Shown: positions 1-64,000, counted from the stretch's first letter. The stretch is 64,000 nucleotides of DNA from Deltaproteobacteria bacterium (GCA_040218735.1 JAVJQW010000041.1:352001-416000); one strand, 5' to 3'. Numbers and translations: made by a program. Notes: generated by a model from the sequence alone, not told the origin.

Positions 1-1837
1 TCAACACGTCCTCGTGACCGGGGAGCTGCTTCTCGATGCGCGGGCCGAGGCCCATGTCCTTGCCGTTGAACATCACGCGCACGTTCGTGCGGTCGTCGCC
101 CGTCACGTTCGCGATCAACTTGCCCGGGAACGCCTCGAGCTCCGGACGGACCGTCTTGCTGTCCGTCGGTTCGCCCATCTCGATCGTCTCCTCGTACGGC
201 TTGTACCCCTCCTTCGACAGGCGGATCCGGTACGTCACCCCATACTGAAGACTGTGCAGGTCACTCGGCGTCTTCGCGTTCTCGCCGTTGGGCAGACGCA
301 TCGGCTTGCCGTCCAAGTAGATCGTCGCGCCCACCGGCACCGACTCCAACGTCAGGCTGCCCGTCTGCTGCGGACCGCGCGTGATCGGCGGCGGCGCCGG
401 CATCGTCTGCGTCTGCGGCGTCAGCTGCTGGTACAGGATGAACGACGCCACCAAGATCACGATCAACGCACCCGCGATCACCACGCGCGCGACCCAACCG
501 CCGCCCTGATCGGGCTGGACCTGCGAGTACGTCCCGGGCGGGTACGGATACTGCCCGGAGTACTGCATCCCCATCTGCGAGGGCGTCGCCCCCGGGTGGT
601 AACCGGGCGGCGTCATCCCCGGGTGCATCATCCCCGACTGGCTCGCCATCCCCGGCGGGATCGAGCCCGAGCCCGTCGCGCCCGGGAAGGGCTGCTGACC
701 CGTCGCCGTCATCGGGCGCATCGCGCTCGGCGACATGCCCTGGACCACCCGCCGGTTGCCCGTCGCGCCGAGCGCGCGGTTGCCGACCGCCTGCTCCGTC
801 GCCTCCTCGTCGCCGAACGACGCCTCGAAGTCGTCGCGCGACGCGATCTCCCGCAGGCGCCGCTTCTCCTCGATCTTGTCCGAGAAGAGCTCGCGCATGT
901 ACGACGCGACGTCCGCGTTCGCCGCCTGGTGCCCCTCGTCGCGGAGGTACTCCTCCAGCGCGATCTGCATCTCCTGGGCGGTCGCGAAGCGCGAGGAGAC
1001 GTCCTTCTCCAGCGCCCGCATGATGATGTCCTCGAGGCCCGACGAGATCCCCGGGGCGACCTGCGAAGGCGGAACGACGCTCCGCTTCGTGATCATCTCC
1101 AGGATCATCAGCTCCGATTCGTGCTTGAAGAGCCGCTTTCCGGTGCACAGCTCGTACAGGAGGATCCCCAGCGCGAAGATGTCGGAGCGCATGTCGACGT
1201 GCGCGCCTAGACACTGCTCGGGGCTCATGTAACTAAACTTGCCCTTGAGCATGCCCGTCTTCGTGGTCTCGCTCTTGGTCGCCGCCTTCGCGATGCCGAA
1301 GTCGACGACCTTCACCTCGCCCTCGTACGTCACGAGGATGTTCTGCGGAGAGATGTCCCGGTGAACGATTTCGAGCGCCTGACCGTCCGAACCCTTGAGA
1401 TGATGCGCGTAGTGCAACGCCTTACAGCCATCCGCGATGACCCGCGCCGCGAACGACGGCGGGAACGGCTTGCCGCGCTTCATGCCGCGCCAGGCGATCG
1501 CCGCGAGGTTCTCGCCGGCGATGAACTCCATCGCGATGTAGTAGGAGTCGCCTTCCCGACCGAGGTCGTAGATCTGGACGACGTTCGGGTGGTTGAGCTG
1601 GGCCGACGTCCTCGCCTCGTCGAGGAACATCTTCACGAAGGTGTCCTGCTCCGAGAGGTGGCTCAGGATCTTCTTGATGACGACGAAGCGGTTGAAGCCC
1701 GCGAGCCCGCGCTGACGCGCAAGCCAGATCTCCGCCATACCACCGGTCGCCAGCTTCTTGACCAGGGTGTAGCGGCCGAACCGACGCACCGGCCCGATCG
1801 CCGGGCCGCCTCGGGGATCTTGACGAGGACTGACCAA
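1..1837 (-). CDS. Membrane Ser/Thr protein kinase with C-terminal PEGA-like region (3' end runs off the left edge)
   Basis: Manual translation, absent from the ORF track because there is no stop in the window: GRYTLVKKLATGGMAEIWLA, VVIKKIL, HRDISPQN, DFG, GKFSYMSPEQ, then Pro/Gly/Met-rich linker, TM helix (VVIAGALIVILVASFILY) and LESVPVGATIYLDGK PEGA-like motif. TTG start at 1837 is inferred. Confidence 0.92.
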   Translation of the reverse strand, partial: MVSPRQDPRGGPAIGPVRRFGRYTLVKKLATGGMAEIWLARQRGLAGFNRFVVIKKILSHLSEQDTFVKMFLDEARTSAQLNHPNVVQIYDLGREGDSYYIAMEFIAGENLAAIAWRGMKRGKPFPPSFAARVIADGCKALHYAHHLKGSDGQALEIVHRDISPQNILVTYEGEVKVVDFGIAKAATKSETTKTGMLKGKFSYMSPEQCLGAHVDMRSDIFALGILLYELCTGKRLFKHESELMILEMITKRSVVPPSQVAPGISSGLEDIIMRALEKDVSSRFATAQEMQIALEEYLRDEGHQAANADVASYMRELFSDKIEEKRRLREIASRDDFEASFGDEEATEQAVGNRALGATGNRRVVQGMSPSAMRPMTATGQQPFPGATGSGSIPPGMASQSGMMHPGMTPPGYHPGATPSQMGMQYSGQYPYPPGTYSQVQPDQGGGWVARVVIAGALIVILVASFILYQQLTPQTQTMPAPPPITRGPQQTGSLTLESVPVGATIYLDGKPMRLPNGENAKTPSDLHSLQYGVTYRIRLSKEGYKPYEETIEMGEPTDSKTVRPELEAFPGKLIANVTGDDRTNVRVMFNGKDMGLGPRIEKQLPGHEDVL

Positions 1838-1852
1838 CGCTGTTGGTCGAAC

Positions 1853-3148
1853 ATGCTAGCACAGGATTTTCGACGCCTGGCGACCCCCGAACGCGCGAAA
1901 TCGGTCGCGATCCTCGCCGCGCTCGGCCTCGTCCTGATGCCCGCGCTCGCCGACGCCAAGCCGAAGTACCCGGGCGATTTCACCTCCGACGCCAAGCTCG
2001 CCGCGCTCGAAAAGAAGGTCGGCGCGAAGGTCGTCCCCATCGAACGTCCCGAAGCGCTCGCCGGCACCAAGGCGAAGCTCGCCAAGGCTGCCTCGGGGCA
2101 GGGGCAGGTCCGCATCCTCCACCTCGGCGACTCCCATATCGCCTCCGACTACATCACCGGACGCATCCGCCATCGCCTCCAGAAGGCCTTCGGCGACGGC
2201 GGCCGCGGCTTCACCCACGTCGCGCAGCTGTGGGGCTACGGCGGCCGCCGCCTCACGAAGGCGAAGGGCTGGGCTTCGGATCGGATCGTGGACAAGGACC
2301 GCGCCGGACGCCCGTTCGGGTTCTCGGGGATGAGCCTCGAGTCCACGAAGAAGGGCGCCAAGCTGAAGTACCGCATCGAGTCCGACGAGACCGAGGTGCG
2401 CGTCTACTACTACCAGCAGCCCGGCGGCGGATCGCTCGCCGCCTCGGTCGGTGGCAAGGCGCTCGGGTCCGTGAGCACCGCGGGGGAGATCGCCTCCAAG
2501 GTCTGGACGATCGACCTGAGCGGCGCGCCGGCCAAGACCGTGAAGATGAAGGGCCCCGCGGGGGGACGAATCCTGGAGCTGGTCGCCGAAGCGCCGAAGG
2601 CTCGGGTCTTCGGGCTGTCGTTCGAGACCAAGAAGCCGGGCGTCGTCTACGAGTCGATCGGGCCGGTGGGCGCCGACGCGAAGGTCTACCTCGAGCTCGG
2701 GCGCGACAGCTTCGAGCAGCACCTGTCCGCGCACGCACCCGACGTCGTGGTCCTGATGGTCGGCGGCAACGACGCCCTCAAGATCCGCAAGAAGTGGACG
2801 GATCCGGCGCGCGTCGAGAAGGACCACCAGCAGCTGATCGACCTGCTGAAGAAGATCGTGCCCGGCGTTCAGATCATCCTCTGGGCCCCGATGGACGCCG
2901 GCGACAAGAAGGGCAAGAAGGTCGTCAGCAAGGGCTTTCTGACCGAGGTCCGCGCCATGCAGAAGCGCGTCGCGGGCGAAAAGCAGATCGCCTACTGGGA
3001 CACCCTCGACGCGATGGGCGGCCCCGGCGCCATCACGCGGTGGCACGCCGCGAAGGTCATGAACAAGGACCTCGTGCACCCGAAGAAGCGGGCCGCGGAC
3101 CTCCTCGGCGAGCTGTTCGCGGACGCTTTCACGCGTGCGATGAAGTGA
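1853..3148 (+). CDS. Exported SGNH/GDSL hydrolase (polysaccharide or peptidoglycan O-acetyl esterase/transferase-like)
   Basis: Signal peptide (AILAALGLVLMPALADA); LGDSH, GGNDA and DLVHP SGNH blocks; start moved to ATG 1853. Confidence 0.8.
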   Translation: MLAQDFRRLATPERAKSVAILAALGLVLMPALADAKPKYPGDFTSDAKLAALEKKVGAKVVPIERPEALAGTKAKLAKAASGQGQVRILHLGDSHIASDYITGRIRHRLQKAFGDGGRGFTHVAQLWGYGGRRLTKAKGWASDRIVDKDRAGRPFGFSGMSLESTKKGAKLKYRIESDETEVRVYYYQQPGGGSLAASVGGKALGSVSTAGEIASKVWTIDLSGAPAKTVKMKGPAGGRILELVAEAPKARVFGLSFETKKPGVVYESIGPVGADAKVYLELGRDSFEQHLSAHAPDVVVLMVGGNDALKIRKKWTDPARVEKDHQQLIDLLKKIVPGVQIILWAPMDAGDKKGKKVVSKGFLTEVRAMQKRVAGEKQIAYWDTLDAMGGPGAITRWHAAKVMNKDLVHPKKRAADLLGELFADAFTRAMK

Positions 3149-3233
3149 CGCCCGAGTGAGGTGAATCCCGGCGGCAGGTAGGTCAGATTTGCGTTTACAC
3201 CCCTGCGACCGGCTGCCAGGATGCGCGCCGAAA

Positions 3234-3611
3234 ATGACCCGCACACGCACGTTCCTGGCCTCTCTCCTGCTCCTCGGCGGCGCACTGGCCTGCGGAGGCA
3301 CCACCCTGGAGGGCGTCGAGGACCTGCCCCGTACCAACTACCCCCGCGGCGTACCGTTCCGTATGACGGTCATGATGACCGCGTGCTCGGACGCCTGCTC
3401 GGAGTACGAGGAAGCGGATTGCAGCGTCGACGTGAATGAAGACGACAAGGAAATCTCGGTGAGCGCCTCGGTCTGCTTCGACCGGGTGATGGACGAGTGC
3501 CCCGAGATCTGTGGGCCGCGCATCAACGCCCACTGCGACATCCCGCCCCTCGACGGCGGCACCTACACTGTCACATCGGACAACTTCACTGCGACGATCG
3601 CCGTCGAGTGA
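3234..3611 (+). CDS. Small Cys-rich lipoprotein, unknown function
   Basis: Lipobox LLLLGGALAC; seven further Cys; TTTACA-N17-CAGGAT promoter-like sequence just upstream. Confidence 0.7.
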   Translation: MTRTRTFLASLLLLGGALACGGTTLEGVEDLPRTNYPRGVPFRMTVMMTACSDACSEYEEADCSVDVNEDDKEISVSASVCFDRVMDECPEICGPRINAHCDIPPLDGGTYTVTSDNFTATIAVE

Positions 3612-3644
3612 ACCTGCGCGCGTTCCTGCTAACCTAGCGCTCGA

Positions 3645-6600
3645 ATGCCCGCACCCGGCGGCGAGCTTGGTTCCGAGCGCCGCGTCGTCCGCGCCAACGC
3701 CGACGGCGGTATCTCGATCGTCCGGCGCTTTCGCGTCGGCGCGGACGCCGCAGATCGCGTCGAACGCCTCGAGTTCGTCGCCGCCCAACACCTCGTCGGC
3801 TTCGTGCCGATCGACAGCGTCGAGCTGAAGGGCGACCACCTGGAGGTCGTCGAGCGCGGCGTCCCCGGCTTCACGATCGCCGAGGCGCTCGTGCACGTGC
3901 AGGAGCACGTGACGGTCGCCGTCGCGCTGGCGCTCGTGCGCGACATCGCCCGCGCGCTCCTCACCTTGCACGCCCTCGGCGCCTCGGTGCGCTACGTCCA
4001 CGGTGACCTCGGTGCGCACACCATCCGCATCACGCCGCGCGGAGAGATTCGTGTCTCGGGGTTGGTCGGTGCGACCGGGGATCCGGCCGACGACGTCGCG
4101 GACCTGATGCAGCTGATGCGGATCGTCCTCGAGGGTCGTGCGCGCACGAAGGAGGGGGCGCTCCTCCTGGACCGACTCACCGCGCTGACCTTCACGAACG
4201 GGCACGACCTCGCGCACTCGATCGACGTGTACCTCGCGCGGCAGGACGCGGACTCCGTCGCGCGCAAGCGCCAGCGCTTCGCGACCGACATGCTCGCGCG
4301 CCTCTCCGAGGCGACGGGTGAACGCTTCGTCCCGCCCGGCGATCGCCAGGCGTCCGACACCCAGTGGGGCGCGCTGGGGCCGGAGATCGATTACTCGCGC
4401 TTCGACGACGACGAGTCGCTGCCGACGATGGGGGAGGCCGACCTCGCCGATCTCGAGGACGCGGAGTCGACGTCCACCGCGGTGGACGAGATCCCGGATC
4501 TGTCCGCGCCGCTGATGGAGACCGTCGAGGCCGCGCCGCTGCAGATCGATTTGAATCGCTCGCGCGCCGACTCGCTCGGGCGTGCGCTCGTCCCGCCGAG
4601 CGTCCTCGAAGAGATCGACGTCCCCACGAGTGAGCACGAGATCGACGAAGCGGTGCGCGTCGGGCTCCTCGGTCGTGCGTCGACCTCGCAGCTTCCGTCG
4701 GCGCCGCGGGTCGGCGACTACCAAGTGCTCGCGTCCATCGGGCGTGGCGGGATGGGAGAGATCTATCTCGCGCGCGGCAAGGGCGTGAAGGATCTGGTGG
4801 CGTTGAAGGTCCTGTCCGCCGCCGACGAGGACGACGAAGAAGCGCTCGACATGCTGCTCGACGAAGCGGCGATCATGGCGCGCATCCGTCACCCGAACGT
4901 GTTGCGCGTCGTCGACTTCGGGCGCGCGCAGGGCCGCTACTACCTCGCGACGGAGTACCTCGAGGGGCGCCCGCTCGTGCGGGTGATGATCGACGCGTAC
5001 AACCGGGAGAACAACCTCGACGACGCGGTGATCGCCGCGGTCGGCGCCGACGTCGCGAACGGATTGTTCGCCGCGCACACCGCGACCAACGAACAGGGCG
5101 AGCCGCTCGAGGTCGTGCACCGCGACGTCAGCCCGCAGAACATCTTCGTCACCTATCGCGGCGTCTCGAAGGTGATCGACTTCGGCGTCGCGAAGGCGAC
5201 GGAGCGGGTGTCGAAGACCGAGGTCGGCTTCGTGAAGGGCAAGGCGGCGTACATGTCGCCGGAGCAGGCGGAGGGGCGGTCGCTCGATGCGAAGAGCGAC
5301 GTGTTCTCGCTCGGCGTGTGTCTGTGGGAGATGCGCGCGGGGCAGCGTCTGTTCAAGCGCGACAACGAGTACGACACGCTGCTCGCCGTTCAGTCGGCGA
5401 CGATCCCGCCGCCGTCGTCGATGCGCGGGAAGCCGAACCCCGTCCTCGACCACATCATCCTCGGCGCGCTCGAGCGCAACCTCGACAAACGCACCGCGAG
5501 CGCGCAGCAGCTCGCGCGGCAGCTGATCGACTACGCGACGGGCGTGGGCGTCACGCATCGTTCGCAGGTGGTATCGGGGCTGCTCGAGCGGCTGTTCGGA
5601 TCCGTCGCGGCGCAGGAGCGCGCGCTGATCGTGCAGCTCGAAGAGGGCGGCGCGTCGCGCGAGGACGCGCAGGCGCTCGAGGCGCTCTCCGGCGTCTCGC
5701 ACCGGACGAACGTCAAACGCATCACGATGGTCGCGGAGCCGGAGAGCCTCTCGGAGCTCGACGACTTCGGCACCGAGCGCCCCGACGGCGAGAACACCGG
5801 CGAGCACGTGATGGAGCGTGTGCATCGCATCCAACTGGAACGGAGCGGCTCGCGCGAAGCGGCCGAGACCGATCCGCCGGACGAGCTCGATGAGCTCGAT
5901 GAGCTGGACGACTTCGAGGCGCTCGAGAGCGCGTCGCCCGAAGGCGACACCCGCGACAACGTCGCGATCTATCGGCAGGAGACACCGACCGAAGAACGCG
6001 GACGGCTCGACGCGGGGCCGACGCGTCGCCTCGACAGCGACATCTTCAACGGCCTCGGCCTGGAGGAGGCGTCGGGTGACTTCGTGCCCCTCGGCGGCGA
6101 CGAGGGCCCGACCTTCGACGGCGCCGATCGTGTCCCGGCCGTCGCCGCGGGGGCGAAGCCGCCGAAGCGAAGGAAGACGATCGTCTGGGCGCTGCTGTCG
6201 CTGTTGCTCATCCCGCTCTTCGCGCTCGTAGGGTGGGCCGGCGTTCGGTACTGGCCTCAGCTGCGCGACGGGGATCTCATGGGCGGCGACTTCGACCCGC
6301 TGGCGGGACGGACCGCGCCCGAGCCCCTGCGCGCCGCGACCGCGACCGTGACGACGAGCTCCGCGGCCGAGACCACGGAGCTCGCGCGCGTGGAGGCGTT
6401 CGAGGCGAGGGACGAGGCGCCGAGTGCGCCGGGTGGGGACGCGGATTCGGAGACGGGGGCGGAAACGGTCACGGACTCGGATCCGGACCCGGACACGGAT
6501 TCGGACGCGGACTCGGATTCGGACGCGGACTCGGATTCGGACGCGGACTCGGATTCGGACGCGGACTCGGATTCGGACTCGGATTCGGACTCGGATTCGG

Positions 6601-7439
6601 ACTCGGACTCGGACACGGACACGGATTCGGACTCGGCCTCGGCTTCGGACACGGATTCGGCTTCGGAGACGGACTCGGATTCGGGCTCGGGCTTGGGCTC
6701 GGGCTCGGGCTCGGACACGGACTCGGCAGCGGCATCGCGGACGAAGGCGCCCCCGCCCGCGAAGGCACCCCTGCCCGCGAAGGCGCCTCCGCCATCGAAG
6801 GCACCCCCGCCCCCCAAGCCCAAGCCCTCCTCGATCGCCGGGATCGTCGCGTCCCTCGAGTCGAAGGGGATCGGCGTCACCGCGTCCGAGGGCACCTACC
6901 TCGCGGACGACGGCGCCGGTGGTTCGCTCGCGTTCGACGAGCGGGCGCGCGTGCGGCGGGTGCAGACCCCCGACGCCGAGGGGTTCGTGGTGCAGGCGCG
7001 CTCGAAGGCGCTCACCAGCGTCGGGTGGATCGGGCGCAGCGGTGGCGACCCGTGGCAGGTGCGCGGGTTGTCGGTGAACGACTGCCCCGCGAAGATCCAG
7101 ATCGAGTCGCGCCAGATCGCACTTCGGTACGGCGGCCAAGAGGTGCGCCTCCCGTTGGGCGGTGGTCTGCTCACGGACGTCGAGCTCGCCGTTCCGGATC
7201 GCGCGACGCGGTTGGAGGTGGATCCGCTCGGGCTTTCGTTCGGGGAGCGCGATGCGACGTCGGGGGCGACGCACTGCCGGACGGGCTGGTGGGGCCGTCG
7301 CGTGGTCCTGCGGCGTCTCCCGGTCGGGCGGTACACACTTCGGTGGATAGGGGAGGGGGTCGCGCAGACCGCGACGCTCGACGTCAGCAACGACGGGCTC
7401 ACCGGCGGCAAGCTGGTCCGCCGGACGGGGCGGCCGTAA
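3645..7439 (+). CDS. Receptor-like Ser/Thr kinase: degenerate N-terminal kinase-like domain, intact kinase, TM, Ser-Asp repeat and Pro-rich stalk, C-terminal extracytoplasmic domain
   Basis: [31 protein letters not shown]; N-terminal [21 protein letters not shown] resembles a decayed catalytic loop; [21 protein letters not shown]. Confidence 0.9.
6442..6726 (+). repeat. Ser-Asp (SD/AD/TD) coding tandem repeat with 6, 12 and 18 bp units
   Basis: GGATTCGGACGCGGACTC repeated about four times, followed by GGACTC/GGATTC hexamers; encodes [16 protein letters not shown]... Confidence 0.95.
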
Positions 7440-7511
7440 CCCTGATCGATCGCGGTGTGTCCTGGATCGTTGTGGCCCGAGGCGCCTGGGGCGTAACTTG
7501 GTCCGCGTCCC

Positions 7512-8546
7512 ATGTCGCTCACGCGCATCTTTCGACGGCGGGCCGACTTGCTCGGGCCGGGCCAGAATCAGCAAACCGCCGTCGTCGAGAACCCGATGCT
7601 CGCGTCGTCGGCGGCGCCGCCGAAGCTCGACGCCGAGAAGCTCTTCGTCGATCGCTACCCGGTGATCCGCCGCGCGCTCGAAGCGCACCGTGAGCTCGGC
7701 GTCCTGCTCTTCGCGTTCGACGAAGGCGCGTCCGCGATCGGTCACGTGTGGCTGCGCGCCTCACTCGACAAGACGCGCGCGACCGTCGTCGGACGCCACA
7801 CCATGTGCGGACTCGTGATGCCACGAGACCGCACCGAGATCGCGCTGCGCCACGTGATGTTCTTGGTCCGCGCGACGTCGCACTCCGAGGTTCGCGTGCG
7901 CGCGATCGACCTGCACACCAAGACCGCGTTCGGCGACGAAGAGGGCCGCGTCCTCCAGTCGGTGATGACCGAGGGGCCGATGTTCCTCTCCGTCGGCGGC
8001 GTGCGCCTCGTCGTGCTCCCCACCGAGGGCGAGCTCCCGATCCCCACGTCGGGTGAAGAAGCCTACGGCTGCCTCCCGGACCGCGTCTTCTTCGACGAAC
8101 GACACGGCACCGCGGGCAACGTCGAGCGCCACGCCGACGCGCCGCTCTCCGGCATCGAAGGCGGCGCGACCCTCGTGCGCTCCAAACAGGGTCCGCTCGC
8201 CGCGGCCGGTGAGCTATGCAAGGCCGACGAGGCGCCGCGCGCTTCGATCACCGTGCGCGCGTTCGCCGGCCCCGTGCGCCGTGAGCTCGGGGACACCGCG
8301 CTCGACTGCGGCGTGTTGTTCGGGCGCTACCAGCGCTGCGACGTCGGCCCCACGCTCGACGAGGACAGCCGCCTGTCGCGCGTCCACCTGATGATGATCC
8401 GCGACGGCGACGACATCGTCGCCATCGACACGAGCAGCACCAACGGCACCTTCGTCGACGGGCGCTCGGTGTCCGTGCTGCCCCTCGAAGACGGCTACGT
8501 CCTCGACCTCGCCGGCGAGCTCGAAGTCGCCTGGCACCACTCATGA
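7512..8546 (+). CDS. FHA-domain protein (probably two FHA-like domains)
   Basis: C-terminal FGRYQRCD...LSRVH...DTSSTNGTFVDG FHA signature; N-terminal VGRHTMC...IALRH looks like a second degenerate FHA. Confidence 0.8.
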   Translation: MSLTRIFRRRADLLGPGQNQQTAVVENPMLASSAAPPKLDAEKLFVDRYPVIRRALEAHRELGVLLFAFDEGASAIGHVWLRASLDKTRATVVGRHTMCGLVMPRDRTEIALRHVMFLVRATSHSEVRVRAIDLHTKTAFGDEEGRVLQSVMTEGPMFLSVGGVRLVVLPTEGELPIPTSGEEAYGCLPDRVFFDERHGTAGNVERHADAPLSGIEGGATLVRSKQGPLAAAGELCKADEAPRASITVRAFAGPVRRELGDTALDCGVLFGRYQRCDVGPTLDEDSRLSRVHLMMIRDGDDIVAIDTSSTNGTFVDGRSVSVLPLEDGYVLDLAGELEVAWHHS

Positions 8547-10003
8547 GCCGCGCGGGGCGCGTTCGTCATCGGCTCGAGGCACCGCGCTGGCCATCCGAAG
8601 CGGAGGCGCGTTTGTCGCGGCTCTTCTCGCCGATCGACGTCGGCCCGGTGCACCTCACTTCGCGCACGTGGGTGCCCGCGATGGTGCCGTGGCGCGCGCA
8701 GGAGTCGGGCGAGGTCACCGAGGCGCTGCTCGAATGGTACGGCCGGTTCGCGGAGGGGCGCCCCGGCGCGATCGTCGTGGAGGCGACGGGCATCCGCGAC
8801 ATCCCGAGCGGGCCGCTGCTTCGTATCGGTGACGACCGGTTCGTCGATGGGTTGTCGCGCCTCGTCCAGACGGTGCGCGAGCGCAGCGGTGGCGCCACGC
8901 GGCTGTTCATCCAGCTGATCGACTTCCTCAGCGTCAAGCGGCGACCGCCGGCCGAGAAGTTCTTTCGCCGGTTCCTCCGGATCGACGCGCGTCACCGCGA
9001 ACGGCTCGAAGCGATCGACGAACGTGATTGGGGCGACGCGACCGACGAAGAGGTCCGCGAGCGCCTCCTCACCGACGAAGCGATCTGGCCGCATGTGCTC
9101 TCACCGCGTGAGTTCGAAGACCTGACCTACGGCTACCGCGAGCGCGTCACGGACATGCACCTGCCGCACGTCCGCGCGCTGCCTCAGACGTTGCCGCCGC
9201 TGTTCGCCGCCGCCGCCGCGCGCGCCGAGCGCGCCGGGTTCGACGGCGTGGAGCTGCACTTCGCGCACGCGTACACGATGTCGTCGTTCCTCTCCCGCAC
9301 CAACGATCGCGACGACGGCTACGGCGGCTCGCGCGAAGCGCGGGTCAGGCTCCCGCTCGAGGTCTACGCGGCGACGCGCGCTGCGCTCTCGGAGCGCGTC
9401 GCGTTGGGGTGTCGTTTCCTGAGCGACGAGGTCATCGCCGGCGGCAGCCGCGTCGAGGACGCGATGTACTACGGCGCGCGGTTCGCGCAGGCCGGGATGG
9501 ACTTCCTCTCCCTGTCCAAGGGCGGCAAGTTCGACGACGCGAAGGTCCCCCGTGTCGGGCAGGCCGTCTATCCGTACACCGGGCCGAGCGGGCACGAGTG
9601 CATGCCGACGATCTATTCAGACGAACGCGGCCCCCTCGGACGTCACCTCCCGCTGACGAAGCAGATCCGCGCCGCGGTCCGTGACGCCGGGTGTTCGACC
9701 CCCGTCGTCGCGGCCGGCGCGCTCAACACGTTCGACCTCGCCGAGGGCGCGCTCGCGGACGGCGCCTGCGACATCGTCGCGGCGGCGCGCCAATCCCTCG
9801 CGGACCCCGACTGGTGGGAGAAGATGCGAACGGGGCAGGGCGACGCGGTTCGCACCTGCGCGCTCACCAACTACTGCGAGGGCCTCGACCAGCAGCACAA
9901 ACAGGTGACGTGCCGCCTCTGGGACCGCGACTTCTCCGCGGGCGACGATCCGATGCGCTCCACCGACGGCAAACGCCGCCTCGTGGCGCCGCCCTGGCGG
10001 TAG
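8543..10003 (+). CDS. NADH:flavin oxidoreductase, old yellow enzyme family, with Cys-rich (possible Fe-S) tail
   Basis: LFSPIDVG, AGFDGVELHFAHAY, TNDRDDGYGGS.E.R.R, ARQSLADPDW, CALTNYC...VTC; ATGA overlap with the FHA gene. Confidence 0.85.
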   Translation: MSRAGRVRHRLEAPRWPSEAEARLSRLFSPIDVGPVHLTSRTWVPAMVPWRAQESGEVTEALLEWYGRFAEGRPGAIVVEATGIRDIPSGPLLRIGDDRFVDGLSRLVQTVRERSGGATRLFIQLIDFLSVKRRPPAEKFFRRFLRIDARHRERLEAIDERDWGDATDEEVRERLLTDEAIWPHVLSPREFEDLTYGYRERVTDMHLPHVRALPQTLPPLFAAAAARAERAGFDGVELHFAHAYTMSSFLSRTNDRDDGYGGSREARVRLPLEVYAATRAALSERVALGCRFLSDEVIAGGSRVEDAMYYGARFAQAGMDFLSLSKGGKFDDAKVPRVGQAVYPYTGPSGHECMPTIYSDERGPLGRHLPLTKQIRAAVRDAGCSTPVVAAGALNTFDLAEGALADGACDIVAAARQSLADPDWWEKMRTGQGDAVRTCALTNYCEGLDQQHKQVTCRLWDRDFSAGDDPMRSTDGKRRLVAPPWR

Positions 10004-10031
10004 ACGCCGTGCCGCCCTAAGCTCGCGGCCG

Positions 10032-11432
10032 GTGGTCTACGATCTGATCGTCATCGGCGGTGGGCCGACGGGTGAAAAGGCGGCGGTCGCCGCCGCGTTC
10101 TTCGACAAGAAGGTGGCGCTCGTCGAGCGCGCGTCGGCGGGGCCCGGGGGTGCGATGGTCCACACCGGCACGCTCCCGTCGAAGACGCTGCGCGAGACCG
10201 CGCTCTACCTCACGGGCTCGCGCAGCCGCGAGCTGTACGACGAGTTCTTCCAGGGCATCCCGGACGACCGGCGGAACGCGAAGGCGCTGATGTGTCGGCT
10301 GCCGACGGTGACGGGGCTGCAGGCGGATCAGATCGAGCAGAACCTCGAGCGACACGGGGTGGAGCTGATCGCGGGCGAGGGGGTGTTGGTCGATGCGACC
10401 CACGTCCGCGTCGGCGACCGAGTCCTCGAAGCGAAGAACTTCCTCATCGCCACCGGTTCGTCACCGCGCCGCCCGGCGGGGTTCGACTTCGACGACCCCG
10501 AGGTGCACGACAGCGACACCATCCTCGAGCTGGAGCGCCTGCCGAAGTCGTTCGCGATCATCGGCGGAGGCGTGATCGGCTCGGAGTACGCGTGTGTCTT
10601 CAGCGCGTTCGGCTGCAAGATCGAAGTCATCGAGAAACGTCCGCGGCTGATGTCGTTCCTCGACGAAGCGATCAGCGACGCGCTCATGGCGTCGATGGAG
10701 AAGAGCGGCATCGCGCTGCACCTCGACGACGGCGTGGAGCGCGTCGAGCGCGTCGGCGACAAACTCCAGCTCACGCTCGTGAGCGGCAAGGTGATGGAGG
10801 TCGACCAGGTGATGGTCTCCGCCGGGCGCGTCGGTAACACGTCGGGGCTCGGGCTGGAGGCGGTCGGCGTCGCGCTCGACGAGCGCAAGCTCGTTATCGT
10901 CGACGAGCACCTCCGCACGAACGTGCCGAACATCTACGCGGGCGGCGACGTGATCGGCCGCCCCGCGCTCGCCTCCACCGCGATGGAGCAGGGGCGCCTC
11001 GCGGTGGCGGCGATGTTCGGGTTGGAGATCCCGCCGCGCGACTTCGACACGATCCCCGCGGGCATCTACACCATCCCCGAGGCGTGCGCCTGCGGCCAGA
11101 CCGAGCAGGAGCTGGTGGCGAAGGGCATCCCGGTCGTCACCGGCACCTCGTACATGCGCCACAACGCCCGCGGGCAGATCATCGGAGACACCGACGGCTT
11201 CGTGAAGCTGGTCTTCCACCGCGACACCAAGAAGCTCCTCGGCACCCACATCATCTGCGAGCGCGCCACAGAGCTGATCCACGTGGGCCAGGCGGTGCAG
11301 CGCCTCGGCGGCGGCATCGACTACTTCATCGAGGCGGTCATGAGTTACCCGTCGCTCACCGTCGCCTACAAGTACGCGGCGTACGACGCGCTCGGGAAGT
11401 TGATGGGGCGGACGATTCACCCCCTGGAGTGA
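10032..11432 (+). CDS. sthA: Soluble pyridine nucleotide transhydrogenase
   Basis: YDLIVIGGGPTGEKAA, GGAMVHTGTLPSKTLRE without the redox CxxxxC, GIYTIPE, ATELIHVGQ, YPSL..AYK.AA.D. Confidence 0.88.
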   Translation: MVYDLIVIGGGPTGEKAAVAAAFFDKKVALVERASAGPGGAMVHTGTLPSKTLRETALYLTGSRSRELYDEFFQGIPDDRRNAKALMCRLPTVTGLQADQIEQNLERHGVELIAGEGVLVDATHVRVGDRVLEAKNFLIATGSSPRRPAGFDFDDPEVHDSDTILELERLPKSFAIIGGGVIGSEYACVFSAFGCKIEVIEKRPRLMSFLDEAISDALMASMEKSGIALHLDDGVERVERVGDKLQLTLVSGKVMEVDQVMVSAGRVGNTSGLGLEAVGVALDERKLVIVDEHLRTNVPNIYAGGDVIGRPALASTAMEQGRLAVAAMFGLEIPPRDFDTIPAGIYTIPEACACGQTEQELVAKGIPVVTGTSYMRHNARGQIIGDTDGFVKLVFHRDTKKLLGTHIICERATELIHVGQAVQRLGGGIDYFIEAVMSYPSLTVAYKYAAYDALGKLMGRTIHPLE

Positions 11433-11568
11433 CGCCTCCACCGGGTCGACCGACCGGGGCGGTCAAGGTCGCGCGCCGCGTGGGTACGGGCGCCCGATCG
11501 GAACGACACGGTGTGATCGATGTCTCTGGACTCCTCCGCGGGTGTGGCGTTCGATCGTTCGCACGAAC

Positions 11569-12756
11569 ATGAACCGCCCCCCCGTCGAGGCCTTGGTCTC
11601 ACTCGGCAGCCCTGCCTCGTCGGCGCCGCACGTGCTTCACGTGTTTCCTTCCTACGCGCTGGGCGGCGTTCCGATTCGCTTCGCGACGATCCTCAATCAC
11701 CTCGGTCCGCGTTACCGCCACACCATCTGCGCGCTCGATGGCAACCACGCGGCGTCGGTGCGCCTCGACCGCGCGCTGCACGTTCGGCTGATCGATCCGA
11801 GCATCGACAAACGGCGGCCGCTCGCGTCGCTCATGCGGATTCACGGGACGCTGCGGCACGAGCGGCCGAGCCTCCTCGTCACGCACAACTGGGGGGCCAT
11901 CGAGTGGGCGCTCGTCCGCGGCTTGCTGCGGGACCGCGTCCCGCACGTCCACTGCGAGAGCGGCTTCGACTCCGACGAATCGGATCGCCAGCTGCCCCGG
12001 CGTGTCCGACTGCGCCGCCTCGCGCTGTCGGGGCGCTCGACCCTCGTCGTCCCGTCGGAGTCGTTGCTGCGGATCGCGCGCGACGTGTGGCGCATCGACC
12101 GTCGTCGCATTCGCCACATCCCGAACGGCGTGGACTGCGAACGCTTCGGCGGCCTCGGTAACTCGAGCGCCGCGACCGGCTTCGTTCCGCGACCGGAGGA
12201 GCTGGTCATCGGGACCGTCGCGCCGCTGCGCAAGGTGAAGAACGTAGGCCGCCTGATCCGCTGCTTCGCGAAGGTCGCGCCCCGCTTCCCGACCGCACGT
12301 CTGCTCGTCGTCGGCGAGGGTGTGGATCGGCCGGCGCTCGAACAACTCGCCCAAGAGCTGGGCGTTGCGGAGCGTACCCACTTCACCGGGCACGTCGAAC
12401 GACCGCAGGACGTCTACCCGTTGATGAACGTCTTCGCGCTGACGTCCGACACCGAGCAGATGCCCAACACCGTCCTGCAGGCGATGGCCGCCGGGCGTGC
12501 CGTCGCGAGCGTCGACGTCGGCGACGTGAAGTCGATGCTCTCGATCGACAATCGCCGGTTCGTGGTCGCCCGTCCCGACGAGGACGCGCTCGCCGAAACC
12601 CTCGCCAAGCTCCTCGATGACGCCGCGCTGCGGACCCGGCTGGGCGCCGCCAACCGGGTCCATGTCCGCGCCCACTACGGGCAGTCCCGCATGTTTTCGG
12701 CCTACGAGGACCTGTTTTCGAGCTCGATCGCGCCCTCGGGCCGCCTCCGGCGCTGA
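11569..12756 (+). CDS. GT4-family glycosyltransferase
   Basis: GG motif near N-terminus, IPNGVD, KVKN, FALTSDTEQMPNTVLQAMAAG (E-x7-E-like motif). Confidence 0.88.
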   Translation: MNRPPVEALVSLGSPASSAPHVLHVFPSYALGGVPIRFATILNHLGPRYRHTICALDGNHAASVRLDRALHVRLIDPSIDKRRPLASLMRIHGTLRHERPSLLVTHNWGAIEWALVRGLLRDRVPHVHCESGFDSDESDRQLPRRVRLRRLALSGRSTLVVPSESLLRIARDVWRIDRRRIRHIPNGVDCERFGGLGNSSAATGFVPRPEELVIGTVAPLRKVKNVGRLIRCFAKVAPRFPTARLLVVGEGVDRPALEQLAQELGVAERTHFTGHVERPQDVYPLMNVFALTSDTEQMPNTVLQAMAAGRAVASVDVGDVKSMLSIDNRRFVVARPDEDALAETLAKLLDDAALRTRLGAANRVHVRAHYGQSRMFSAYEDLFSSSIAPSGRLRR

Positions 12757-12761
12757 TCCCG

Positions 12762-12788
12762 CAACGCGACGGGTCATTCCGCCGATAA
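12762..12788 (+). promoter_or_regulatory. Possible sigma28 (FliA)-type promoter CAAC-N15-GCCGATAA
   Basis: Exact GCCGATAA -10 consensus at 12781-12788 in the intergenic gap, 30 nt before the PLD ATG; the -35 match is imperfect. Confidence 0.4.
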
Positions 12789-12818
12789 CGTCAGGGGCGC
12801 TCAGCGCTCGTCACGGTC

Positions 12819-14735
12819 ATGAGCGTCTCGAAGACGGAGGGTACGCAGCGGCGGGCGCGGGTTCAGGTCGCGGCCCCCACCGTGTTGCCCAAGGTCGTGC
12901 GCCCGGACGAGGTGCTGGCCACCGACGCCAACGGCGCGCTCTTCGCGGCCAACGAAAACGTGCGCCGTACGCGTCGCGCCGACGACGCCACGGTCGCGCA
13001 GCCCGCGCAGCTCCGGGTGTTGTCGGAGGGCATCATCGGGCCACCGCCGCCCGCCGCGAACATCGACGCTCCCGCCCTCGACCGCGTCGCGCCCCCGATC
13101 CTCGAGCAGCAGTCGTTCCTGCGTTCGACGTTCGAGTCGCTCGCGCCGAAGACCACCCGCGCGACGCTGCGGTTCCTCAACAAAAACGTCGATGCGTGGC
13201 TCGGCGTTTGGCATGTCCTGAACAAAGCCGTCGGCGGGGTCGACGCGAGTTACTTCATCCTGGAGCGCGACATCTTCGGCATGTCGTTCCTCGGCGGCCT
13301 CCTCTCGAAGACGATGCAGGGCGACCCGGTCCGGCTCCTCGTCGACTCCGCGGGTGACTACCTGCGCATGAAAGGCTTCACGCTCCCGACGCGAGGCGGC
13401 GACTACCTGCAGGAGCTCGTCGAACACGGCGCCGAGGTGCGCATCTACAACCCGATGCACAAGAAGCTCCTGAACCTGCTGTTCGGGGGCTTCAACTTGT
13501 CGGCGGTCGCGAACAACCACGACAAGCTCGTGCGCTCCAAGACGATGGCGGAGACCGGCGGCCGCAACCTCGCCGCCGACTACCAGTCGGACCCCGACGC
13601 GCTCGACGAACCGGTCTATCGCGACACGTGTGTCCTCATCGAGAGCGAGGAGACGTCGAAGGAGCTGGAGGTCGCGTTCGAGCGCGAGTTCTACCAGGAG
13701 CACGTCACCTTCAAGCAGTTCAAGGACCTATTCGGGAACTGGCGCAAACGCGACGGCGAGCTGATCGGCGCGTACTGCATGATGGACGGTTGGGTGAAGG
13801 GCGACCTCGGTCTGTCGCGCGCCGCGATCGTCGCCGCGCGCACCGACAAGGCCGTGGCCAAGCGCCTCGCGGATCGCCTCGTCGAGATCGCGTTGGAGCG
13901 GATGCCCGCCGCGGGGTGTACGCGCAAGGTCGGGTGGCTGACGAAGCGATCGCTGCGCCGGTCGGCGCGTCAGCTCGTGAACCACACGGCGCTGTACGGC
14001 AGCTACGACGGGTTCGTCGCGGGTGAAAAACACGAAGACGTCGAAGTGAAGGTGCTCGACCGCCTCTCGGCGGCGGCGAACCAAAAGCGCGACCAACTCA
14101 CCCACGCGATTCGCGTCGCCGCGCTCTCCGCGACGAAGTCCATCCGCATCCACAACCCGTACGTGACGCTCAGCGAGGAGGCGATCGCCTGCCTCGAGCA
14201 GGCCGGGCGCCGCGGTGTGAAGATCGAGCTGCTCACGAACAGCCCCGCGAGCACGGACAACCGCGTCACCCAGGCGCTCTTCCTCGAAGACTGGCCGCGC
14301 CTCGCCGCGCGCATCCCGAACCTCTCGATCTTCGTCCTCGCAGGAGACCAGAAGTTGCACGCGAAGAGCATCGAGGTCGACGACGTGATGACCTTCGTGA
14401 AGTCGTACAACCTCGACCTGTTGAGTGAGTGTGTGAACAGCGAGCTCGGCATCGTCGCGTGGTCGGAGTCGTTCGCGAAGGCCGCGGGGCATGCGTTCGA
14501 CGGCGACATCTCGGATCCGCGCCACAACGTCGTCCAGTACCGCATCGAGCGCGACGCGAAGGGGCGCCCGGTCTACGACGAAGACGGCGAGCCGAAGGTC
14601 GCGTTCGGCGCCAAGGACCACATCCCCGAGAAGGCCTGGCGACGTTACCGCTGGTGGCGCAGGGGCGTGCGTTTGATGCGCAAGCTCCCGCTGTTCCGAT
14701 CGCACCAGCGACCGGCGCTCCCCGCTCAGATCTGA
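12819..14735 (+). CDS. Phospholipase D superfamily protein (ClsC-like two-HKD architecture) with long N-terminal extension
   Basis: NNHDKLV...GGRN (first motif lacks the D) and LHAKSIEVDD...SYNLD..S...NSE; no signal peptide or clear TM. Confidence 0.85.
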   Translation: MSVSKTEGTQRRARVQVAAPTVLPKVVRPDEVLATDANGALFAANENVRRTRRADDATVAQPAQLRVLSEGIIGPPPPAANIDAPALDRVAPPILEQQSFLRSTFESLAPKTTRATLRFLNKNVDAWLGVWHVLNKAVGGVDASYFILERDIFGMSFLGGLLSKTMQGDPVRLLVDSAGDYLRMKGFTLPTRGGDYLQELVEHGAEVRIYNPMHKKLLNLLFGGFNLSAVANNHDKLVRSKTMAETGGRNLAADYQSDPDALDEPVYRDTCVLIESEETSKELEVAFEREFYQEHVTFKQFKDLFGNWRKRDGELIGAYCMMDGWVKGDLGLSRAAIVAARTDKAVAKRLADRLVEIALERMPAAGCTRKVGWLTKRSLRRSARQLVNHTALYGSYDGFVAGEKHEDVEVKVLDRLSAAANQKRDQLTHAIRVAALSATKSIRIHNPYVTLSEEAIACLEQAGRRGVKIELLTNSPASTDNRVTQALFLEDWPRLAARIPNLSIFVLAGDQKLHAKSIEVDDVMTFVKSYNLDLLSECVNSELGIVAWSESFAKAAGHAFDGDISDPRHNVVQYRIERDAKGRPVYDEDGEPKVAFGAKDHIPEKAWRRYRWWRRGVRLMRKLPLFRSHQRPALPAQI

Positions 14736-15583
14736 AGCGGACGAATCCGCGCGGGGTCCTGGCTCTGCAGGAACGCGTCGTCCGCGGCGTACAGCTCGGA
14801 CTCGTGCACGACGACGACCTGCGTGTCCTCGCCGAGCTGACCCGCGAGCATCTTCAGCACGATGCGTTCGTCCGCGTGCATCGATTCGTTCGGTGCGAGG
14901 CACCTCAAGTGCCACTTCTTCGGGCCGAGCTCGATGGTGCCGTCGATGCGGAGCTGGTGCAGCCCGATCTGCATGCGCTCGCCGACCTCGACGAGCTTTC
15001 CGCCGGGCGCGAGCGTCGTCATCGCCGTGCGGATCGCGCGTGGTTTGAAGAGGAGCGCGGCGATCGCGTCGTCGGCGCGGGCGTCGGTCAGCGCGTCGAA
15101 CAGCGTCGAGGCGTCGGCGACGCGCGGGTCGTTGAAGCGCAGGCGAACGAAGGCGCTGCCGGCGCCGGTCTCCTCGAGGATCTTGTTCGTCTCGCGCTCG
15201 TCGATCCCGAACCCCTGCGCGAGGGACAAGAGAATCGCGCGCTCCTCCTCGGCGAGCTGCCGGTCGGCGCCGATCACCCGAGCGGCGAGAGCGATCGACT
15301 GGCGGCGTCGGAACGGATCCGCGAGCTGCTCCTCGACCGCACGGCGCGCGTCCCCGAACAGCGGCGCGTCCTCCGCGAGGACCTTCGCGCGCTCCAAAAT
15401 CCAATCCCAGGAGATCCCGGCGAGCTCGTCCTCCTCGCGCATCGCGCGGGCCAGGCCGTCGCGCTCCCCCTCGGACAACGCGCCGTCCGCGAGCGCGGTC
15501 ATGAGGACGACGTCGGCCAGCAGCTCCCGCTCGGGGCGTCCGGAAGAGAACAGCGAGGACCAAAAGCCGGGCAAGACGTCCAT
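14726..15583 (-). CDS. TerB-like domain protein with additional C-terminal domain
   Basis: ALADGALSEGE...VIGADRQLAEEERAIL TerB-type acidic motifs; start moved to ATG 15583. Confidence 0.7.
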   Translation of the reverse strand: MDVLPGFWSSLFSSGRPERELLADVVLMTALADGALSEGERDGLARAMREEDELAGISWDWILERAKVLAEDAPLFGDARRAVEEQLADPFRRRQSIALAARVIGADRQLAEEERAILLSLAQGFGIDERETNKILEETGAGSAFVRLRFNDPRVADASTLFDALTDARADDAIAALLFKPRAIRTAMTTLAPGGKLVEVGERMQIGLHQLRIDGTIELGPKKWHLRCLAPNESMHADERIVLKMLAGQLGEDTQVVVVHESELYAADDAFLQSQDPARIRPLQI

Positions 15584-15637
15584 CGAACGGTAACGAAGGG
15601 TCGAAACGCCGGCAAGGTGGTGTACGTTCATGGATCG

Positions 15638-16204
15638 ATGGGCGACGGACAGCAGCTCGAGGCGCTGGTGAAGAGCCTCGTCGGGCAGCCTTGTTGGAGC
15701 GCGGTGGCCGGCGACGCGGACGACTACGCGTTGGTCCTCGACTTCGGCGAAAAACACCGGCGGTCCCTCCGGCTCGCGAACCCGGAGCTGACGTTTCTGC
15801 AACGTACGTACGAGGGGAGCCACAGCCTCCTCGTCGAGTGTCCGTGGCGGATCGACGCGCCGTTCGGCGTGGCCGTGTCGTGTTTCGATGCGAGACGCGA
15901 GGACGGCAAGGCGAAGGATGCGTTGGACCAGCTCCTCGGCCGCGAGGTCGTGGCGGTCGACACGGCCTGGCCCGGGTTCGACCTGACGTTGCGGCTGACG
16001 GACGGGTGGGCCGTGCGGGTGTTCTGTATCGAGGTCGACGAAAAGAGCGGTCGCAAGAACTGGCACTGCTGGACGCCGGGCGGTCTCGTGGTCGTCGGTC
16101 CACGTTCCCGCGTGGAGCTCGCGACGTCGGCGGAGGCCAAGAAGGCCTTCGAACAGCTCCGTTTGGCGCCGTTCGAGGGGTTCGACCCCGGCGACGACGA
16201 ATGA
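15638..16204 (+). CDS. Hypothetical protein
   Basis: Coding-like composition (LVLDFG...LLVECPWRID); start moved to ATG 15638; divergent from the TerB-like gene. Confidence 0.7.
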   Translation: MGDGQQLEALVKSLVGQPCWSAVAGDADDYALVLDFGEKHRRSLRLANPELTFLQRTYEGSHSLLVECPWRIDAPFGVAVSCFDARREDGKAKDALDQLLGREVVAVDTAWPGFDLTLRLTDGWAVRVFCIEVDEKSGRKNWHCWTPGGLVVVGPRSRVELATSAEAKKAFEQLRLAPFEGFDPGDDE

Positions 16205-16244
16205 GTGACAACGCGGGGCATTTCGGTTACCCGCGACTGCACCG

Positions 16245-17159
16245 GTGGCCCGCAACAAGCAGAAGCAGGCGGCGGAAGAGCTCAAATCCCTCGCCAATAC
16301 CGATCGCGCGCGTGCCGACGCCGTGGACAACGTCCGCCGTCAGCTGAAGACCGTCATCAAGGTCTCCGCCATCTTCCTCGTCGTGACCTGGCTCCTCGCC
16401 TTCGGGTTCTGGAGCGGGTTGCAGTCGAACATCCCGCTGTACGCCGCGGGCGGTCTGACCGTGGCGGTCGGCATCGCGGCGTTCTTCATCAAGCGGAACT
16501 TCGACAAGTCGCAGGAGTTCGGGGCGCTGCTCGGCGAAGGTCTGTCCGACGAGGACCGCGCCGCGCGCATCGCGAAGCTCGACGCGAAGGTCGACAAGGG
16601 TGACGCCACCGCGATCATGACCAAGGCGCAGATGCAGATGCAGGACGCGCCGCGGGAAGCGCTCGAGACTCTGGAAAAAGTCAACCTCGAGAAGGCGAAC
16701 AAGATGGTCGCGACGCAGGTCCGTGGGATGCGCGCGATGATCCACCTGAACCTCGGTGAGCTGAAGGCCGCACGCGAGCTCGCCGACACCGTGGACCTCA
16801 GCAAGACGCCGGATCCCAAGTCGCGCGGGAACGTCGCGGCGATCGTCGCCGAGGCGTGGGCGCGGTCCGGCAACCCGATCGAGGCGGCCGAGCTCCTCGA
16901 CAAGTACGACCCGGACCACAAGGACTTCGAGGACATCCGTGTGCAGCTGCTGCGTGCACGCGCGTTCGCGAGCGCGCACAAGAAGGATATCAACGGGATG
17001 CGGCGCGCTCTGAAGCAGATGAACGAGATCAGCCCGCAGCTGCTCGCGCTGTTCGTCGGCCAGAAGCGCATCCACCCGCTGCTCGAAAAAGAGGCGAAGA
17101 AGAAGCTCGAGAAGAGCGGACTGATGCCTCGCCAGCGCGTGCAGATGGCGCGTCGCTGA
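16245..17159 (+). CDS. Membrane protein, two TM helices plus TPR-like helical domain
   Basis: Two hydrophobic segments followed by Ala/Leu/Lys-rich helical repeats. Confidence 0.7.
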   Translation: MARNKQKQAAEELKSLANTDRARADAVDNVRRQLKTVIKVSAIFLVVTWLLAFGFWSGLQSNIPLYAAGGLTVAVGIAAFFIKRNFDKSQEFGALLGEGLSDEDRAARIAKLDAKVDKGDATAIMTKAQMQMQDAPREALETLEKVNLEKANKMVATQVRGMRAMIHLNLGELKAARELADTVDLSKTPDPKSRGNVAAIVAEAWARSGNPIEAAELLDKYDPDHKDFEDIRVQLLRARAFASAHKKDINGMRRALKQMNEISPQLLALFVGQKRIHPLLEKEAKKKLEKSGLMPRQRVQMARR

Positions 17160-17284
17160 ATCAATCCGAGAACCCGCCGCGCTGCGTCGCGCACCCTCGT
17201 CGCGGACCGCGTACAGCGGCGACGTCGGTGTCTTGATTCGCCCTCGGGATGGCTCTCACCCTGGCGTCGAGGGGGGATGGATCC

Positions 17285-17800
17285 ATGCTGACGTTGACGG
17301 TTCGAGACATCATGACGAGTGAGGTCGTGACGGTGTTCGAGCGGGACTCGATGGAGACGGCGGAGCAGACGATGCACGCCGCGCGCGTTCATCACTTGCC
17401 GGTGCTCTCGAGCTCCGGGCGGCTCGTCGGCGTGCTGTCGCACTGCGACGTGCTGCGCGCGACGATGAGCTGCATCGCCGAGCCGACGGCGGACGAGGAG
17501 ACGGCGATCAAACAGTCGATCCCCGTCGCGATGTTGATGCGCGCGCCGGAGGGCGTCATCAGCCCGACGACTTCGGTGCGTCGTGCGGCGCGGCTCTTGT
17601 CGCGCTTCGACTACGGCTGTCTGCCGGTCGTCGAGAACGGACAACTCGTCGGGTTGGTGACGAAGGGGGCCTTCGTCGATCTCGTCGATCGTTTGCTCGA
17701 CGAAGACTCAGCCACGCCGGGCGCGTTCGAGGAGCAGGGGCACTTCTTCCACGGAGGAGACGAAGCGCGCCGCGAGGTCGAGCTTCTCGGTCAGGCGTAG
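17285..17800 (+). CDS. CBS domain pair protein
   Basis: VRDIMT...HHLPVL...GRLVGVLS and GCLPVVENGQLVGLVT. Confidence 0.85.
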   Translation: MLTLTVRDIMTSEVVTVFERDSMETAEQTMHAARVHHLPVLSSSGRLVGVLSHCDVLRATMSCIAEPTADEETAIKQSIPVAMLMRAPEGVISPTTSVRRAARLLSRFDYGCLPVVENGQLVGLVTKGAFVDLVDRLLDEDSATPGAFEEQGHFFHGGDEARREVELLGQA

Positions 17801-19225
17801 CTCGAGGGCGTGGCCGGTGCCCGCGGCGAAGAGGTGGCCGGGCATCTTGATCACGCCCAACACGTGACGCTCCGACGACGTGACGCCGGGGCCCTGCCAC
17901 AACCCGACCGAGAGGATGGGCGTCGTGGGGGGCTCCAACGGGATGCGTTTCGTCGCGGGGAGCTGCGTGTTGCGCTCGAACACGAAGTGCGTGGCGCCAC
18001 CGGGGAAGACGATGCCGATCGGGACACTCAGCACGTCGATCAACGTGGCGCCCAGGATGTCACCGACGCTCCGCGCGACGGCGGCCGCGCCGTGCGCGAC
18101 GCAGACGTCCGGGTCGAGGTGTGTGAGGGGCTGTTTGCCGAACGCGTCGGTGAGGCGTCGCCGCACGAGCGGCATTCGCGTCTGACCGCCGACGAGGATG
18201 ACGTGTTTGACGTCGTTCTTCGTCATGCCGCCCTTCGCGAGCATCTCCTCGGTGATGCCGATGGCGCGCTCCACTAGTGGCGCGGTGAGGCGTTCGAGCT
18301 CTCCGCGCGAGAGGTTGTAGTCGAGATCGAACATGCGCCCGCGGCGGTCGTGACCGACCATCGGGACGTGTACGCGAACGGCGTCCTGTGAAGACAGCGC
18401 GCACTTCGCAGCCTCCGCCGCGGCGAGCACACGCTGCGCGACGACCGGCTCCTCCGTGAGGTCGACGCGGTGCTCCTGCTGCGTGTGATCGATGAGGCGG
18501 TCGACGATCGCGCGGTCGAAGTCGATGCCGCCGAGGAAGCCGTCGCCCTGCGTGACCTTCACGTCGAAGACGTCGCCGACGAGCTCGAGCACACTCGCGT
18601 CGAAGGTGCCGCCGCCGAGGTCGAAGATGACGATGCGGGTGTCGAGGCGCTGGCCGTACCCGAACGCGAGGGCGGCGGCGGTCGGTTCGTTCACCAGGCG
18701 CAGGACGTTCAACCCAGCGGCGCGCCCTGCGACCTCGATCGCTTCGCGTTGCCCTTGGTCGAAGTGGGCGGGGACGGAGATGACACAGTCGCGGATGTCG
18801 GTGCGCAGCGCGGCGCTCGCTTGGTGGCGGACCTGATCGAGCACGACCGCGGCCACGCGTGTGAACGGGACGACGTTCGGACCGATCACCGCGCCGAGCT
18901 GTTGATCCGGATCGGTGTGGATGCGGAACGGGAAGCGGTCGCGGTGTCGCTGCACGTACTCGCTGCGGAGCGAGCGACCGATGAACCGCTTCCACCCGTA
19001 GATGGTGGTGAGCGGGTCGGTCAGCATCATGTCCTTCGCGAGCCACCCGACCAGCGGCAGCACGGGGTTCTTCAACGACACCACCGACGGCATGACGGGC
19101 TGACTGCGCCCGTGGAGGATGGAGATCGGTCCCGGGCGGTCGGGTCCATACGCAACGGCTGCGGTGTTCGTGGTGCCGAGGTCGATGCCGAGGACCCACC
19201 CACGCTTGTCACCGAAGAGGTTCAT
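17708..19225 (-). CDS. Hsp70/DnaK-family paralogue, C-terminally shortened
   Basis: GIDLGTTN, ISVPAHF, NEPTAAALAFG, FDLGGGTFD, LVGGQTRMP; about 505 aa, no helical lid. Confidence 0.9.
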   Translation of the reverse strand: MNLFGDKRGWVLGIDLGTTNTAAVAYGPDRPGPISILHGRSQPVMPSVVSLKNPVLPLVGWLAKDMMLTDPLTTIYGWKRFIGRSLRSEYVQRHRDRFPFRIHTDPDQQLGAVIGPNVVPFTRVAAVVLDQVRHQASAALRTDIRDCVISVPAHFDQGQREAIEVAGRAAGLNVLRLVNEPTAAALAFGYGQRLDTRIVIFDLGGGTFDASVLELVGDVFDVKVTQGDGFLGGIDFDRAIVDRLIDHTQQEHRVDLTEEPVVAQRVLAAAEAAKCALSSQDAVRVHVPMVGHDRRGRMFDLDYNLSRGELERLTAPLVERAIGITEEMLAKGGMTKNDVKHVILVGGQTRMPLVRRRLTDAFGKQPLTHLDPDVCVAHGAAAVARSVGDILGATLIDVLSVPIGIVFPGGATHFVFERNTQLPATKRIPLEPPTTPILSVGLWQGPGVTSSERHVLGVIKMPGHLFAAGTGHALELRLTEKLDLAARFVSSVEEVPLLLERARRG

Positions 19226-19277
19226 GAAGAGCGGTCCGGGTGGTTTGACACGCCGAAGGGCGCGAGACAACGCCCGC

Positions 19278-20461
<1,184 letters not shown>

Positions 20462-20465
<4 letters not shown>

Positions 20466-22237
20466 GACGCGAGCACACCCGCGACGACGCCCTTGGCGAC
20501 CGGGTGGTAGCCGTCCTTCGCCGCCGCGAACGTCGCCTCGGCGACCTTCTTGCCCTCGGCGCCCTGCTCGACGAGCGCGACGTAGAGCGGGCGCAGGTAC
20601 TTCATGCGTCCGACCGTCTTCAGAGTCTGAGCGGCGGCGTCGAGCGCGGGGGCGTAGCCGGAGCGCGCGGCGATTTCGAGGAAGCCGACGCGGATCTCGT
20701 AGTTGTTCGAGGCCGCGAGCGAGAACGTCGCGTCGAGCCAGGTCAGCTCCTCGACCGCCATCGTCTTGGGGAGCTGCGACAAGAACACCTGCCACCCGTT
20801 TGCGTCGAACGCGCGCAGCGTCGCTTCGTCGGGGCGCGTGCCCTCCGCGTAGGCGGTCGCGAGCGCGCGGATGCCGTCGAGCTTGTCGGACTTCGCGACG
20901 GGGGCGTCGTCCGGGATCCCGCTGCCGTGAATCCAGCGGTCGAGATCGACCTTCGCGACGCCCTCCGGCAGCGCCTCCTTCACGAACGCCTCGAAGTCCG
21001 GCGTGGTGATCGACGAGAACGAGAACCGCTCGATGTACTTCAGGAGGAACGCGTCGAACGCCTCGCGGCCGACGGCTTCCTCCAGCGCGACGAGGAGCAA
21101 GAAGCCCTTCTCGTACGGCACGAGCGAGTAGACCTCGTCGGGGTCGACGCCCTGCAGATCGTTTTCGAGGCGCGTGAGCTTCGGGTCCTTCTTCGTGAGT
21201 CGCGCGACGTCGCGCTCCAGCGCTTCACGCCCGAGCGCCGCGTGCATCGCGCGCGCTTCGACACCCTCGAGCGCCTCGATGATCCTGCGCTCCGCGTAGA
21301 CGGTGAACCCTTCGTTCAACCAGAAGTCGTTCATGCTCGCGTTCGTCACGAGGTTGCCGGTCCAGGAGTGGGCGAGCTCGTGTGCGACGACGCCGACGAG
21401 GGAGCGGTCCTTCGCGAGCAACGTCGGCGTGAGGAACGTGAGCCGCGGGTTCTCCATCCCGCCGTAGGGGAAGGACGGCGGCATCACCAGCAGGTCGAAG
21501 CGGTCCCAAGGGTACGCGCCGAACAGCGCCTCCGCGCGCTCCAGCATCGAGCCGACGCTCTCGAACTCCCACGCCGCTTCGTCGAGGATCTCCGGCTCCG
21601 CGTACACACGCGTGCGCTCGCCGAGGTCGCGGCTCGCGATGTTCCCCGCGGCGAACGCGAAGAGGTAACTCGGGATGGGTTGCGGCATCTCGAACTCGTG
21701 CGTCGCGCGGTCCGGTGTCGCGTCCTCCTCGACGCGCCGAAGCGACGCCGCCGCCATCACCGCGACGAGGTTGCGCGGGACGTGAATCTTTGTGTGGTAG
21801 GTCGATCGGACGCGGGGCGTGTCCTGACACGGGAGCACGGAGCGCGCGTGAATCGCCTGGCACTGGGTGAACACGTACGGCGCTTCGCCGCCGGCGGTCA
21901 TCGCGGGTTCGAGCCACTGCAGGGCGCTCGCGTCGGGGGACGTCTGGTAGCGGACGACGACGACGTCGCCCGTCGTGTTCACGCGCAGGCGCGCGCCGCG
22001 GATCGGATCACGTGCGCCGAGCTCGTAGTCGAGCGGCTGACCGTCGCCGTCGGTGACGCTCTGGATCGCGAGGTCGCGGGTGTCGAGCGTGAGGGCGCCC
22101 TCGGCGGGGCGGTCGAGCTCGAGCCTCGCGGTGCCCGTGATCGTGCGGGCCCCGAAGTCGAGATCGAGCTCGAGGTCGATGTGGCGCGTGTTCGGCTCTG
22201 CGGCGTCGGCGTAGGCGTGGGGATCCAGCGTGACCAT
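20462..22237 (-). CDS. M1-family aminopeptidase (leukotriene A4 hydrolase-like)
   Basis: FPYGGMENP, HELAHSWTGNLVTN...WLNEG, PYEKG, GRMKYLRPLY. Confidence 0.95.
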
Positions 22238-22304
22238 CGCCTGGGCGTACCACAGGCGGGCCCCGCCTTGACACGGCGTTGTCTGGCGGCGAGCACAGGC
22301 CCCC

Positions 22305-23051
22305 ATGAAGCGTTACCTCGCTCTCGTCCTCCTCACGGCGTGCAGCACGCCCGCCAAGCCGGCGCCCGAGGCCTCGTCTTCGGATGCGCTCGACGCGGCG
22401 GTCGCCGCCGAAGGGCGCCCGGCCGACGATCGCGCGCGGGACGGTGACCGAAAGCCGGCCGAGATCATGCGTTACTTCGGCGTCGCGCCGGGTGCGACGG
22501 TCGTCGACCTGATGGGCGGCCGCGGTTACTACACGGAGCTGCTGTCGCGCGCCGTCGGCGCCGACGGGAAGGTGTTCGCGCAGAACAATCAGTTCATCCT
22601 CGAGAAGTTCGCGGAGGCGGACCTCGCCGAGCGTGTCGCGCGCCTCGAGCCGAAGAACATCGTTCGTCACGATCGCGAGCTCGATGACCTCGCGTTGCCG
22701 GCCGGCGAGGTCGACGTCGCGGTGATGATCCTGTTCTACCACGACGCCTTCTGGATGGAGGTGGACCGCGCCAAGACCAACGCGCAGATCTTCGCGGCGC
22801 TGAAGCCGGGCGGGATCTACGGGATCATCGATCACCACGCGGAGGCGGGCTCGAAGGACCGCGACGTGAAGACGCTCCACCGCGTCGACGCGGCCGTGGT
22901 GCGCGCCGAGATCGAAGCGGCTGGATTCGAGCTGATCGGTGAGTCCGAGCTGCTGCGCCACGCGGACGACGACCGCACGAAGAACGTGTTCGACCCTTCG
23001 ATCCGCGGCAAGACGGACCGCTTCGTCTTCAAGTTCCGAAAGCCCGAGTAA
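22305..23051 (+). CDS. Class I SAM-dependent methyltransferase-like lipoprotein
   Basis: Lipobox VLLTAC; RD..RKP.E, VVDLMGGRGYYT, LKPGG, DH, RGKTDRF. Confidence 0.85.
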   Translation: MKRYLALVLLTACSTPAKPAPEASSSDALDAAVAAEGRPADDRARDGDRKPAEIMRYFGVAPGATVVDLMGGRGYYTELLSRAVGADGKVFAQNNQFILEKFAEADLAERVARLEPKNIVRHDRELDDLALPAGEVDVAVMILFYHDAFWMEVDRAKTNAQIFAALKPGGIYGIIDHHAEAGSKDRDVKTLHRVDAAVVRAEIEAAGFELIGESELLRHADDDRTKNVFDPSIRGKTDRFVFKFRKPE

Positions 23052-23109
23052 GGCGTCTCACATCGTGCCGCGGGACGTTCTTCGCCTGTAGCGCCTGACG
23101 ACCGGGCCG

Positions 23110-24033
23110 ATGTTGACAGCGATGGCCACCCGGACCCCCCGACGCGACGACCAAGAGCTGATCGACCTCGAATGGATGCGGGAGAGCTCCACGCGCTCCG
23201 GTCCGAAGCTGAAGGGCAAGGAAGAGGTCAATCCAGTCCTCGCGAAGAAGGCGATGGACCGCATCGCCGAGCGCCTCGACTCGGAGCAGCCGATCGAAGC
23301 GACCCTCCCCGACGTCGCGCGACAGCTCTACGACCTGTCGCAGGACGTCAACGCCTCCTACGATCGCATCGCCAAGGTCGCCGGTCAGGATCCGCAGATC
23401 GCCGCACGCCTCATTCACCTGGCCAACACGTCCTACTACCAGCGCGACAAACCGGCCGACACCCTCCGTGACGCCGTGTTCCGCATCGGCCTCGGCGCCA
23501 TCCAGACCATGCTCATCCTCCCGGCCCTCGAGAAACGCCTCGTGCGCGACGAGGTCTCGACGAAGCTGTGGCGTCACTCACGTGTGGTCGCGGCCGTCAT
23601 GCCGTTCCTGGCGGGGCTCGCCAAGGTTCGCCCCGATCCGGCGATGCTCGCGGGGCTGCTCCACGACGTCGGGCGCATCGTCCTGTGGCTCGAGCTCGGG
23701 AAGGACAAACTCATCGCACCGTTCGTCGAGGACCTCGGCGACGTGCTGCACGAGTCGCTCGGTGGGCAGCTCGCGCGCCGGTGGTCGTTCCCCGAGTCGG
23801 TGGTCGCGGCGGTCGAGCACCACCACGCGCCGGATCCCGAACAAGCCGATTCGGAGGTCGAGCGGCTCCCGCACGTCGTGTGCATCGGAGATCGCTTGGT
23901 GCGCAGTCACGAGCTCGGGCTCCCCATCGACCCCTCCGCCATCCCGTCCGTCGGGGCGCTTGGGATCCCGGAGCGTCCGGTCGGTGCTCTATTCAAACGA
24001 ATCGCCAAGCTCGAGGCCGAAGCGCTCCACTGA
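23110..24033 (+). CDS. HDOD domain protein
   Basis: DPQIAARLIHLANT, LWRHS, AGLLHDVG, HE..G..LARRW.FP, HHH. Confidence 0.9.
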   Translation: MLTAMATRTPRRDDQELIDLEWMRESSTRSGPKLKGKEEVNPVLAKKAMDRIAERLDSEQPIEATLPDVARQLYDLSQDVNASYDRIAKVAGQDPQIAARLIHLANTSYYQRDKPADTLRDAVFRIGLGAIQTMLILPALEKRLVRDEVSTKLWRHSRVVAAVMPFLAGLAKVRPDPAMLAGLLHDVGRIVLWLELGKDKLIAPFVEDLGDVLHESLGGQLARRWSFPESVVAAVEHHHAPDPEQADSEVERLPHVVCIGDRLVRSHELGLPIDPSAIPSVGALGIPERPVGALFKRIAKLEAEALH

Positions 24034-24077
24034 CTGGCAACGTGGGCGAGCCTCGACTAGGATTCGTTCGGGCAACG

Positions 24078-25148
24078 ATGGCCACGAACTACGCCGCATT
24101 CGACCACCTCATCGAGGGTGCGCAGGTCATCGACGGCGACTATCGCTACGTCTACGTCAACGAAGCCGTGGCTGCGCAGGGCCGTACGACCGTCGAAGCG
24201 CTCACGGGTCGCAAGATGCAAGAGTGTTATCCGGGCATCGAGCAGACCGAGATCTATCGCCTGATCGGCGAGGTGGCCAAGGCGCGAGAGCCCAGGTCCC
24301 TGATCAACGAGTTCGACTTCCCGGACGGCGAGAAGGGCTACTTCCAGCTGAGACTTCAGCCGGTCGAAGAGGGGGTCCTCGTGATGTCGTTCGACATCAC
24401 GGCGCAGGTGCGCGCGAAGCGAACGCTCGAAGCCGTGAACGAGGAGCTGGAGCAACGTGTCGCGGAGCGCACCGCGCAGCTCGAAGAGAAGAACGAGGAG
24501 CTCGCGCAGCTCGTCTTCATGGCGTCCCACGATCTCCAGGGCCCGCTTCGTACGATCCTCGGGCTCCTCGACGTCCTGCAGGAGGACGTCCTGCCCGAGC
24601 GGATTCGTCCGTCGGTGGGTTTCATCGCGCGCGAGGCCGTGCGGATGCGGGACGTCGTGCACGACGTCGTCGCGTTCTCCGCGCTAGAGCCCACGGGGGC
24701 GACCGAATCCATTGACGCGCGGCGCGTCGTTCACGATGTCGTCGAGGAGCTGTCGAACGCGATCCGCGAGGCGGGCGCCGAGGTCGAGGTGGGCGCGCTC
24801 CCGACGGTCCAGGTCGACGAGCGCGCGCTGCACACGTTGTTCTTCGGGTTGCTGTCCAACGCGATCAAGTTTCGACGCCTCGACGAGCCCCCCCACGTGC
24901 GCGTTGATGCGCTGCGGGAGGATGCGCGGTGGGTGTTCTCGGTGGCTGACGACGGGATCGGCTTCGACATGCAGTACTGCGAGCGCGTGTTCACGATGTT
25001 TCAGCGGCTGCACAAGAAGACCGTGTACGAAGGCACGGGGATCGGCTTGGCGCTCTGCAGGAAGATCGTCGCGATGCACGGCGGCGAGATCTGGGTGAAG
25101 AGCTCGCCCGGCTCCGGGGCGACGTTCTACTTCAGTCTCCCGGTGTAG
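24078..25148 (+). CDS. Cytoplasmic PAS sensor histidine kinase
   Basis: PAS (YVYVNEA), SHDLQGPLR H-box, NAIKF, DDGIG, FQRLH, GTGIGLA; start moved to ATG 24078. Confidence 0.92.
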   Translation: MATNYAAFDHLIEGAQVIDGDYRYVYVNEAVAAQGRTTVEALTGRKMQECYPGIEQTEIYRLIGEVAKAREPRSLINEFDFPDGEKGYFQLRLQPVEEGVLVMSFDITAQVRAKRTLEAVNEELEQRVAERTAQLEEKNEELAQLVFMASHDLQGPLRTILGLLDVLQEDVLPERIRPSVGFIAREAVRMRDVVHDVVAFSALEPTGATESIDARRVVHDVVEELSNAIREAGAEVEVGALPTVQVDERALHTLFFGLLSNAIKFRRLDEPPHVRVDALREDARWVFSVADDGIGFDMQYCERVFTMFQRLHKKTVYEGTGIGLALCRKIVAMHGGEIWVKSSPGSGATFYFSLPV

Positions 25149-25680
25149 CGTCGGATCGGTCGGATCCGCGGTCGTGGTGGAGCGCGCCGAACGCGATCAC
25201 CGCGAGGGCGACATGGACGTTCAGGGACGCGCCCTTGCCGTACATCGGGATGAAGATCTTCTCGTCGACCTCGGCGAGCGCCTTCTTGGTGACGCCGTGG
25301 TCCTCGTGGCCGACGACCAGGCAGGCCTTCTCGGCGAACGCCACGTCGCAGTACGGCACCGCGTCATCCGTGATCTCGACGGCGTACACACGAAAGCCCG
25401 CGGCCTTCGTTCGGCGGATCGCGGCGACGGTGTCCTCCTCGTAGCGCCACGCGACGCGTTTGTCCTTGCCGCGCCCCACCTTGCCGATCAGCTTGTGCGG
25501 AGGCTGCGCGCTGATGCCCGTGAGGAGCATCGATTCGACCTTGCAGGCGTCCGCGATGCGAAATGCGGCGCCGACGTTGACCGGATCTTCGACGTCCTGG
25601 AGCAGGAAGCGAAGCGTCGTCTTCGACCGGGGCTGTCTGCGCATCATGCGCTTGATCTCGGTTTTTCGGGTCGGGCTCAT
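25132..25680 (-). CDS. TrmH/SpoU-family RNA methyltransferase
   Basis: DPVNVGAAFR, VVGHEDHGV, IPMYG..SLNV; start uncertain. Confidence 0.9.
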   Translation of the reverse strand: MSPTRKTEIKRMMRRQPRSKTTLRFLLQDVEDPVNVGAAFRIADACKVESMLLTGISAQPPHKLIGKVGRGKDKRVAWRYEEDTVAAIRRTKAAGFRVYAVEITDDAVPYCDVAFAEKACLVVGHEDHGVTKKALAEVDEKIFIPMYGKGASLNVHVALAVIAFGALHHDRGSDRSDATPGD

Positions 25681-25805
25681 TGGGGAGAACAGTCGCCGTC
25701 CGCTGGCGACCGTATCACTCATCTTAGAGCGCAAAAACAGGGTGGATCCGGAGGGTTGCGGAGAACCGGGTTCGGATGCCTATAAGGGGGCTCGGCGGTT
25801 CTTTC

Positions 25806-28400
25806 GTGCGCACGGAGACCACACTTCTTTCGGTCTTGTCGTTCGCGTTGGCGTTCGTGCTCCTCGCGACGGACGCGTTCGCGCAGGCGCCCGGACCGAT
25901 GTCCCGCGCCCACCGCGAGCTCAACGGTCCGCTCAACTGCAACAAGTGTCACGCGGCGGGGAACAGCGTCCCCGACGACAAGTGCCTCGCGTGCCACACC
26001 CACCAGCCGCTCCGCGCACGCATCCGCGCGAAGAAAGGCTTCCACGCGACGGACGACGTCAAGAGCAAGGCGTGCAAGGACTGCCACGCGGAGCACGTCG
26101 AGGAGCCGCCCGGGTCCGGCAAGGGGCGACGCACGACGATCGACTGGCGACCGTTCGGCGGTAAACGCAACTTCAACCACCGACTCACCGGGTGGCCGCT
26201 CGAGGGCGCGCACCGCTACGCGAAGTGCGAGAAGTGCCACGACAAGAAGTACCCGAAGTCGAAGTTGCCGACCTACCTCGGCGCGCGCGGGGAGTGCACG
26301 ACCTGTCACTTCGGAACGAAGAAGAAGGGCGGGGTCGGCGGCCACAACCCGCACGAGTTCACGGACGTCACGCTGACGAACTGCCAGACGTGCCACTCGT
26401 TCGCGAACTTCAAGGTGCTCAACCTCGGCGCGACGAAGTTCGACCACGACAAGACCGCGTACCCGCTCGTCGGGCGGCACCTGAGGAACAAGTGCGTCGA
26501 GTGTCACGAGGACATCAAGACGTTCAAGGTGAAGAAGGACTTCTCGGACTGCAAAGGCTGTCACGAGGACTCGCACCGCTCCGTCATCTCGGCGACGCGC
26601 AAGTGCAGCAGCTGCCACAACCCGAAGACGGTGTTCCGCAAGACGCGCTTCGATCACGGCAAGGAGACGACGTTCCCGCTGCGTGGCCAACACGCGAAGA
26701 ACCGCTGCAAGGACTGTCACAAGCTCGGGAGCAAACCCGAGAAGCCGTCGAAGCGCTGCGAGAGCTGCCACGAGGACGCGCACGAGAAGCGCTTCGACCC
26801 CGAGCCGTGTGAAGGCTGCCACCTCGATACGGGGTGGAAGAACATGCGGTTCGACCACGACAAGAAGACGAAGTTCAGGCTGACGGGCCAGCACGAGAAG
26901 ACGAGCTGCACGACGTGTCACCGCTTCGGGATCAAGAAGCGATTCGAGCGGTTCAAGACGACGGACTGCGCGTCGTGCCACGCGCACGACCAGGCGCACT
27001 GCGGTCAGTTCGGGCTCGAGAACTGTCAGCGCTGCCACGTGCAGGGCGGCGACCGGACTTCGAAGTTCGACCACGCGGTGACGCGCTTCCCGCTCGAGCG
27101 TGCGCACGCGGCGGTCGACTGCTCGCGTTGCCACAAACCCGCGAAGCTCGGCAACTCACCCGAGTGCCGCGACGCGGTGAAGTACACCGGCCTCGATCCG
27201 CAGTGCGCGGGGTGTCACGTCGACATCCACAAGGGTGAGCTCGGTGACGACTGCGCGAAGTGCCACACGAGCGGCGAGAACTTCAAGACGCTGGTGTTCG
27301 ACCACAACGCGGACTCGCGGTTCCCGCTGACCGGTTTCCACCAGCTCGTCGAGTGCGAGAACTGCCACCCGGGGCGAAAGTACAAGATCGAGCAGATCGT
27401 CTGCGTCGACTGCCACAAGAAGGACGACGTCCACATCGACGCGCTCGGTACGGACTGCGCGAAGTGCCACGAGACGACCGGCGGCGCGCCGAAGTTCGAG
27501 CACGACATCCACACCGAGTTCGAGCTGCGCGGGACCCACCGCCGCATCGAGTGCGAGCGCTGCCACTTCCTGACGCCGGACGGTCTGTCCTACGCGGAGG
27601 CCACGCAGGCGCCCGACGCCGGCGTCGTCGACGCAGGAGTGGGCGGCGCCGACGCGGGCGTGAACGCGGCCGACGGCGGTGCGCCGGACGGCGGCGTGGT
27701 CGCGAAGGCCGCCGAAGCGAAGGCCGCCGAAGCAAAGGCCGCGCGCATCCTCGCGTCGACGGCCGAGCCGGGGGCTCCGCTCGACCTGCAGTTCCGCGCG
27801 GCCGGGAAGGCCTGCGATACCTGCCACCCCGACCCGCACAAGGTCCGCGAGTCACTCGACTGCGGTTCGTGCCACGGCGAGGCGACGTGGAAGAGCCCGC
27901 CGAAGAACGGCTACCACGAGCGCGCGGGCTTCGCGCTGACGGGCGCGCACACGGTCGTCGCGTGTTCGATGTGCCACTCCGGCGCGGGGAGCCTCGCGGG
28001 GCGCGGCGAGCGTTGCGGCGGATGCCACCAGCAGGACGACGTACACGCGGGGTCGCTGCGCTCCGACTGCGGTCGTTGCCACGACCAGTCGGCGTGGATG
28101 CCGACGACGTTCAACCACGTCGACACCGGCTACGTGCTGCAGGGGCTGCACCGCACACTCGACTGCCGTCAGTGCCACCAGGCCGGTAACTTCTTCATCG
28201 GCGGGCAGCGCTGTGCGAACTGCCACCTCGACGATTACCGGCAGTCCGACTGGCACAACATCGACCTGATCGTGAACCGCGGCTTCGTCGGCGTGGACAA
28301 GTTCTACGTCGTCGGCGGCCAGTCGATCGAACAAGAGAGCTTCGAGTGCGACTACTGCCACAAGAACCAGTGGTCGTGGGAGCTGGGGGTCATCGAGTGA
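25806..28400 (+). CDS. Exported 30-heme cytochrome c (ten triheme modules)
   Basis: Signal peptide ending AFA-Q; 30 CxxCH motifs counted by hand; repeating F(D/N)H...(F/Y)PLxGxH-x4-CxxCH..CxxCH.D.H..CxxCH unit; GTG 25806 preferred over ATG 25776. Confidence 0.95.
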   Translation: MRTETTLLSVLSFALAFVLLATDAFAQAPGPMSRAHRELNGPLNCNKCHAAGNSVPDDKCLACHTHQPLRARIRAKKGFHATDDVKSKACKDCHAEHVEEPPGSGKGRRTTIDWRPFGGKRNFNHRLTGWPLEGAHRYAKCEKCHDKKYPKSKLPTYLGARGECTTCHFGTKKKGGVGGHNPHEFTDVTLTNCQTCHSFANFKVLNLGATKFDHDKTAYPLVGRHLRNKCVECHEDIKTFKVKKDFSDCKGCHEDSHRSVISATRKCSSCHNPKTVFRKTRFDHGKETTFPLRGQHAKNRCKDCHKLGSKPEKPSKRCESCHEDAHEKRFDPEPCEGCHLDTGWKNMRFDHDKKTKFRLTGQHEKTSCTTCHRFGIKKRFERFKTTDCASCHAHDQAHCGQFGLENCQRCHVQGGDRTSKFDHAVTRFPLERAHAAVDCSRCHKPAKLGNSPECRDAVKYTGLDPQCAGCHVDIHKGELGDDCAKCHTSGENFKTLVFDHNADSRFPLTGFHQLVECENCHPGRKYKIEQIVCVDCHKKDDVHIDALGTDCAKCHETTGGAPKFEHDIHTEFELRGTHRRIECERCHFLTPDGLSYAEATQAPDAGVVDAGVGGADAGVNAADGGAPDGGVVAKAAEAKAAEAKAARILASTAEPGAPLDLQFRAAGKACDTCHPDPHKVRESLDCGSCHGEATWKSPPKNGYHERAGFALTGAHTVVACSMCHSGAGSLAGRGERCGGCHQQDDVHAGSLRSDCGRCHDQSAWMPTTFNHVDTGYVLQGLHRTLDCRQCHQAGNFFIGGQRCANCHLDDYRQSDWHNIDLIVNRGFVGVDKFYVVGGQSIEQESFECDYCHKNQWSWELGVIE

Positions 28401-30361
28401 TCGGGTGGCGTCGGTGGCTCGCGGTCTTGGTCGTCGCGGTGTTCGCGCTCGACGTCGCGCCGCCGCTCGTCGATGCGCAGATCGCGTGGGCGCAGGGGGA
28501 CGACGACAAACCCAAGAAGAAGAAGCGCCGAAAGCGTCGTCGCCGAAAGAAGCGGCGCAAGAAGACGGAAGAGAAGCCCGCCGCCGAGCCGGTGAAGGAC
28601 TCGGGGACGCCGACCGCCGAGGAGCTGCGCATCGAAGCGGAGAAGCGTCGCCTCGAGATCGAGAAGAGGCGCGTCGAGGCCGCGAAGAAGAAGCGCGAGG
28701 CCGAGGGTCGCAAGACGTCGGCGCTGCGAACCGGTGCGCCCTCACGGTGGTCGAACCGCGGCGCGATGGAGCCGATCGTGTCGGAGGTGCCCGTGACGGC
28801 GCCGCTGCCCGCGCGCAACGTGCCGAAGCCCGTCGGCGTCGAGACGCCGGGCCAGAAGTTGTTCGAGGGGGACGAGGTGCTGTCGGCGCGGCTGTCGCTC
28901 TCGGGGACGCAGCTCACGACGCGGGGGCAGGACCAGGTGTTCGACGGCGCGAACCTCGTGCCGGATCGCGACCGCGACATTCAGCTCCTGCGGGGGCGCG
29001 CGACGCTCGCGTATCAGCACATCGCGGGGTCCGACTTCGGCGCGCACGTCGATCTCGAGTACCGCCCGTCCTACAACGTGTCGCGGTTCACGGATCAGCG
29101 GGTCAACGAGCTGTACGTGAGCTACGGGCTCACCGATTTCCGGGGCGGGGCGTCGGGGCCGGCCTTCGGTGTGGCGCTCGGCCGCCTCGCGATCCGCGAG
29201 GCGGGGTACGCACAGGCGGACGGCGCGGCGGTGCGGGTGCGGCTCCTCGACGAGCTACACCTCGGCGCGTTCGGCGGCATCACCGGCAACCCGTACGGCT
29301 ACAACTGGCGGCGGCGGTCGAGTGAGTTCGTCAGCGCGGACTGGATCACCGGCGGGCTGTTCTCCGCGGTGCGTGTGGGGCCGTTCGCAGCGAACGTCGC
29401 GGGGGTCGTGACGCTCTCCAACTCCTCCGACGTGCTCGGCGTCGAAAACGGCATCGACCGCATCTACGCTGCGTTGGACTTGAGCTACCTGATCGCGCCG
29501 GACCTCAACGTCTTCGCGCAGGGCAAGCTCGACGTGCTCCCGTCCGGGCAGCTGATCCAGAACCTCGAGCTCACCGGCACTTGGACGCCGAGCACGCGTG
29601 CGTCGGTGTCCGCGTCGGTTGGTCGGTTCAGCACGGTCGTGTACGAGCAGTCGGCGCGTTACACGTACGAGGTCGACCCGGCGGGCAACCTGTTCCTCCC
29701 GAACGATCCCCAGGTCGGGAACCGGCAGATCGTCGACGAGGACGGCAACCCGATCCTCCCGTTCGACGCGGCGCTCTTCACGACGGTCTACAACCAGGCG
29801 CGGGTGCGCGGCGGGTATCGCGTGCTGCGCGAGGTGGAGATCTACGGTTCGTTGAATGCGCTGCTGCGTGACTTCACCTCCACGAACGACGCCCTCGCGG
29901 AGCTCGGCATCGACGCGCAGGTGCCGGGGAGCTCGCTGCGGCTCCTCCCCGCGGCCGGCGCGCGTTACCGCAACCCGGACATCGTGGACCTCAACCTGGA
30001 GCTCACGGGGGTGCTCGACGATCGCTCGAACACCGACGCGATCGTCGCTGCGGGCATCGGTCGCGACCTGTTCGGCCTCTACCTGGGCGCGGACGTGCGG
30101 CGGTACCTGGGCGCGATCGCCGGGACGGACGCCGGCGTGAACCTCGCGTACACGCTGCCGCGCGACTGGCTCCCGGGTGCGTTCATCCTCCGGGGCACGG
30201 TGCGGTACTTCCAGGAGAACGTCCTGCTCATCCGTCCGGACCTCGACCCGGACGGTAACGAGATCGAGAACGACGACGGGCAGAACCGCACCATCCAGGG
30301 GACGGAGTTCACCAACCAACAGACGGTGTTCCTCTTCGCGGGCGCCGAGTGGCGACTCTGA
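28397..30361 (+). CDS. Probable outer-membrane beta-barrel (porin-like) protein
   Basis: GTGA overlap with the cytochrome stop; signal peptide; K/R-rich N-terminal region; alternating beta-strand patterns (FGAHVDLEY, YAALDLSY, AGVNLAY); C-terminal FLFAGAEWRL beta-signal-like strand. Confidence 0.75.
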   Translation: MIGWRRWLAVLVVAVFALDVAPPLVDAQIAWAQGDDDKPKKKKRRKRRRRKKRRKKTEEKPAAEPVKDSGTPTAEELRIEAEKRRLEIEKRRVEAAKKKREAEGRKTSALRTGAPSRWSNRGAMEPIVSEVPVTAPLPARNVPKPVGVETPGQKLFEGDEVLSARLSLSGTQLTTRGQDQVFDGANLVPDRDRDIQLLRGRATLAYQHIAGSDFGAHVDLEYRPSYNVSRFTDQRVNELYVSYGLTDFRGGASGPAFGVALGRLAIREAGYAQADGAAVRVRLLDELHLGAFGGITGNPYGYNWRRRSSEFVSADWITGGLFSAVRVGPFAANVAGVVTLSNSSDVLGVENGIDRIYAALDLSYLIAPDLNVFAQGKLDVLPSGQLIQNLELTGTWTPSTRASVSASVGRFSTVVYEQSARYTYEVDPAGNLFLPNDPQVGNRQIVDEDGNPILPFDAALFTTVYNQARVRGGYRVLREVEIYGSLNALLRDFTSTNDALAELGIDAQVPGSSLRLLPAAGARYRNPDIVDLNLELTGVLDDRSNTDAIVAAGIGRDLFGLYLGADVRRYLGAIAGTDAGVNLAYTLPRDWLPGAFILRGTVRYFQENVLLIRPDLDPDGNEIENDDGQNRTIQGTEFTNQQTVFLFAGAEWRL

Positions 30362-30425
30362 CCGACGCGACTTTTTTCTCAGTATTGTCGCACCAAAACC
30401 CACCTTCGCCCGATAAGTCCTGACG

Positions 30426-30938
30426 ATGGTCTCCATTCGCAGGTTCGATCCCGTTCCCGTCGGAACCACCCCCTTCGGCGGCGCGCCTATCGGCACGCAG
30501 GTCCGCGTCGGCTTCGGGGAGTTCCTGGCGAAGCCGCCGGCGGGCACGTTGTGGCACCGCCCCGGGCCGTCGGACGCGTTCACGCTCCACGCGGAGCAGC
30601 GCCACCCTGTCCTCGAGCCGGGGGATGTGGTCGGCGTGCGGCCCGGCGGGCTCATCCCGACGCCCCCGATGGGCTGCCACTACATCCGCATCTACGACGA
30701 CGTGCCGGAGGCCAAGAAGAGCCAGGCCGCCGAGATGTACAAGCTGATGGGGCCACAGCCGGCACCGATGTTCGCAGCGTTGCCGAAGCCGAGGCCGAGC
30801 CTGCAGGGTGCGGTCGCGCTGAGCTCGCGCATCCCGATGTTCCCACCCGCGGACGCCGGCAAGCGCTGGTTCCCGTTCCTCGTGGACGGTCGCAACCTCC
30901 AGAGCTTCCAGGCGGTCCCCGTCAGCGTCGCAGCGTGA
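30426..30938 (+). CDS. Hypothetical Pro-rich protein
   Basis: Fills the gap with coding-like codon usage; CCCGATAA at 30409-30416 just upstream. Confidence 0.6.
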   Translation: MVSIRRFDPVPVGTTPFGGAPIGTQVRVGFGEFLAKPPAGTLWHRPGPSDAFTLHAEQRHPVLEPGDVVGVRPGGLIPTPPMGCHYIRIYDDVPEAKKSQAAEMYKLMGPQPAPMFAALPKPRPSLQGAVALSSRIPMFPPADAGKRWFPFLVDGRNLQSFQAVPVSVAA

Positions 30939-31004
30939 GAACGCGGGGAGGCGAGCGCTTGCCGCTTGCCTCCCATAGGACTCGATGTCAGGCATGGCCG
31001 CAAC

Positions 31005-31838
31005 ATGCCTGACATTCAGCTGACCCCGGAACAGATCGAGCTGGGCGTGACGTACGCGACGCGCGTCGTCGGCGTCCTCGTCCTCCTCTTCATCGCGAAC
31101 ATCGTCGCGGGTTGGGTTCGTCGCCTCGTCGCGGCCTCCCTCGAGAAGGCCAAGTTCGATGCGACGCTCACGAAGTTCTTCTCGAACTTCGCGCGCTACG
31201 CGGTCCTCATCATGGCGGTCCTCGCCTGCCTCGGTGTATTCGGCATCGAGACCACGAGCTTCGCGGCCGTCATCGGTGCCGCCGGCTTGGCGGTGGGCCT
31301 CGCGTTCCAGGGCACGCTCTCGAACTTCTCCTCGGGTGTCATGTTGCTCGCGTTCCGCCCGTTCAAGGTCGGGGACGTGGTGACGGCCGCGGGTACGACC
31401 GGCAAGGTCGACTCGATCGAGCTGTTCACGACGCGGTTCATCACGCCGGACAACCGGCTGATCATCGTCCCGAACAGCTCCGTGTTCGGCGGGACCATCG
31501 AGAACGTCACGCACTTCGACACGCGGCGCGTGAACGTCGAGGTCGGCACGGACTACGGCGCGGACCTGCAGAAAACGCGCGAGGTCCTCGAGAAGGTCGC
31601 GAACACGGTCGAGGGTCGCATCGACGACCCGGCCTCGCAGGTCTACCTCCTTCAGCTCGGCGGCTCCTCGATCGACTGGACGGTCCGCGTCTGGTGCAAG
31701 ACCGAGGACTTCTGGGGCGTGAAGGAGCGCCTGACGCGCGACATCAAGGACGCGCTCGACGCCGCGGGCATCGGCATCCCGTTCCCGCAGCAGGATGTGC
31801 ACTTCGACGCCGACGTCATCGAAGCGCTCAAGAAGTAA
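31005..31838 (+). CDS. mscS: Small-conductance mechanosensitive channel
   Basis: GAAGLAVGLAFQGTLSNFSSG, RPFKVGD, IIVPNS, GIGIPFPQ. Confidence 0.93.
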   Translation: MPDIQLTPEQIELGVTYATRVVGVLVLLFIANIVAGWVRRLVAASLEKAKFDATLTKFFSNFARYAVLIMAVLACLGVFGIETTSFAAVIGAAGLAVGLAFQGTLSNFSSGVMLLAFRPFKVGDVVTAAGTTGKVDSIELFTTRFITPDNRLIIVPNSSVFGGTIENVTHFDTRRVNVEVGTDYGADLQKTREVLEKVANTVEGRIDDPASQVYLLQLGGSSIDWTVRVWCKTEDFWGVKERLTRDIKDALDAAGIGIPFPQQDVHFDADVIEALKK

Positions 31839-31848
31839 AAAGACCCGT

Positions 31849-31871
31849 CGCCCGGCCTTCGCGGCCGGGCG
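31849..31871. terminator. Hairpin between convergent genes
   Basis: CGCCCGGCC-TTCGC-GGCCGGGCG, perfect 9-bp stem. Confidence 0.65.
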
Positions 31872-31875
31872 CTTG

Positions 31876-32409
31876 TCACCCGAGCAGGCTCTTCAGCCGC
31901 AGCTCCATCTGACCGCCCGCGGGCCCCATCCGCGCCCCGGGCCTCGCCACCACACGCACCGGCGCGGTGCTCGGCAGCTTCACCACCTTCGATGCGAGCG
32001 GCGCGACGCCGTTTTCGAGGGCGATCGTCGCGTCGAGCTCGGCGCGCGCGAGCGCCGCCGCGTGGGCGGAGCGGCGGTCGAGCTCTCCCGCGATACGGCC
32101 GGCTTCCTCGCGCGCGGCCTCCGCCGTGTTCGCGATCTCGCGGTCCTGCGCGTCGAGGATCTGGCGCGTCTTCGTCGCCGTCTTTCGCCGCTCGGTGGTC
32201 GCCGAGACTCGGCGGTTCGTGAGGTCGGCGACGAGCTCCAGATCGAGGCTGGGCGCCGGTGCGGCGTCCCACTGGACCTTGGTGGTCCCCTCCTGGATCC
32301 GCGAGAACGCATCGTCGAAGCGGCGGGGCGCTTCGTCGGGCTTCGCGGGGGCGGCCTTCGTCACGGTGGGCCGGGGCAGGGTGGCGGTGTTGGTTCGTTT
32401 GACGTCCAT
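31876..32409 (-). CDS. Hypothetical coiled-coil protein
   Basis: AGGAG RBS and a sigma54-type promoter upstream; ends at the hairpin. Confidence 0.7.
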   Translation of the reverse strand: MDVKRTNTATLPRPTVTKAAPAKPDEAPRRFDDAFSRIQEGTTKVQWDAAPAPSLDLELVADLTNRRVSATTERRKTATKTRQILDAQDREIANTAEAAREEAGRIAGELDRRSAHAAALARAELDATIALENGVAPLASKVVKLPSTAPVRVVARPGARMGPAGGQMELRLKSLLG

Positions 32410-32438
32410 GTCGGTTCGACTCCTGGGACGTCACCTAC

Positions 32439-32453
32439 GCAACGACGGTGCCA
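32439..32453 (-). promoter_or_regulatory. Sigma54 (-24/-12) promoter
   Basis: Minus strand reads TGGCAC-CGTCG-TTGC, matching the TGGCAC-N5-TTGC consensus, 29 nt before the ATG at 32409. Confidence 0.75.
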
Positions 32454-32551
32454 ACGCCTTCCGGCCCCGGTGCGCAACGCGGGCGTGCACCTCGTGTGGC
32501 GACGACTGCACCGGCGGTGCAGCACCCCCTCGGGGGCGTGGGCAGATCAGA

Positions 32552-33259
32552 TCACGGCGAGAGGCGGGTCGCGCGGAGGTTGCCGTTGATGCGGCACACG
32601 CCGCCGGTGGTCGTGTTCGCGAGCGTGACCTGGACGAAGTCGACGTCGATGCGCCCCGCGGACGGGACGTACTCGCGGACCACGAGCGTGCCGCCGATCG
32701 GATCCGGCGCGTTCCCCGTGATGACGTCGGAGTCCGTCGAGAGGTTGGTCCAGGTCGTGGGGAGGATGACGAGGTTCACGACCTGGCCGGTCTCGATGCG
32801 GTGCTGCGAGGAGAGCACCATCGTCTGCGCGCCGTTCAGGTCGAACTGCAGGCTGCTCGTGAGGTTGCTCTGTCGCACGGAGCCGACGGCGATCGAGCCG
32901 TTGTAGCTCACCACGATCTCCCCCGAGAAGTCGGCGGCGCACCCGTCGAAGGTGAGGCCGACCGTCGCAGCCGGCGGTCCGGCGTCTCGGAAGCCCGCGT
33001 CGTGAAAGCCGGCGTCATGAAAGCCGGCGTCGTGAAAGCCGGCGTCGCGGATCCCCGCGTCGAGGGCGCCCGCGTCGGGGCGAGGGCCCGCGTCGCGGTT
33101 CGGGTCGAACGGTCCGGCGTCGCGCGCGGCGGCGTCGGTCGCGCCCGCATCACGGTTCGGTCGGAACACACCGTTGTTGCCACCACCCGCGCCGATGTCG
33201 CGGCGGGAGCCGTCGCAGGCGAGCGCGAGCAGCGGGACGAGGAGCAGCGCGGAGCGCAC
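32552..33259 (-). CDS. Lipoprotein with DAG-repeat linker and C-terminal beta domain
   Basis: Lipobox LLVPLLALAC after GTG 33259; about ten DAG motifs; Cys pair bracketing the C-terminal domain. Confidence 0.75.
   Translation of the reverse strand: MRSALLLVPLLALACDGSRRDIGAGGGNNGVFRPNRDAGATDAAARDAGPFDPNRDAGPRPDAGALDAGIRDAGFHDAGFHDAGFHDAGFRDAGPPAATVGLTFDGCAADFSGEIVVSYNGSIAVGSVRQSNLTSSLQFDLNGAQTMVLSSQHRIETGQVVNLVILPTTWTNLSTDSDVITGNAPDPIGGTLVVREYVPSAGRIDVDFVQVTLANTTTGGVCRINGNLRATRLSP
32989..33057 (-). repeat. 15-bp tandem repeat encoding (DAGFH)n
   Basis: GAAAGCCGGCGTC(G/A)T repeated on the + strand. Confidence 0.85.
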
Positions 33260-33332
33260 GCCCGTTCTACGCCGCTCGCGTTCGTATCTCCCCGCGGCCC
33301 AAGACGTGTCCGTGGGCGCATCGCTCGAGCGC

Positions 33333-34649
33333 TCAGCAGTCGGTCGAAGGCGCCGGTGACATCTCACCGCCGAGCGCGCAGCGGTGGGCGTTGATGCGAA
33401 TCCGGCCGACGCCTCCTCCGCCCCCTCCTCCCGGGCGATCGCCTCCGGAGCCGCCCGCACCGCTTCGGCCGTCCTCACCCGCCAGCGCTTCGACGAGCCC
33501 CGTCGCACCGTCGCCGCCCGTAGCGCCAGGCCCCGCCGAACCGCCGTTCGCGACGGACGTGGCGGCTGCGCCGTCGTCCCCGTGTTCACCGTCGTCGTCG
33601 TCGTCCTCTCCACCGGCCTGACCGCCGCCGGCTCCGTTGGCGAAGAGTCCACCCTCGACGGTCACGACGTCGGCTTCGAGGAGGAGCGCGCCGCCGGAGC
33701 CGCCGCCGCCTCCGGCCGCGCGCCGGTCGCCGCCCCGGCCCCCCTCGCCGAACGCATCGACGTGACCGCGGACCAGGATCGATCCGCTCGCCGAGATCTC
33801 GAGCGCACCTCCGCCGCGCCCGCCCGGTGCGTTGCCGTCGCCGCCCGCGCAGCCCGTGAGGAGCGGGACGAGCTCGGGCGTACCGTTCGCCGAGGCACCA
33901 TCGCCGCCGCCTCTGTCATCCGCGTCACCGCCCGGCGCGCCATCGGTGCCGAAGCCTCCGCCTCCACCGCCCCCGTCGTTGCGTCCGTTCGTTCCGGGGC
34001 AGCTCCGTGTGGCGTGCGCGACCGTGACTTCGCCGTCGATCAGGACGTTGCCGTCGATGATCACGAGGAGCGGTCTGCTGCCGCGCACGTCGAGGCGACC
34101 GGCGGCGGTGACTTCGAAGCGGCGGGCGGTCAGCAGCACGAGCTCTCCATCCGCGGTGCTCAGGACGTGAAGGTCGGGCGGAGGTCCGCACCATGCGTCG
34201 GCCTGCGCGGTGTCCGTGTCGACGAACGCCTCGCAGTCCACGTGGAGCGCGTCGTGGATCACCACGTCGCTGGGCTCATAGTTAGAGCTGAACGGAGGCG
34301 TGAAGCCGGTCATCGGCGCACCGCCGTCCGTCGCGGCGGTGCCGCCATCGCGAGGGGGGGACGCGTCGACGGCACCGCCGTCCAGGGTTCCGGAATCGAG
34401 GGACACGTTGCCATCCGTCGTCGAACCGGCGCCCCCGTCGCGGACGCGCGGTGGCATCAGCGGTAGCGACGGGCGCGGCGCGTAGTCACACGCAGCGAGC
34501 ACGACAAACGACGAAGCAGCCCAGGTCATCGCAACCCATGTTGCGCGTGAGCGGCGGGAGGACGTCCCCCTGGCGAACGCCGAACTCGCGGTCGATGGGC
34601 CTCGGGCGAGGACCGGGAGACCGAGGATCGAGGCGATTCGTGCGCTCAT
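33333..34649 (-). CDS. Gly-rich lipoprotein (GGGGG-repeat domain), DGG linker
   Basis: Lipobox-like FVVLAAC; GGGGGGFG..G..GG, GGGGGSGG.LLLEA, GGGGGGVGRIRIN. Start is 34649 (next to the promoter motif) or 34529. Confidence 0.75.
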   Translation of the reverse strand: MSARIASILGLPVLARGPSTASSAFARGTSSRRSRATWVAMTWAASSFVVLAACDYAPRPSLPLMPPRVRDGGAGSTTDGNVSLDSGTLDGGAVDASPPRDGGTAATDGGAPMTGFTPPFSSNYEPSDVVIHDALHVDCEAFVDTDTAQADAWCGPPPDLHVLSTADGELVLLTARRFEVTAAGRLDVRGSRPLLVIIDGNVLIDGEVTVAHATRSCPGTNGRNDGGGGGGGFGTDGAPGGDADDRGGGDGASANGTPELVPLLTGCAGGDGNAPGGRGGGALEISASGSILVRGHVDAFGEGGRGGDRRAAGGGGGSGGALLLEADVVTVEGGLFANGAGGGQAGGEDDDDDGEHGDDGAAATSVANGGSAGPGATGGDGATGLVEALAGEDGRSGAGGSGGDRPGGGGGGGVGRIRINAHRCALGGEMSPAPSTDC

Positions 34650-34657
34650 GGTGGTCC

Positions 34658-34688
34658 GTACGAAGGACCGCGGCCGCGGAGCGATTCG
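34658..34688 (-). promoter_or_regulatory. Putative ECF promoter P1: CGAATCGCTCC-N15-CGTAC
   Basis: One of four similar motifs in this locus; 8 nt upstream of ATG 34649. Confidence 0.7.
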
Positions 34689-34699
34689 ATCTTCGTTCG

Positions 34700-36172
34700 T
34701 CAGTCGAGCAGCACGTAGCTCACGACGGAGCCGATCAAGAGCCCACCGCCGACGGCGAACAACGCGTTGGCGGTGCGCGCGTCACGGCGTCCGTCGTTCG
34801 CGATCGCCTCTGCGCCGGCGGCATCGCCGATGTAACCCGCGAGGTTGCGCTCCGCGTTGTTGGCGCGGACCCCGAACACGGCGCCGACGATCCCCGCGGC
34901 GGTCGCCGCGCCGGCGAGCCCCAGCGCCACCACGCGCGGCGTCGTAAAGAAGGGTGCTTCCACGATCGGTCGCGACGTCGTGACCGCGGGCGGCGGGTTG
35001 GCTTTGAAGCCCTCGAAGAAGGCCTGACCGAACGGGATCGCAAACAGGTCGTTGCGGAAGCTGATCTCCTCCGCGCCCCGTCGCTCGAGCTGCGTCGGTT
35101 GCGACGGCAGGTTCGACGCATTCACGCGAGCGACGGCGTCGAGCGGGATGACCCGCTCGCTGTCATCGGTGCGCAGGAAGTAGACGCTCTGGGGGACGAG
35201 CGTCATCGTCACGGGTCCGTCCACGCTCATGTTGAAATCGGCGAAGCGAACGCCGCGTCCGTCCTCGAGGAAGTAGCGGCCTGCGAGCGACGACGGCACG
35301 AACACCGACGGGGCGTCCGAAGCGCGTTCGCGTTCGAACAGCGGCTCGGCGATTCGAAGGCGGGGCGCAGCGACGAACGGTTCGAGCTTCGCACGCACGT
35401 CGCGGATTCGGCCGTTCGCCGCGTAGAGGAATGCGCGCACTTCTTCGTAGGTGACGCGACCGTCGCCATCGACGTCGGCCGCGCCTGCGAGCGCGGATCG
35501 CACCTCGTGGCTGAAGATCCCGGCTGCGAAGCGCCCCCACTCGTGGACGTCGGAGGCGTTCGATGTCGACAACAGGACGCCGGTGTTCGGGTAGCGGTCG
35601 AGATCTTCACGGTCCAAGAAGTCGTCGAGAGCGCGATTGATCGCCGCGTCCCCGTCCCCGCGTTTGGCGACGAGGAGGTAGGCGTTGCACGCGTCGATCA
35701 CCACGTGGTTCACGGTTGCCGGAGACTTCGAGATGACCTCCTGGAAGAGGTCACTCCGCGAAAATCGTGCGTCGAAGAGGTGCATCGTCCCTTCGCCGTC
35801 GTCGTCGACGCTGCCGTGCCCGACGTACACGAAGTAGAACGCAGTCCGACGCCCCTCGGCCTTCGCGGATTCGATCGCCTCGAACGTGTCGTGGAGCGCG
35901 TCGAGGAGCCCAGCCCGGGTGGGGACCTCGGCGACGGCGGACGTCGCGGGATGGCGTCGTTGCGTCGAGGCGTCGAGGACGGAGAGCACGCGGACCTGCT
36001 TCGCGAATAGCGCAAGCAGCTCGTGGTAGCGCGCGCCGTCGTCGTCCGCGAACTCGAGGTCGTCGAGTCCGCCGTCGAGGCTCTTGTTGTTCGCGACGAT
36101 GACCGCGAACGACTCCGTCTCGGGCGGCGGGGCACCCGCGAGCGCGACGGCGAGGGTGAGCGTGGCGATCAC
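34700..36172 (-). CDS. Exported caspase-family (C14-like) cysteine protease with C-terminal membrane segments
   Basis: Signal peptide MIATLTLAVALAG; L.FADDD, YVGHG (His) and IDACNA (Cys) dyad, GIFSH...L.GAAD.DGDG.VT..E; two hydrophobic segments at the C-terminus. Confidence 0.85.
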   Translation of the reverse strand: MIATLTLAVALAGAPPPETESFAVIVANNKSLDGGLDDLEFADDDGARYHELLALFAKQVRVLSVLDASTQRRHPATSAVAEVPTRAGLLDALHDTFEAIESAKAEGRRTAFYFVYVGHGSVDDDGEGTMHLFDARFSRSDLFQEVISKSPATVNHVVIDACNAYLLVAKRGDGDAAINRALDDFLDREDLDRYPNTGVLLSTSNASDVHEWGRFAAGIFSHEVRSALAGAADVDGDGRVTYEEVRAFLYAANGRIRDVRAKLEPFVAAPRLRIAEPLFERERASDAPSVFVPSSLAGRYFLEDGRGVRFADFNMSVDGPVTMTLVPQSVYFLRTDDSERVIPLDAVARVNASNLPSQPTQLERRGAEEISFRNDLFAIPFGQAFFEGFKANPPPAVTTSRPIVEAPFFTTPRVVALGLAGAATAAGIVGAVFGVRANNAERNLAGYIGDAAGAEAIANDGRRDARTANALFAVGGGLLIGSVVSYVLLD

Positions 36173-36909
36173 TTCGCGACCACCTGACCTTCGACGACGC
36201 GGACGCGGACGTCGTCATCCGAGGGCTCCGAGCCCCACCGGTGTTTCGCGGTGACCTCGGAGCTGGCGCCGAACACCGCCACGAAGCGCACCGGCCCCGT
36301 CGGCCAGGCGCCGACGTCGAGCCGCGACGAGAGCCGTACCTCGACCGCGTCGAGCTCGACGGGTAGCGGCCCGATCTCCGCGAGGGGGCGCCCGGCGTCG
36401 TCGAGGACGCCGAACTTCATCAAGCGCGCGTCACGACCCGTCGAGTACACGATCTGCAGGATGTCACCCTCGGCGATCGCGGACGAGGCCGCGTCTGCGA
36501 CCTGAACCTTGTCGTCCTGCTCCACCCGGAGCCGAAGGACGCGGATCCCGTACTTCGCGTCGAGGGTGACGTTGTCACCGCGCTGGTTCATCCGGTCCTC
36601 GGAGGGTTGCACGACGAAGAAGACACTCCCGGCCGCAGCGAGCGCGGCGGCGAATGCCCACCCGAAGCGCCGCGAGGCGCGCGGCGGGCTGGGCGGAGCG
36701 AGGCGAGCCGCGACGCGATCGAAGGAGGCGGGGGCGAGGTCCCCGTCGGCGACGGCGTAGAGCTGCTGCTCGGCCTTGGCGTGTCGTTCGAAGATACGTT
36801 CACAATCCGCGCACTGCTCGAGGTGCGCGTAGACCTCGTTCGACTCCGACTCCGAGAGTCGCCCCTCGAAGAGGCGCGTGATCATATCGCCGACGTGTTG
36901 CCCGCTCAT
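36169..36909 (-). CDS. Zinc-binding (zf-HC2/ZAS) transmembrane anti-sigma factor
   Basis: HLEQCADC (HxxxCxxC), TM FGWAFAAALAAAGSVFFVV, extracytoplasmic beta domain; 4-nt overlap with the caspase gene. Confidence 0.85.
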   Translation of the reverse strand: MSGQHVGDMITRLFEGRLSESESNEVYAHLEQCADCERIFERHAKAEQQLYAVADGDLAPASFDRVAARLAPPSPPRASRRFGWAFAAALAAAGSVFFVVQPSEDRMNQRGDNVTLDAKYGIRVLRLRVEQDDKVQVADAASSAIAEGDILQIVYSTGRDARLMKFGVLDDAGRPLAEIGPLPVELDAVEVRLSSRLDVGAWPTGPVRFVAVFGASSEVTAKHRWGSEPSDDDVRVRVVEGQVVAK

Positions 36910-36919
36910 CCGCTCCTCC

Positions 36920-37609
36920 TCACAGGACCCCGACGGAGCGGAGCCAGCCCGCGCCCGTATTTCGGTAGCCGGTCAGATAGCCGTTCTTCTTGAGCATCCG
37001 GAAGAAGTTCGTCCGGATGCGGCGCTCCGATGTCTTGATCTTCGACTCACTCAGGCCGGTGCGTTCCGCGATCTCCTTGTGCTGCAGACCCGCGAGGAAC
37101 CGCAGCTCGTACACCTCGCGCTCGCGCGCGTCGAGCCCGTCGACGAAGCGACCGACCAGCGCTTCGAGCTCGCGGTCGGCGGCTGCGTCCTCGGCGTCGG
37201 CGGGGCGAGCGGGAGCGATCGGCTGCGAGAAGTCGACGTCGTGGGGGGCGTCGTCGAGCAGGTCGTAGTCGACCAGCGCGCGCTCCTTCCTCCGAAAGTC
37301 ATCGATGACGAGGTTCTTCGCGATGGTGGCGATGTAGCGTTCGTACGGCGTCAGCCCGTCGTAGCCAGAGCGCGCGCGGTCCGAGAACGCGCGCGCGAAG
37401 ACATCGTGGAGGCGGTCCTCGAGGTCGAAGGTGGAGGACGCGCCGCGGAACCGGCAGGTCCGCCCGCCGGACTGGAACGTAAACCCGTGCCGGAGGACCT
37501 GCGCGACGCGGGGGGCGTAGCAGGTGAATACCGCCGAGAGCGCGTCTCGGTCGCCGCGCCGGAAGCCGTCGAGCAGCTTGCGATCTTCTTCGAGCGGAGG
37601 AATTTCCAT
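36920..37609 (-). CDS. ECF sigma-70 factor
   Basis: GDRDAL...Y, EDRLHDVF, YIATIAKNLVIDDFRR (region 2), REREVYELRFLAGLQHKEIAERTGLSESKIK (region 4). Confidence 0.93.
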   Translation of the reverse strand: MEIPPLEEDRKLLDGFRRGDRDALSAVFTCYAPRVAQVLRHGFTFQSGGRTCRFRGASSTFDLEDRLHDVFARAFSDRARSGYDGLTPYERYIATIAKNLVIDDFRRKERALVDYDLLDDAPHDVDFSQPIAPARPADAEDAAADRELEALVGRFVDGLDAREREVYELRFLAGLQHKEIAERTGLSESKIKTSERRIRTNFFRMLKKNGYLTGYRNTGAGWLRSVGVL

Positions 37610-37616
37610 GTTCGTT

Positions 37617-37643
37617 TCGCTTTGCGGCCGGCGTCGTCCGTAC
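37617..37643 (+). promoter_or_regulatory. Putative ECF promoter P2: TCGCTTT-N15-CGTAC
   Basis: Upstream of the lipoprotein ATG 37669; same spacing as P1 and P3. Confidence 0.6.
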
Positions 37644-37654
37644 CCTAGTGTGCC

Positions 37655-37681
37655 GTACGGACGAACCGATGCTGGGAGCGA
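37655..37681 (-). promoter_or_regulatory. Putative autoregulatory ECF promoter P3: TCGCTCC-N15-CGTAC
   Basis: Minus strand, upstream of the sigma/anti-sigma/caspase operon. Confidence 0.7.
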
Positions 37682-38478
37682 AAAAATCTGCTTGGACCCT
37701 CGCGGTCGTCCTCGGGAGCCTGACCACGGGTTGTTTCCCCGACCTCACCCCCGATCGAGGGAGTCTGACGGTCGGGCTCTTGGGGGTCGACACCGGCACG
37801 GACACGGTTCGCGTCACGGTGACCGCGGGTGCGGAGCGCCTGGTGGTCGAGGAGGCGCTCACGCCCGCCGCTTCGGTCCGCGTCGAGGTCGTCCCGGTGG
37901 GACCGATCGGCGTCCTCGCGGAGACGCTGCGGCAGGGCACCCTGCTTCAGTCCAAGGGCGTCAACACCGACGTACAGATGGGAGAGAACGACATCGGCAT
38001 CGACTTCGGTTCCGCCGGTCCCAACCCGCCGGACGAGGTACGTTCCGCGCCGCAGGCGGTCGTCGTGCGGCTCGAGGACGAGGACATCGTCGGGGGCCGC
38101 CTGCAGGGGGCAGAGCGCATCGAGCGTGATCCGTTCCTCGCGTTCCTCTCGGCGGCGCGTGCGTCGCTGGGCGGGGCAGTCCAGGTCGTTGGCGTCGTCG
38201 AGGCGACCGCGTCTACCGGCGACGACACGTTCGACGATGTCTTCGATGGACCGTTCGACCTGGAGATCGCGCCCGAGGGGGGCGGGGGGATCGTCGTCGG
38301 GACCTTCGCGGCGTCGGGGGCGCAGAGCCAGCTCATCGCCAACGACGCGGACCTCGCGGGTCTCGCGACGTCGTTCGAAGCGGGGCGGTTCGACGTGCGG
38401 CTCGACGGCCCGACGTCGGCGTCGCAGGTGGACCTCGAGGTCTCCGTCGAGGTTGTGTTCGCGGCCACGCTGCGCTGA
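37669..38478 (+). CDS. Lipoprotein, unknown function
   Basis: Lipobox VVLGSLTTGC; acidic, beta-rich. Confidence 0.75.
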   Translation: MLGAKKSAWTLAVVLGSLTTGCFPDLTPDRGSLTVGLLGVDTGTDTVRVTVTAGAERLVVEEALTPAASVRVEVVPVGPIGVLAETLRQGTLLQSKGVNTDVQMGENDIGIDFGSAGPNPPDEVRSAPQAVVVRLEDEDIVGGRLQGAERIERDPFLAFLSAARASLGGAVQVVGVVEATASTGDDTFDDVFDGPFDLEIAPEGGGGIVVGTFAASGAQSQLIANDADLAGLATSFEAGRFDVRLDGPTSASQVDLEVSVEVVFAATLR

Positions 38479-38489
38479 ATTCTTCACTT

Positions 38490-38519
38490 CGAATCGCTCC
38501 ACGCGCGCTCCGCTCGTAC
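38490..38519 (+). promoter_or_regulatory. Putative ECF promoter P4: CGAATCGCTCC-N14-CGTAC
   Basis: 11-bp upstream element identical to P1; 9 nt upstream of ATG 38529. Confidence 0.7.
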
Positions 38520-38528
38520 GGGACGAGC

Positions 38529-39455
38529 ATGAAACGACGTAGCTCTCTTCACCTCTTCACGCTCGGTCTCCTCGTCGCTTGCGGCGGCGCAACCACGAAC
38601 GGAACCTCGCTCTCGACGCACGATCTCGAAGGGGGGCCCTTCGACTCGGCGCCCGAGGTGCAGGACCGCGCATCGGCCGAGGCGCGCGCGGTCGCGCTGT
38701 TCGGTGGCGACGTCATCAGCTCCAAGCTCGACGTCGAGCGTGGCCTCTCGGTCTTCGAGATCAAGTTGCTGCTTCCGTCCTCGGCGGTGATCGAGGTCTC
38801 CATCGAGGAGTCGACCGGACACCTCGTCCAGGTCGAACACGAGTCCGGCCCGCTCACCGACGACTTGCCGCTCGGCGATGGCTTCCTGAACCTGGCAGAG
38901 GCGCTCGCGAAGGCGACCGGGGATGTCGTCGACTACGAGCTCGAGCTGGACGACGGGCTTCGCTGGGTCTGGGAGCTGGAGCTCGCGGATGGCACGAGCG
39001 TGAAGGTCGACGCGCAGACCGGAGAGGTCTTCGACGGCGTCGGCGATGATTCGTGGGACGACGATGGCTTCGACGACGGACAGGCCGCGACCCCGACCGA
39101 CGCGATTCGCGACGCCGCGCTCGCGATCGTCGACGGCGAAGTCGTGAAGTCGGAGCGCGAGTTCGAGCATGGCATGAGCGCGTGGAAGCTCACGATCCGC
39201 ACGGCGTCGGGCGCCTCGGTCGAGGTGTACCTGCTCGCCGACGACGCGAGCCTCCTTCGGGTGAAGGACGACGAGGGGCCGTTCGACTACGCCGTCACGC
39301 CGGGCCGCGGTTGGCTGACGCTCGACGAGGCGGTCGAACGCGCGGGTCGAAGCCTCGACGTGCTCTCGAAGTTCCGCCTCGATCGCAGCGGTCAGGCGTT
39401 TGTGTACGAGCTGGATTTCGGAGACGAAGACGTGGACGTGAACGCCGTCCGATGA
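38529..39455 (+). CDS. PepSY-repeat lipoprotein (about four PepSY-like units)
   Basis: Lipobox GLLVAC; repeated A...A...G.V...EL....WELEL....V.VDA.TGEV units. Confidence 0.8.
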   Translation: MKRRSSLHLFTLGLLVACGGATTNGTSLSTHDLEGGPFDSAPEVQDRASAEARAVALFGGDVISSKLDVERGLSVFEIKLLLPSSAVIEVSIEESTGHLVQVEHESGPLTDDLPLGDGFLNLAEALAKATGDVVDYELELDDGLRWVWELELADGTSVKVDAQTGEVFDGVGDDSWDDDGFDDGQAATPTDAIRDAALAIVDGEVVKSEREFEHGMSAWKLTIRTASGASVEVYLLADDASLLRVKDDEGPFDYAVTPGRGWLTLDEAVERAGRSLDVLSKFRLDRSGQAFVYELDFGDEDVDVNAVR

Positions 39456-39476
39456 CCGGACGCTGAGCGGAAACGA

Positions 39477-39504
39477 CGGCGGCCTCGAAGGTCCGAGGCC
39501 GCCG
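39477..39504. terminator. Hairpin between convergent genes
   Basis: CGGCGGCCTCG-AAGGTC-CGAGGCCGCCG, perfect 11-bp stem. Confidence 0.7.
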
Positions 39505-39518
39505 CGTCAGGTGTGGGT

Positions 39519-40709
39519 TTAGTAGCGGGCCGTGACCGAGAACGACAGGCGGGTCTCGTCACGGTGGAAGAAGAAGGTGTTCACGATGCCGTTGCGGACC
39601 ACGTTGCCTCCCTGCTCCCAGGCGATGCCCGCCGAGAGGAACGGCAGGGGCACCCAGGTCAGGTAGAAGTCGTAGCCGTACGCCGGCCGCACGAACACCG
39701 CGTCACTGCGGTCGGACTCGAACGAGTCCCGCGCCGGGTAGTTCACGGTCTCGGAGCCGTTGATGTCGGCGCCGAGCGTCAACGTCCCGAAGTCCCCGAG
39801 CGAGAACAGGTACTCGAGCGCGAGCTGACCGACGAAGACGAACCGCGGGAGGGTGGCTCCCTGCTGTCCGTTCTGCTCGGCGAACTCGTGCCCGCGCCAC
39901 TGCACGAGACCGGCCGCTGCGACGTACAGCTGGTCGATCACGTTCGTTCGGGCGACGGTCAGACCTTCGAGCCCCAGGTAGAAGCTCTGGATCTGCGCCT
40001 GACGTGAAGTCGGCAGGTACACCATGCCGCGGTGGATGAAGAAGATGTTCCGCTTGATCCCCGCGACCTCCACGTCCACCGGGTTGAACATCATCGCCCC
40101 CAGGTTGAGGTTGCCGAGCTGGAAACCACTCTCCTGCACGTCCGGGTCGAACCCGTCGACCGTGTACGTGCCGGCCGGGAGCCCCGACGGCAACTGACCG
40201 CCCTGCGCCACGAACCGCTGCTGCAAGTTCATGCGCGCGAGGAGCTGCCACCCCTTGGCGAGCTTGAAGCCCGCCGTGAGGGCGTAGTTCATCGAGCGGT
40301 CCCCAGCCGGATCCTCGTCGTTGATGACGGGGGTCCGGAACTGGAGCGACGCAGCCACGAAGAACGGTCGTTTGTTGCCGCCCGCGATCGCCACGTTCTG
40401 GGCGCCGAGCTGAGCCGCAACCTTCTTCGCGCTCTCCTTGCTGTTGTCGTCCCCGGCGGCGACGGCCGATGTCACGGCCGCGCCTTCACCTTCTTCCTTG
40501 TCGTCTTCCGCCTTGGCCGAAGTGGCCTCCGCGTCCGCGCTGCTGGCGGCGGTCTCCGAGGTCGAAACCTCGGAGGTCGCGCCGCCTTCCGCGGACTCTT
40601 CTGCGTGGGCCACTTCGGCTGGCTGTGCATCGTCGGCGCGCGCAGACGTCCCCATCACGAGGACCCCCGCACACACCGACGCGTAGATGAGCCAGCGAAG
40701 TTTCATCAT
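39519..40709 (-). CDS. Probable outer-membrane beta-barrel protein
   Basis: Signal peptide (ARA-D), acidic disordered N-terminus, amphipathic strands, C-terminal LSFSVTARY with terminal aromatic. Confidence 0.7.
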   Translation of the reverse strand: MMKLRWLIYASVCAGVLVMGTSARADDAQPAEVAHAEESAEGGATSEVSTSETAASSADAEATSAKAEDDKEEGEGAAVTSAVAAGDDNSKESAKKVAAQLGAQNVAIAGGNKRPFFVAASLQFRTPVINDEDPAGDRSMNYALTAGFKLAKGWQLLARMNLQQRFVAQGGQLPSGLPAGTYTVDGFDPDVQESGFQLGNLNLGAMMFNPVDVEVAGIKRNIFFIHRGMVYLPTSRQAQIQSFYLGLEGLTVARTNVIDQLYVAAAGLVQWRGHEFAEQNGQQGATLPRFVFVGQLALEYLFSLGDFGTLTLGADINGSETVNYPARDSFESDRSDAVFVRPAYGYDFYLTWVPLPFLSAGIAWEQGGNVVRNGIVNTFFFHRDETRLSFSVTARY

Positions 40710-43700
40710 CAGAACCCGACGAAGTTGTTGAAGTACTCGTAGTACGCCAGGAGGATCTTCAACCCGAAGTTGTCGAGCGTCTCGCTCGCACCCGCGTTCA
40801 GGTCGTCGTTGTAGTCCCGGATGTACTGGAAGCTCACCGGGCTACGCGACTTGCCCGCCGTGAGGTGCCACCCCTGATCCGCCAGGTACGTGTACGTGTA
40901 CTCCTCGCCGTCGTGCACGAAGATCTGCTGCGTGTTGTCCGGCCCCGTCGCGCGGTCGACGATGTCGTCCCCGTACTCGGCCTGCAGCTCCTCGAGCGTC
41001 TCGAAGCGACGAATCGCGATGCGCTCCTTCAGCTCCACGCTCCCGACCAGGTTCGAGTTCGTCACCGACGAGAACAGGCCGATCGCGTAGTAACGGAACC
41101 ACGGGAACGTGTCGTAGGAGGCGCCGAGCATGTTGTCGAGGACCCGCTGCGACAGCGCCGCGTTCCGCGTGCCGAACGGCGCGTCGTACATCGCGACGTA
41201 CGTGAAGACGTCCGGGTTGTAGTTGTAGACCGCCTGCAGATCCATGAACGCAAACGTCGTGAAGAGTTTGTCCACGATGATGCCGATGCGCAGGATGTCG
41301 CCGTAGAAGGGGTCGAACTCCGTCTGGTAGTTCCGGTACGCCGCCGACTGGTTGATGACCGCGTCGTAGAACGCCATCGTCATGCCGATCGCCGCCTGGA
41401 TGTCGATGTAGAAGTCCATCGAGATCTCGTCGTACTCCGGGTCCGTGAGGACCGGGTCGCCGTTGACCTGATCGAGCTTCTTCAGCGTGCCCTGCACGCC
41501 GCCGCCGCCCCAGTCGAACAGGGCGAGGTACCACATGCGAAGCAGCGGGAAGACCGAGTTGTAGACGCTGTAGATGTAGCGGTTCGTATCCCAGAACGTG
41601 CGGTACGCGCGGCGGTTACGAATGCTGTAGAGCCAGTCGTAGCGCTCGATCGAGTTCAGCACGATCTGCGAGGGCGTCACGCCGAGGTCGTGCGCCTGGC
41701 ACAGCGGCGAACGCATCCGGTGCTCGTCGGTGCAGTACAGGAAGTCCTCTTCCATCATCTGCTCGCGCACCTCGTTCGTGCCGTAGATCCACTTGAGCGC
41801 GGCCTCGTCGTACTGACCCCAGCTACGGCCGGTGCCCGCCTCCTCGTAGGAGACGACGTAGTCCATCACCGACGCCGACAGCTCGTCCTCGCGCATGTGC
41901 TTCTTGTCGACCGAGCCGTAGAAGTTGTGACGCAGGCTGAGGTTGTGGCCGAGCTCGTGGATCGCCACGTTGAAGACCACGTCCTCGATGATGCGCTCCG
42001 AGTAGACCTCGTCCGACTCGAACTTCCCGTTCACGCAGCGACGCGCGCCGGTCGCGATCGCGGAGATCGCGTCGTTGGCGTCGAACACGTAGATGTTCTT
42101 CTTGCTGTGGAGGTACTCCTGGTCGGCCTCGAGCCGGTCGTGGTTCTTCCGCCACTCGCGGAAGTCGTCCATGAAGCCGAGCTGCGCTTCGATGCCGTCA
42201 CGCGAGTGCAGCGCGAGGCCCTGGAAGGGATCCTCGTTCAGCATGATGTTGGTCATCGCCTCGTTGAACTCACGCTCCGTCGCGAGGCGGTCGGTGAGGT
42301 TCGCGACCGGGCTGCGACCCTTCGGCAGGTAGACGTAGGGGTTCCAGGCCGGCTCCGCGTAGCGAATCTCACCGAGCGTGCGGTGGTAGTCGCTCAGGAA
42401 CTCTTCGCGCGCGGGCTCCGGCAGGAAGCCGTCCGTCGGCTGGCCGTTCTCGAGGTCCGGCTCCGCGAGCTCCATCGTGCGGCGCATCTCGCGGAAGATC
42501 TGCGTCTGCAGACGACCGGAGTTGTCGGCCGGGACCGCGGTCTGACCCGCTTCGCAGTCGACCTGCTCCCACGCGAGGTCCGCCGGCTTGCCGACGGCGC
42601 CGTTCGTCTCCAGGTAGTCCTGGATGAGGAAGCGGTAGTAGTCCATGCCCACGTTGTAGAGGTTCAGATTCGCGCTGATGATCTCACCCGTGCGCGGGTC
42701 CGAGGACGACGGCCCGTAACCGAGCAGCCCCTTCGTGGTGTCGATGTCCTGGTGCCACGCGACGAAGCTGAAGCGCGCGTCGCCGAAGTGACGCTCCATC
42801 GGCTCGCCGTCCGGTCCGGGCGCGTTCCACTCCTGGAAGTCGAAGCGCAGCGACGCGCCCGCCTCTTCGAGGATGCGGTTCGTGTCGGCCTTGATCTCCT
42901 GGAACATCGGCTTGAACCGCTCCGGGAAGCCCTCGATGAAGTAGAACACCACCGGATCGGTGCGGTTCGGGTTCCAGCGGTGCAGGAGCGCCTTCGCGGA
43001 GAGCAGACCCGTCTCCTCGTCGCGGAACACGTTGAAGCGCTTGAACGCGCCGTACTTCTTGTTGACCGGCGCCTTCTCCGCGATCTCCTCCATCGGGAAG
43101 TCCGGCGACGGGCCGGGGCGGAAGAAGCTCAGGCGGTAACGCACCGACGCGGTGCCGACGTCCGACGCGAGCGACACGAGGTCGTAGCAGCCGCCGAACC
43201 AGGTCAGGACATTCAGGTCGTACGTCACCTCGATGACGAACGACATGTACTGGTCGTCCGGATCCCACTCGAACGAGTCGGGCACCATGTGCGTCGAGAT
43301 CGTCCGCGCGCAGTCCTGCAGGAAGTCCCCGTAGAACCAAGCGATGTTGGTGATCGGGTCCATGTTGGTCCGCTCGAAGTCGACCGCGAAGTTCTGGCGC
43401 ATCTGCCAGGGCTCCTCGGTGTTCTCCTCGAGGAAGTTCGTTCGCTCGCCGTCGAGGCTCTCGCGGAGCTTGATGTCCACGTGCCGCCCGGTGAACTCGA
43501 ACATCACGCGCTCGTTGCTCGTCGCGAGGTCGTCGTTCGGGTCGCCGACGTCGTCGCTCTGCAGCTTCTGGCCGTCGACGACCTGAAGCGCGTTCTCGAC
43601 GAAGCGGAACTTCACGTACCGCATGTCCGACTCGAAGCCGGGGAACGTGTAGTCACCGACCACGTTCGGCGAGGACGCCGAGACGATCGTCGACTTGAAG

Positions 43701-43870
43701 AGCCACCCGTAGTCGTGGACGTCCTCGCCCATCTTCGGGTTGTGGGCCGTGAGGTCCGCCTTCGTCAGGTAGAGGTTCTCGTCCATCAACCCATTACGAA
43801 TGGGTCGGTGGTCGACACAGGCCGCCAGCACGACGGCCGCAGTGATGAAGCTGATCTGGGTCCGATTCAT
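40709..43870 (-). CDS. Large zinc-dependent metalloprotease lipoprotein (metzincin)
   Basis: Lipobox AVVLAAC; HELGHNLSLRHNF (HExxHxxxxxH) plus SVMDY Met-turn; DPRTGEIISA; GGAGG RBS before ATG 43870. Confidence 0.9.
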   Translation of the reverse strand: MNRTQISFITAAVVLAACVDHRPIRNGLMDENLYLTKADLTAHNPKMGEDVHDYGWLFKSTIVSASSPNVVGDYTFPGFESDMRYVKFRFVENALQVVDGQKLQSDDVGDPNDDLATSNERVMFEFTGRHVDIKLRESLDGERTNFLEENTEEPWQMRQNFAVDFERTNMDPITNIAWFYGDFLQDCARTISTHMVPDSFEWDPDDQYMSFVIEVTYDLNVLTWFGGCYDLVSLASDVGTASVRYRLSFFRPGPSPDFPMEEIAEKAPVNKKYGAFKRFNVFRDEETGLLSAKALLHRWNPNRTDPVVFYFIEGFPERFKPMFQEIKADTNRILEEAGASLRFDFQEWNAPGPDGEPMERHFGDARFSFVAWHQDIDTTKGLLGYGPSSSDPRTGEIISANLNLYNVGMDYYRFLIQDYLETNGAVGKPADLAWEQVDCEAGQTAVPADNSGRLQTQIFREMRRTMELAEPDLENGQPTDGFLPEPAREEFLSDYHRTLGEIRYAEPAWNPYVYLPKGRSPVANLTDRLATEREFNEAMTNIMLNEDPFQGLALHSRDGIEAQLGFMDDFREWRKNHDRLEADQEYLHSKKNIYVFDANDAISAIATGARRCVNGKFESDEVYSERIIEDVVFNVAIHELGHNLSLRHNFYGSVDKKHMREDELSASVMDYVVSYEEAGTGRSWGQYDEAALKWIYGTNEVREQMMEEDFLYCTDEHRMRSPLCQAHDLGVTPSQIVLNSIERYDWLYSIRNRRAYRTFWDTNRYIYSVYNSVFPLLRMWYLALFDWGGGGVQGTLKKLDQVNGDPVLTDPEYDEISMDFYIDIQAAIGMTMAFYDAVINQSAAYRNYQTEFDPFYGDILRIGIIVDKLFTTFAFMDLQAVYNYNPDVFTYVAMYDAPFGTRNAALSQRVLDNMLGASYDTFPWFRYYAIGLFSSVTNSNLVGSVELKERIAIRRFETLEELQAEYGDDIVDRATGPDNTQQIFVHDGEEYTYTYLADQGWHLTAGKSRSPVSFQYIRDYNDDLNAGASETLDNFGLKILLAYYEYFNNFVGF

Positions 43871-43884
43871 CGCTTCGGTCCTCC

Positions 43885-46197
43885 TTACTGCCACGCCGAC
43901 GCGGTGACCGCGCGGCCGTTCACGACGATGGCCTGCGTACGGTTGGCCAGCGACGTCACGCTCAGGAGGACGTTGCCGTTCTCCGAGTAGTTGAACACGA
44001 GCTCACAGTCTCGGTACGCCGACACCGGCACCGACTTCTCCCACGCCGCGAGCTTCTCGCGGACGTTGTCGCCGTAGGCGATGTCGAGCCCGTTGCAGAG
44101 CGGCAGCGTCCCCTTGAACGTGCCCATGTTGACCCGGCTGAGGACGCCGAGCTCGTCGATGTACCCGAGGACGACCGACTCCTTGCCGTACAGACGCACG
44201 ACGTTGGCCGGGACGAACTCGAAGCGCTCGCCGCGGATCTGCTTGGAGTAGCCGTTGAGGTCCTCGATCGGATCGCCGGAGACGGTGATCGTCTCGTTGG
44301 AGCCGACGCCCGTGGCGTAGCGCAGCCGCAGCGTCGCGAGCTGACGGTCGTAGGAGATGACCGACAGGTCCGTCGCGCCGAGCGACAGCATGTGCCCTTC
44401 GCGGAGGACGTCGCCGAACTCGAAGTACGCGTTGCCGGAGCCGCTGGCGGCGAGCGCGCCGTTGATCAGCGTGTCGATGTCGCTGTAGCCGCGGCTCGTC
44501 GTCACGAACGACAGTCCGCCGTAGTCGAGGCTGTACTGCGCCTGGACGCGAATCGGATCCGCGCCGTTCATGAAGTGCGCGGTGCCGATCGACCACCGGC
44601 GGTCGTCGGTGCTGTAGAGCGCGATGAACGTCTCGGCGTTGTTGGTGCCGCCGTGCGTGAACGCATCGAGCAGCGCGAGGGTGTACGCCTCGAGGTAGTA
44701 CAGCTCGTCGCGCGCGCGCGGGTCGAGCATCTCACGCTCCTCGGTGCTGAGGGTTTCGTAGGTCGCCAGGACGTCCGCGACGATCGCCGGCACGAAGTTC
44801 AGCTCGTCGTCGTCGACGAGCTGGCCGATGCGCTGCGGGGTGTCGTCCGTGAAGTTCGACGTGTCGACCGTGTACGTCCAGAACGGGTGCGACGTCACCG
44901 GCGTGCTCGTTCCGGTCGCGACGATCGCGTCGCGCATCCGCTCCTGCAGCCGCGTCGCGAAGCCGTTCGCCAGCGTCTGCGGGCGGAACTCGTCGACCAC
45001 GGCCGCGTTCGAACGCGAGAAGGAGATGCCGTACAGCGTGTCGGTGTCGAGCGGCTGCTCGCCGTCCCGGAACACCGGCTGCTGGGACGTCGGCCGGAGG
45101 AAGTCGAGGTACATCGTGTTGAACTCGACCGAGACCGCGTCGCGCGAGGTGTCGACGTTGTAGTTGACGCGGTTGATGACGCGCTCGTCACCGGACGCGA
45201 TGCAGTTCTCCTTGAACTGGGCCCACGTCAGGTTCGCGGTGAGGTCGAGCGAGCAGTTCTGCCGCAGCGCGCTGTCGTAGGTGACGGCGACGTTCGTGCC
45301 GTCGGGCGCGAACGCGATCGTGCCGCCGCTCTCGAACGGCGCCGAGCGCACCGGCTCGATGTACACGAAGGTGACGCCGCCTTCGGGCGTGAGGCGAATC
45401 TGCCAGCCCGAGTCGGGGAACCAGATGAACGTGTCCTGCGCCGTCGAGTCGTTCGACGTCGTGTAGATCAGGTTGCACGTCTGGGCCTCGAAACAATCGT
45501 AGTCGTCCGGGAAGGGCTGGGCGTCGAAGAACGTTTCGCGAACGGCACGGTAGATCTTCGAAGCGTTCGCGGGGTTCATCCACGCCGTCGCCTCGTTGGG
45601 CGCCGCCGCGCGGCTCGCGTACCGGTCGAGCTCGACGCCGTCGAGCTTCACGGGCTCGCGCGTCTTGATCTCGAGCGTCCCGGTCGAGCCGTCTTCGTTC
45701 GTGTACGAAGCGGTCATCGTGCCGAGGTACTGCTGGTAAGCCATGATGCCCGTGACGAGCCGCGTCTCCTGGTCGAACCAGACGATCAGCTCGTCGGTGG
45801 GACCCCAGGTGAACGCGTCGGCGTACACACCGGTCGGATCGCAGAACTTCCCGTCATCGGGGTGACCCAGGAGGTCGTCCGCGGGCAGCGGCGTATCCCC
45901 GGGGCCCCACAGCGGCACGCCGCCGACCGAGACGTCCGGGATGATCGGCTCCACGATCATCTGCTGGATGAGGTTCGTCGTGAGCTCCTCGTCGCAGAAC
46001 TTGGCGCGACCGATGGAGTCACCGCCCTGACTGACGAACCCTTTCTCCCCCTCCTGCGTCCACGGACCCGAGTCGGGTTCGTAGCCGTTTTGGGGGGCGG
46101 GGTCGCCCTCGAACGGGGTGAACAGTTGGTCTGGTCCGTCTTCGCAGCCGAAAGTGAACGCCGATCCGATGAAGAGAACGGGCAGCAACCTGCGCAT
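43885..46197 (-). CDS. Large acidic lipoprotein, unknown function
   Basis: GAGGAGG RBS; lipobox SAFTFGC; about 770 aa with several Cys pairs. Confidence 0.8.
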   Translation of the reverse strand: MRRLLPVLFIGSAFTFGCEDGPDQLFTPFEGDPAPQNGYEPDSGPWTQEGEKGFVSQGGDSIGRAKFCDEELTTNLIQQMIVEPIIPDVSVGGVPLWGPGDTPLPADDLLGHPDDGKFCDPTGVYADAFTWGPTDELIVWFDQETRLVTGIMAYQQYLGTMTASYTNEDGSTGTLEIKTREPVKLDGVELDRYASRAAAPNEATAWMNPANASKIYRAVRETFFDAQPFPDDYDCFEAQTCNLIYTTSNDSTAQDTFIWFPDSGWQIRLTPEGGVTFVYIEPVRSAPFESGGTIAFAPDGTNVAVTYDSALRQNCSLDLTANLTWAQFKENCIASGDERVINRVNYNVDTSRDAVSVEFNTMYLDFLRPTSQQPVFRDGEQPLDTDTLYGISFSRSNAAVVDEFRPQTLANGFATRLQERMRDAIVATGTSTPVTSHPFWTYTVDTSNFTDDTPQRIGQLVDDDELNFVPAIVADVLATYETLSTEEREMLDPRARDELYYLEAYTLALLDAFTHGGTNNAETFIALYSTDDRRWSIGTAHFMNGADPIRVQAQYSLDYGGLSFVTTSRGYSDIDTLINGALAASGSGNAYFEFGDVLREGHMLSLGATDLSVISYDRQLATLRLRYATGVGSNETITVSGDPIEDLNGYSKQIRGERFEFVPANVVRLYGKESVVLGYIDELGVLSRVNMGTFKGTLPLCNGLDIAYGDNVREKLAAWEKSVPVSAYRDCELVFNYSENGNVLLSVTSLANRTQAIVVNGRAVTASAWQ

Positions 46198-46340
46198 GAA
46201 GTAGCCTCCTCGAGTCATGAAATGCCTGCCGGTGGGCCACACAGCCACCGTGGAGTGGAAACCGCAAGCGTAAAAACGTCACCTACATGTCGCACCGGTC
46301 GACGATCCAAGGGCCGTCCGGCGGAGCCTGGACAGGGCGT

Positions 46341-47720
46341 TCAGGCGGCGAGGAGGCGGGCCGGACGGGCCCGCGGGAGCAGCAGCTGAAACGTCGATCC
46401 GACCGGGGTCGGCACGTACAGAACCCGGCCGCCGAGCTCCTCCGCGGTCTGGCGAACCGCGTACAGACCGAGCCCCGAGCCGGGCGCGACCCGCGGGTGG
46501 AACCGCTCGAACATCGCGAACAGCTTGGGACGGCAGCGCTCCGGGATACCGAGACCATTGTCCTCCACGGCGATCCGGACGTGGTCGCCCTCCGCACACG
46601 CCGTCACCCGGACATAGGGGCGATCGGCATCGGGGGCGTGGAAGGTCACGGCGTTGCCGATCAGGTTCTCGAGCATCAACCGGAGGTCCGGCGGCGCCGC
46701 GAGCACGTGCAGGTCCGCGGGCACCTCGACCGAGAGCTCGACGCGCCCGAGGCCGACGGTGCTCTCGAGGTAGGTGCGGACATTCGACGCCGCGGCCAGC
46801 ACGGCCTGGGGCGCGGGGCTCCCCCGCTCCAGACGGACCCGGGAGAGCTTGGTGATGTCCGTGACCACGTGACCGAGGCGCCCGAGCGCCGTGGTCAGGT
46901 GGGTGAGCGCATCCTCGCGGGTCTCGGGGTCCGACAGCCCGAGGAGCTCCGCGAGCGTCGCCGCGGTGCGCACCGGGCCTGCGAGATCGTGGGAGACACG
47001 ATACGTGAACGCCGCCATCTCCTCCTTGGATCGCTCCAGCGCCGACGTCGCCGACTCGATGCGCCGGACCATCGGGCGGAAGATGAGCAGCGCCTCGAGG
47101 AGGAGCACGAGGATGCCCAGACCGAAGAAGCCGCGGTCGACGAGCTGGAGTCGAGCGAGCTTGGCCTCCGCGTCGAGCTGAAGCGTCGTCACGACGTCGT
47201 CGAGGCGGGGGAGCAGCATCGCCTGCTCCGCGAACAGCGCGTCGGCGAGCGACGCCGACGCTGGCTCCGGCGCGGCGGCGACCCGACGCGCCGTCAGCAG
47301 GAACGCGCGTACGTCGGCGTCGAGGCGTGCGTCGGAGAAGTAGAGCGCTTCGACTTGGTCGTCGTCGAGCACCCGCTCACCCCCGCCGGTCCGCCCCGAC
47401 GCGAGGACGGCGTGGTTCGACGCCATGCGGTCGATGGCGACGGTCAGCCGTTGGCTGGCCGCCCGCCGCGCCTCCGGGGATGCAGCCGTCGTCGCGACGT
47501 TCGCGTAGAGGGCGACCCGCTGCGACAACATGCGTTGCATGCCGCTGATGTTGACGACGTAGGCGTCCGCGTCGTTGTGCGCGAGGTGCCGACCCAACAC
47601 GAAGTGCGTGACCACGAGGACGGACGCGAGGAGGCCGAGCGCGACGATGTAGCGGCGGGTGAGGCGGCGCCCGATCGCCCGTGCGGTCGGGCTCGACGCG
47701 GATGGGTTGGCGGACCGCAC
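46341..47720 (-). CDS. Membrane histidine kinase with NarX/PilJ-type (nitrate-sensing-like) periplasmic domain
   Basis: VNISGMQRMLSQR P-box-like motif between two TMs; SHDLAGP, NLIGNA, DNGLGI, GSGLGL. Confidence 0.85.
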   Translation of the reverse strand: MRSANPSASSPTARAIGRRLTRRYIVALGLLASVLVVTHFVLGRHLAHNDADAYVVNISGMQRMLSQRVALYANVATTAASPEARRAASQRLTVAIDRMASNHAVLASGRTGGGERVLDDDQVEALYFSDARLDADVRAFLLTARRVAAAPEPASASLADALFAEQAMLLPRLDDVVTTLQLDAEAKLARLQLVDRGFFGLGILVLLLEALLIFRPMVRRIESATSALERSKEEMAAFTYRVSHDLAGPVRTAATLAELLGLSDPETREDALTHLTTALGRLGHVVTDITKLSRVRLERGSPAPQAVLAAASNVRTYLESTVGLGRVELSVEVPADLHVLAAPPDLRLMLENLIGNAVTFHAPDADRPYVRVTACAEGDHVRIAVEDNGLGIPERCRPKLFAMFERFHPRVAPGSGLGLYAVRQTAEELGGRVLYVPTPVGSTFQLLLPRARPARLLAA

Positions 47721-47787
47721 CGATTCTCAGGAACGTCCGTGCGTCGAGCGAATCGAGTCGCGAATCCCTCGACCGTATCGATTCGGC

Positions 47788-49110
47788 TCACACGCTGCGT
47801 GACCCCTGCCCGGGCTGGGCGTAGGGGTCGAGGGTCATCGCGACGTTGCGGACGAAGGGGCGACCCAGCGGCGTGACCGCGAGGCGCCGGCCGTCGAGCT
47901 CGACGACGCCGTCGTCGATCATGCGCTCCAGGTCCGACGAGGGCTCGAGGTCTTCGTACAGCTCGGTCTCGAACCGGCACAACAGATCGCGGATCAGGTC
48001 GGCGCGGCGGTTGTCCTCGGCGTCGCGCACGTGACCTCGGATCGTCGCGAGCTCTCCGCGTTCGATACATTCGGTATAACGCTGCAGCTGCGGTTCGTTC
48101 TGCGCGTACGCGCCGCCCACGTCGCTGATCGACGTGACGCCGAGGCCGACCGTGCTGTCGGGCGGGTCCACGGTGTAGCCCTGGAACGTCCGGTTGAGCG
48201 TCCCCGCCTCGGCGGCGATCGCGAGCGGGTCGTCGACGCGGGCGAAGTGGTCCATGCCGATCGCGACGTACCCGGCGGACGTCAGCCGCTCGTAGGCCTG
48301 CTCGTACAACGCGAGCTTCTCCGCGCCGAAGGGGATCTCGGCGATCGGGAGCCGACGCTGGTGCCCGAGCCGCGCCGGGAGGTGCGCGAAGGCGTACGTC
48401 GCGATGCGATCCGGGAGCAACGCGACGACGTTCTCCAGCGTGGTCGCCCACGACGCCGTCGTCTGGTGCGGGAGCCCGTAGATGAGGTCGAAGTTGAGGC
48501 CCGCGTAGCCGAGGTCCTGCACCGCCGTCACCAGCTTGGCGACTTCGTTGACCGGGTGCTCGCGCGCGATGGTGTTCTGCACCAGCGGGTCGAAGTCCTG
48601 GATGCCCATCGACACGCGCGTGAACCCGAAGCGACGGAGCGCCGTGAGCTGGGCGATCGTCGTGACGCGGGGATCGACTTCGATGCTGAGGTCCGCATCG
48701 CCCTGGAGGGCGAAGGTGTCCGCGACGATCCGGAGCGCGCGCTCGAGCTGCGGGATGGTGAGGAACGTCGGCGTGCCGCCGCCCCAGTGCATCGCCCTGA
48801 GGTCCGGGCGGTGTCCGATGGCCTCGACGAGGAGCCGCGCCTCCGCTTCGACGGTGTCGAGGTACTTGTCGGCGCGCGCGCGGTTCTTGGTGACGGTGAC
48901 GTTGCACCCGCAGAACGCGCAGCGCGCCTCGCAGAAGGGGAGGTGGACGTAGAGGCCGACCGCCTCGTCCGGGCGGATGCGGGCGAGCGCGGCGCGGAAC
49001 TGGGCGGGCCCGAAGTCGTCCGACCACGCGGGGACCGTCGGGTAGCTCGTGTAGCGCGGCGCGGGGACGTCGTAGCGTTCGATCAGGGGGCCACGGGCGG
49101 ACGAAGGCAT
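47788..49110 (-). CDS. hemN: Oxygen-independent coproporphyrinogen III oxidase (radical SAM)
   Basis: PRYTSYPT, YVHLPFCEARCAFCGC, HWGGGTPT, DLIYGLP.QT, IGMDHFA, R.FQGY. Confidence 0.95.
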   Translation of the reverse strand: MPSSARGPLIERYDVPAPRYTSYPTVPAWSDDFGPAQFRAALARIRPDEAVGLYVHLPFCEARCAFCGCNVTVTKNRARADKYLDTVEAEARLLVEAIGHRPDLRAMHWGGGTPTFLTIPQLERALRIVADTFALQGDADLSIEVDPRVTTIAQLTALRRFGFTRVSMGIQDFDPLVQNTIAREHPVNEVAKLVTAVQDLGYAGLNFDLIYGLPHQTTASWATTLENVVALLPDRIATYAFAHLPARLGHQRRLPIAEIPFGAEKLALYEQAYERLTSAGYVAIGMDHFARVDDPLAIAAEAGTLNRTFQGYTVDPPDSTVGLGVTSISDVGGAYAQNEPQLQRYTECIERGELATIRGHVRDAEDNRRADLIRDLLCRFETELYEDLEPSSDLERMIDDGVVELDGRRLAVTPLGRPFVRNVAMTLDPYAQPGQGSRSV

Positions 49111-49123
49111 GACCTGCCGTTTG

Positions 49124-49138
49124 GCAATTCGCGTGCCC
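49124..49138 (-). promoter_or_regulatory. Probable sigma54 promoter of hemN
   Basis: Minus strand GGGCAC-GCGAA-TTGC, 13 nt before the ATG. Confidence 0.6.
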
Positions 49139-49226
49139 GGCGTGGCGACGACGGGGCGGGCGCTTCGTGTTTCGAATTCGTAACGCCGGTGGGCGCGGGG
49201 CGGGCGGGTCTGGTAGTCGAGCGCCC

Positions 49227-49664
49227 ATGGAATCTGCCGCCAGGATCTACGCCGGGCCGATCGTCGTGACGCTCGTGTACCTGCTCCTCTACTACCTCTT
49301 CCAGCTCCACATCATGCGCGTGAAGGGGCGGCTGGTGAAGGAGTACAAGGCGCGCGGCGAGAAGTTCGACCGCTACTTCGGACAGGACCGGCACATGCTG
49401 GCGGCCGATCGGATCCAGCTCAACATGCTCGAGCACATGCCGCCGTTCTTGATCCTGCTGTGGCTCGCGGCGGTGTTCGTCGAGCCGTTCTTCGCGACGG
49501 TCGTCGGCGGTGTGTATGTCGCCGCGCGCGCGCTGTATCCGTTCTTGATGGGCGCGCGTCTCGGGCGCGGCATCCAGGCGCGGATCCTGATCGCGACGGT
49601 GACCGGCTACCTGGCGCTCGTCGCGTTGATGGGCGGCCTGGTCTGGCGGATGGTGGGCGCATGA
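49227..49664 (+). CDS. MAPEG-family membrane protein
   Basis: DRIQLNMLEHMPPF, ARALY; several TM helices. Confidence 0.85.
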   Translation: MESAARIYAGPIVVTLVYLLLYYLFQLHIMRVKGRLVKEYKARGEKFDRYFGQDRHMLAADRIQLNMLEHMPPFLILLWLAAVFVEPFFATVVGGVYVAARALYPFLMGARLGRGIQARILIATVTGYLALVALMGGLVWRMVGA

Positions 49665-50122
49665 GGTTCGCGCTCGCGCTGCTGTGTCTGCTCCTCCCTT
49701 CCGTCGCGTCCGCGAAGACGGTGAAGAGCGCGGACGCGAAGGTCCCGGTCGCGCGTGTGGTGAAGATCGTCGAGCTGGTCGACAAGCCGCACATCAAGGT
49801 GAACCTCGTCGTGCAGGACCTCGGTGGCTCGACGGACGTCAGCCCGACGCAGCGGCTGTTCTTCACGCTGTACTCGAAGGGCGAGATGTTCAGCACGGAC
49901 GCCGCGTTCGATCTGGGGCCGGTGTTCGGCGTGAAGTCCGCGAAGCGCAAGAGCGGCGGCGTCTACGAGGTCACGCTCGACGACGGCTTCACGGGGAAGA
50001 CGAAGACGATGACGGTCGACGCGCGCGAGGCGATCGTCGCGATGAAGAAGGTGTCGTGCGACGACTTCGACTGCGCCGCGTCGAAGGACTTCGCCGCGAC
50101 GATCGAAGTCTCGGGCCCCTGA
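49661..50122 (+). CDS. Small exported protein
   Basis: Signal peptide MRFALALLCLLLPSVASA; ATGA overlap with the MAPEG gene. Confidence 0.75.
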   Translation: MRFALALLCLLLPSVASAKTVKSADAKVPVARVVKIVELVDKPHIKVNLVVQDLGGSTDVSPTQRLFFTLYSKGEMFSTDAAFDLGPVFGVKSAKRKSGGVYEVTLDDGFTGKTKTMTVDAREAIVAMKKVSCDDFDCAASKDFAATIEVSGP

Positions 50123-50254
50123 ACGCCCCGCGGGCACACCCCGTGCCGCACCGCGGCACCTGCGCGCGGGTGTCCGGCAGATGACCGACCCCGGGTTCGC
50201 TCGCCGGTTGATCCGATGGCGTGCGACCTGAACCTACATGATGATGACCGAACG

Positions 50255-51220
50255 ATGGGTACAGGGGTCGTGGTGGTCGTGGACGCGAACCCGGGCGCGC
50301 TGGTGGTGTCCCGGAACATCCTCGCGCGCGCCGGCTACGAAGTGCACACCGCGCCCGACCCCGACGAAGCGTGCTCGCGCATCCGCACCGCCGGTCCGGA
50401 CGTGTTGCTGCTCGACGCCGCCTACGCGTGGCCGCACGTCCTCGGGCAGCTCGAGGCGGCGAGCTTCGTGCGCGTCCCCGTGGTGCTCGTCGCGCCCGCC
50501 GGCATGGGCCAGGTCATCGCGTCCGACCTCGCGGACGACGGCGTGCAGAACATCGCCGGCGTCATCGAAAAGCCGTTCCTCTCCGACGCGCTGACCTGCG
50601 CGGTCCGCGACGCCGTCCTCGACTGCAAACAAACGCGCCAGCTCGAGATACGCGGGCCCGTCACGCTCGACACCCTCCAGGAGACCCTCGACGCCGAGTC
50701 GGCGTGTGACCTCCTCGGCGTGCGGCCCGTCGTCGAAGTCTCGCCCGTCGACGAGCCCGACCGCGACGATCGCCTCGACCTCATCCGGGAGGTGCGAAGC
50801 GCGCTCGAGTTGGATGGGACACCGCCGCCGCCCGACGTCCTGATGTCCGGTCGCATTGGCGACATCACCGTCCCGCACCTGCTGCAGTTCGCGGAGGGGT
50901 TGTCGGTGACGGCGATGATTCGTCTGCGCTGCGACGAGCAGCGCTTCGTCGTCACGCTGCAGGAGCGTCACGTCGTCGGTGCGCGGCGTGGTCTCGCGCG
51001 GCGCGACGTCGATGACGCGGAGGCTTGTCTGCAGATCGTCGGCGAGGCGCTCGCGCTCACCGACGGCACGTTCTCCGTCGAGCGTCGTGAGCGGGTGTCG
51101 AGCTTGATTCGCCTCCCGCTCGCCGCGGTGCTCCTCGACGGTCTGCGTCGGCAGGACGAGGCGTTGCTTCGCCTCGACGCGACGATCGAGACGCCGCGCC
51201 GCGTCCCGATGCACTCCTGA
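50255..51220 (+). CDS. Response regulator receiver plus DUF4388/PATAN-like domain
   Basis: VVVD, PDVLLLD, IEKPF; MSGRIGDITVPHLLQF...G.F...LLDGLRRQDE. Confidence 0.75.
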   Translation: MGTGVVVVVDANPGALVVSRNILARAGYEVHTAPDPDEACSRIRTAGPDVLLLDAAYAWPHVLGQLEAASFVRVPVVLVAPAGMGQVIASDLADDGVQNIAGVIEKPFLSDALTCAVRDAVLDCKQTRQLEIRGPVTLDTLQETLDAESACDLLGVRPVVEVSPVDEPDRDDRLDLIREVRSALELDGTPPPPDVLMSGRIGDITVPHLLQFAEGLSVTAMIRLRCDEQRFVVTLQERHVVGARRGLARRDVDDAEACLQIVGEALALTDGTFSVERRERVSSLIRLPLAAVLLDGLRRQDEALLRLDATIETPRRVPMHS

Positions 51221-51280
51221 CAGGACGGTGTCAGGAGAGCCGCCGGGCTTCGAGCCTCCTGACAGTAGGGTGTCAGGAGG
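51214..51280. promoter_or_regulatory. Two palindromic operators CTCCTGACA-N6-TGTCAGGAG
   Basis: Perfect inverted repeats at 51214-51237 and 51255-51280, upstream of the VOC-WYL gene pair. Confidence 0.85.
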
Positions 51281-51338
51281 GGGGCGGCATCTTCGTCTTC
51301 GTCGCGAACGGACGCGGCCCATGACGAAGGAGACAAAG

Positions 51339-51692
51339 ATGAAGCACCCGGTGGTTTGGTTCGAGATCAACGGAAACGACGCGAACGCGCTGCACGGATT
51401 CTACGGTGAGCTGTTCGGCTGGAAGATCGCGGCCGACAACCCGATGAACTACGGGATGGTCGAGGCCGAGAAGGGGCGCGGCATCCCCGGTGGGATCGGG
51501 CAGAAGGACGAGAAGAACCCGGGCGTCACGTTCTACGTGTCGACGACGTCGATCGACGACTCGTTGAAGGCGGCGGAGAAGCTCGGCGCGAAGACGTTGA
51601 TGCCGCGGACGCAGCTCCCCGGCGGGACGATCCTCGCGTTCTTCGCGGACCCGGACGGCAACGCGGTCGGCCTGGTCGAAGAGGCGGCGTAG
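51339..51692 (+). CDS. VOC/glyoxalase/bleomycin-resistance family protein
   Basis: VVWFEI, FYGELFGW, GGI, FADPDGNAVGL; AAGGAG RBS. Confidence 0.92.
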   Translation: MKHPVVWFEINGNDANALHGFYGELFGWKIAADNPMNYGMVEAEKGRGIPGGIGQKDEKNPGVTFYVSTTSIDDSLKAAEKLGAKTLMPRTQLPGGTILAFFADPDGNAVGLVEEAA

Positions 51693-51702
51693 ACTCCTCG
51701 CC

Positions 51703-52404
51703 GTGCGTCGCGCCGACCGCCTCTTCAAGATCATCCAGCTCCTGCGGGGGCGGCGGCGCGCGGTGACGGCGAACGAGCTCGCGGAGAAACTCGAAGTCTC
51801 CGAGCGCACCGTCTATCGCGACATCCGCGATCTCGTGGCCTCGGGGACGCCGATACAGGGGGAGGCGGGGGTCGGTTACTCGCTGCATCGTGAGTACGAC
51901 CTGCCGCCGCTGATGTTCGACGAGGACGAGATCGAGGCGCTGGTGCTCGGCGCGCGAATCGTGGCGGCGAACGCCGACGAGGTGTTGGCGCGCGCGGCGA
52001 TGTCCGTGTTGTCGAAGGTCGAGGCGGTACTGCCGAAGGGGCTCGACGATCGCATCGCGAAGACGAAGCTGTACGCGCCGCGGCGCCGGATCTCTTCCGA
52101 GGTCTCCGACACGTTGGTCATCGTGCGCACCGCGACCGCGGAGCACCGTCGGCTGACGATCGAGTACGAGGACGAGAGCGGCGCCTCCAGCTCGCGTTCG
52201 CTGCGCCCGCTCGGCGCGTTCTTCTGGGGCCGCACCTGGACGGTCGCGGCGTGGTGTGAGCTGCGCGAGGCGTTCCGGAACTTCCGCTTGGATCGCATCG
52301 CGGCGATCGAGCTGGGGGAGATCTACGAGCCCGAGGCGGGGCAATCGCTCCACGACTACCTGCTCCAGTACGGACCCCAGGCGACGAAGATGCTCGAGCG
52401 CTGA
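51703..52404 (+). CDS. YafY-family HTH-WYL transcriptional regulator
   Basis: RRADRLFKIIQLLR, LEVSERTVYRDI, GVGY.L, LPPLMF, AWCELREAFRNFRLDRI. Confidence 0.95.
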   Translation: MRRADRLFKIIQLLRGRRRAVTANELAEKLEVSERTVYRDIRDLVASGTPIQGEAGVGYSLHREYDLPPLMFDEDEIEALVLGARIVAANADEVLARAAMSVLSKVEAVLPKGLDDRIAKTKLYAPRRRISSEVSDTLVIVRTATAEHRRLTIEYEDESGASSSRSLRPLGAFFWGRTWTVAAWCELREAFRNFRLDRIAAIELGEIYEPEAGQSLHDYLLQYGPQATKMLER

Positions 52405-52449
52405 CCCTCGGTTTCTCGACGGCGCGGTCGGTGGCATGGTCGCGTGCCG

Positions 52450-53222
52450 ATGAAGAAGCTGAAGAACGGCGAGTACACGGCGGCGCTGCGTCCGCTTCAG
52501 GTCGAGCTCGCGAAGCTGCAGTCCTGGATTCGTGTGACGCAGCAGCGCATCGTCGTCATCTTCGAGGGGCGCGACGCGGCGGGGAAGGGCGGCACGATCA
52601 AACGCATCACCGAGCCGTTGAACCCGCGCGTGGTGCGGGTCGTCGCGCTGGGGACACCGACGGAGCGAGAGAAGACGCAGTGGTACTTCCAGCGCTACGT
52701 CGCGCACCTGCCGGCCGCGGGTGAGATGGTGATCCTGGATCGCAGTTGGTACAACCGCGCCGGCGTCGAGCGCGTGATGGGCTTCGCCTCGGAGGAGGAG
52801 GTCAACGAGTTCCTCCACGCCGTTCCGCAGTTCGAACGGATGCTCGTGCGCTCCGGCATCATCCTCATCAAGTACTGGTTCTCGGTGAGCCCGAAAGAGC
52901 AGGAGCGCCGGTTCCAGAGCCGCATCGACCACCCGACCAAGCGATGGAAGATCAGTCCGATGGATCTCGAGTCGCGGCTGCGCTGGGACGAGTACTCCCG
53001 CGCGAAGGACGAGATGTTCGCGTACACGGACATCAAGCAGGCGCCCTGGTACGTCGTCGAGGCCGACGACAAGAAACGCGCGCGCCTCAACTGCATCTCG
53101 CACCTGTTGTCGCTGCTGCCCTACGAGTCACACATCCGCGAGAAGATCGATCTGCCGCCGCGCCCGACGCGGTCGACTTACGTGCGCCCGCCGTACGACG
53201 AGCAGAACGTGGTGCCGAAGCG

Positions 53223-53229
<7 letters not shown>
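52450..53229 (+). CDS. ppk2: Polyphosphate kinase 2
   Basis: FEGRDAAGKGGTIK, QWYFQRY, DRSWYNRAGVERVMGF, DDKKRARLN. Confidence 0.95.
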
Positions 53230-56305
<3,076 letters not shown>

Positions 56306-56306
<1 letters not shown>

Positions 56307-57874
56307 CAGTGGATGTGTCCGTGCGCGGGCTCGCCGGCCGCGCTCTGCGCGAGGCGCACGAGGTGCGCGCCTTCGGTGACGACGCGCTCCTCGACCGCGA
56401 GGCCCGAAACGATCCCCACGCGTCCGCCGGCGCGCGGGCCGACGCGGACGAGTCGCTCGGCGAAGTGCTCGCCGTCGACCTGGACGTAGACCACGCTCTT
56501 GCCCTCCCGATCGACGATCGCGCTGCGCGGGACGACGACCCCTTCGAAGTCGTCGCCCGTCGGGAGCGCGACCTCCACCAGGCCGCCGACCCGCATCGCG
56601 GGTGTGGTGTCGTTCAACGCGTAGACGACGTCGACGGTGCGCGTTCGCTCGTCCACCTTCGGCGCCACCGCGATGACCGAAGCGGTCGGCGACGCGCCTC
56701 CCAGCGCGATCGGGATCCAGCGATCGTCGCCCGCGATCGAGAAGGAGGCGTCGACGTCCGTGCGGAGCCGCGCCGCGTCTTGCTCGGGGACCCGCGCGAC
56801 GATCCACAGGACGCGCGTGTCCACGATGGAGAACAACGTCGCGCCGGCCGATAGGGTCGCGCCGGGCGTCGCGCGGACGGTGGCGATCGTTCCGGCGATG
56901 GGGGCGCTGAGCCGCCACGCACCCTCTCGCCCCGAACCGCTCGCGCCGGAGAACAGCGCGGCGGTCCGCTGCGCGGAGCGGACCGCCTCTTCGGCGATCT
57001 TCGCTTCACGTTCGGCGTCCTCCAGCTCGCGTTTCGCGATGGCCTCGTCGCGATAGAGCCGCTTCGCGCGATCGAGCGCGGCCTTCGCGGCTTGGAGACG
57101 ACCCTCCGCTTCGGCGACGGCGAGCTTCGTCCTTGCGACCTCTTCGGGCGACGAAGGCGCGGGTACGAACGACGCGAGCGTCTGGCCCTTCTTGACCTGC
57201 TGACCCGGGCGGACGAGGCCCGCACGCGGCGCGACGACGCGTCCGGTGACCGGCGCGGCGACGACGGCCTGGCCGTCGGGCGGTGTGTCGATTCGGCCCG
57301 GGACCGTGACGGTCGCGACGAGGTGCGAACGCGTCGGGAAGACCGTGTCGAACGGGACGCCCCACTGCTGCTCCTTGAGGAACTCGATCACGCCGACGTC
57401 TTCTTCTTCCTCCGTCTCGGCCTTGGCCTCCGCGGTGACGGTGATCTCGATGCCCTCGACGGTCCCCGACCTGCGTCCCTCCACGCGCACCCGTCCGCGG
57501 TAGACACCCGCCGTAGGGGGCGTCGCCTCGAGCACGTAGATGCCGCGCCGCAGCGGCGTCTTCGTGGTGCCGCGGATCGTCGCCGGCCCCTCGAGCTCCA
57601 ACGTGACCGTGCCCTCCGTGAGCGGGCTGAAGTCTTCCAGCCACGTGAGGTGTGCGAGGAGTGAGATGGGTTGGCCGACGACCGCCGCTTCATGCTCGGC
57701 GAACAGCTCGAAGCCGCCGCTACACAGGGTGATCGACTCCGTGGCCGCGCTGTGACCGTGCTGGGGCGCGTGATGGTCGTGTCCCGCGGGGTGCGCGGTG
57801 CTGTGGTCGTGACCGTCCTCGTGCTCGTGGCAGCCGGCGAGGGCCGCCAGGAGGAGTAGGCAATGCACTCTCAT
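56306..57874 (-). CDS. RND periplasmic adaptor lipoprotein with His-rich N-terminus
   Basis: Lipobox ALAGC, HEHEDGHDH..., FLKEQQW, APVTGRV, VDERTRTV, C-terminal HGHIH. Confidence 0.9.
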
Positions 57875-59037
57875 TCGAACTCACCTCGCGCCGCGCGCAG
57901 CTCGACGTGCGCGGTCTTGGCCGCGAGCGCGAGGTCGAGCGCGCGGAGCGCGACCTCAGTGCGAACGCGGCGTGCGTCGATCAGCTCGACGACCGTGCGT
58001 TGCCCCTCGCGGTACCCCGTCTCTGTCGCGCGCTCCAGACGTTCGACCCGCGCGACCGTCGCCTTCGTGAAGCGCACCGACTCGTCTCGTGCCGTCGCGA
58101 ACGCGAGCGCGGCGCGCTCCTCTTCGAGGCGAGCGCGCCGCGCGGCCGCCTCTGCCCGTGCGTGCATCGCGCGCGCGGCGGCCTCGGCCTGGGCGTCGAG
58201 GCCTTGGCCGCGCGAGAAGACGGGGAGCCCCACCGAGACGCCGGCGACGTAACCACCACCCGGTTGGTCGAGCACGCCGAAGCGCGGGCCGCCAAAGAGG
58301 GTGAGCAGCGGAATCCAGGTCCAGGTGGCTCCCGCGGCGTCGGCGCGGTCCTTCGCCGAGCGCAGGAGGGCGACGGAGCGGCGCTCCTCTGCGTTGGCTG
58401 GAGACGTTTCGTCGAGCCCGAGGTCCCCGTCGATCTTCACACCTTCGAGGCCGAGCAGAATCGCGAGCTCGCGGACGAGCTGTTGCCGGCGCGCTCGCGT
58501 CTCGCGCAATGCACTCGCCGCGATCTCGCGTTCGATCTGGACGCGCGCCTCGTCGTAACCCGCTGTGTGGCCTTCCTCGCGTCTCCGCGAGACGACGCGG
58601 GCCGCTTCGTCCAGGCGGGCGACCGCCGATGTCTGCACACGCTCGCGCTCCGAGGCGGCGACCGCGCGGTAGAAGAGCCGAAGCGCGCGCACCGTCGCGC
58701 CGCGGGTCGCGTCTGCGGCGGTTGACTCCGCGGCGAGCCCCTTTGCGTGCGCGATGCGCTCCCGCGCGTTGCGACGGCCGGAGAGATCGAGCGGCACGTT
58801 CAACGTGATCTGGTCCTCACGCTCCGCGTCGAAGGTCTGCCGGTTCCACGCGAGCGATGGGTTCGGGTACAGCGCCGCGCTCACCCGCTGGGAATCGACG
58901 AACGCGGCGTACGCCTGAGCGGCCCGCGCGTCCGCGTCATGCTGCTGCACGCGCTCGACGACCTCGTCTGCGGTGATTGCTTCGGCGATCCGTGGAAACA
59001 CGAGGAAGAACACGGCGAGCAAGATCCGATTCAGCAT
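57871..59037 (-). CDS. TolC/CzcC-family outer-membrane efflux protein
   Basis: YPNPSL, PLDLSGRR, GLPVF.RGQG, GYREG...ELIDARR; start 59037 or 59076. Confidence 0.85.
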   Translation of the reverse strand: MLNRILLAVFFLVFPRIAEAITADEVVERVQQHDADARAAQAYAAFVDSQRVSAALYPNPSLAWNRQTFDAEREDQITLNVPLDLSGRRNARERIAHAKGLAAESTAADATRGATVRALRLFYRAVAASERERVQTSAVARLDEAARVVSRRREEGHTAGYDEARVQIEREIAASALRETRARRQQLVRELAILLGLEGVKIDGDLGLDETSPANAEERRSVALLRSAKDRADAAGATWTWIPLLTLFGGPRFGVLDQPGGGYVAGVSVGLPVFSRGQGLDAQAEAAARAMHARAEAAARRARLEEERAALAFATARDESVRFTKATVARVERLERATETGYREGQRTVVELIDARRVRTEVALRALDLALAAKTAHVELRAARGEFE

Positions 59038-59087
59038 CGGAGTTTTCGTCGGACGGCTGCGAGGAGGCGCTGACATCTTCGTCTTCT

Positions 59088-60044
59088 CTAACTTCCGAGG
59101 AGGCCCAGGAGGATCTCGACGCCGTGGTGAACGAGGTCGGCGCTCGCCGCAGCGCCGACGATGACGATGGCCGTCGCGACGCCGAACATCCAAGGCGTCG
59201 GACGGTCGGAGCGCGGGCGGTCGTCCATCAACACCTCGACCCGCGAGCGGATGTCCGAGCCGGAGAAGGCGGAGGCCCCGTCGGGGACGTGGATCGTGGA
59301 GCGGGTGAGGGCGACGAGCGCGCGCGCGACGCGGACGCGGCTGTCGAGGACACGCGCGGCGATGTCGTCCGCGGCCATCTCCTGGGCTCGTGCGATCGAA
59401 CGATCGAGCCATCGCGCCACGAACGGTAGGTGAAAGGCGAGCGCGAGCCCTGCGACGTAGCGACGGAGCGGGTCTCGGCGGAGGACGTGTGCGCGCTCGT
59501 GCGCGAGCACCGCCGCCAGGTGCTCACGACCTGCAGCACCGAGCAGGCCTTCGGTCACGTAGAGGCGCGGGCGGAGCAGACCGAGCACGAACGCCTGCGG
59601 TGCGTCGAACGGGAGCACCGATGTCTCGCCGTCGCGACGGCACGTCGCGTCGAGCGTGCGGCGCGTGCGAACCGCTTGTACGAGCGCGTACATCCGCGCG
59701 ATCGCACGCGCGCCGACGCGGACCGCGGCGAGGGCCGCCACCGCGATGAGGAACAGCGAGGGCCAGGCCGCCACATGGTGACCGCAGATGTGCGCGTGTA
59801 CGTGAGGATCGCCGGCGTGGCAGTGGTCCGTGATCCATCCGAAGGATGGGGCGAGCGCGGCGAGGAGGAGCACGCCGGCCACGAGCATCGGCGCGAGCGC
59901 CGCAGCGAAGTAGATGCGCGCGCGCGCCGTGGCCGTGAGGCCCTCGATGTGCCCACGAAGGAGTGACAGCGTGACCGCGGACGCGCCGGAGACGGCGGCC
60001 GCGATCAGTGCGAGCGCGGCGACGCAAAGGACGATGAGGGTCAT
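59088..60044 (-). CDS. M56 (BlaR1/MecR1-like) membrane metalloprotease without penicillin-binding domain
   Basis: GLLRPRLYV, VLAHERAHV.RRD, EMAADD; His/Cys-rich loop DHCHAGDPHVHAHICGHH. Confidence 0.88.
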   Translation of the reverse strand: MTLIVLCVAALALIAAAVSGASAVTLSLLRGHIEGLTATARARIYFAAALAPMLVAGVLLLAALAPSFGWITDHCHAGDPHVHAHICGHHVAAWPSLFLIAVAALAAVRVGARAIARMYALVQAVRTRRTLDATCRRDGETSVLPFDAPQAFVLGLLRPRLYVTEGLLGAAGREHLAAVLAHERAHVLRRDPLRRYVAGLALAFHLPFVARWLDRSIARAQEMAADDIAARVLDSRVRVARALVALTRSTIHVPDGASAFSGSDIRSRVEVLMDDRPRSDRPTPWMFGVATAIVIVGAAASADLVHHGVEILLGLLGS

Positions 60045-60466
60045 TCGCCCTCCTGTTCGCGGCGCTTCTTTTCGATCAGCGCCTCGAGCCGATCGAGTGA
60101 CGCAGAGTCCTCACCGGCGACGAGGTCGACGAACGCCGACAGGAGGCCAGCTTCACGCAGGACGCGGGCGCCCCCCGCGGCGTCGAGCATGCGCTGCGCC
60201 TTGAACGTCTCGCGCGTGAGCGCGGCGCGGTATCGATACGCGTGGGAGACCTTCTCTCGAACCACGAGTCCCTTCTTGAAGAGACGCTCCAGCGCGGAAC
60301 CCACGGTATTGACCGAGATTCCGCGGCGACGCCCCAGAGCACGGTGGGTCTCCTGGACGTCCGCCTCGTCGACCCTCCAGAGGTGTTCGAGGACGGCGAG
60401 CTCCAGCTCCCCGAGCTGCGGCAACCTTGATCTGGAGCCGGACACCGCCGCGAGGGTACGCGGCAA
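60041..60466 (-). CDS. BlaI/MecI/CopY-family repressor
   Basis: LGELELAVLEHLW, NTV...LERL.KKGLV.R....AY.Y; TTG start. Confidence 0.9.
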   Translation of the reverse strand: MPRTLAAVSGSRSRLPQLGELELAVLEHLWRVDEADVQETHRALGRRRGISVNTVGSALERLFKKGLVVREKVSHAYRYRAALTRETFKAQRMLDAAGGARVLREAGLLSAFVDLVAGEDSASLDRLEALIEKKRREQEGE

Positions 60467-60478
60467 AAACTCCGACCG

Positions 60479-61882
60479 TCAATCGGAGCTGTCGGGTCGG
60501 AGGGCGAAGCGGAGCGCATCGACCGCCTCGAGCTGGCGTTCGAAGGGCTCCCAGTCGTCGGAGATGTCGATCGGCTCCCAGATGGCTTCGATGACGTCGA
60601 TCGTCAGCGTCACCGGCGCGGCGCGTTCGAAGTACGGGGCGTCGAGGCGCGCGCCTTCCGCGGGTTCGTAGGCGTCGAGTAGCGCGCGGACGTCGGCGAA
60701 CGCAAAACCCGCGTAGGTGGCGGCGTGGGGACTCGCTGCGAAGGCGTCGCGGCGTCCGTACGCGTCGAAGAAGAGCGCGTCGAAGGGGAGCTTCGTGCGT
60801 CCGAGGAATGCAAAGACGGTGTCGGCCAGCGCGCCGTCCTCGCGCACGGTGCGGGGCTCGAGGCCGAGGCGCCACAGCAGCTGCAGGAGGAACGCCGCGT
60901 GGAAGCGATCGTCGAAGCTCTCGAGGAGCTTTTCGAGGCGCGCCGACGGCGAGACGGGTCGAATCGCCTCCGCGAGCCGCGTGAGGTTCCAGAGCACCGT
61001 CTCGGGTTGGCGTCCGTACGCGTACAGGCCCGAGTGATCGAAGTAGGCCGCGGTGAACGTGGGGTCGTAGTGCGGCAGGAATCGGTACGGCCCGTAGTCG
61101 AAGCTCTCGCCGCTCACGTTCATGTTGTCGGTGTTGAGGACGCCGTGCACGAAGCCCGCGGTCATCCACTGCGCGCACGTGCGCGCGGCGCGGCCGACGA
61201 CCGTGTCGAAGAAACGCTCCACGAGATCCCCCTCCGCGTCGGCTGCGTCGGGGAGGTACCACTCGAGGCAACGTTCGATGAGCGTCTCGGCGCGGGCGCG
61301 ATCGCCGTGCGCCGCGAGGCGCTGGAACGTGCCGTAGCGAATGTGTCCGTGGGAGAGCCGCACCAGCACGGAGGAGCGCGTCGGGGAGGGCTCGTCGTTG
61401 CGCTGGAGGGCCTCGCCGGTTTCGACGAGGCTGAACGACTTCGAGGTGTCGACGCCGAGCGCTTCGAGCATCGCCGTCGCGAGCACTTCGCGCACGCCGC
61501 CCTTGAGCGTGAGTCGGCCGTCGCCACCGCGGGAGTACGGTGTCGTGCCGCTGCCCTTGGTGCCGAGGTCGAGGAGGCGCCCGCGGTCGTCGCGAAGCTG
61601 TGCGAAGGTGAACCCGCGCCCGTCGCCGAGGTTCGGGTTGTAGGAGCGGAACTGGTGCCCGTGGTAGCGCATCGCCAGCGGCGCTTGCAGGTTGTCTTGC
61701 AACGGCGTGAAGCGCGCGAGGTGGTCGACCCACGCGTCGTCGTCGAGATCGTCGAGGCCGACGCGCGCCGCCCATCGGTCGTTGCGGTACCGCAAGATGT
61801 GTTGCGGGAACGTCGCCGGTTCGACGATGTCGAAGTAGCCGTCGGAGAGCGTCGTCAGGGCGGGGGCGGGGGAGTAGGTCAC
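60479..61882 (-). CDS. selO: SelO/YdiU protein adenylyltransferase
   Basis: YHGHQF..YN..LGDGR, KGSG.TPYSRGGDGR, GFVHGVLNTDN, DYGPY; GTG start 61882. Confidence 0.92.
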   Translation of the reverse strand: MTYSPAPALTTLSDGYFDIVEPATFPQHILRYRNDRWAARVGLDDLDDDAWVDHLARFTPLQDNLQAPLAMRYHGHQFRSYNPNLGDGRGFTFAQLRDDRGRLLDLGTKGSGTTPYSRGGDGRLTLKGGVREVLATAMLEALGVDTSKSFSLVETGEALQRNDEPSPTRSSVLVRLSHGHIRYGTFQRLAAHGDRARAETLIERCLEWYLPDAADAEGDLVERFFDTVVGRAARTCAQWMTAGFVHGVLNTDNMNVSGESFDYGPYRFLPHYDPTFTAAYFDHSGLYAYGRQPETVLWNLTRLAEAIRPVSPSARLEKLLESFDDRFHAAFLLQLLWRLGLEPRTVREDGALADTVFAFLGRTKLPFDALFFDAYGRRDAFAASPHAATYAGFAFADVRALLDAYEPAEGARLDAPYFERAAPVTLTIDVIEAIWEPIDISDDWEPFERQLEAVDALRFALRPDSSD

Positions 61883-63045
61883 GCGTCGCGCCGGCGAAGC
61901 GTCAGAGCGACGACGGCGAACGCGAGCATCCACGCCCCGGTGCCGCGCGTCGACCCCGAAGTTCGGCAGCCGCACGTGTCCGCCACCGGCGGGCCGTTCC
62001 CGTCGGCGTCGAGCACGGTGTAACCGTCGGCGAGGATCGCGGACTGGCCGTCGGGGTTCGTCACGATGACGTCGTAGACGCCGACCGCGATGTTCGCGGG
62101 GACCCGCGCGGTGATCGTCGTGGCGCCGGGCACGTCGACGCCGGACGCGTCGATGCTCCCGATGCGCAACGTGAGGCCCGCTTCGAAGTTGGTGCCGGTG
62201 ACGATGACGTCGACCGGGGCGACGTTGCGGCCTTCGTCGGGGGAGATCGCGCTGATGGTGGGCGCGCCGCCGGTGTTGCCGTTACCTCCGTCCACGCCGC
62301 CGGCGTCCGGATCGCCGCCGCCCGGGCCGGCGTCGCGCCCGGGTCCTGCGTCGCGGCGTCCGCCCGGTCCGGCGTCACGCATGGGGTTGTTGACGCCGCC
62401 GTCGCGTCGCGCCGGGTCACACTCGCCGCCGGGTTCCCACGGCGTGTGATCGGAGAGGGAGACGATCGCGCGGATGATGAAGTCGCCCGGGATGCCGCGG
62501 TCCTCCGCGGAGTCCCACAGCTCTACGGGGATGAACGTGGAGTTCGCGCCCTGGACGCCGTCGGCGTCGTAGAGGAAGGGGCGGATGAACATGTTGGCGC
62601 CGGGGTCTTCGATCTGTTGCTTCAGGCAGATGCGGAACGCCACCGTCGACGTGCGTGTGCCGTGGAGGAAGCCGACGAACCCCGGCGCGGCGGAGAACGG
62701 GAGCGCGGCGCCCTGTTCGACGATCAGCTGCCCCGGGCGATCACGGCCGAGCTCTTCGTAGGTCTGCAGGAGCGAGACGACCTGCTCGCCGTCGCCGAGC
62801 AGCGCGACGAACCCTTCGATGCCGAACGAAGGCTCCGGGAGATCGAAGCTCGCGCAGACCGCCTCGAGCCAGTCGATTCGGACCCCGCCCGCGGTCATCG
62901 CCGAGTTGTCGAAGTCGTCGTTGCAGAGCACGTACTGGCCGACCCGCGAGCAGTCGGGTCCACACTGGGTGGGGATCTGCTGCGCGAGGACCGGTGCCGC
63001 GCCGAACGTGATCGACAGGAGGACGACGGCGGCCGCGGGCTTCAT
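61879..63045 (-). CDS. Surface protein with IPT/TIG domain and MYXO-CTERM sorting signal
   Basis: Signal peptide; DAG/DGG linker; PTISAISP...VTGTNF...VTNPDG IPT/TIG; CGCRTS...WMLAFAVVALTLRRR tail. Confidence 0.85.
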   Translation of the reverse strand: MKPAAAVVLLSITFGAAPVLAQQIPTQCGPDCSRVGQYVLCNDDFDNSAMTAGGVRIDWLEAVCASFDLPEPSFGIEGFVALLGDGEQVVSLLQTYEELGRDRPGQLIVEQGAALPFSAAPGFVGFLHGTRTSTVAFRICLKQQIEDPGANMFIRPFLYDADGVQGANSTFIPVELWDSAEDRGIPGDFIIRAIVSLSDHTPWEPGGECDPARRDGGVNNPMRDAGPGGRRDAGPGRDAGPGGGDPDAGGVDGGNGNTGGAPTISAISPDEGRNVAPVDVIVTGTNFEAGLTLRIGSIDASGVDVPGATTITARVPANIAVGVYDVIVTNPDGQSAILADGYTVLDADGNGPPVADTCGCRTSGSTRGTGAWMLAFAVVALTLRRRDA

Positions 63046-63092
63046 CACGCCCATCGTAGCGCCCCGTCGAAAACGGTGCGACCCTCGCACCG

Positions 63093-64000
63093 ATGCGCGA
63101 CGACCCGAGGGTGATCGTCAACCGCTGGACGCCTTCGGCCGACGGGGCCTTCGAACGCGCGCGGGTGCTCGCGGCCGGTGTTCACCCCGAGGGACTCGAC
63201 GCGGTGCGGGTGCGTTTCTCGCGCGCGGCGACGGCGCCGTTCGAGGGGGCGGCGCACCTCGTGAGCCTGATGCGCGGCGCGGCGCGCATGCGAGGTTGCG
63301 GGCTCGATCCGAGCACGCACGCGTCGGTCGTCGGCGACGTCGAGCTGGAGGCGGAGGCCGGGACCGAGCTGATCGTGGTGACGGGGCGGGCGCCCGAAGG
63401 TCGCGCTGCGCTCGTCGTGCGGCAGGAGCGCTTCCTCGCGGCGGCGTTGGACGCGGAGGGGCCGCTGCGCTGGATCCTCACCCCGCAGTACCTCAGCCGA
63501 CGCATCTTCCTGCACCACGACGCGGCGCTGTTGTCGCAGTCGGGCGCACCGGTGTCCTGGTTCCGCACCACGATGTTCGACACCACGGGCCTGCCGCCGA
63601 ACGACGACGGCGAGTCGGTGTTCCGCATGTCGTACAACCACCGGACGGAGCCGAACTTCTGCTACGACGTGCAGGGGCACGCGCGCGTTCGCTTCGCCGA
63701 GCACCCCTACGACGACGCCGCGCAGCGCTTCGGTCCGTGGCACGACCTCGACGGCGAGACGACCTACCACCTGAACGAAGCGCGCGGCGGCGCGGAGGAG
63801 GAGCACCGCGATGGGCACCCCCTGCGGAACCGCCACGAGGTCGCGAACGCCGGCGGGCACACCACGCTGTTCTGCCTGTTCGATCCGGCGCCGACCGGCG
63901 TCGAAGAGCACCACCCGGGCACGTACAGCGAGTACGGCGCGCTCGACGACGTGCTCGGCTCCGAACGCTACACGAAGAAGCTCGCGCGCCTGCGCGAGGT
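63093..64000 (+). CDS. Hypothetical protein (runs off the right edge)
   Basis: Manual translation MRDDPRVIVNRW...WILTPQYLSRRIFLHHD...FRMSYNHRTEPNFCY...RNRHEV, open to the window end. Confidence 0.75.
   Translation, partial: MRDDPRVIVNRWTPSADGAFERARVLAAGVHPEGLDAVRVRFSRAATAPFEGAAHLVSLMRGAARMRGCGLDPSTHASVVGDVELEAEAGTELIVVTGRAPEGRAALVVRQERFLAAALDAEGPLRWILTPQYLSRRIFLHHDAALLSQSGAPVSWFRTTMFDTTGLPPNDDGESVFRMSYNHRTEPNFCYDVQGHARVRFAEHPYDDAAQRFGPWHDLDGETTYHLNEARGGAEEEHRDGHPLRNRHEVANAGGHTTLFCLFDPAPTGVEEHHPGTYSEYGALDDVLGSERYTKKLARLRE

What the first reader, a model, noticed from the sequence alone, without database searches (positions are those of the whole stretch)
32552..39455. Self-contained ECF sigma / zinc anti-sigma / exported caspase signalling module with its own lipoprotein regulon
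Seen: a tightly packed operon of ECF sigma (36920-37609), TM anti-sigma with HxxxCxxC, and a caspase-family protease with intact His/Cys dyad, signal peptide and C-terminal membrane segments. It is surrounded by four lipoprotein genes (Gly-rich, DAG-repeat, unknown, PepSY-repeat). Established: TM anti-sigmas are typically destroyed by an extracytoplasmic site-1 protease followed by an RseP-like site-2 protease, and PepSY domains act as protease propeptides/inhibitors. Inference: the caspase-like enzyme lies on the same side of the membrane as the anti-sigma's outer domain and could be a dedicated site-1 protease or sensor. That would be a caspase-gated envelope-signalling circuit with surface lipoprotein outputs. 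Sigma/anti-sigma/caspase neighbourhoods may recur in myxobacteria, but I know of no mechanistic description.
Basis: partly seen in the sequence, partly recalled or inferred. Interest (0 to 1): 0.85.

Follow-up and report, generated by a model that had tools for sequence, protein, structure and literature searches.

The report
Sigma, anti-sigma and membrane-tethered caspase module
A myxobacterial three-gene switch couples a stress sigma factor and its membrane inhibitor to an exported caspase-like protease that probably cuts the inhibitor, which would give a bacterial caspase a defined, testable target.

Summary
Window 34700-37609 (- strand) encodes an ECF sigma, a zinc-finger single-pass anti-sigma and a 490-aa caspase-fold protein. 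The protein has an invariant His/Cys dyad, a signal-like N-terminus and a C-terminal helical membrane hairpin. Four lipoprotein genes flank the operon.

The triad is not a local accident. All 16 caspase paralogues in this 11.6 Mb genome have an ECF sigma just upstream. So do 70 of 73 related loci from other Myxococcota with enough upstream DNA.

Both proteins carry a conserved [R/K]-G in a disordered linker. In the anti-sigma it lies 9-31 residues outside the membrane. The fold resembles Arg/Lys-specific para- and metacaspases.

A shared promoter-like motif (TCGCTYY-N13/14-YCGTAC) precedes the sigma operon and three lipoprotein transcription units. It occurs 4 times here against 0.08 expected, and it recurs in orthologous loci.

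My best reading (0.5) is that the caspase is the site-1 protease or sensor of the anti-sigma. No cleavage is shown, and the complex prediction gave no verdict.

Sigma-metacaspase operons in Myxococcus were noted in print in 2012, without a mechanism. DdvA is a fused analogue. This scan has found similar cassettes before on other DNA. I class this as a new variant of a known kind.

The parts
36920..37609 (-). ECF sigma factor, 229 aa
   Evidence: TIGR02937 scores 67.6 bits (cut-off 42.9). PF08281, PF04545 and PF07638 are over their cut-offs.
36169..36909 (-). Single-pass anti-sigma, 246 aa. It has an N-terminal zf-HC2 anti-sigma domain, a transmembrane helix at about 84-100, a disordered linker and a periplasmic beta-sandwich at 121-244.
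   Evidence: PF13490 scores 30.1 bits. Hydropathy gives the helix. The AF2 model has pLDDT 84.6, with residues 104-109 and 111-116 below 50.
36577..36582 (-). Codons of R110-G111, the candidate site-1 cleavage site, 10 residues after the transmembrane helix
   Evidence: R/K at this column in 33 of 33 aligned anti-sigmas and in 87 of 87 modules. It lies in the disordered linker. Cleavage is inferred.
34700..36172 (-). Exported caspase-fold (C14-like) protease, 490 aa. It has a signal-like N-terminus, a caspase domain at 19-268, a beta-sandwich at 277-360 and a helical membrane hairpin at 411-488.
   Evidence: AF2 pLDDT 90.2. Foldseek matches MALT1 and metacaspases at E 2e-7. 37 of 57 relatives match PF00656.
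35816..35818 (-). Codon of catalytic His119
   Evidence: Invariant in 57 of 57. Coordinate checked.
35687..35695 (-). Codons of D160-A161-C162, holding the catalytic Cys and the acidic residue two positions before it
   Evidence: D160 and C162 are invariant in 57 of 57. Coordinates checked.
35441..35482 (-). EF-hand-like loop AADVDGDGRVTYEE (residues 231-244)
   Evidence: Weak EF-hand matches. The profile of the family matches calcium-binding proteins at E 3e-7.
35075..35080 (-). Codons of R365-G366, the candidate self-processing site between the beta-sandwich and the membrane-proximal helices
   Evidence: [R/K]-G in 57 of 57. The block 361-370 has mean pLDDT 54.
37655..37681 (-). Promoter-like motif TCGCTCC-N14-TCCGTAC, 45 nt before the sigma ATG
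   Evidence: A similar motif lies before the sigma gene in 8 of 10 orthologous loci.
37617..37643 (+). Divergent promoter-like motif TCGCTTT-N14-TCCGTAC, before the lipoprotein gene
   Evidence: A divergent partner motif occurs in 4 of 10 orthologous loci.
37648..38478 (+). Lipoprotein of unknown family (likely start ATG 37669; ...LGSLTTGC)
   Evidence: Weak homologues lie divergent from sigma in 5 of 9 orthologous loci.
38494..38519 (+). Promoter-like motif TCGCTCC-N13-TCGTAC, ending 9 nt before the PepSY ATG
38529..39455 (+). PepSY-repeat lipoprotein, 308 aa
   Evidence: PF03413 scores 56.6 bits. Homologues follow the caspase gene in L028 and L030, each behind a copy of the motif.
34658..34684 (-). 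Promoter-like motif TCGCTCC-N14-TTCGTAC, between the caspase stop and the Gly-rich gene
33333..34649 (-). Gly-rich lipoprotein candidate, 438 aa (lipobox VLAAC at residues 50-54)
   Evidence: No family match.
32552..33259 (-). DAG-repeat lipoprotein (likely GTG start at 33259; MRSALLLVPLLALAC). It is probably co-transcribed with the Gly-rich gene.
   Evidence: No family match.

Best explanation
This is a self-regulated ECF sigma/anti-sigma switch whose operon also encodes its own periplasmic protease.

Proposed sequence of events:
1. The anti-sigma holds the sigma in the cytoplasm with its zinc-finger domain.
2. Outside the membrane the anti-sigma carries a disordered linker of about 20 residues with an invariant Arg-Gly (R110-G111), followed by an Ig-like beta-sandwich.
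3. The caspase-fold protein is exported and tethered to the inner membrane by a C-terminal helical hairpin. It resembles Arg/Lys-specific para- and metacaspases.
4. On an unknown envelope signal it cuts the anti-sigma after R110. The signal may be calcium acting through the conserved EF-hand-like loop, or a ligand of one of the beta-sandwiches.
5. A general site-2 protease of the M50 family then removes the short stub that is left.
6. The freed sigma transcribes from four local TCGCTYY-N13/14-YCGTAC promoters. These serve its own operon and three lipoprotein units: the unknown lipoprotein, PepSY, and Gly-rich plus DAG-repeat.
7. The protease's own [R/K]-G (R365-G366), in a disordered linker before the membrane anchor, may be a self-processing site.

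Shown: gene content, fold, conserved residues, co-conservation, the motifs.
Inferred: export, specificity, both cleavages, the signal, the promoter function.
For: (1) Linkage in the window's genome.
- Of the 17 matches to the caspase protein, 16 include the caspase domain.
- All 16 have a TIGR02937 sigma on the same strand upstream (read).
- The gap from sigma domain to caspase domain is 762-896 nt in 15 of 16.
- The genome holds 115 such sigma matches in 11.6 Mb.

(2) Linkage elsewhere. 70 of 73 loci with at least 2 kb upstream have the sigma within 3.5 kb, with a median gap of 999 nt. An anti-sigma homologue lies between sigma and caspase in 87 of 88 modules.

(3) Coupling. Anti-sigma and caspase share a GTGA overlap. 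A 4-nt overlap is common in relatives.

(4) Protease competence. H119, D160 and C162 are invariant in 57 of 57. The model has pLDDT 90.2. The best structural matches are MALT1, Yca1, TbMCA2 and AtMC9.

(5) Candidate site.
- The anti-sigma has R/K at one column in 87 of 87.
- In the 33-row alignment it lies 9-31 residues after the transmembrane helix and is followed by G in 26, S in 6 and M in 1.
- It sits in a stretch with pLDDT below 50.
- The protease has [R/K]-G in 57 of 57, in a low-confidence linker.

(6) M50 site-2 protease homologues exist elsewhere in the genome.

(7) Regulon.
- The window has 4 motif hits against 0.08 expected.
- These are 4 of the 38 hits in the whole genome.
- Each lies 4-45 nt before a gene start.
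- The motif recurs before the sigma gene in 8 of 10 orthologous loci, and before the PepSY homologues of L028 and L030.

(8) Precedent. DdvA carries a periplasmic CHAT domain and was proposed to cut itself before RseP acts (PMC11506125, passages read).
Against: - No cleavage, binding or expression data exist.
- The window's own protein misses the Pfam C14 model at E <= 0.01.
- Arg/Lys specificity rests on fold neighbours and on a recalled D-x-C rule, not on a residue-level comparison made here.
- Export rests on a short, uncharged hydrophobic N-terminus. The K+R counts around the hairpin do not discriminate between topologies.
- Co-transcription fits a protease that is merely an output equally well.
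- The R-versus-K match between partner proteins (76 of 83) vanishes under a phylogenetic control. There were 6 independent pairs and the median p was 0.5.
- The promoter pattern was derived from the window's own sites. Only the orthologue scan is independent of that.
- One module in the window's genome (C60) has no anti-sigma.
Confidence: 0.5

Rival explanations
1. The caspase-fold protein is an output of the switch, not its trigger. The sigma/anti-sigma pair senses something else and simply co-expresses an envelope protease. That protease processes other substrates, for example the co-regulated lipoproteins.
For: The caspase gene lies in the sigma's own autoregulated operon. Variable exported proteins follow the caspase gene in paralogous modules: RCC1, Kelch, FG-GAP and Ig-type. 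The complex prediction gave no support for binding, which is not evidence either way.
Against: - The 1:1:1 linkage holds in 16 of 16 paralogues and 70 of 73 loci.
- Anti-sigma and caspase are translationally coupled.
- An invariant basic residue sits in the anti-sigma's disordered juxtamembrane linker, in 87 of 87. This is unexplained if the anti-sigma is not a substrate.
Confidence: 0.25
2. The caspase-fold protein is a non-cleaving partner of the anti-sigma: a co-sensor or protector in the manner of RseB. Another protease makes the site-1 cut.
For: The two genes are tightly coupled. Both proteins have periplasmic beta-sandwich domains that could pair.
Against: The His/Cys dyad and D160 are invariant in 57 of 57. 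That argues for retained catalysis. Pseudo-proteases usually lose these residues.
Confidence: 0.15
3. The module is a programmed-cell-death or anti-invader system, like the cytoplasmic caspase conflict systems (EACC1/EACC2) or the developmental lysis suggested for Myxococcus metacaspases.
For: There is a weak NCBIfam hit to the EACC1-associated caspase type, E 1e-4. Caspase-ECF neighbourhoods occur in conflict systems (PMC8195603, passages). A death role was suggested in PMC3501461 (passages).
Against: The score is far below the cut-off (21.9 against 140 bits). No NTPase, effector or EACC domains were seen in the module. The protein has a signal-like N-terminus and a membrane hairpin. A PADLOC scan was not run.
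Confidence: 0.05

Closest known systems
Sigma-metacaspase operons of Myxococcus xanthus DK1622 and other Deltaproteobacteria (Asplund-Samuelsson et al. 2012, PMC3501461; passages read)
   Same: A metacaspase gene shares a predicted operon with a sigma-70-family gene. The paper reports this for 4 of the 5 M. xanthus metacaspases, and for Anaeromyxobacter, Haliangium, Sorangium, Ralstonia and Fibrobacter. The present family occurs in 147 of 201 sampled genomes of the phylum.
   Different: The passages I read list only the co-occurrence. They name no anti-sigma, topology, cleavage motif or regulon, and they discuss a cell-death role. I did not check that the paper's genes are the same subfamily as this one.
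DdvS/DdvA of Myxococcus xanthus (PMC6061681, PMC11506125; passages read)
   Same: An ECF sigma is held by a zinc-binding single-pass anti-sigma, with a caspase-superfamily His/Cys domain in the periplasm. Caspase-like cleavage followed by RseP was proposed there.
   Different: In DdvA the protease is a TPR-CHAT domain fused to the anti-sigma, about 900 residues, and is proposed to act in trans within a dimer. Here it is a separate C14-like protein with its own membrane hairpin and no TPR. The anti-sigma's outer part is a small beta-sandwich.
RseA/DegS/RseP and RsiW/PrsW/RasP regulated intramembrane proteolysis (recalled textbook knowledge)
   Same: A single-pass anti-sigma would be cut first outside the membrane, close to the helix, and then by an M50 protease. 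M50 homologues are present in the genome.
   Different: The site-1 enzyme would be a clan CD cysteine protease encoded in the operon itself and duplicated together with it, rather than a shared serine or metalloprotease.
Craspase: Cas7-11 with the TPR-CHAT protease Csx29, Csx30 and an ECF-type sigma (PMC10028731, search listing and start of abstract only; also described in passages of PMC11506125)
   Same: A caspase-superfamily protease is linked to control of an ECF-type sigma through cleavage of an inhibitor-like protein.
   Different: Craspase is cytoplasmic, RNA-guided and CRISPR-associated. None of these features is present here.
EACC2-caspase systems with a neighbouring ECF sigma (Kaur et al. 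2021, PMC8195603; passages read)
   Same: Caspase and ECF sigma genes are neighbours.
   Different: Those are multidomain cytoplasmic conflict proteins with a DUF1822 TPR partner. No such domains were found here.

Membership tests
Peptidase C14 / clan CD caspase fold | Caspase-hemoglobinase alpha/beta fold | tested here: met
   The AF2 model has pLDDT 90.2. Foldseek matches MALT1 at E 2e-7 with probability 1.0, and also metacaspases Yca1, TbMCA2 and AtMC9 and GSU0716.
Peptidase C14 / clan CD caspase fold | Catalytic His and Cys in order | tested here: met
   H119 (GHG) and C162 (DAC) are invariant in 57 of 57.
Peptidase C14 / clan CD caspase fold | Match to Pfam PF00656 over its cut-off | tested here: inconclusive
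   The window's protein has no hit at E <= 0.01. 37 of its 57 aligned relatives match, best E 7.8e-15.
Peptidase C14 / clan CD caspase fold | Proteolytic activity and P1 specificity | not testable with these tools
   Arg/Lys preference is inferred from fold neighbours and from invariant D160 two residues before the Cys. The D-x-C rule is recalled.
ECF (group IV) sigma factor | Sigma-2 and sigma-4 regions only, with a match to the ECF model | tested here: met
   TIGR02937 scores 67.6 bits (cut-off 42.9). PF08281 and PF07638 are over their cut-offs. PF04542 is below its cut-off at 18.6 bits. The ECF group number was not assigned.
Class I zinc-binding anti-sigma (ZAS, zf-HC2) | N-terminal H-x3-C-x2-C anti-sigma domain and one transmembrane helix | tested here: met
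   PF13490 scores 30.1 bits (cut-off 22.2). HLEQCADC lies at residues 29-36. The helix lies at about 84-100. Only 11 of 33 relatives match zf-HC2.
Class I zinc-binding anti-sigma (ZAS, zf-HC2) | Binds its sigma | not tested
   Inferred from adjacency and family.
Anti-sigmas inactivated by regulated intramembrane proteolysis | Site-1 cut in the outer part, then an M50 site-2 protease | not testable with these tools
   M50 homologues are present. The candidate site R110-G111 lies in a disordered linker.
DdvA-type anti-sigma | Periplasmic TPR-CHAT fused to the anti-sigma | tested here: not met
   The anti-sigma is 246 aa with a beta-sandwich only. The protease is a separate gene. A CHAT match occurs in 1 of 57 relatives.
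Sigma-metacaspase operon (Asplund-Samuelsson 2012) | Metacaspase and sigma-70-family gene in one operon in a deltaproteobacterium | tested here: met
   The paper's passages were read.
DUF4384 (PF14326) | Match of the anti-sigma outer domain to the Pfam model | tested here: inconclusive
   The window's protein has no hit. 3 of 33 relatives (best E 5e-4) and one paralogue in the window's genome (21.4 bits, cut-off 27) match weakly.
PepSY | Match to PF03413 over its cut-off | tested here: met
   56.6 bits against a cut-off of 24.

The most novel reading that the evidence does not exclude
Caspase-fold proteases are the dedicated site-1 proteases of a large family of ECF anti-sigma factors. They cut at a conserved juxtamembrane [R/K]-G. 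One myxobacterial cell runs about 16 parallel protease/anti-sigma/sigma channels, each with a small local regulon of surface lipoproteins. That would amount to a paralogous caspase-gated sensory array of the cell envelope.
Probability: 0.4. Interest if true: 0.8.

Novelty: new variant of a known kind. Interest (0 to 1): 0.6.

Why it matters
Bacterial caspase homologues are abundant, but almost none has a known substrate or role. This family offers a specific candidate substrate, the anti-sigma encoded next door. It offers a candidate scissile bond, after R110, and a read-out, the four local promoters. Relatives exist in genetically tractable Myxococcus.

If the model holds, roughly one in six ECF sigma factors of this genome would be controlled by a caspase-type protease. 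That is 16 of the 100 over the model's cut-off. It would add a new class of site-1 protease to a textbook pathway, and it would shift bacterial caspases from cell death towards signalling.

Tried and rejected
- Complex prediction of caspase 16-400 with anti-sigma 99-246: no verdict, score 0.08. Nothing follows from it.
- Sequencing runs: no RNA holder listed. I did not lay reads.
- R-versus-K co-variation between anti-sigma and caspase. The raw match was 76 of 83. On a FastTree tree there were only 6 independent pairs and the sign test gave a median p of 0.5. I dropped it as evidence.
- Positive-inside count around the C-terminal hairpin. Mean K+R was 4.58 in the loop of about 33 residues and 1.93 in the 15 residues before it. 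The densities are similar, so the count does not discriminate.
- Sequence searches against solved structures found only EF-hand proteins and marginal metacaspase hits, E 0.2-1. I therefore made no residue-level check of the S1 pocket.
- Search for a conserved gene after the caspase gene. A crude ORF rule found a same-strand ORF in 37 of 85 loci, 23 of them with a lipobox-like Cys. The genes vary, and the rule is too rough for a claim.
- tblastn with the window's neighbours found PepSY in 2 of 80 loci and nothing for the Gly-rich protein, the OMP-like protein or the zincin.
- Upstream regions of the other 15 sigma genes of the window's genome show no common motif by eye.
- ECF classification paper. 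'Caspase' does not occur in the main text or in the stored part of the supplement. That file was cut when stored, so later groups could not be checked.
- Literature searches: 'metacaspase' with 'anti-sigma' (3 papers, none relevant by title or abstract start); 'Myxococcus xanthus' with 'ECF' and 'metacaspase' (0 papers); 'orthocaspase' with 'ECF' (1 paper, the DdvA paper).
- Earlier findings by place, by sequence and by one word set returned nothing.

Full report
**What is there**

The window is 68% G+C, so open frames abound. Third-position G+C picks out the real genes.

Three genes lie on the minus strand:
- An ECF sigma factor at 36920-37609, 229 aa. TIGR02937 scores 67.6 bits against a cut-off of 42.9.
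- An anti-sigma at 36169-36909, 246 aa. PF13490 zf-HC2 scores 30.1 bits. HLEQCADC lies at residues 29-36, and one hydrophobic helix lies at about 84-100.
- A 490-aa protein at 34700-36172.

Sigma and anti-sigma are 10 nt apart. Anti-sigma and the third gene overlap by GTGA.

Four genes with lipoprotein-type N-termini flank the operon:
- an unknown protein at 37648-38478 (+);
- a PepSY protein at 38529-39455 (+);
- a Gly-rich protein at 33333-34649 (-);
- a DAG-repeat protein, probably starting at the GTG at 33259 (-).

**Is the third gene a caspase?**

By itself it matches no Pfam C14 model at E <= 0.01. It has only a weak NCBIfam caspase hit of 21.9 bits against a cut-off of 140. The case rests on its family and its fold:
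- It has 231 relatives at E <= 0.001 in the first protein search. Some are named 'caspase family protein' and come from Myxococcota.
- 37 of 57 aligned members match PF00656.
- H119, D160 and C162 are invariant in all 57.
- The AlphaFold2 model is confident, with pLDDT 90.2 and pTM 0.79.
- The model shows a caspase-type alpha/beta domain (19-268), a beta-sandwich (277-360), a low-confidence linker, and two long helices (411-445 and 451-488).
- Foldseek ranks MALT1 paracaspase first, E 2e-7. MALT1 also pairs a caspase domain with an Ig domain. Metacaspases Yca1, TbMCA2 and AtMC9 follow.

All of these enzymes cut after Arg or Lys. That statement, and the role of an acidic residue two positions before the Cys, are recalled and were not tested here. 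An EF-hand-like loop (residues 231-244) is conserved in the family.

**Topology**

All 57 members begin with a short hydrophobic, signal-like segment and end with two hydrophobic stretches. The simplest reading is this:
- the catalytic domain is exported;
- a helical hairpin anchors it in the inner membrane;
- the tip of the hairpin, about 35 residues, lies in the cytoplasm.

The count of basic residues does not settle the orientation. Export is therefore inferred.

**Co-conservation**

The window lies in an 11.6 Mb genome of 70 contigs. Seventeen places in that genome match the protein, and 16 of them include the caspase domain. The genome holds 115 matches to the ECF model, 100 of them over the cut-off.

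Reading the two tables together, all 16 caspase paralogues have such a sigma on the same strand just upstream. The gap from sigma domain to caspase domain is 762-896 nt in 15 of them and 1752 nt in one. The best canonical C14 gene of the genome (C52:219218, 133 bits) and a weak hit on C17 have no sigma beside them.

Fifteen of the 16 modules have, between sigma and caspase, a single-pass protein of the anti-sigma type. The exception, on contig C60, has an NmrA-like gene and an Rce1/CPBP-type protease gene instead.

Outside this genome, a scan of one genome per species found 215 relatives, of which 80 loci were kept. These are from Myxococcales, Bradymonadales, Polyangia and similar groups.
- 73 of the 80 loci have at least 2 kb upstream.
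- 70 of those 73 have a same-strand ECF sigma within 3.5 kb, with a median gap of 999 nt.
- The three without are L067 (sigma on the other strand), L094 (sigma downstream) and L101 (none).
- A profile of the anti-sigma finds a homologue in 87 of 88 modules. The 88 are 72 loci plus the 16 of the window's genome.

A profile of the caspase family matches 147 of 201 sampled genomes of the phylum at E <= 1e-20, and 121 of the 160 of high quality. That tally includes G000 and one unpublished genome, G195. Only seven candidates per genome were scored.

**A candidate cleavage site**

In an alignment of 33 anti-sigmas I noticed an invariant basic residue shortly after the membrane helix. It is R in 26 and K in 7. 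It is followed by G in 26, S in 6 and M in 1, and it lies 9-31 residues after the helix. Across all modules it is R or K in 87 of 87.

In the window's protein this is R110-G111. The AlphaFold2 model (pLDDT 84.6) puts it in a stretch with pLDDT below 50. That stretch lies between the helix and a well-modelled beta-sandwich at 121-244.

Earlier notes of this scan said that protease and inhibitor share a short motif, so I checked the protease too. It has [R/K]-G at residues 365-366 in 57 of 57, followed by S or A in 50. In 84 of 88 modules the column holds R or K. Two of the four gaps are truncated loci. This motif sits in the low-confidence linker before the membrane-proximal helices, where the block 361-370 has mean pLDDT 54.

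A cut after R110 would leave a stub of about ten residues. That is the kind of substrate M50 site-2 proteases take, from recalled knowledge of RseA and RsiW. M50 homologues exist elsewhere in the genome.

**A test that failed**

Partner proteins tend to share R or K at the two sites, in 76 of 83 modules. On a tree of the caspases only six phylogenetically independent pairs exist, and the sign test gives a median p of 0.5. The apparent co-variation is explained by common descent and is not evidence.

**The regulon**

Upstream of the sigma gene, the PepSY gene and the Gly-rich gene I saw the same sequence, TCGCTCC-N13/14-YCGTAC.
- The strict form occurs 14 times in the whole genome on both strands, and 3 of these lie in this 3.8 kb.
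- A slightly degenerate form, TCGCTYY-N12-15-YCGTAC, occurs 4 times in the 64 kb window against 0.08 expected from shuffles.
- The same form, widened by one base at its last position (YCGTAS), occurs 38 times in the genome.
- The fourth site faces the unknown lipoprotein gene, back to back with the sigma promoter.
- Each of the four lies 4-45 nt before a plausible start codon. Most of the other 34 do not.

The pattern was derived from these very sites, so those counts are partly circular. The independent check is the orthologous loci, scanned with a looser pattern:
- the motif precedes the sigma gene in 8 of 10 close relatives;
- a divergent partner motif is present in 4 of 10;
- a copy follows the caspase stop in 3 of 10;
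- in L028 and L030 that copy precedes a PepSY homologue.

Weak homologues of the unknown lipoprotein lie divergent from sigma in 5 of 9 loci examined. A compact, conserved local regulon is therefore likely. Transcription itself was not observed.

**What is known**

- Asplund-Samuelsson et al. (2012, PMC3501461; passages read) reported that four of the five M. xanthus DK1622 metacaspases lie in operons with sigma-70 factors. They saw the same in Anaeromyxobacter, Haliangium, Sorangium, Ralstonia and Fibrobacter. In the passages I read they named no anti-sigma and no mechanism.
- DdvA of M. xanthus is a zinc-binding anti-sigma with a fused periplasmic TPR-CHAT domain. Caspase-like self-cleavage before RseP action was proposed for it (PMC6061681 and PMC11506125; passages).
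- ECF54 has CHAT proteins nearby (PMC8999054 passage; supplement of PMC7826278).
- EACC2-caspase conflict systems have ECF neighbours (PMC8195603 passages).
- DUF4384 occurs fused to orthocaspases (PMC6426788 and PMC7475262; passages). The anti-sigma outer domain matches DUF4384 only weakly.
- I found no paper that proposes a separate C14 protease as the site-1 protease of an anti-sigma. The library misses most subscription journals, and the ECF supplement was cut when stored.
- This scan has noted similar cassettes on other DNA. Most of those have an outer-membrane barrel anchor. This one has an inner-membrane helical hairpin.

**Verdict**

I file this as a new variant of a known kind. The known kinds are the printed sigma-metacaspase operons and the DdvA idea. 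Its own features are:
- a separate protease tethered by a membrane hairpin;
- a shared [R/K]-G motif;
- sixteen parallel modules in one genome;
- a four-promoter local regulon.

Noticed in passing
window 39519-43894 (-): A 1061-aa DUF4953 Met-zincin (PF16313, E 1.9e-10) is followed directly by a 396-aa protein of no family with a signal-like N-terminus. Both coordinate ranges include position 40709, so the two genes abut. No copy of the promoter motif lies before them.
   Followed up: no
window 30966-31838 (+): An ordinary MscS-type mechanosensitive channel (NF007662, E 4.5e-60).
   Followed up: no
window 28346-30361 (+): A 671-aa protein of no family. It has a hydrophobic N-terminal segment followed by a run of Lys/Arg (KKKKRRKRRRRKKRRKK).
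   Followed up: no
window 31876-32409 (-): A 177-aa ORF with third-position GC of 0.92, just downstream of the DAG-repeat gene. It may belong to the same transcript. It was not scanned against any library.
   Followed up: no
L014 (G000:C60:160811-172196), about 2671-6488 (+): One paralogous module lacks the anti-sigma. It has an NmrA-like NAD-binding gene and an Rce1/CPBP-type membrane protease gene between sigma and caspase.
   Followed up: partly
L012, L013, L014, L015, L018 (paralogous modules of G000): The genes after the caspase gene differ from module to module. They encode large exported repeat proteins: an RCC1 propeller, Kelch/Big, FG-GAP/TIG, Stig1/Big_5 and an ASH Ig-like protein.
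   Followed up: partly
window 36169-36546 (-), anti-sigma residues 121-244: The best, weak structural matches of the outer beta-sandwich are the lipid-binding Ig-like folds RhoGDI, PDE6-delta and NPC2, Foldseek E 1e-3 to 1e-2. This may mean no more than a generic Ig-like fold.
   Followed up: no
window 34649-34658 and 38519-38529: In both the Gly-rich and the PepSY genes the CGTAC element ends 9 nt before the ATG. The transcripts would therefore be leaderless or nearly so.
   Followed up: no
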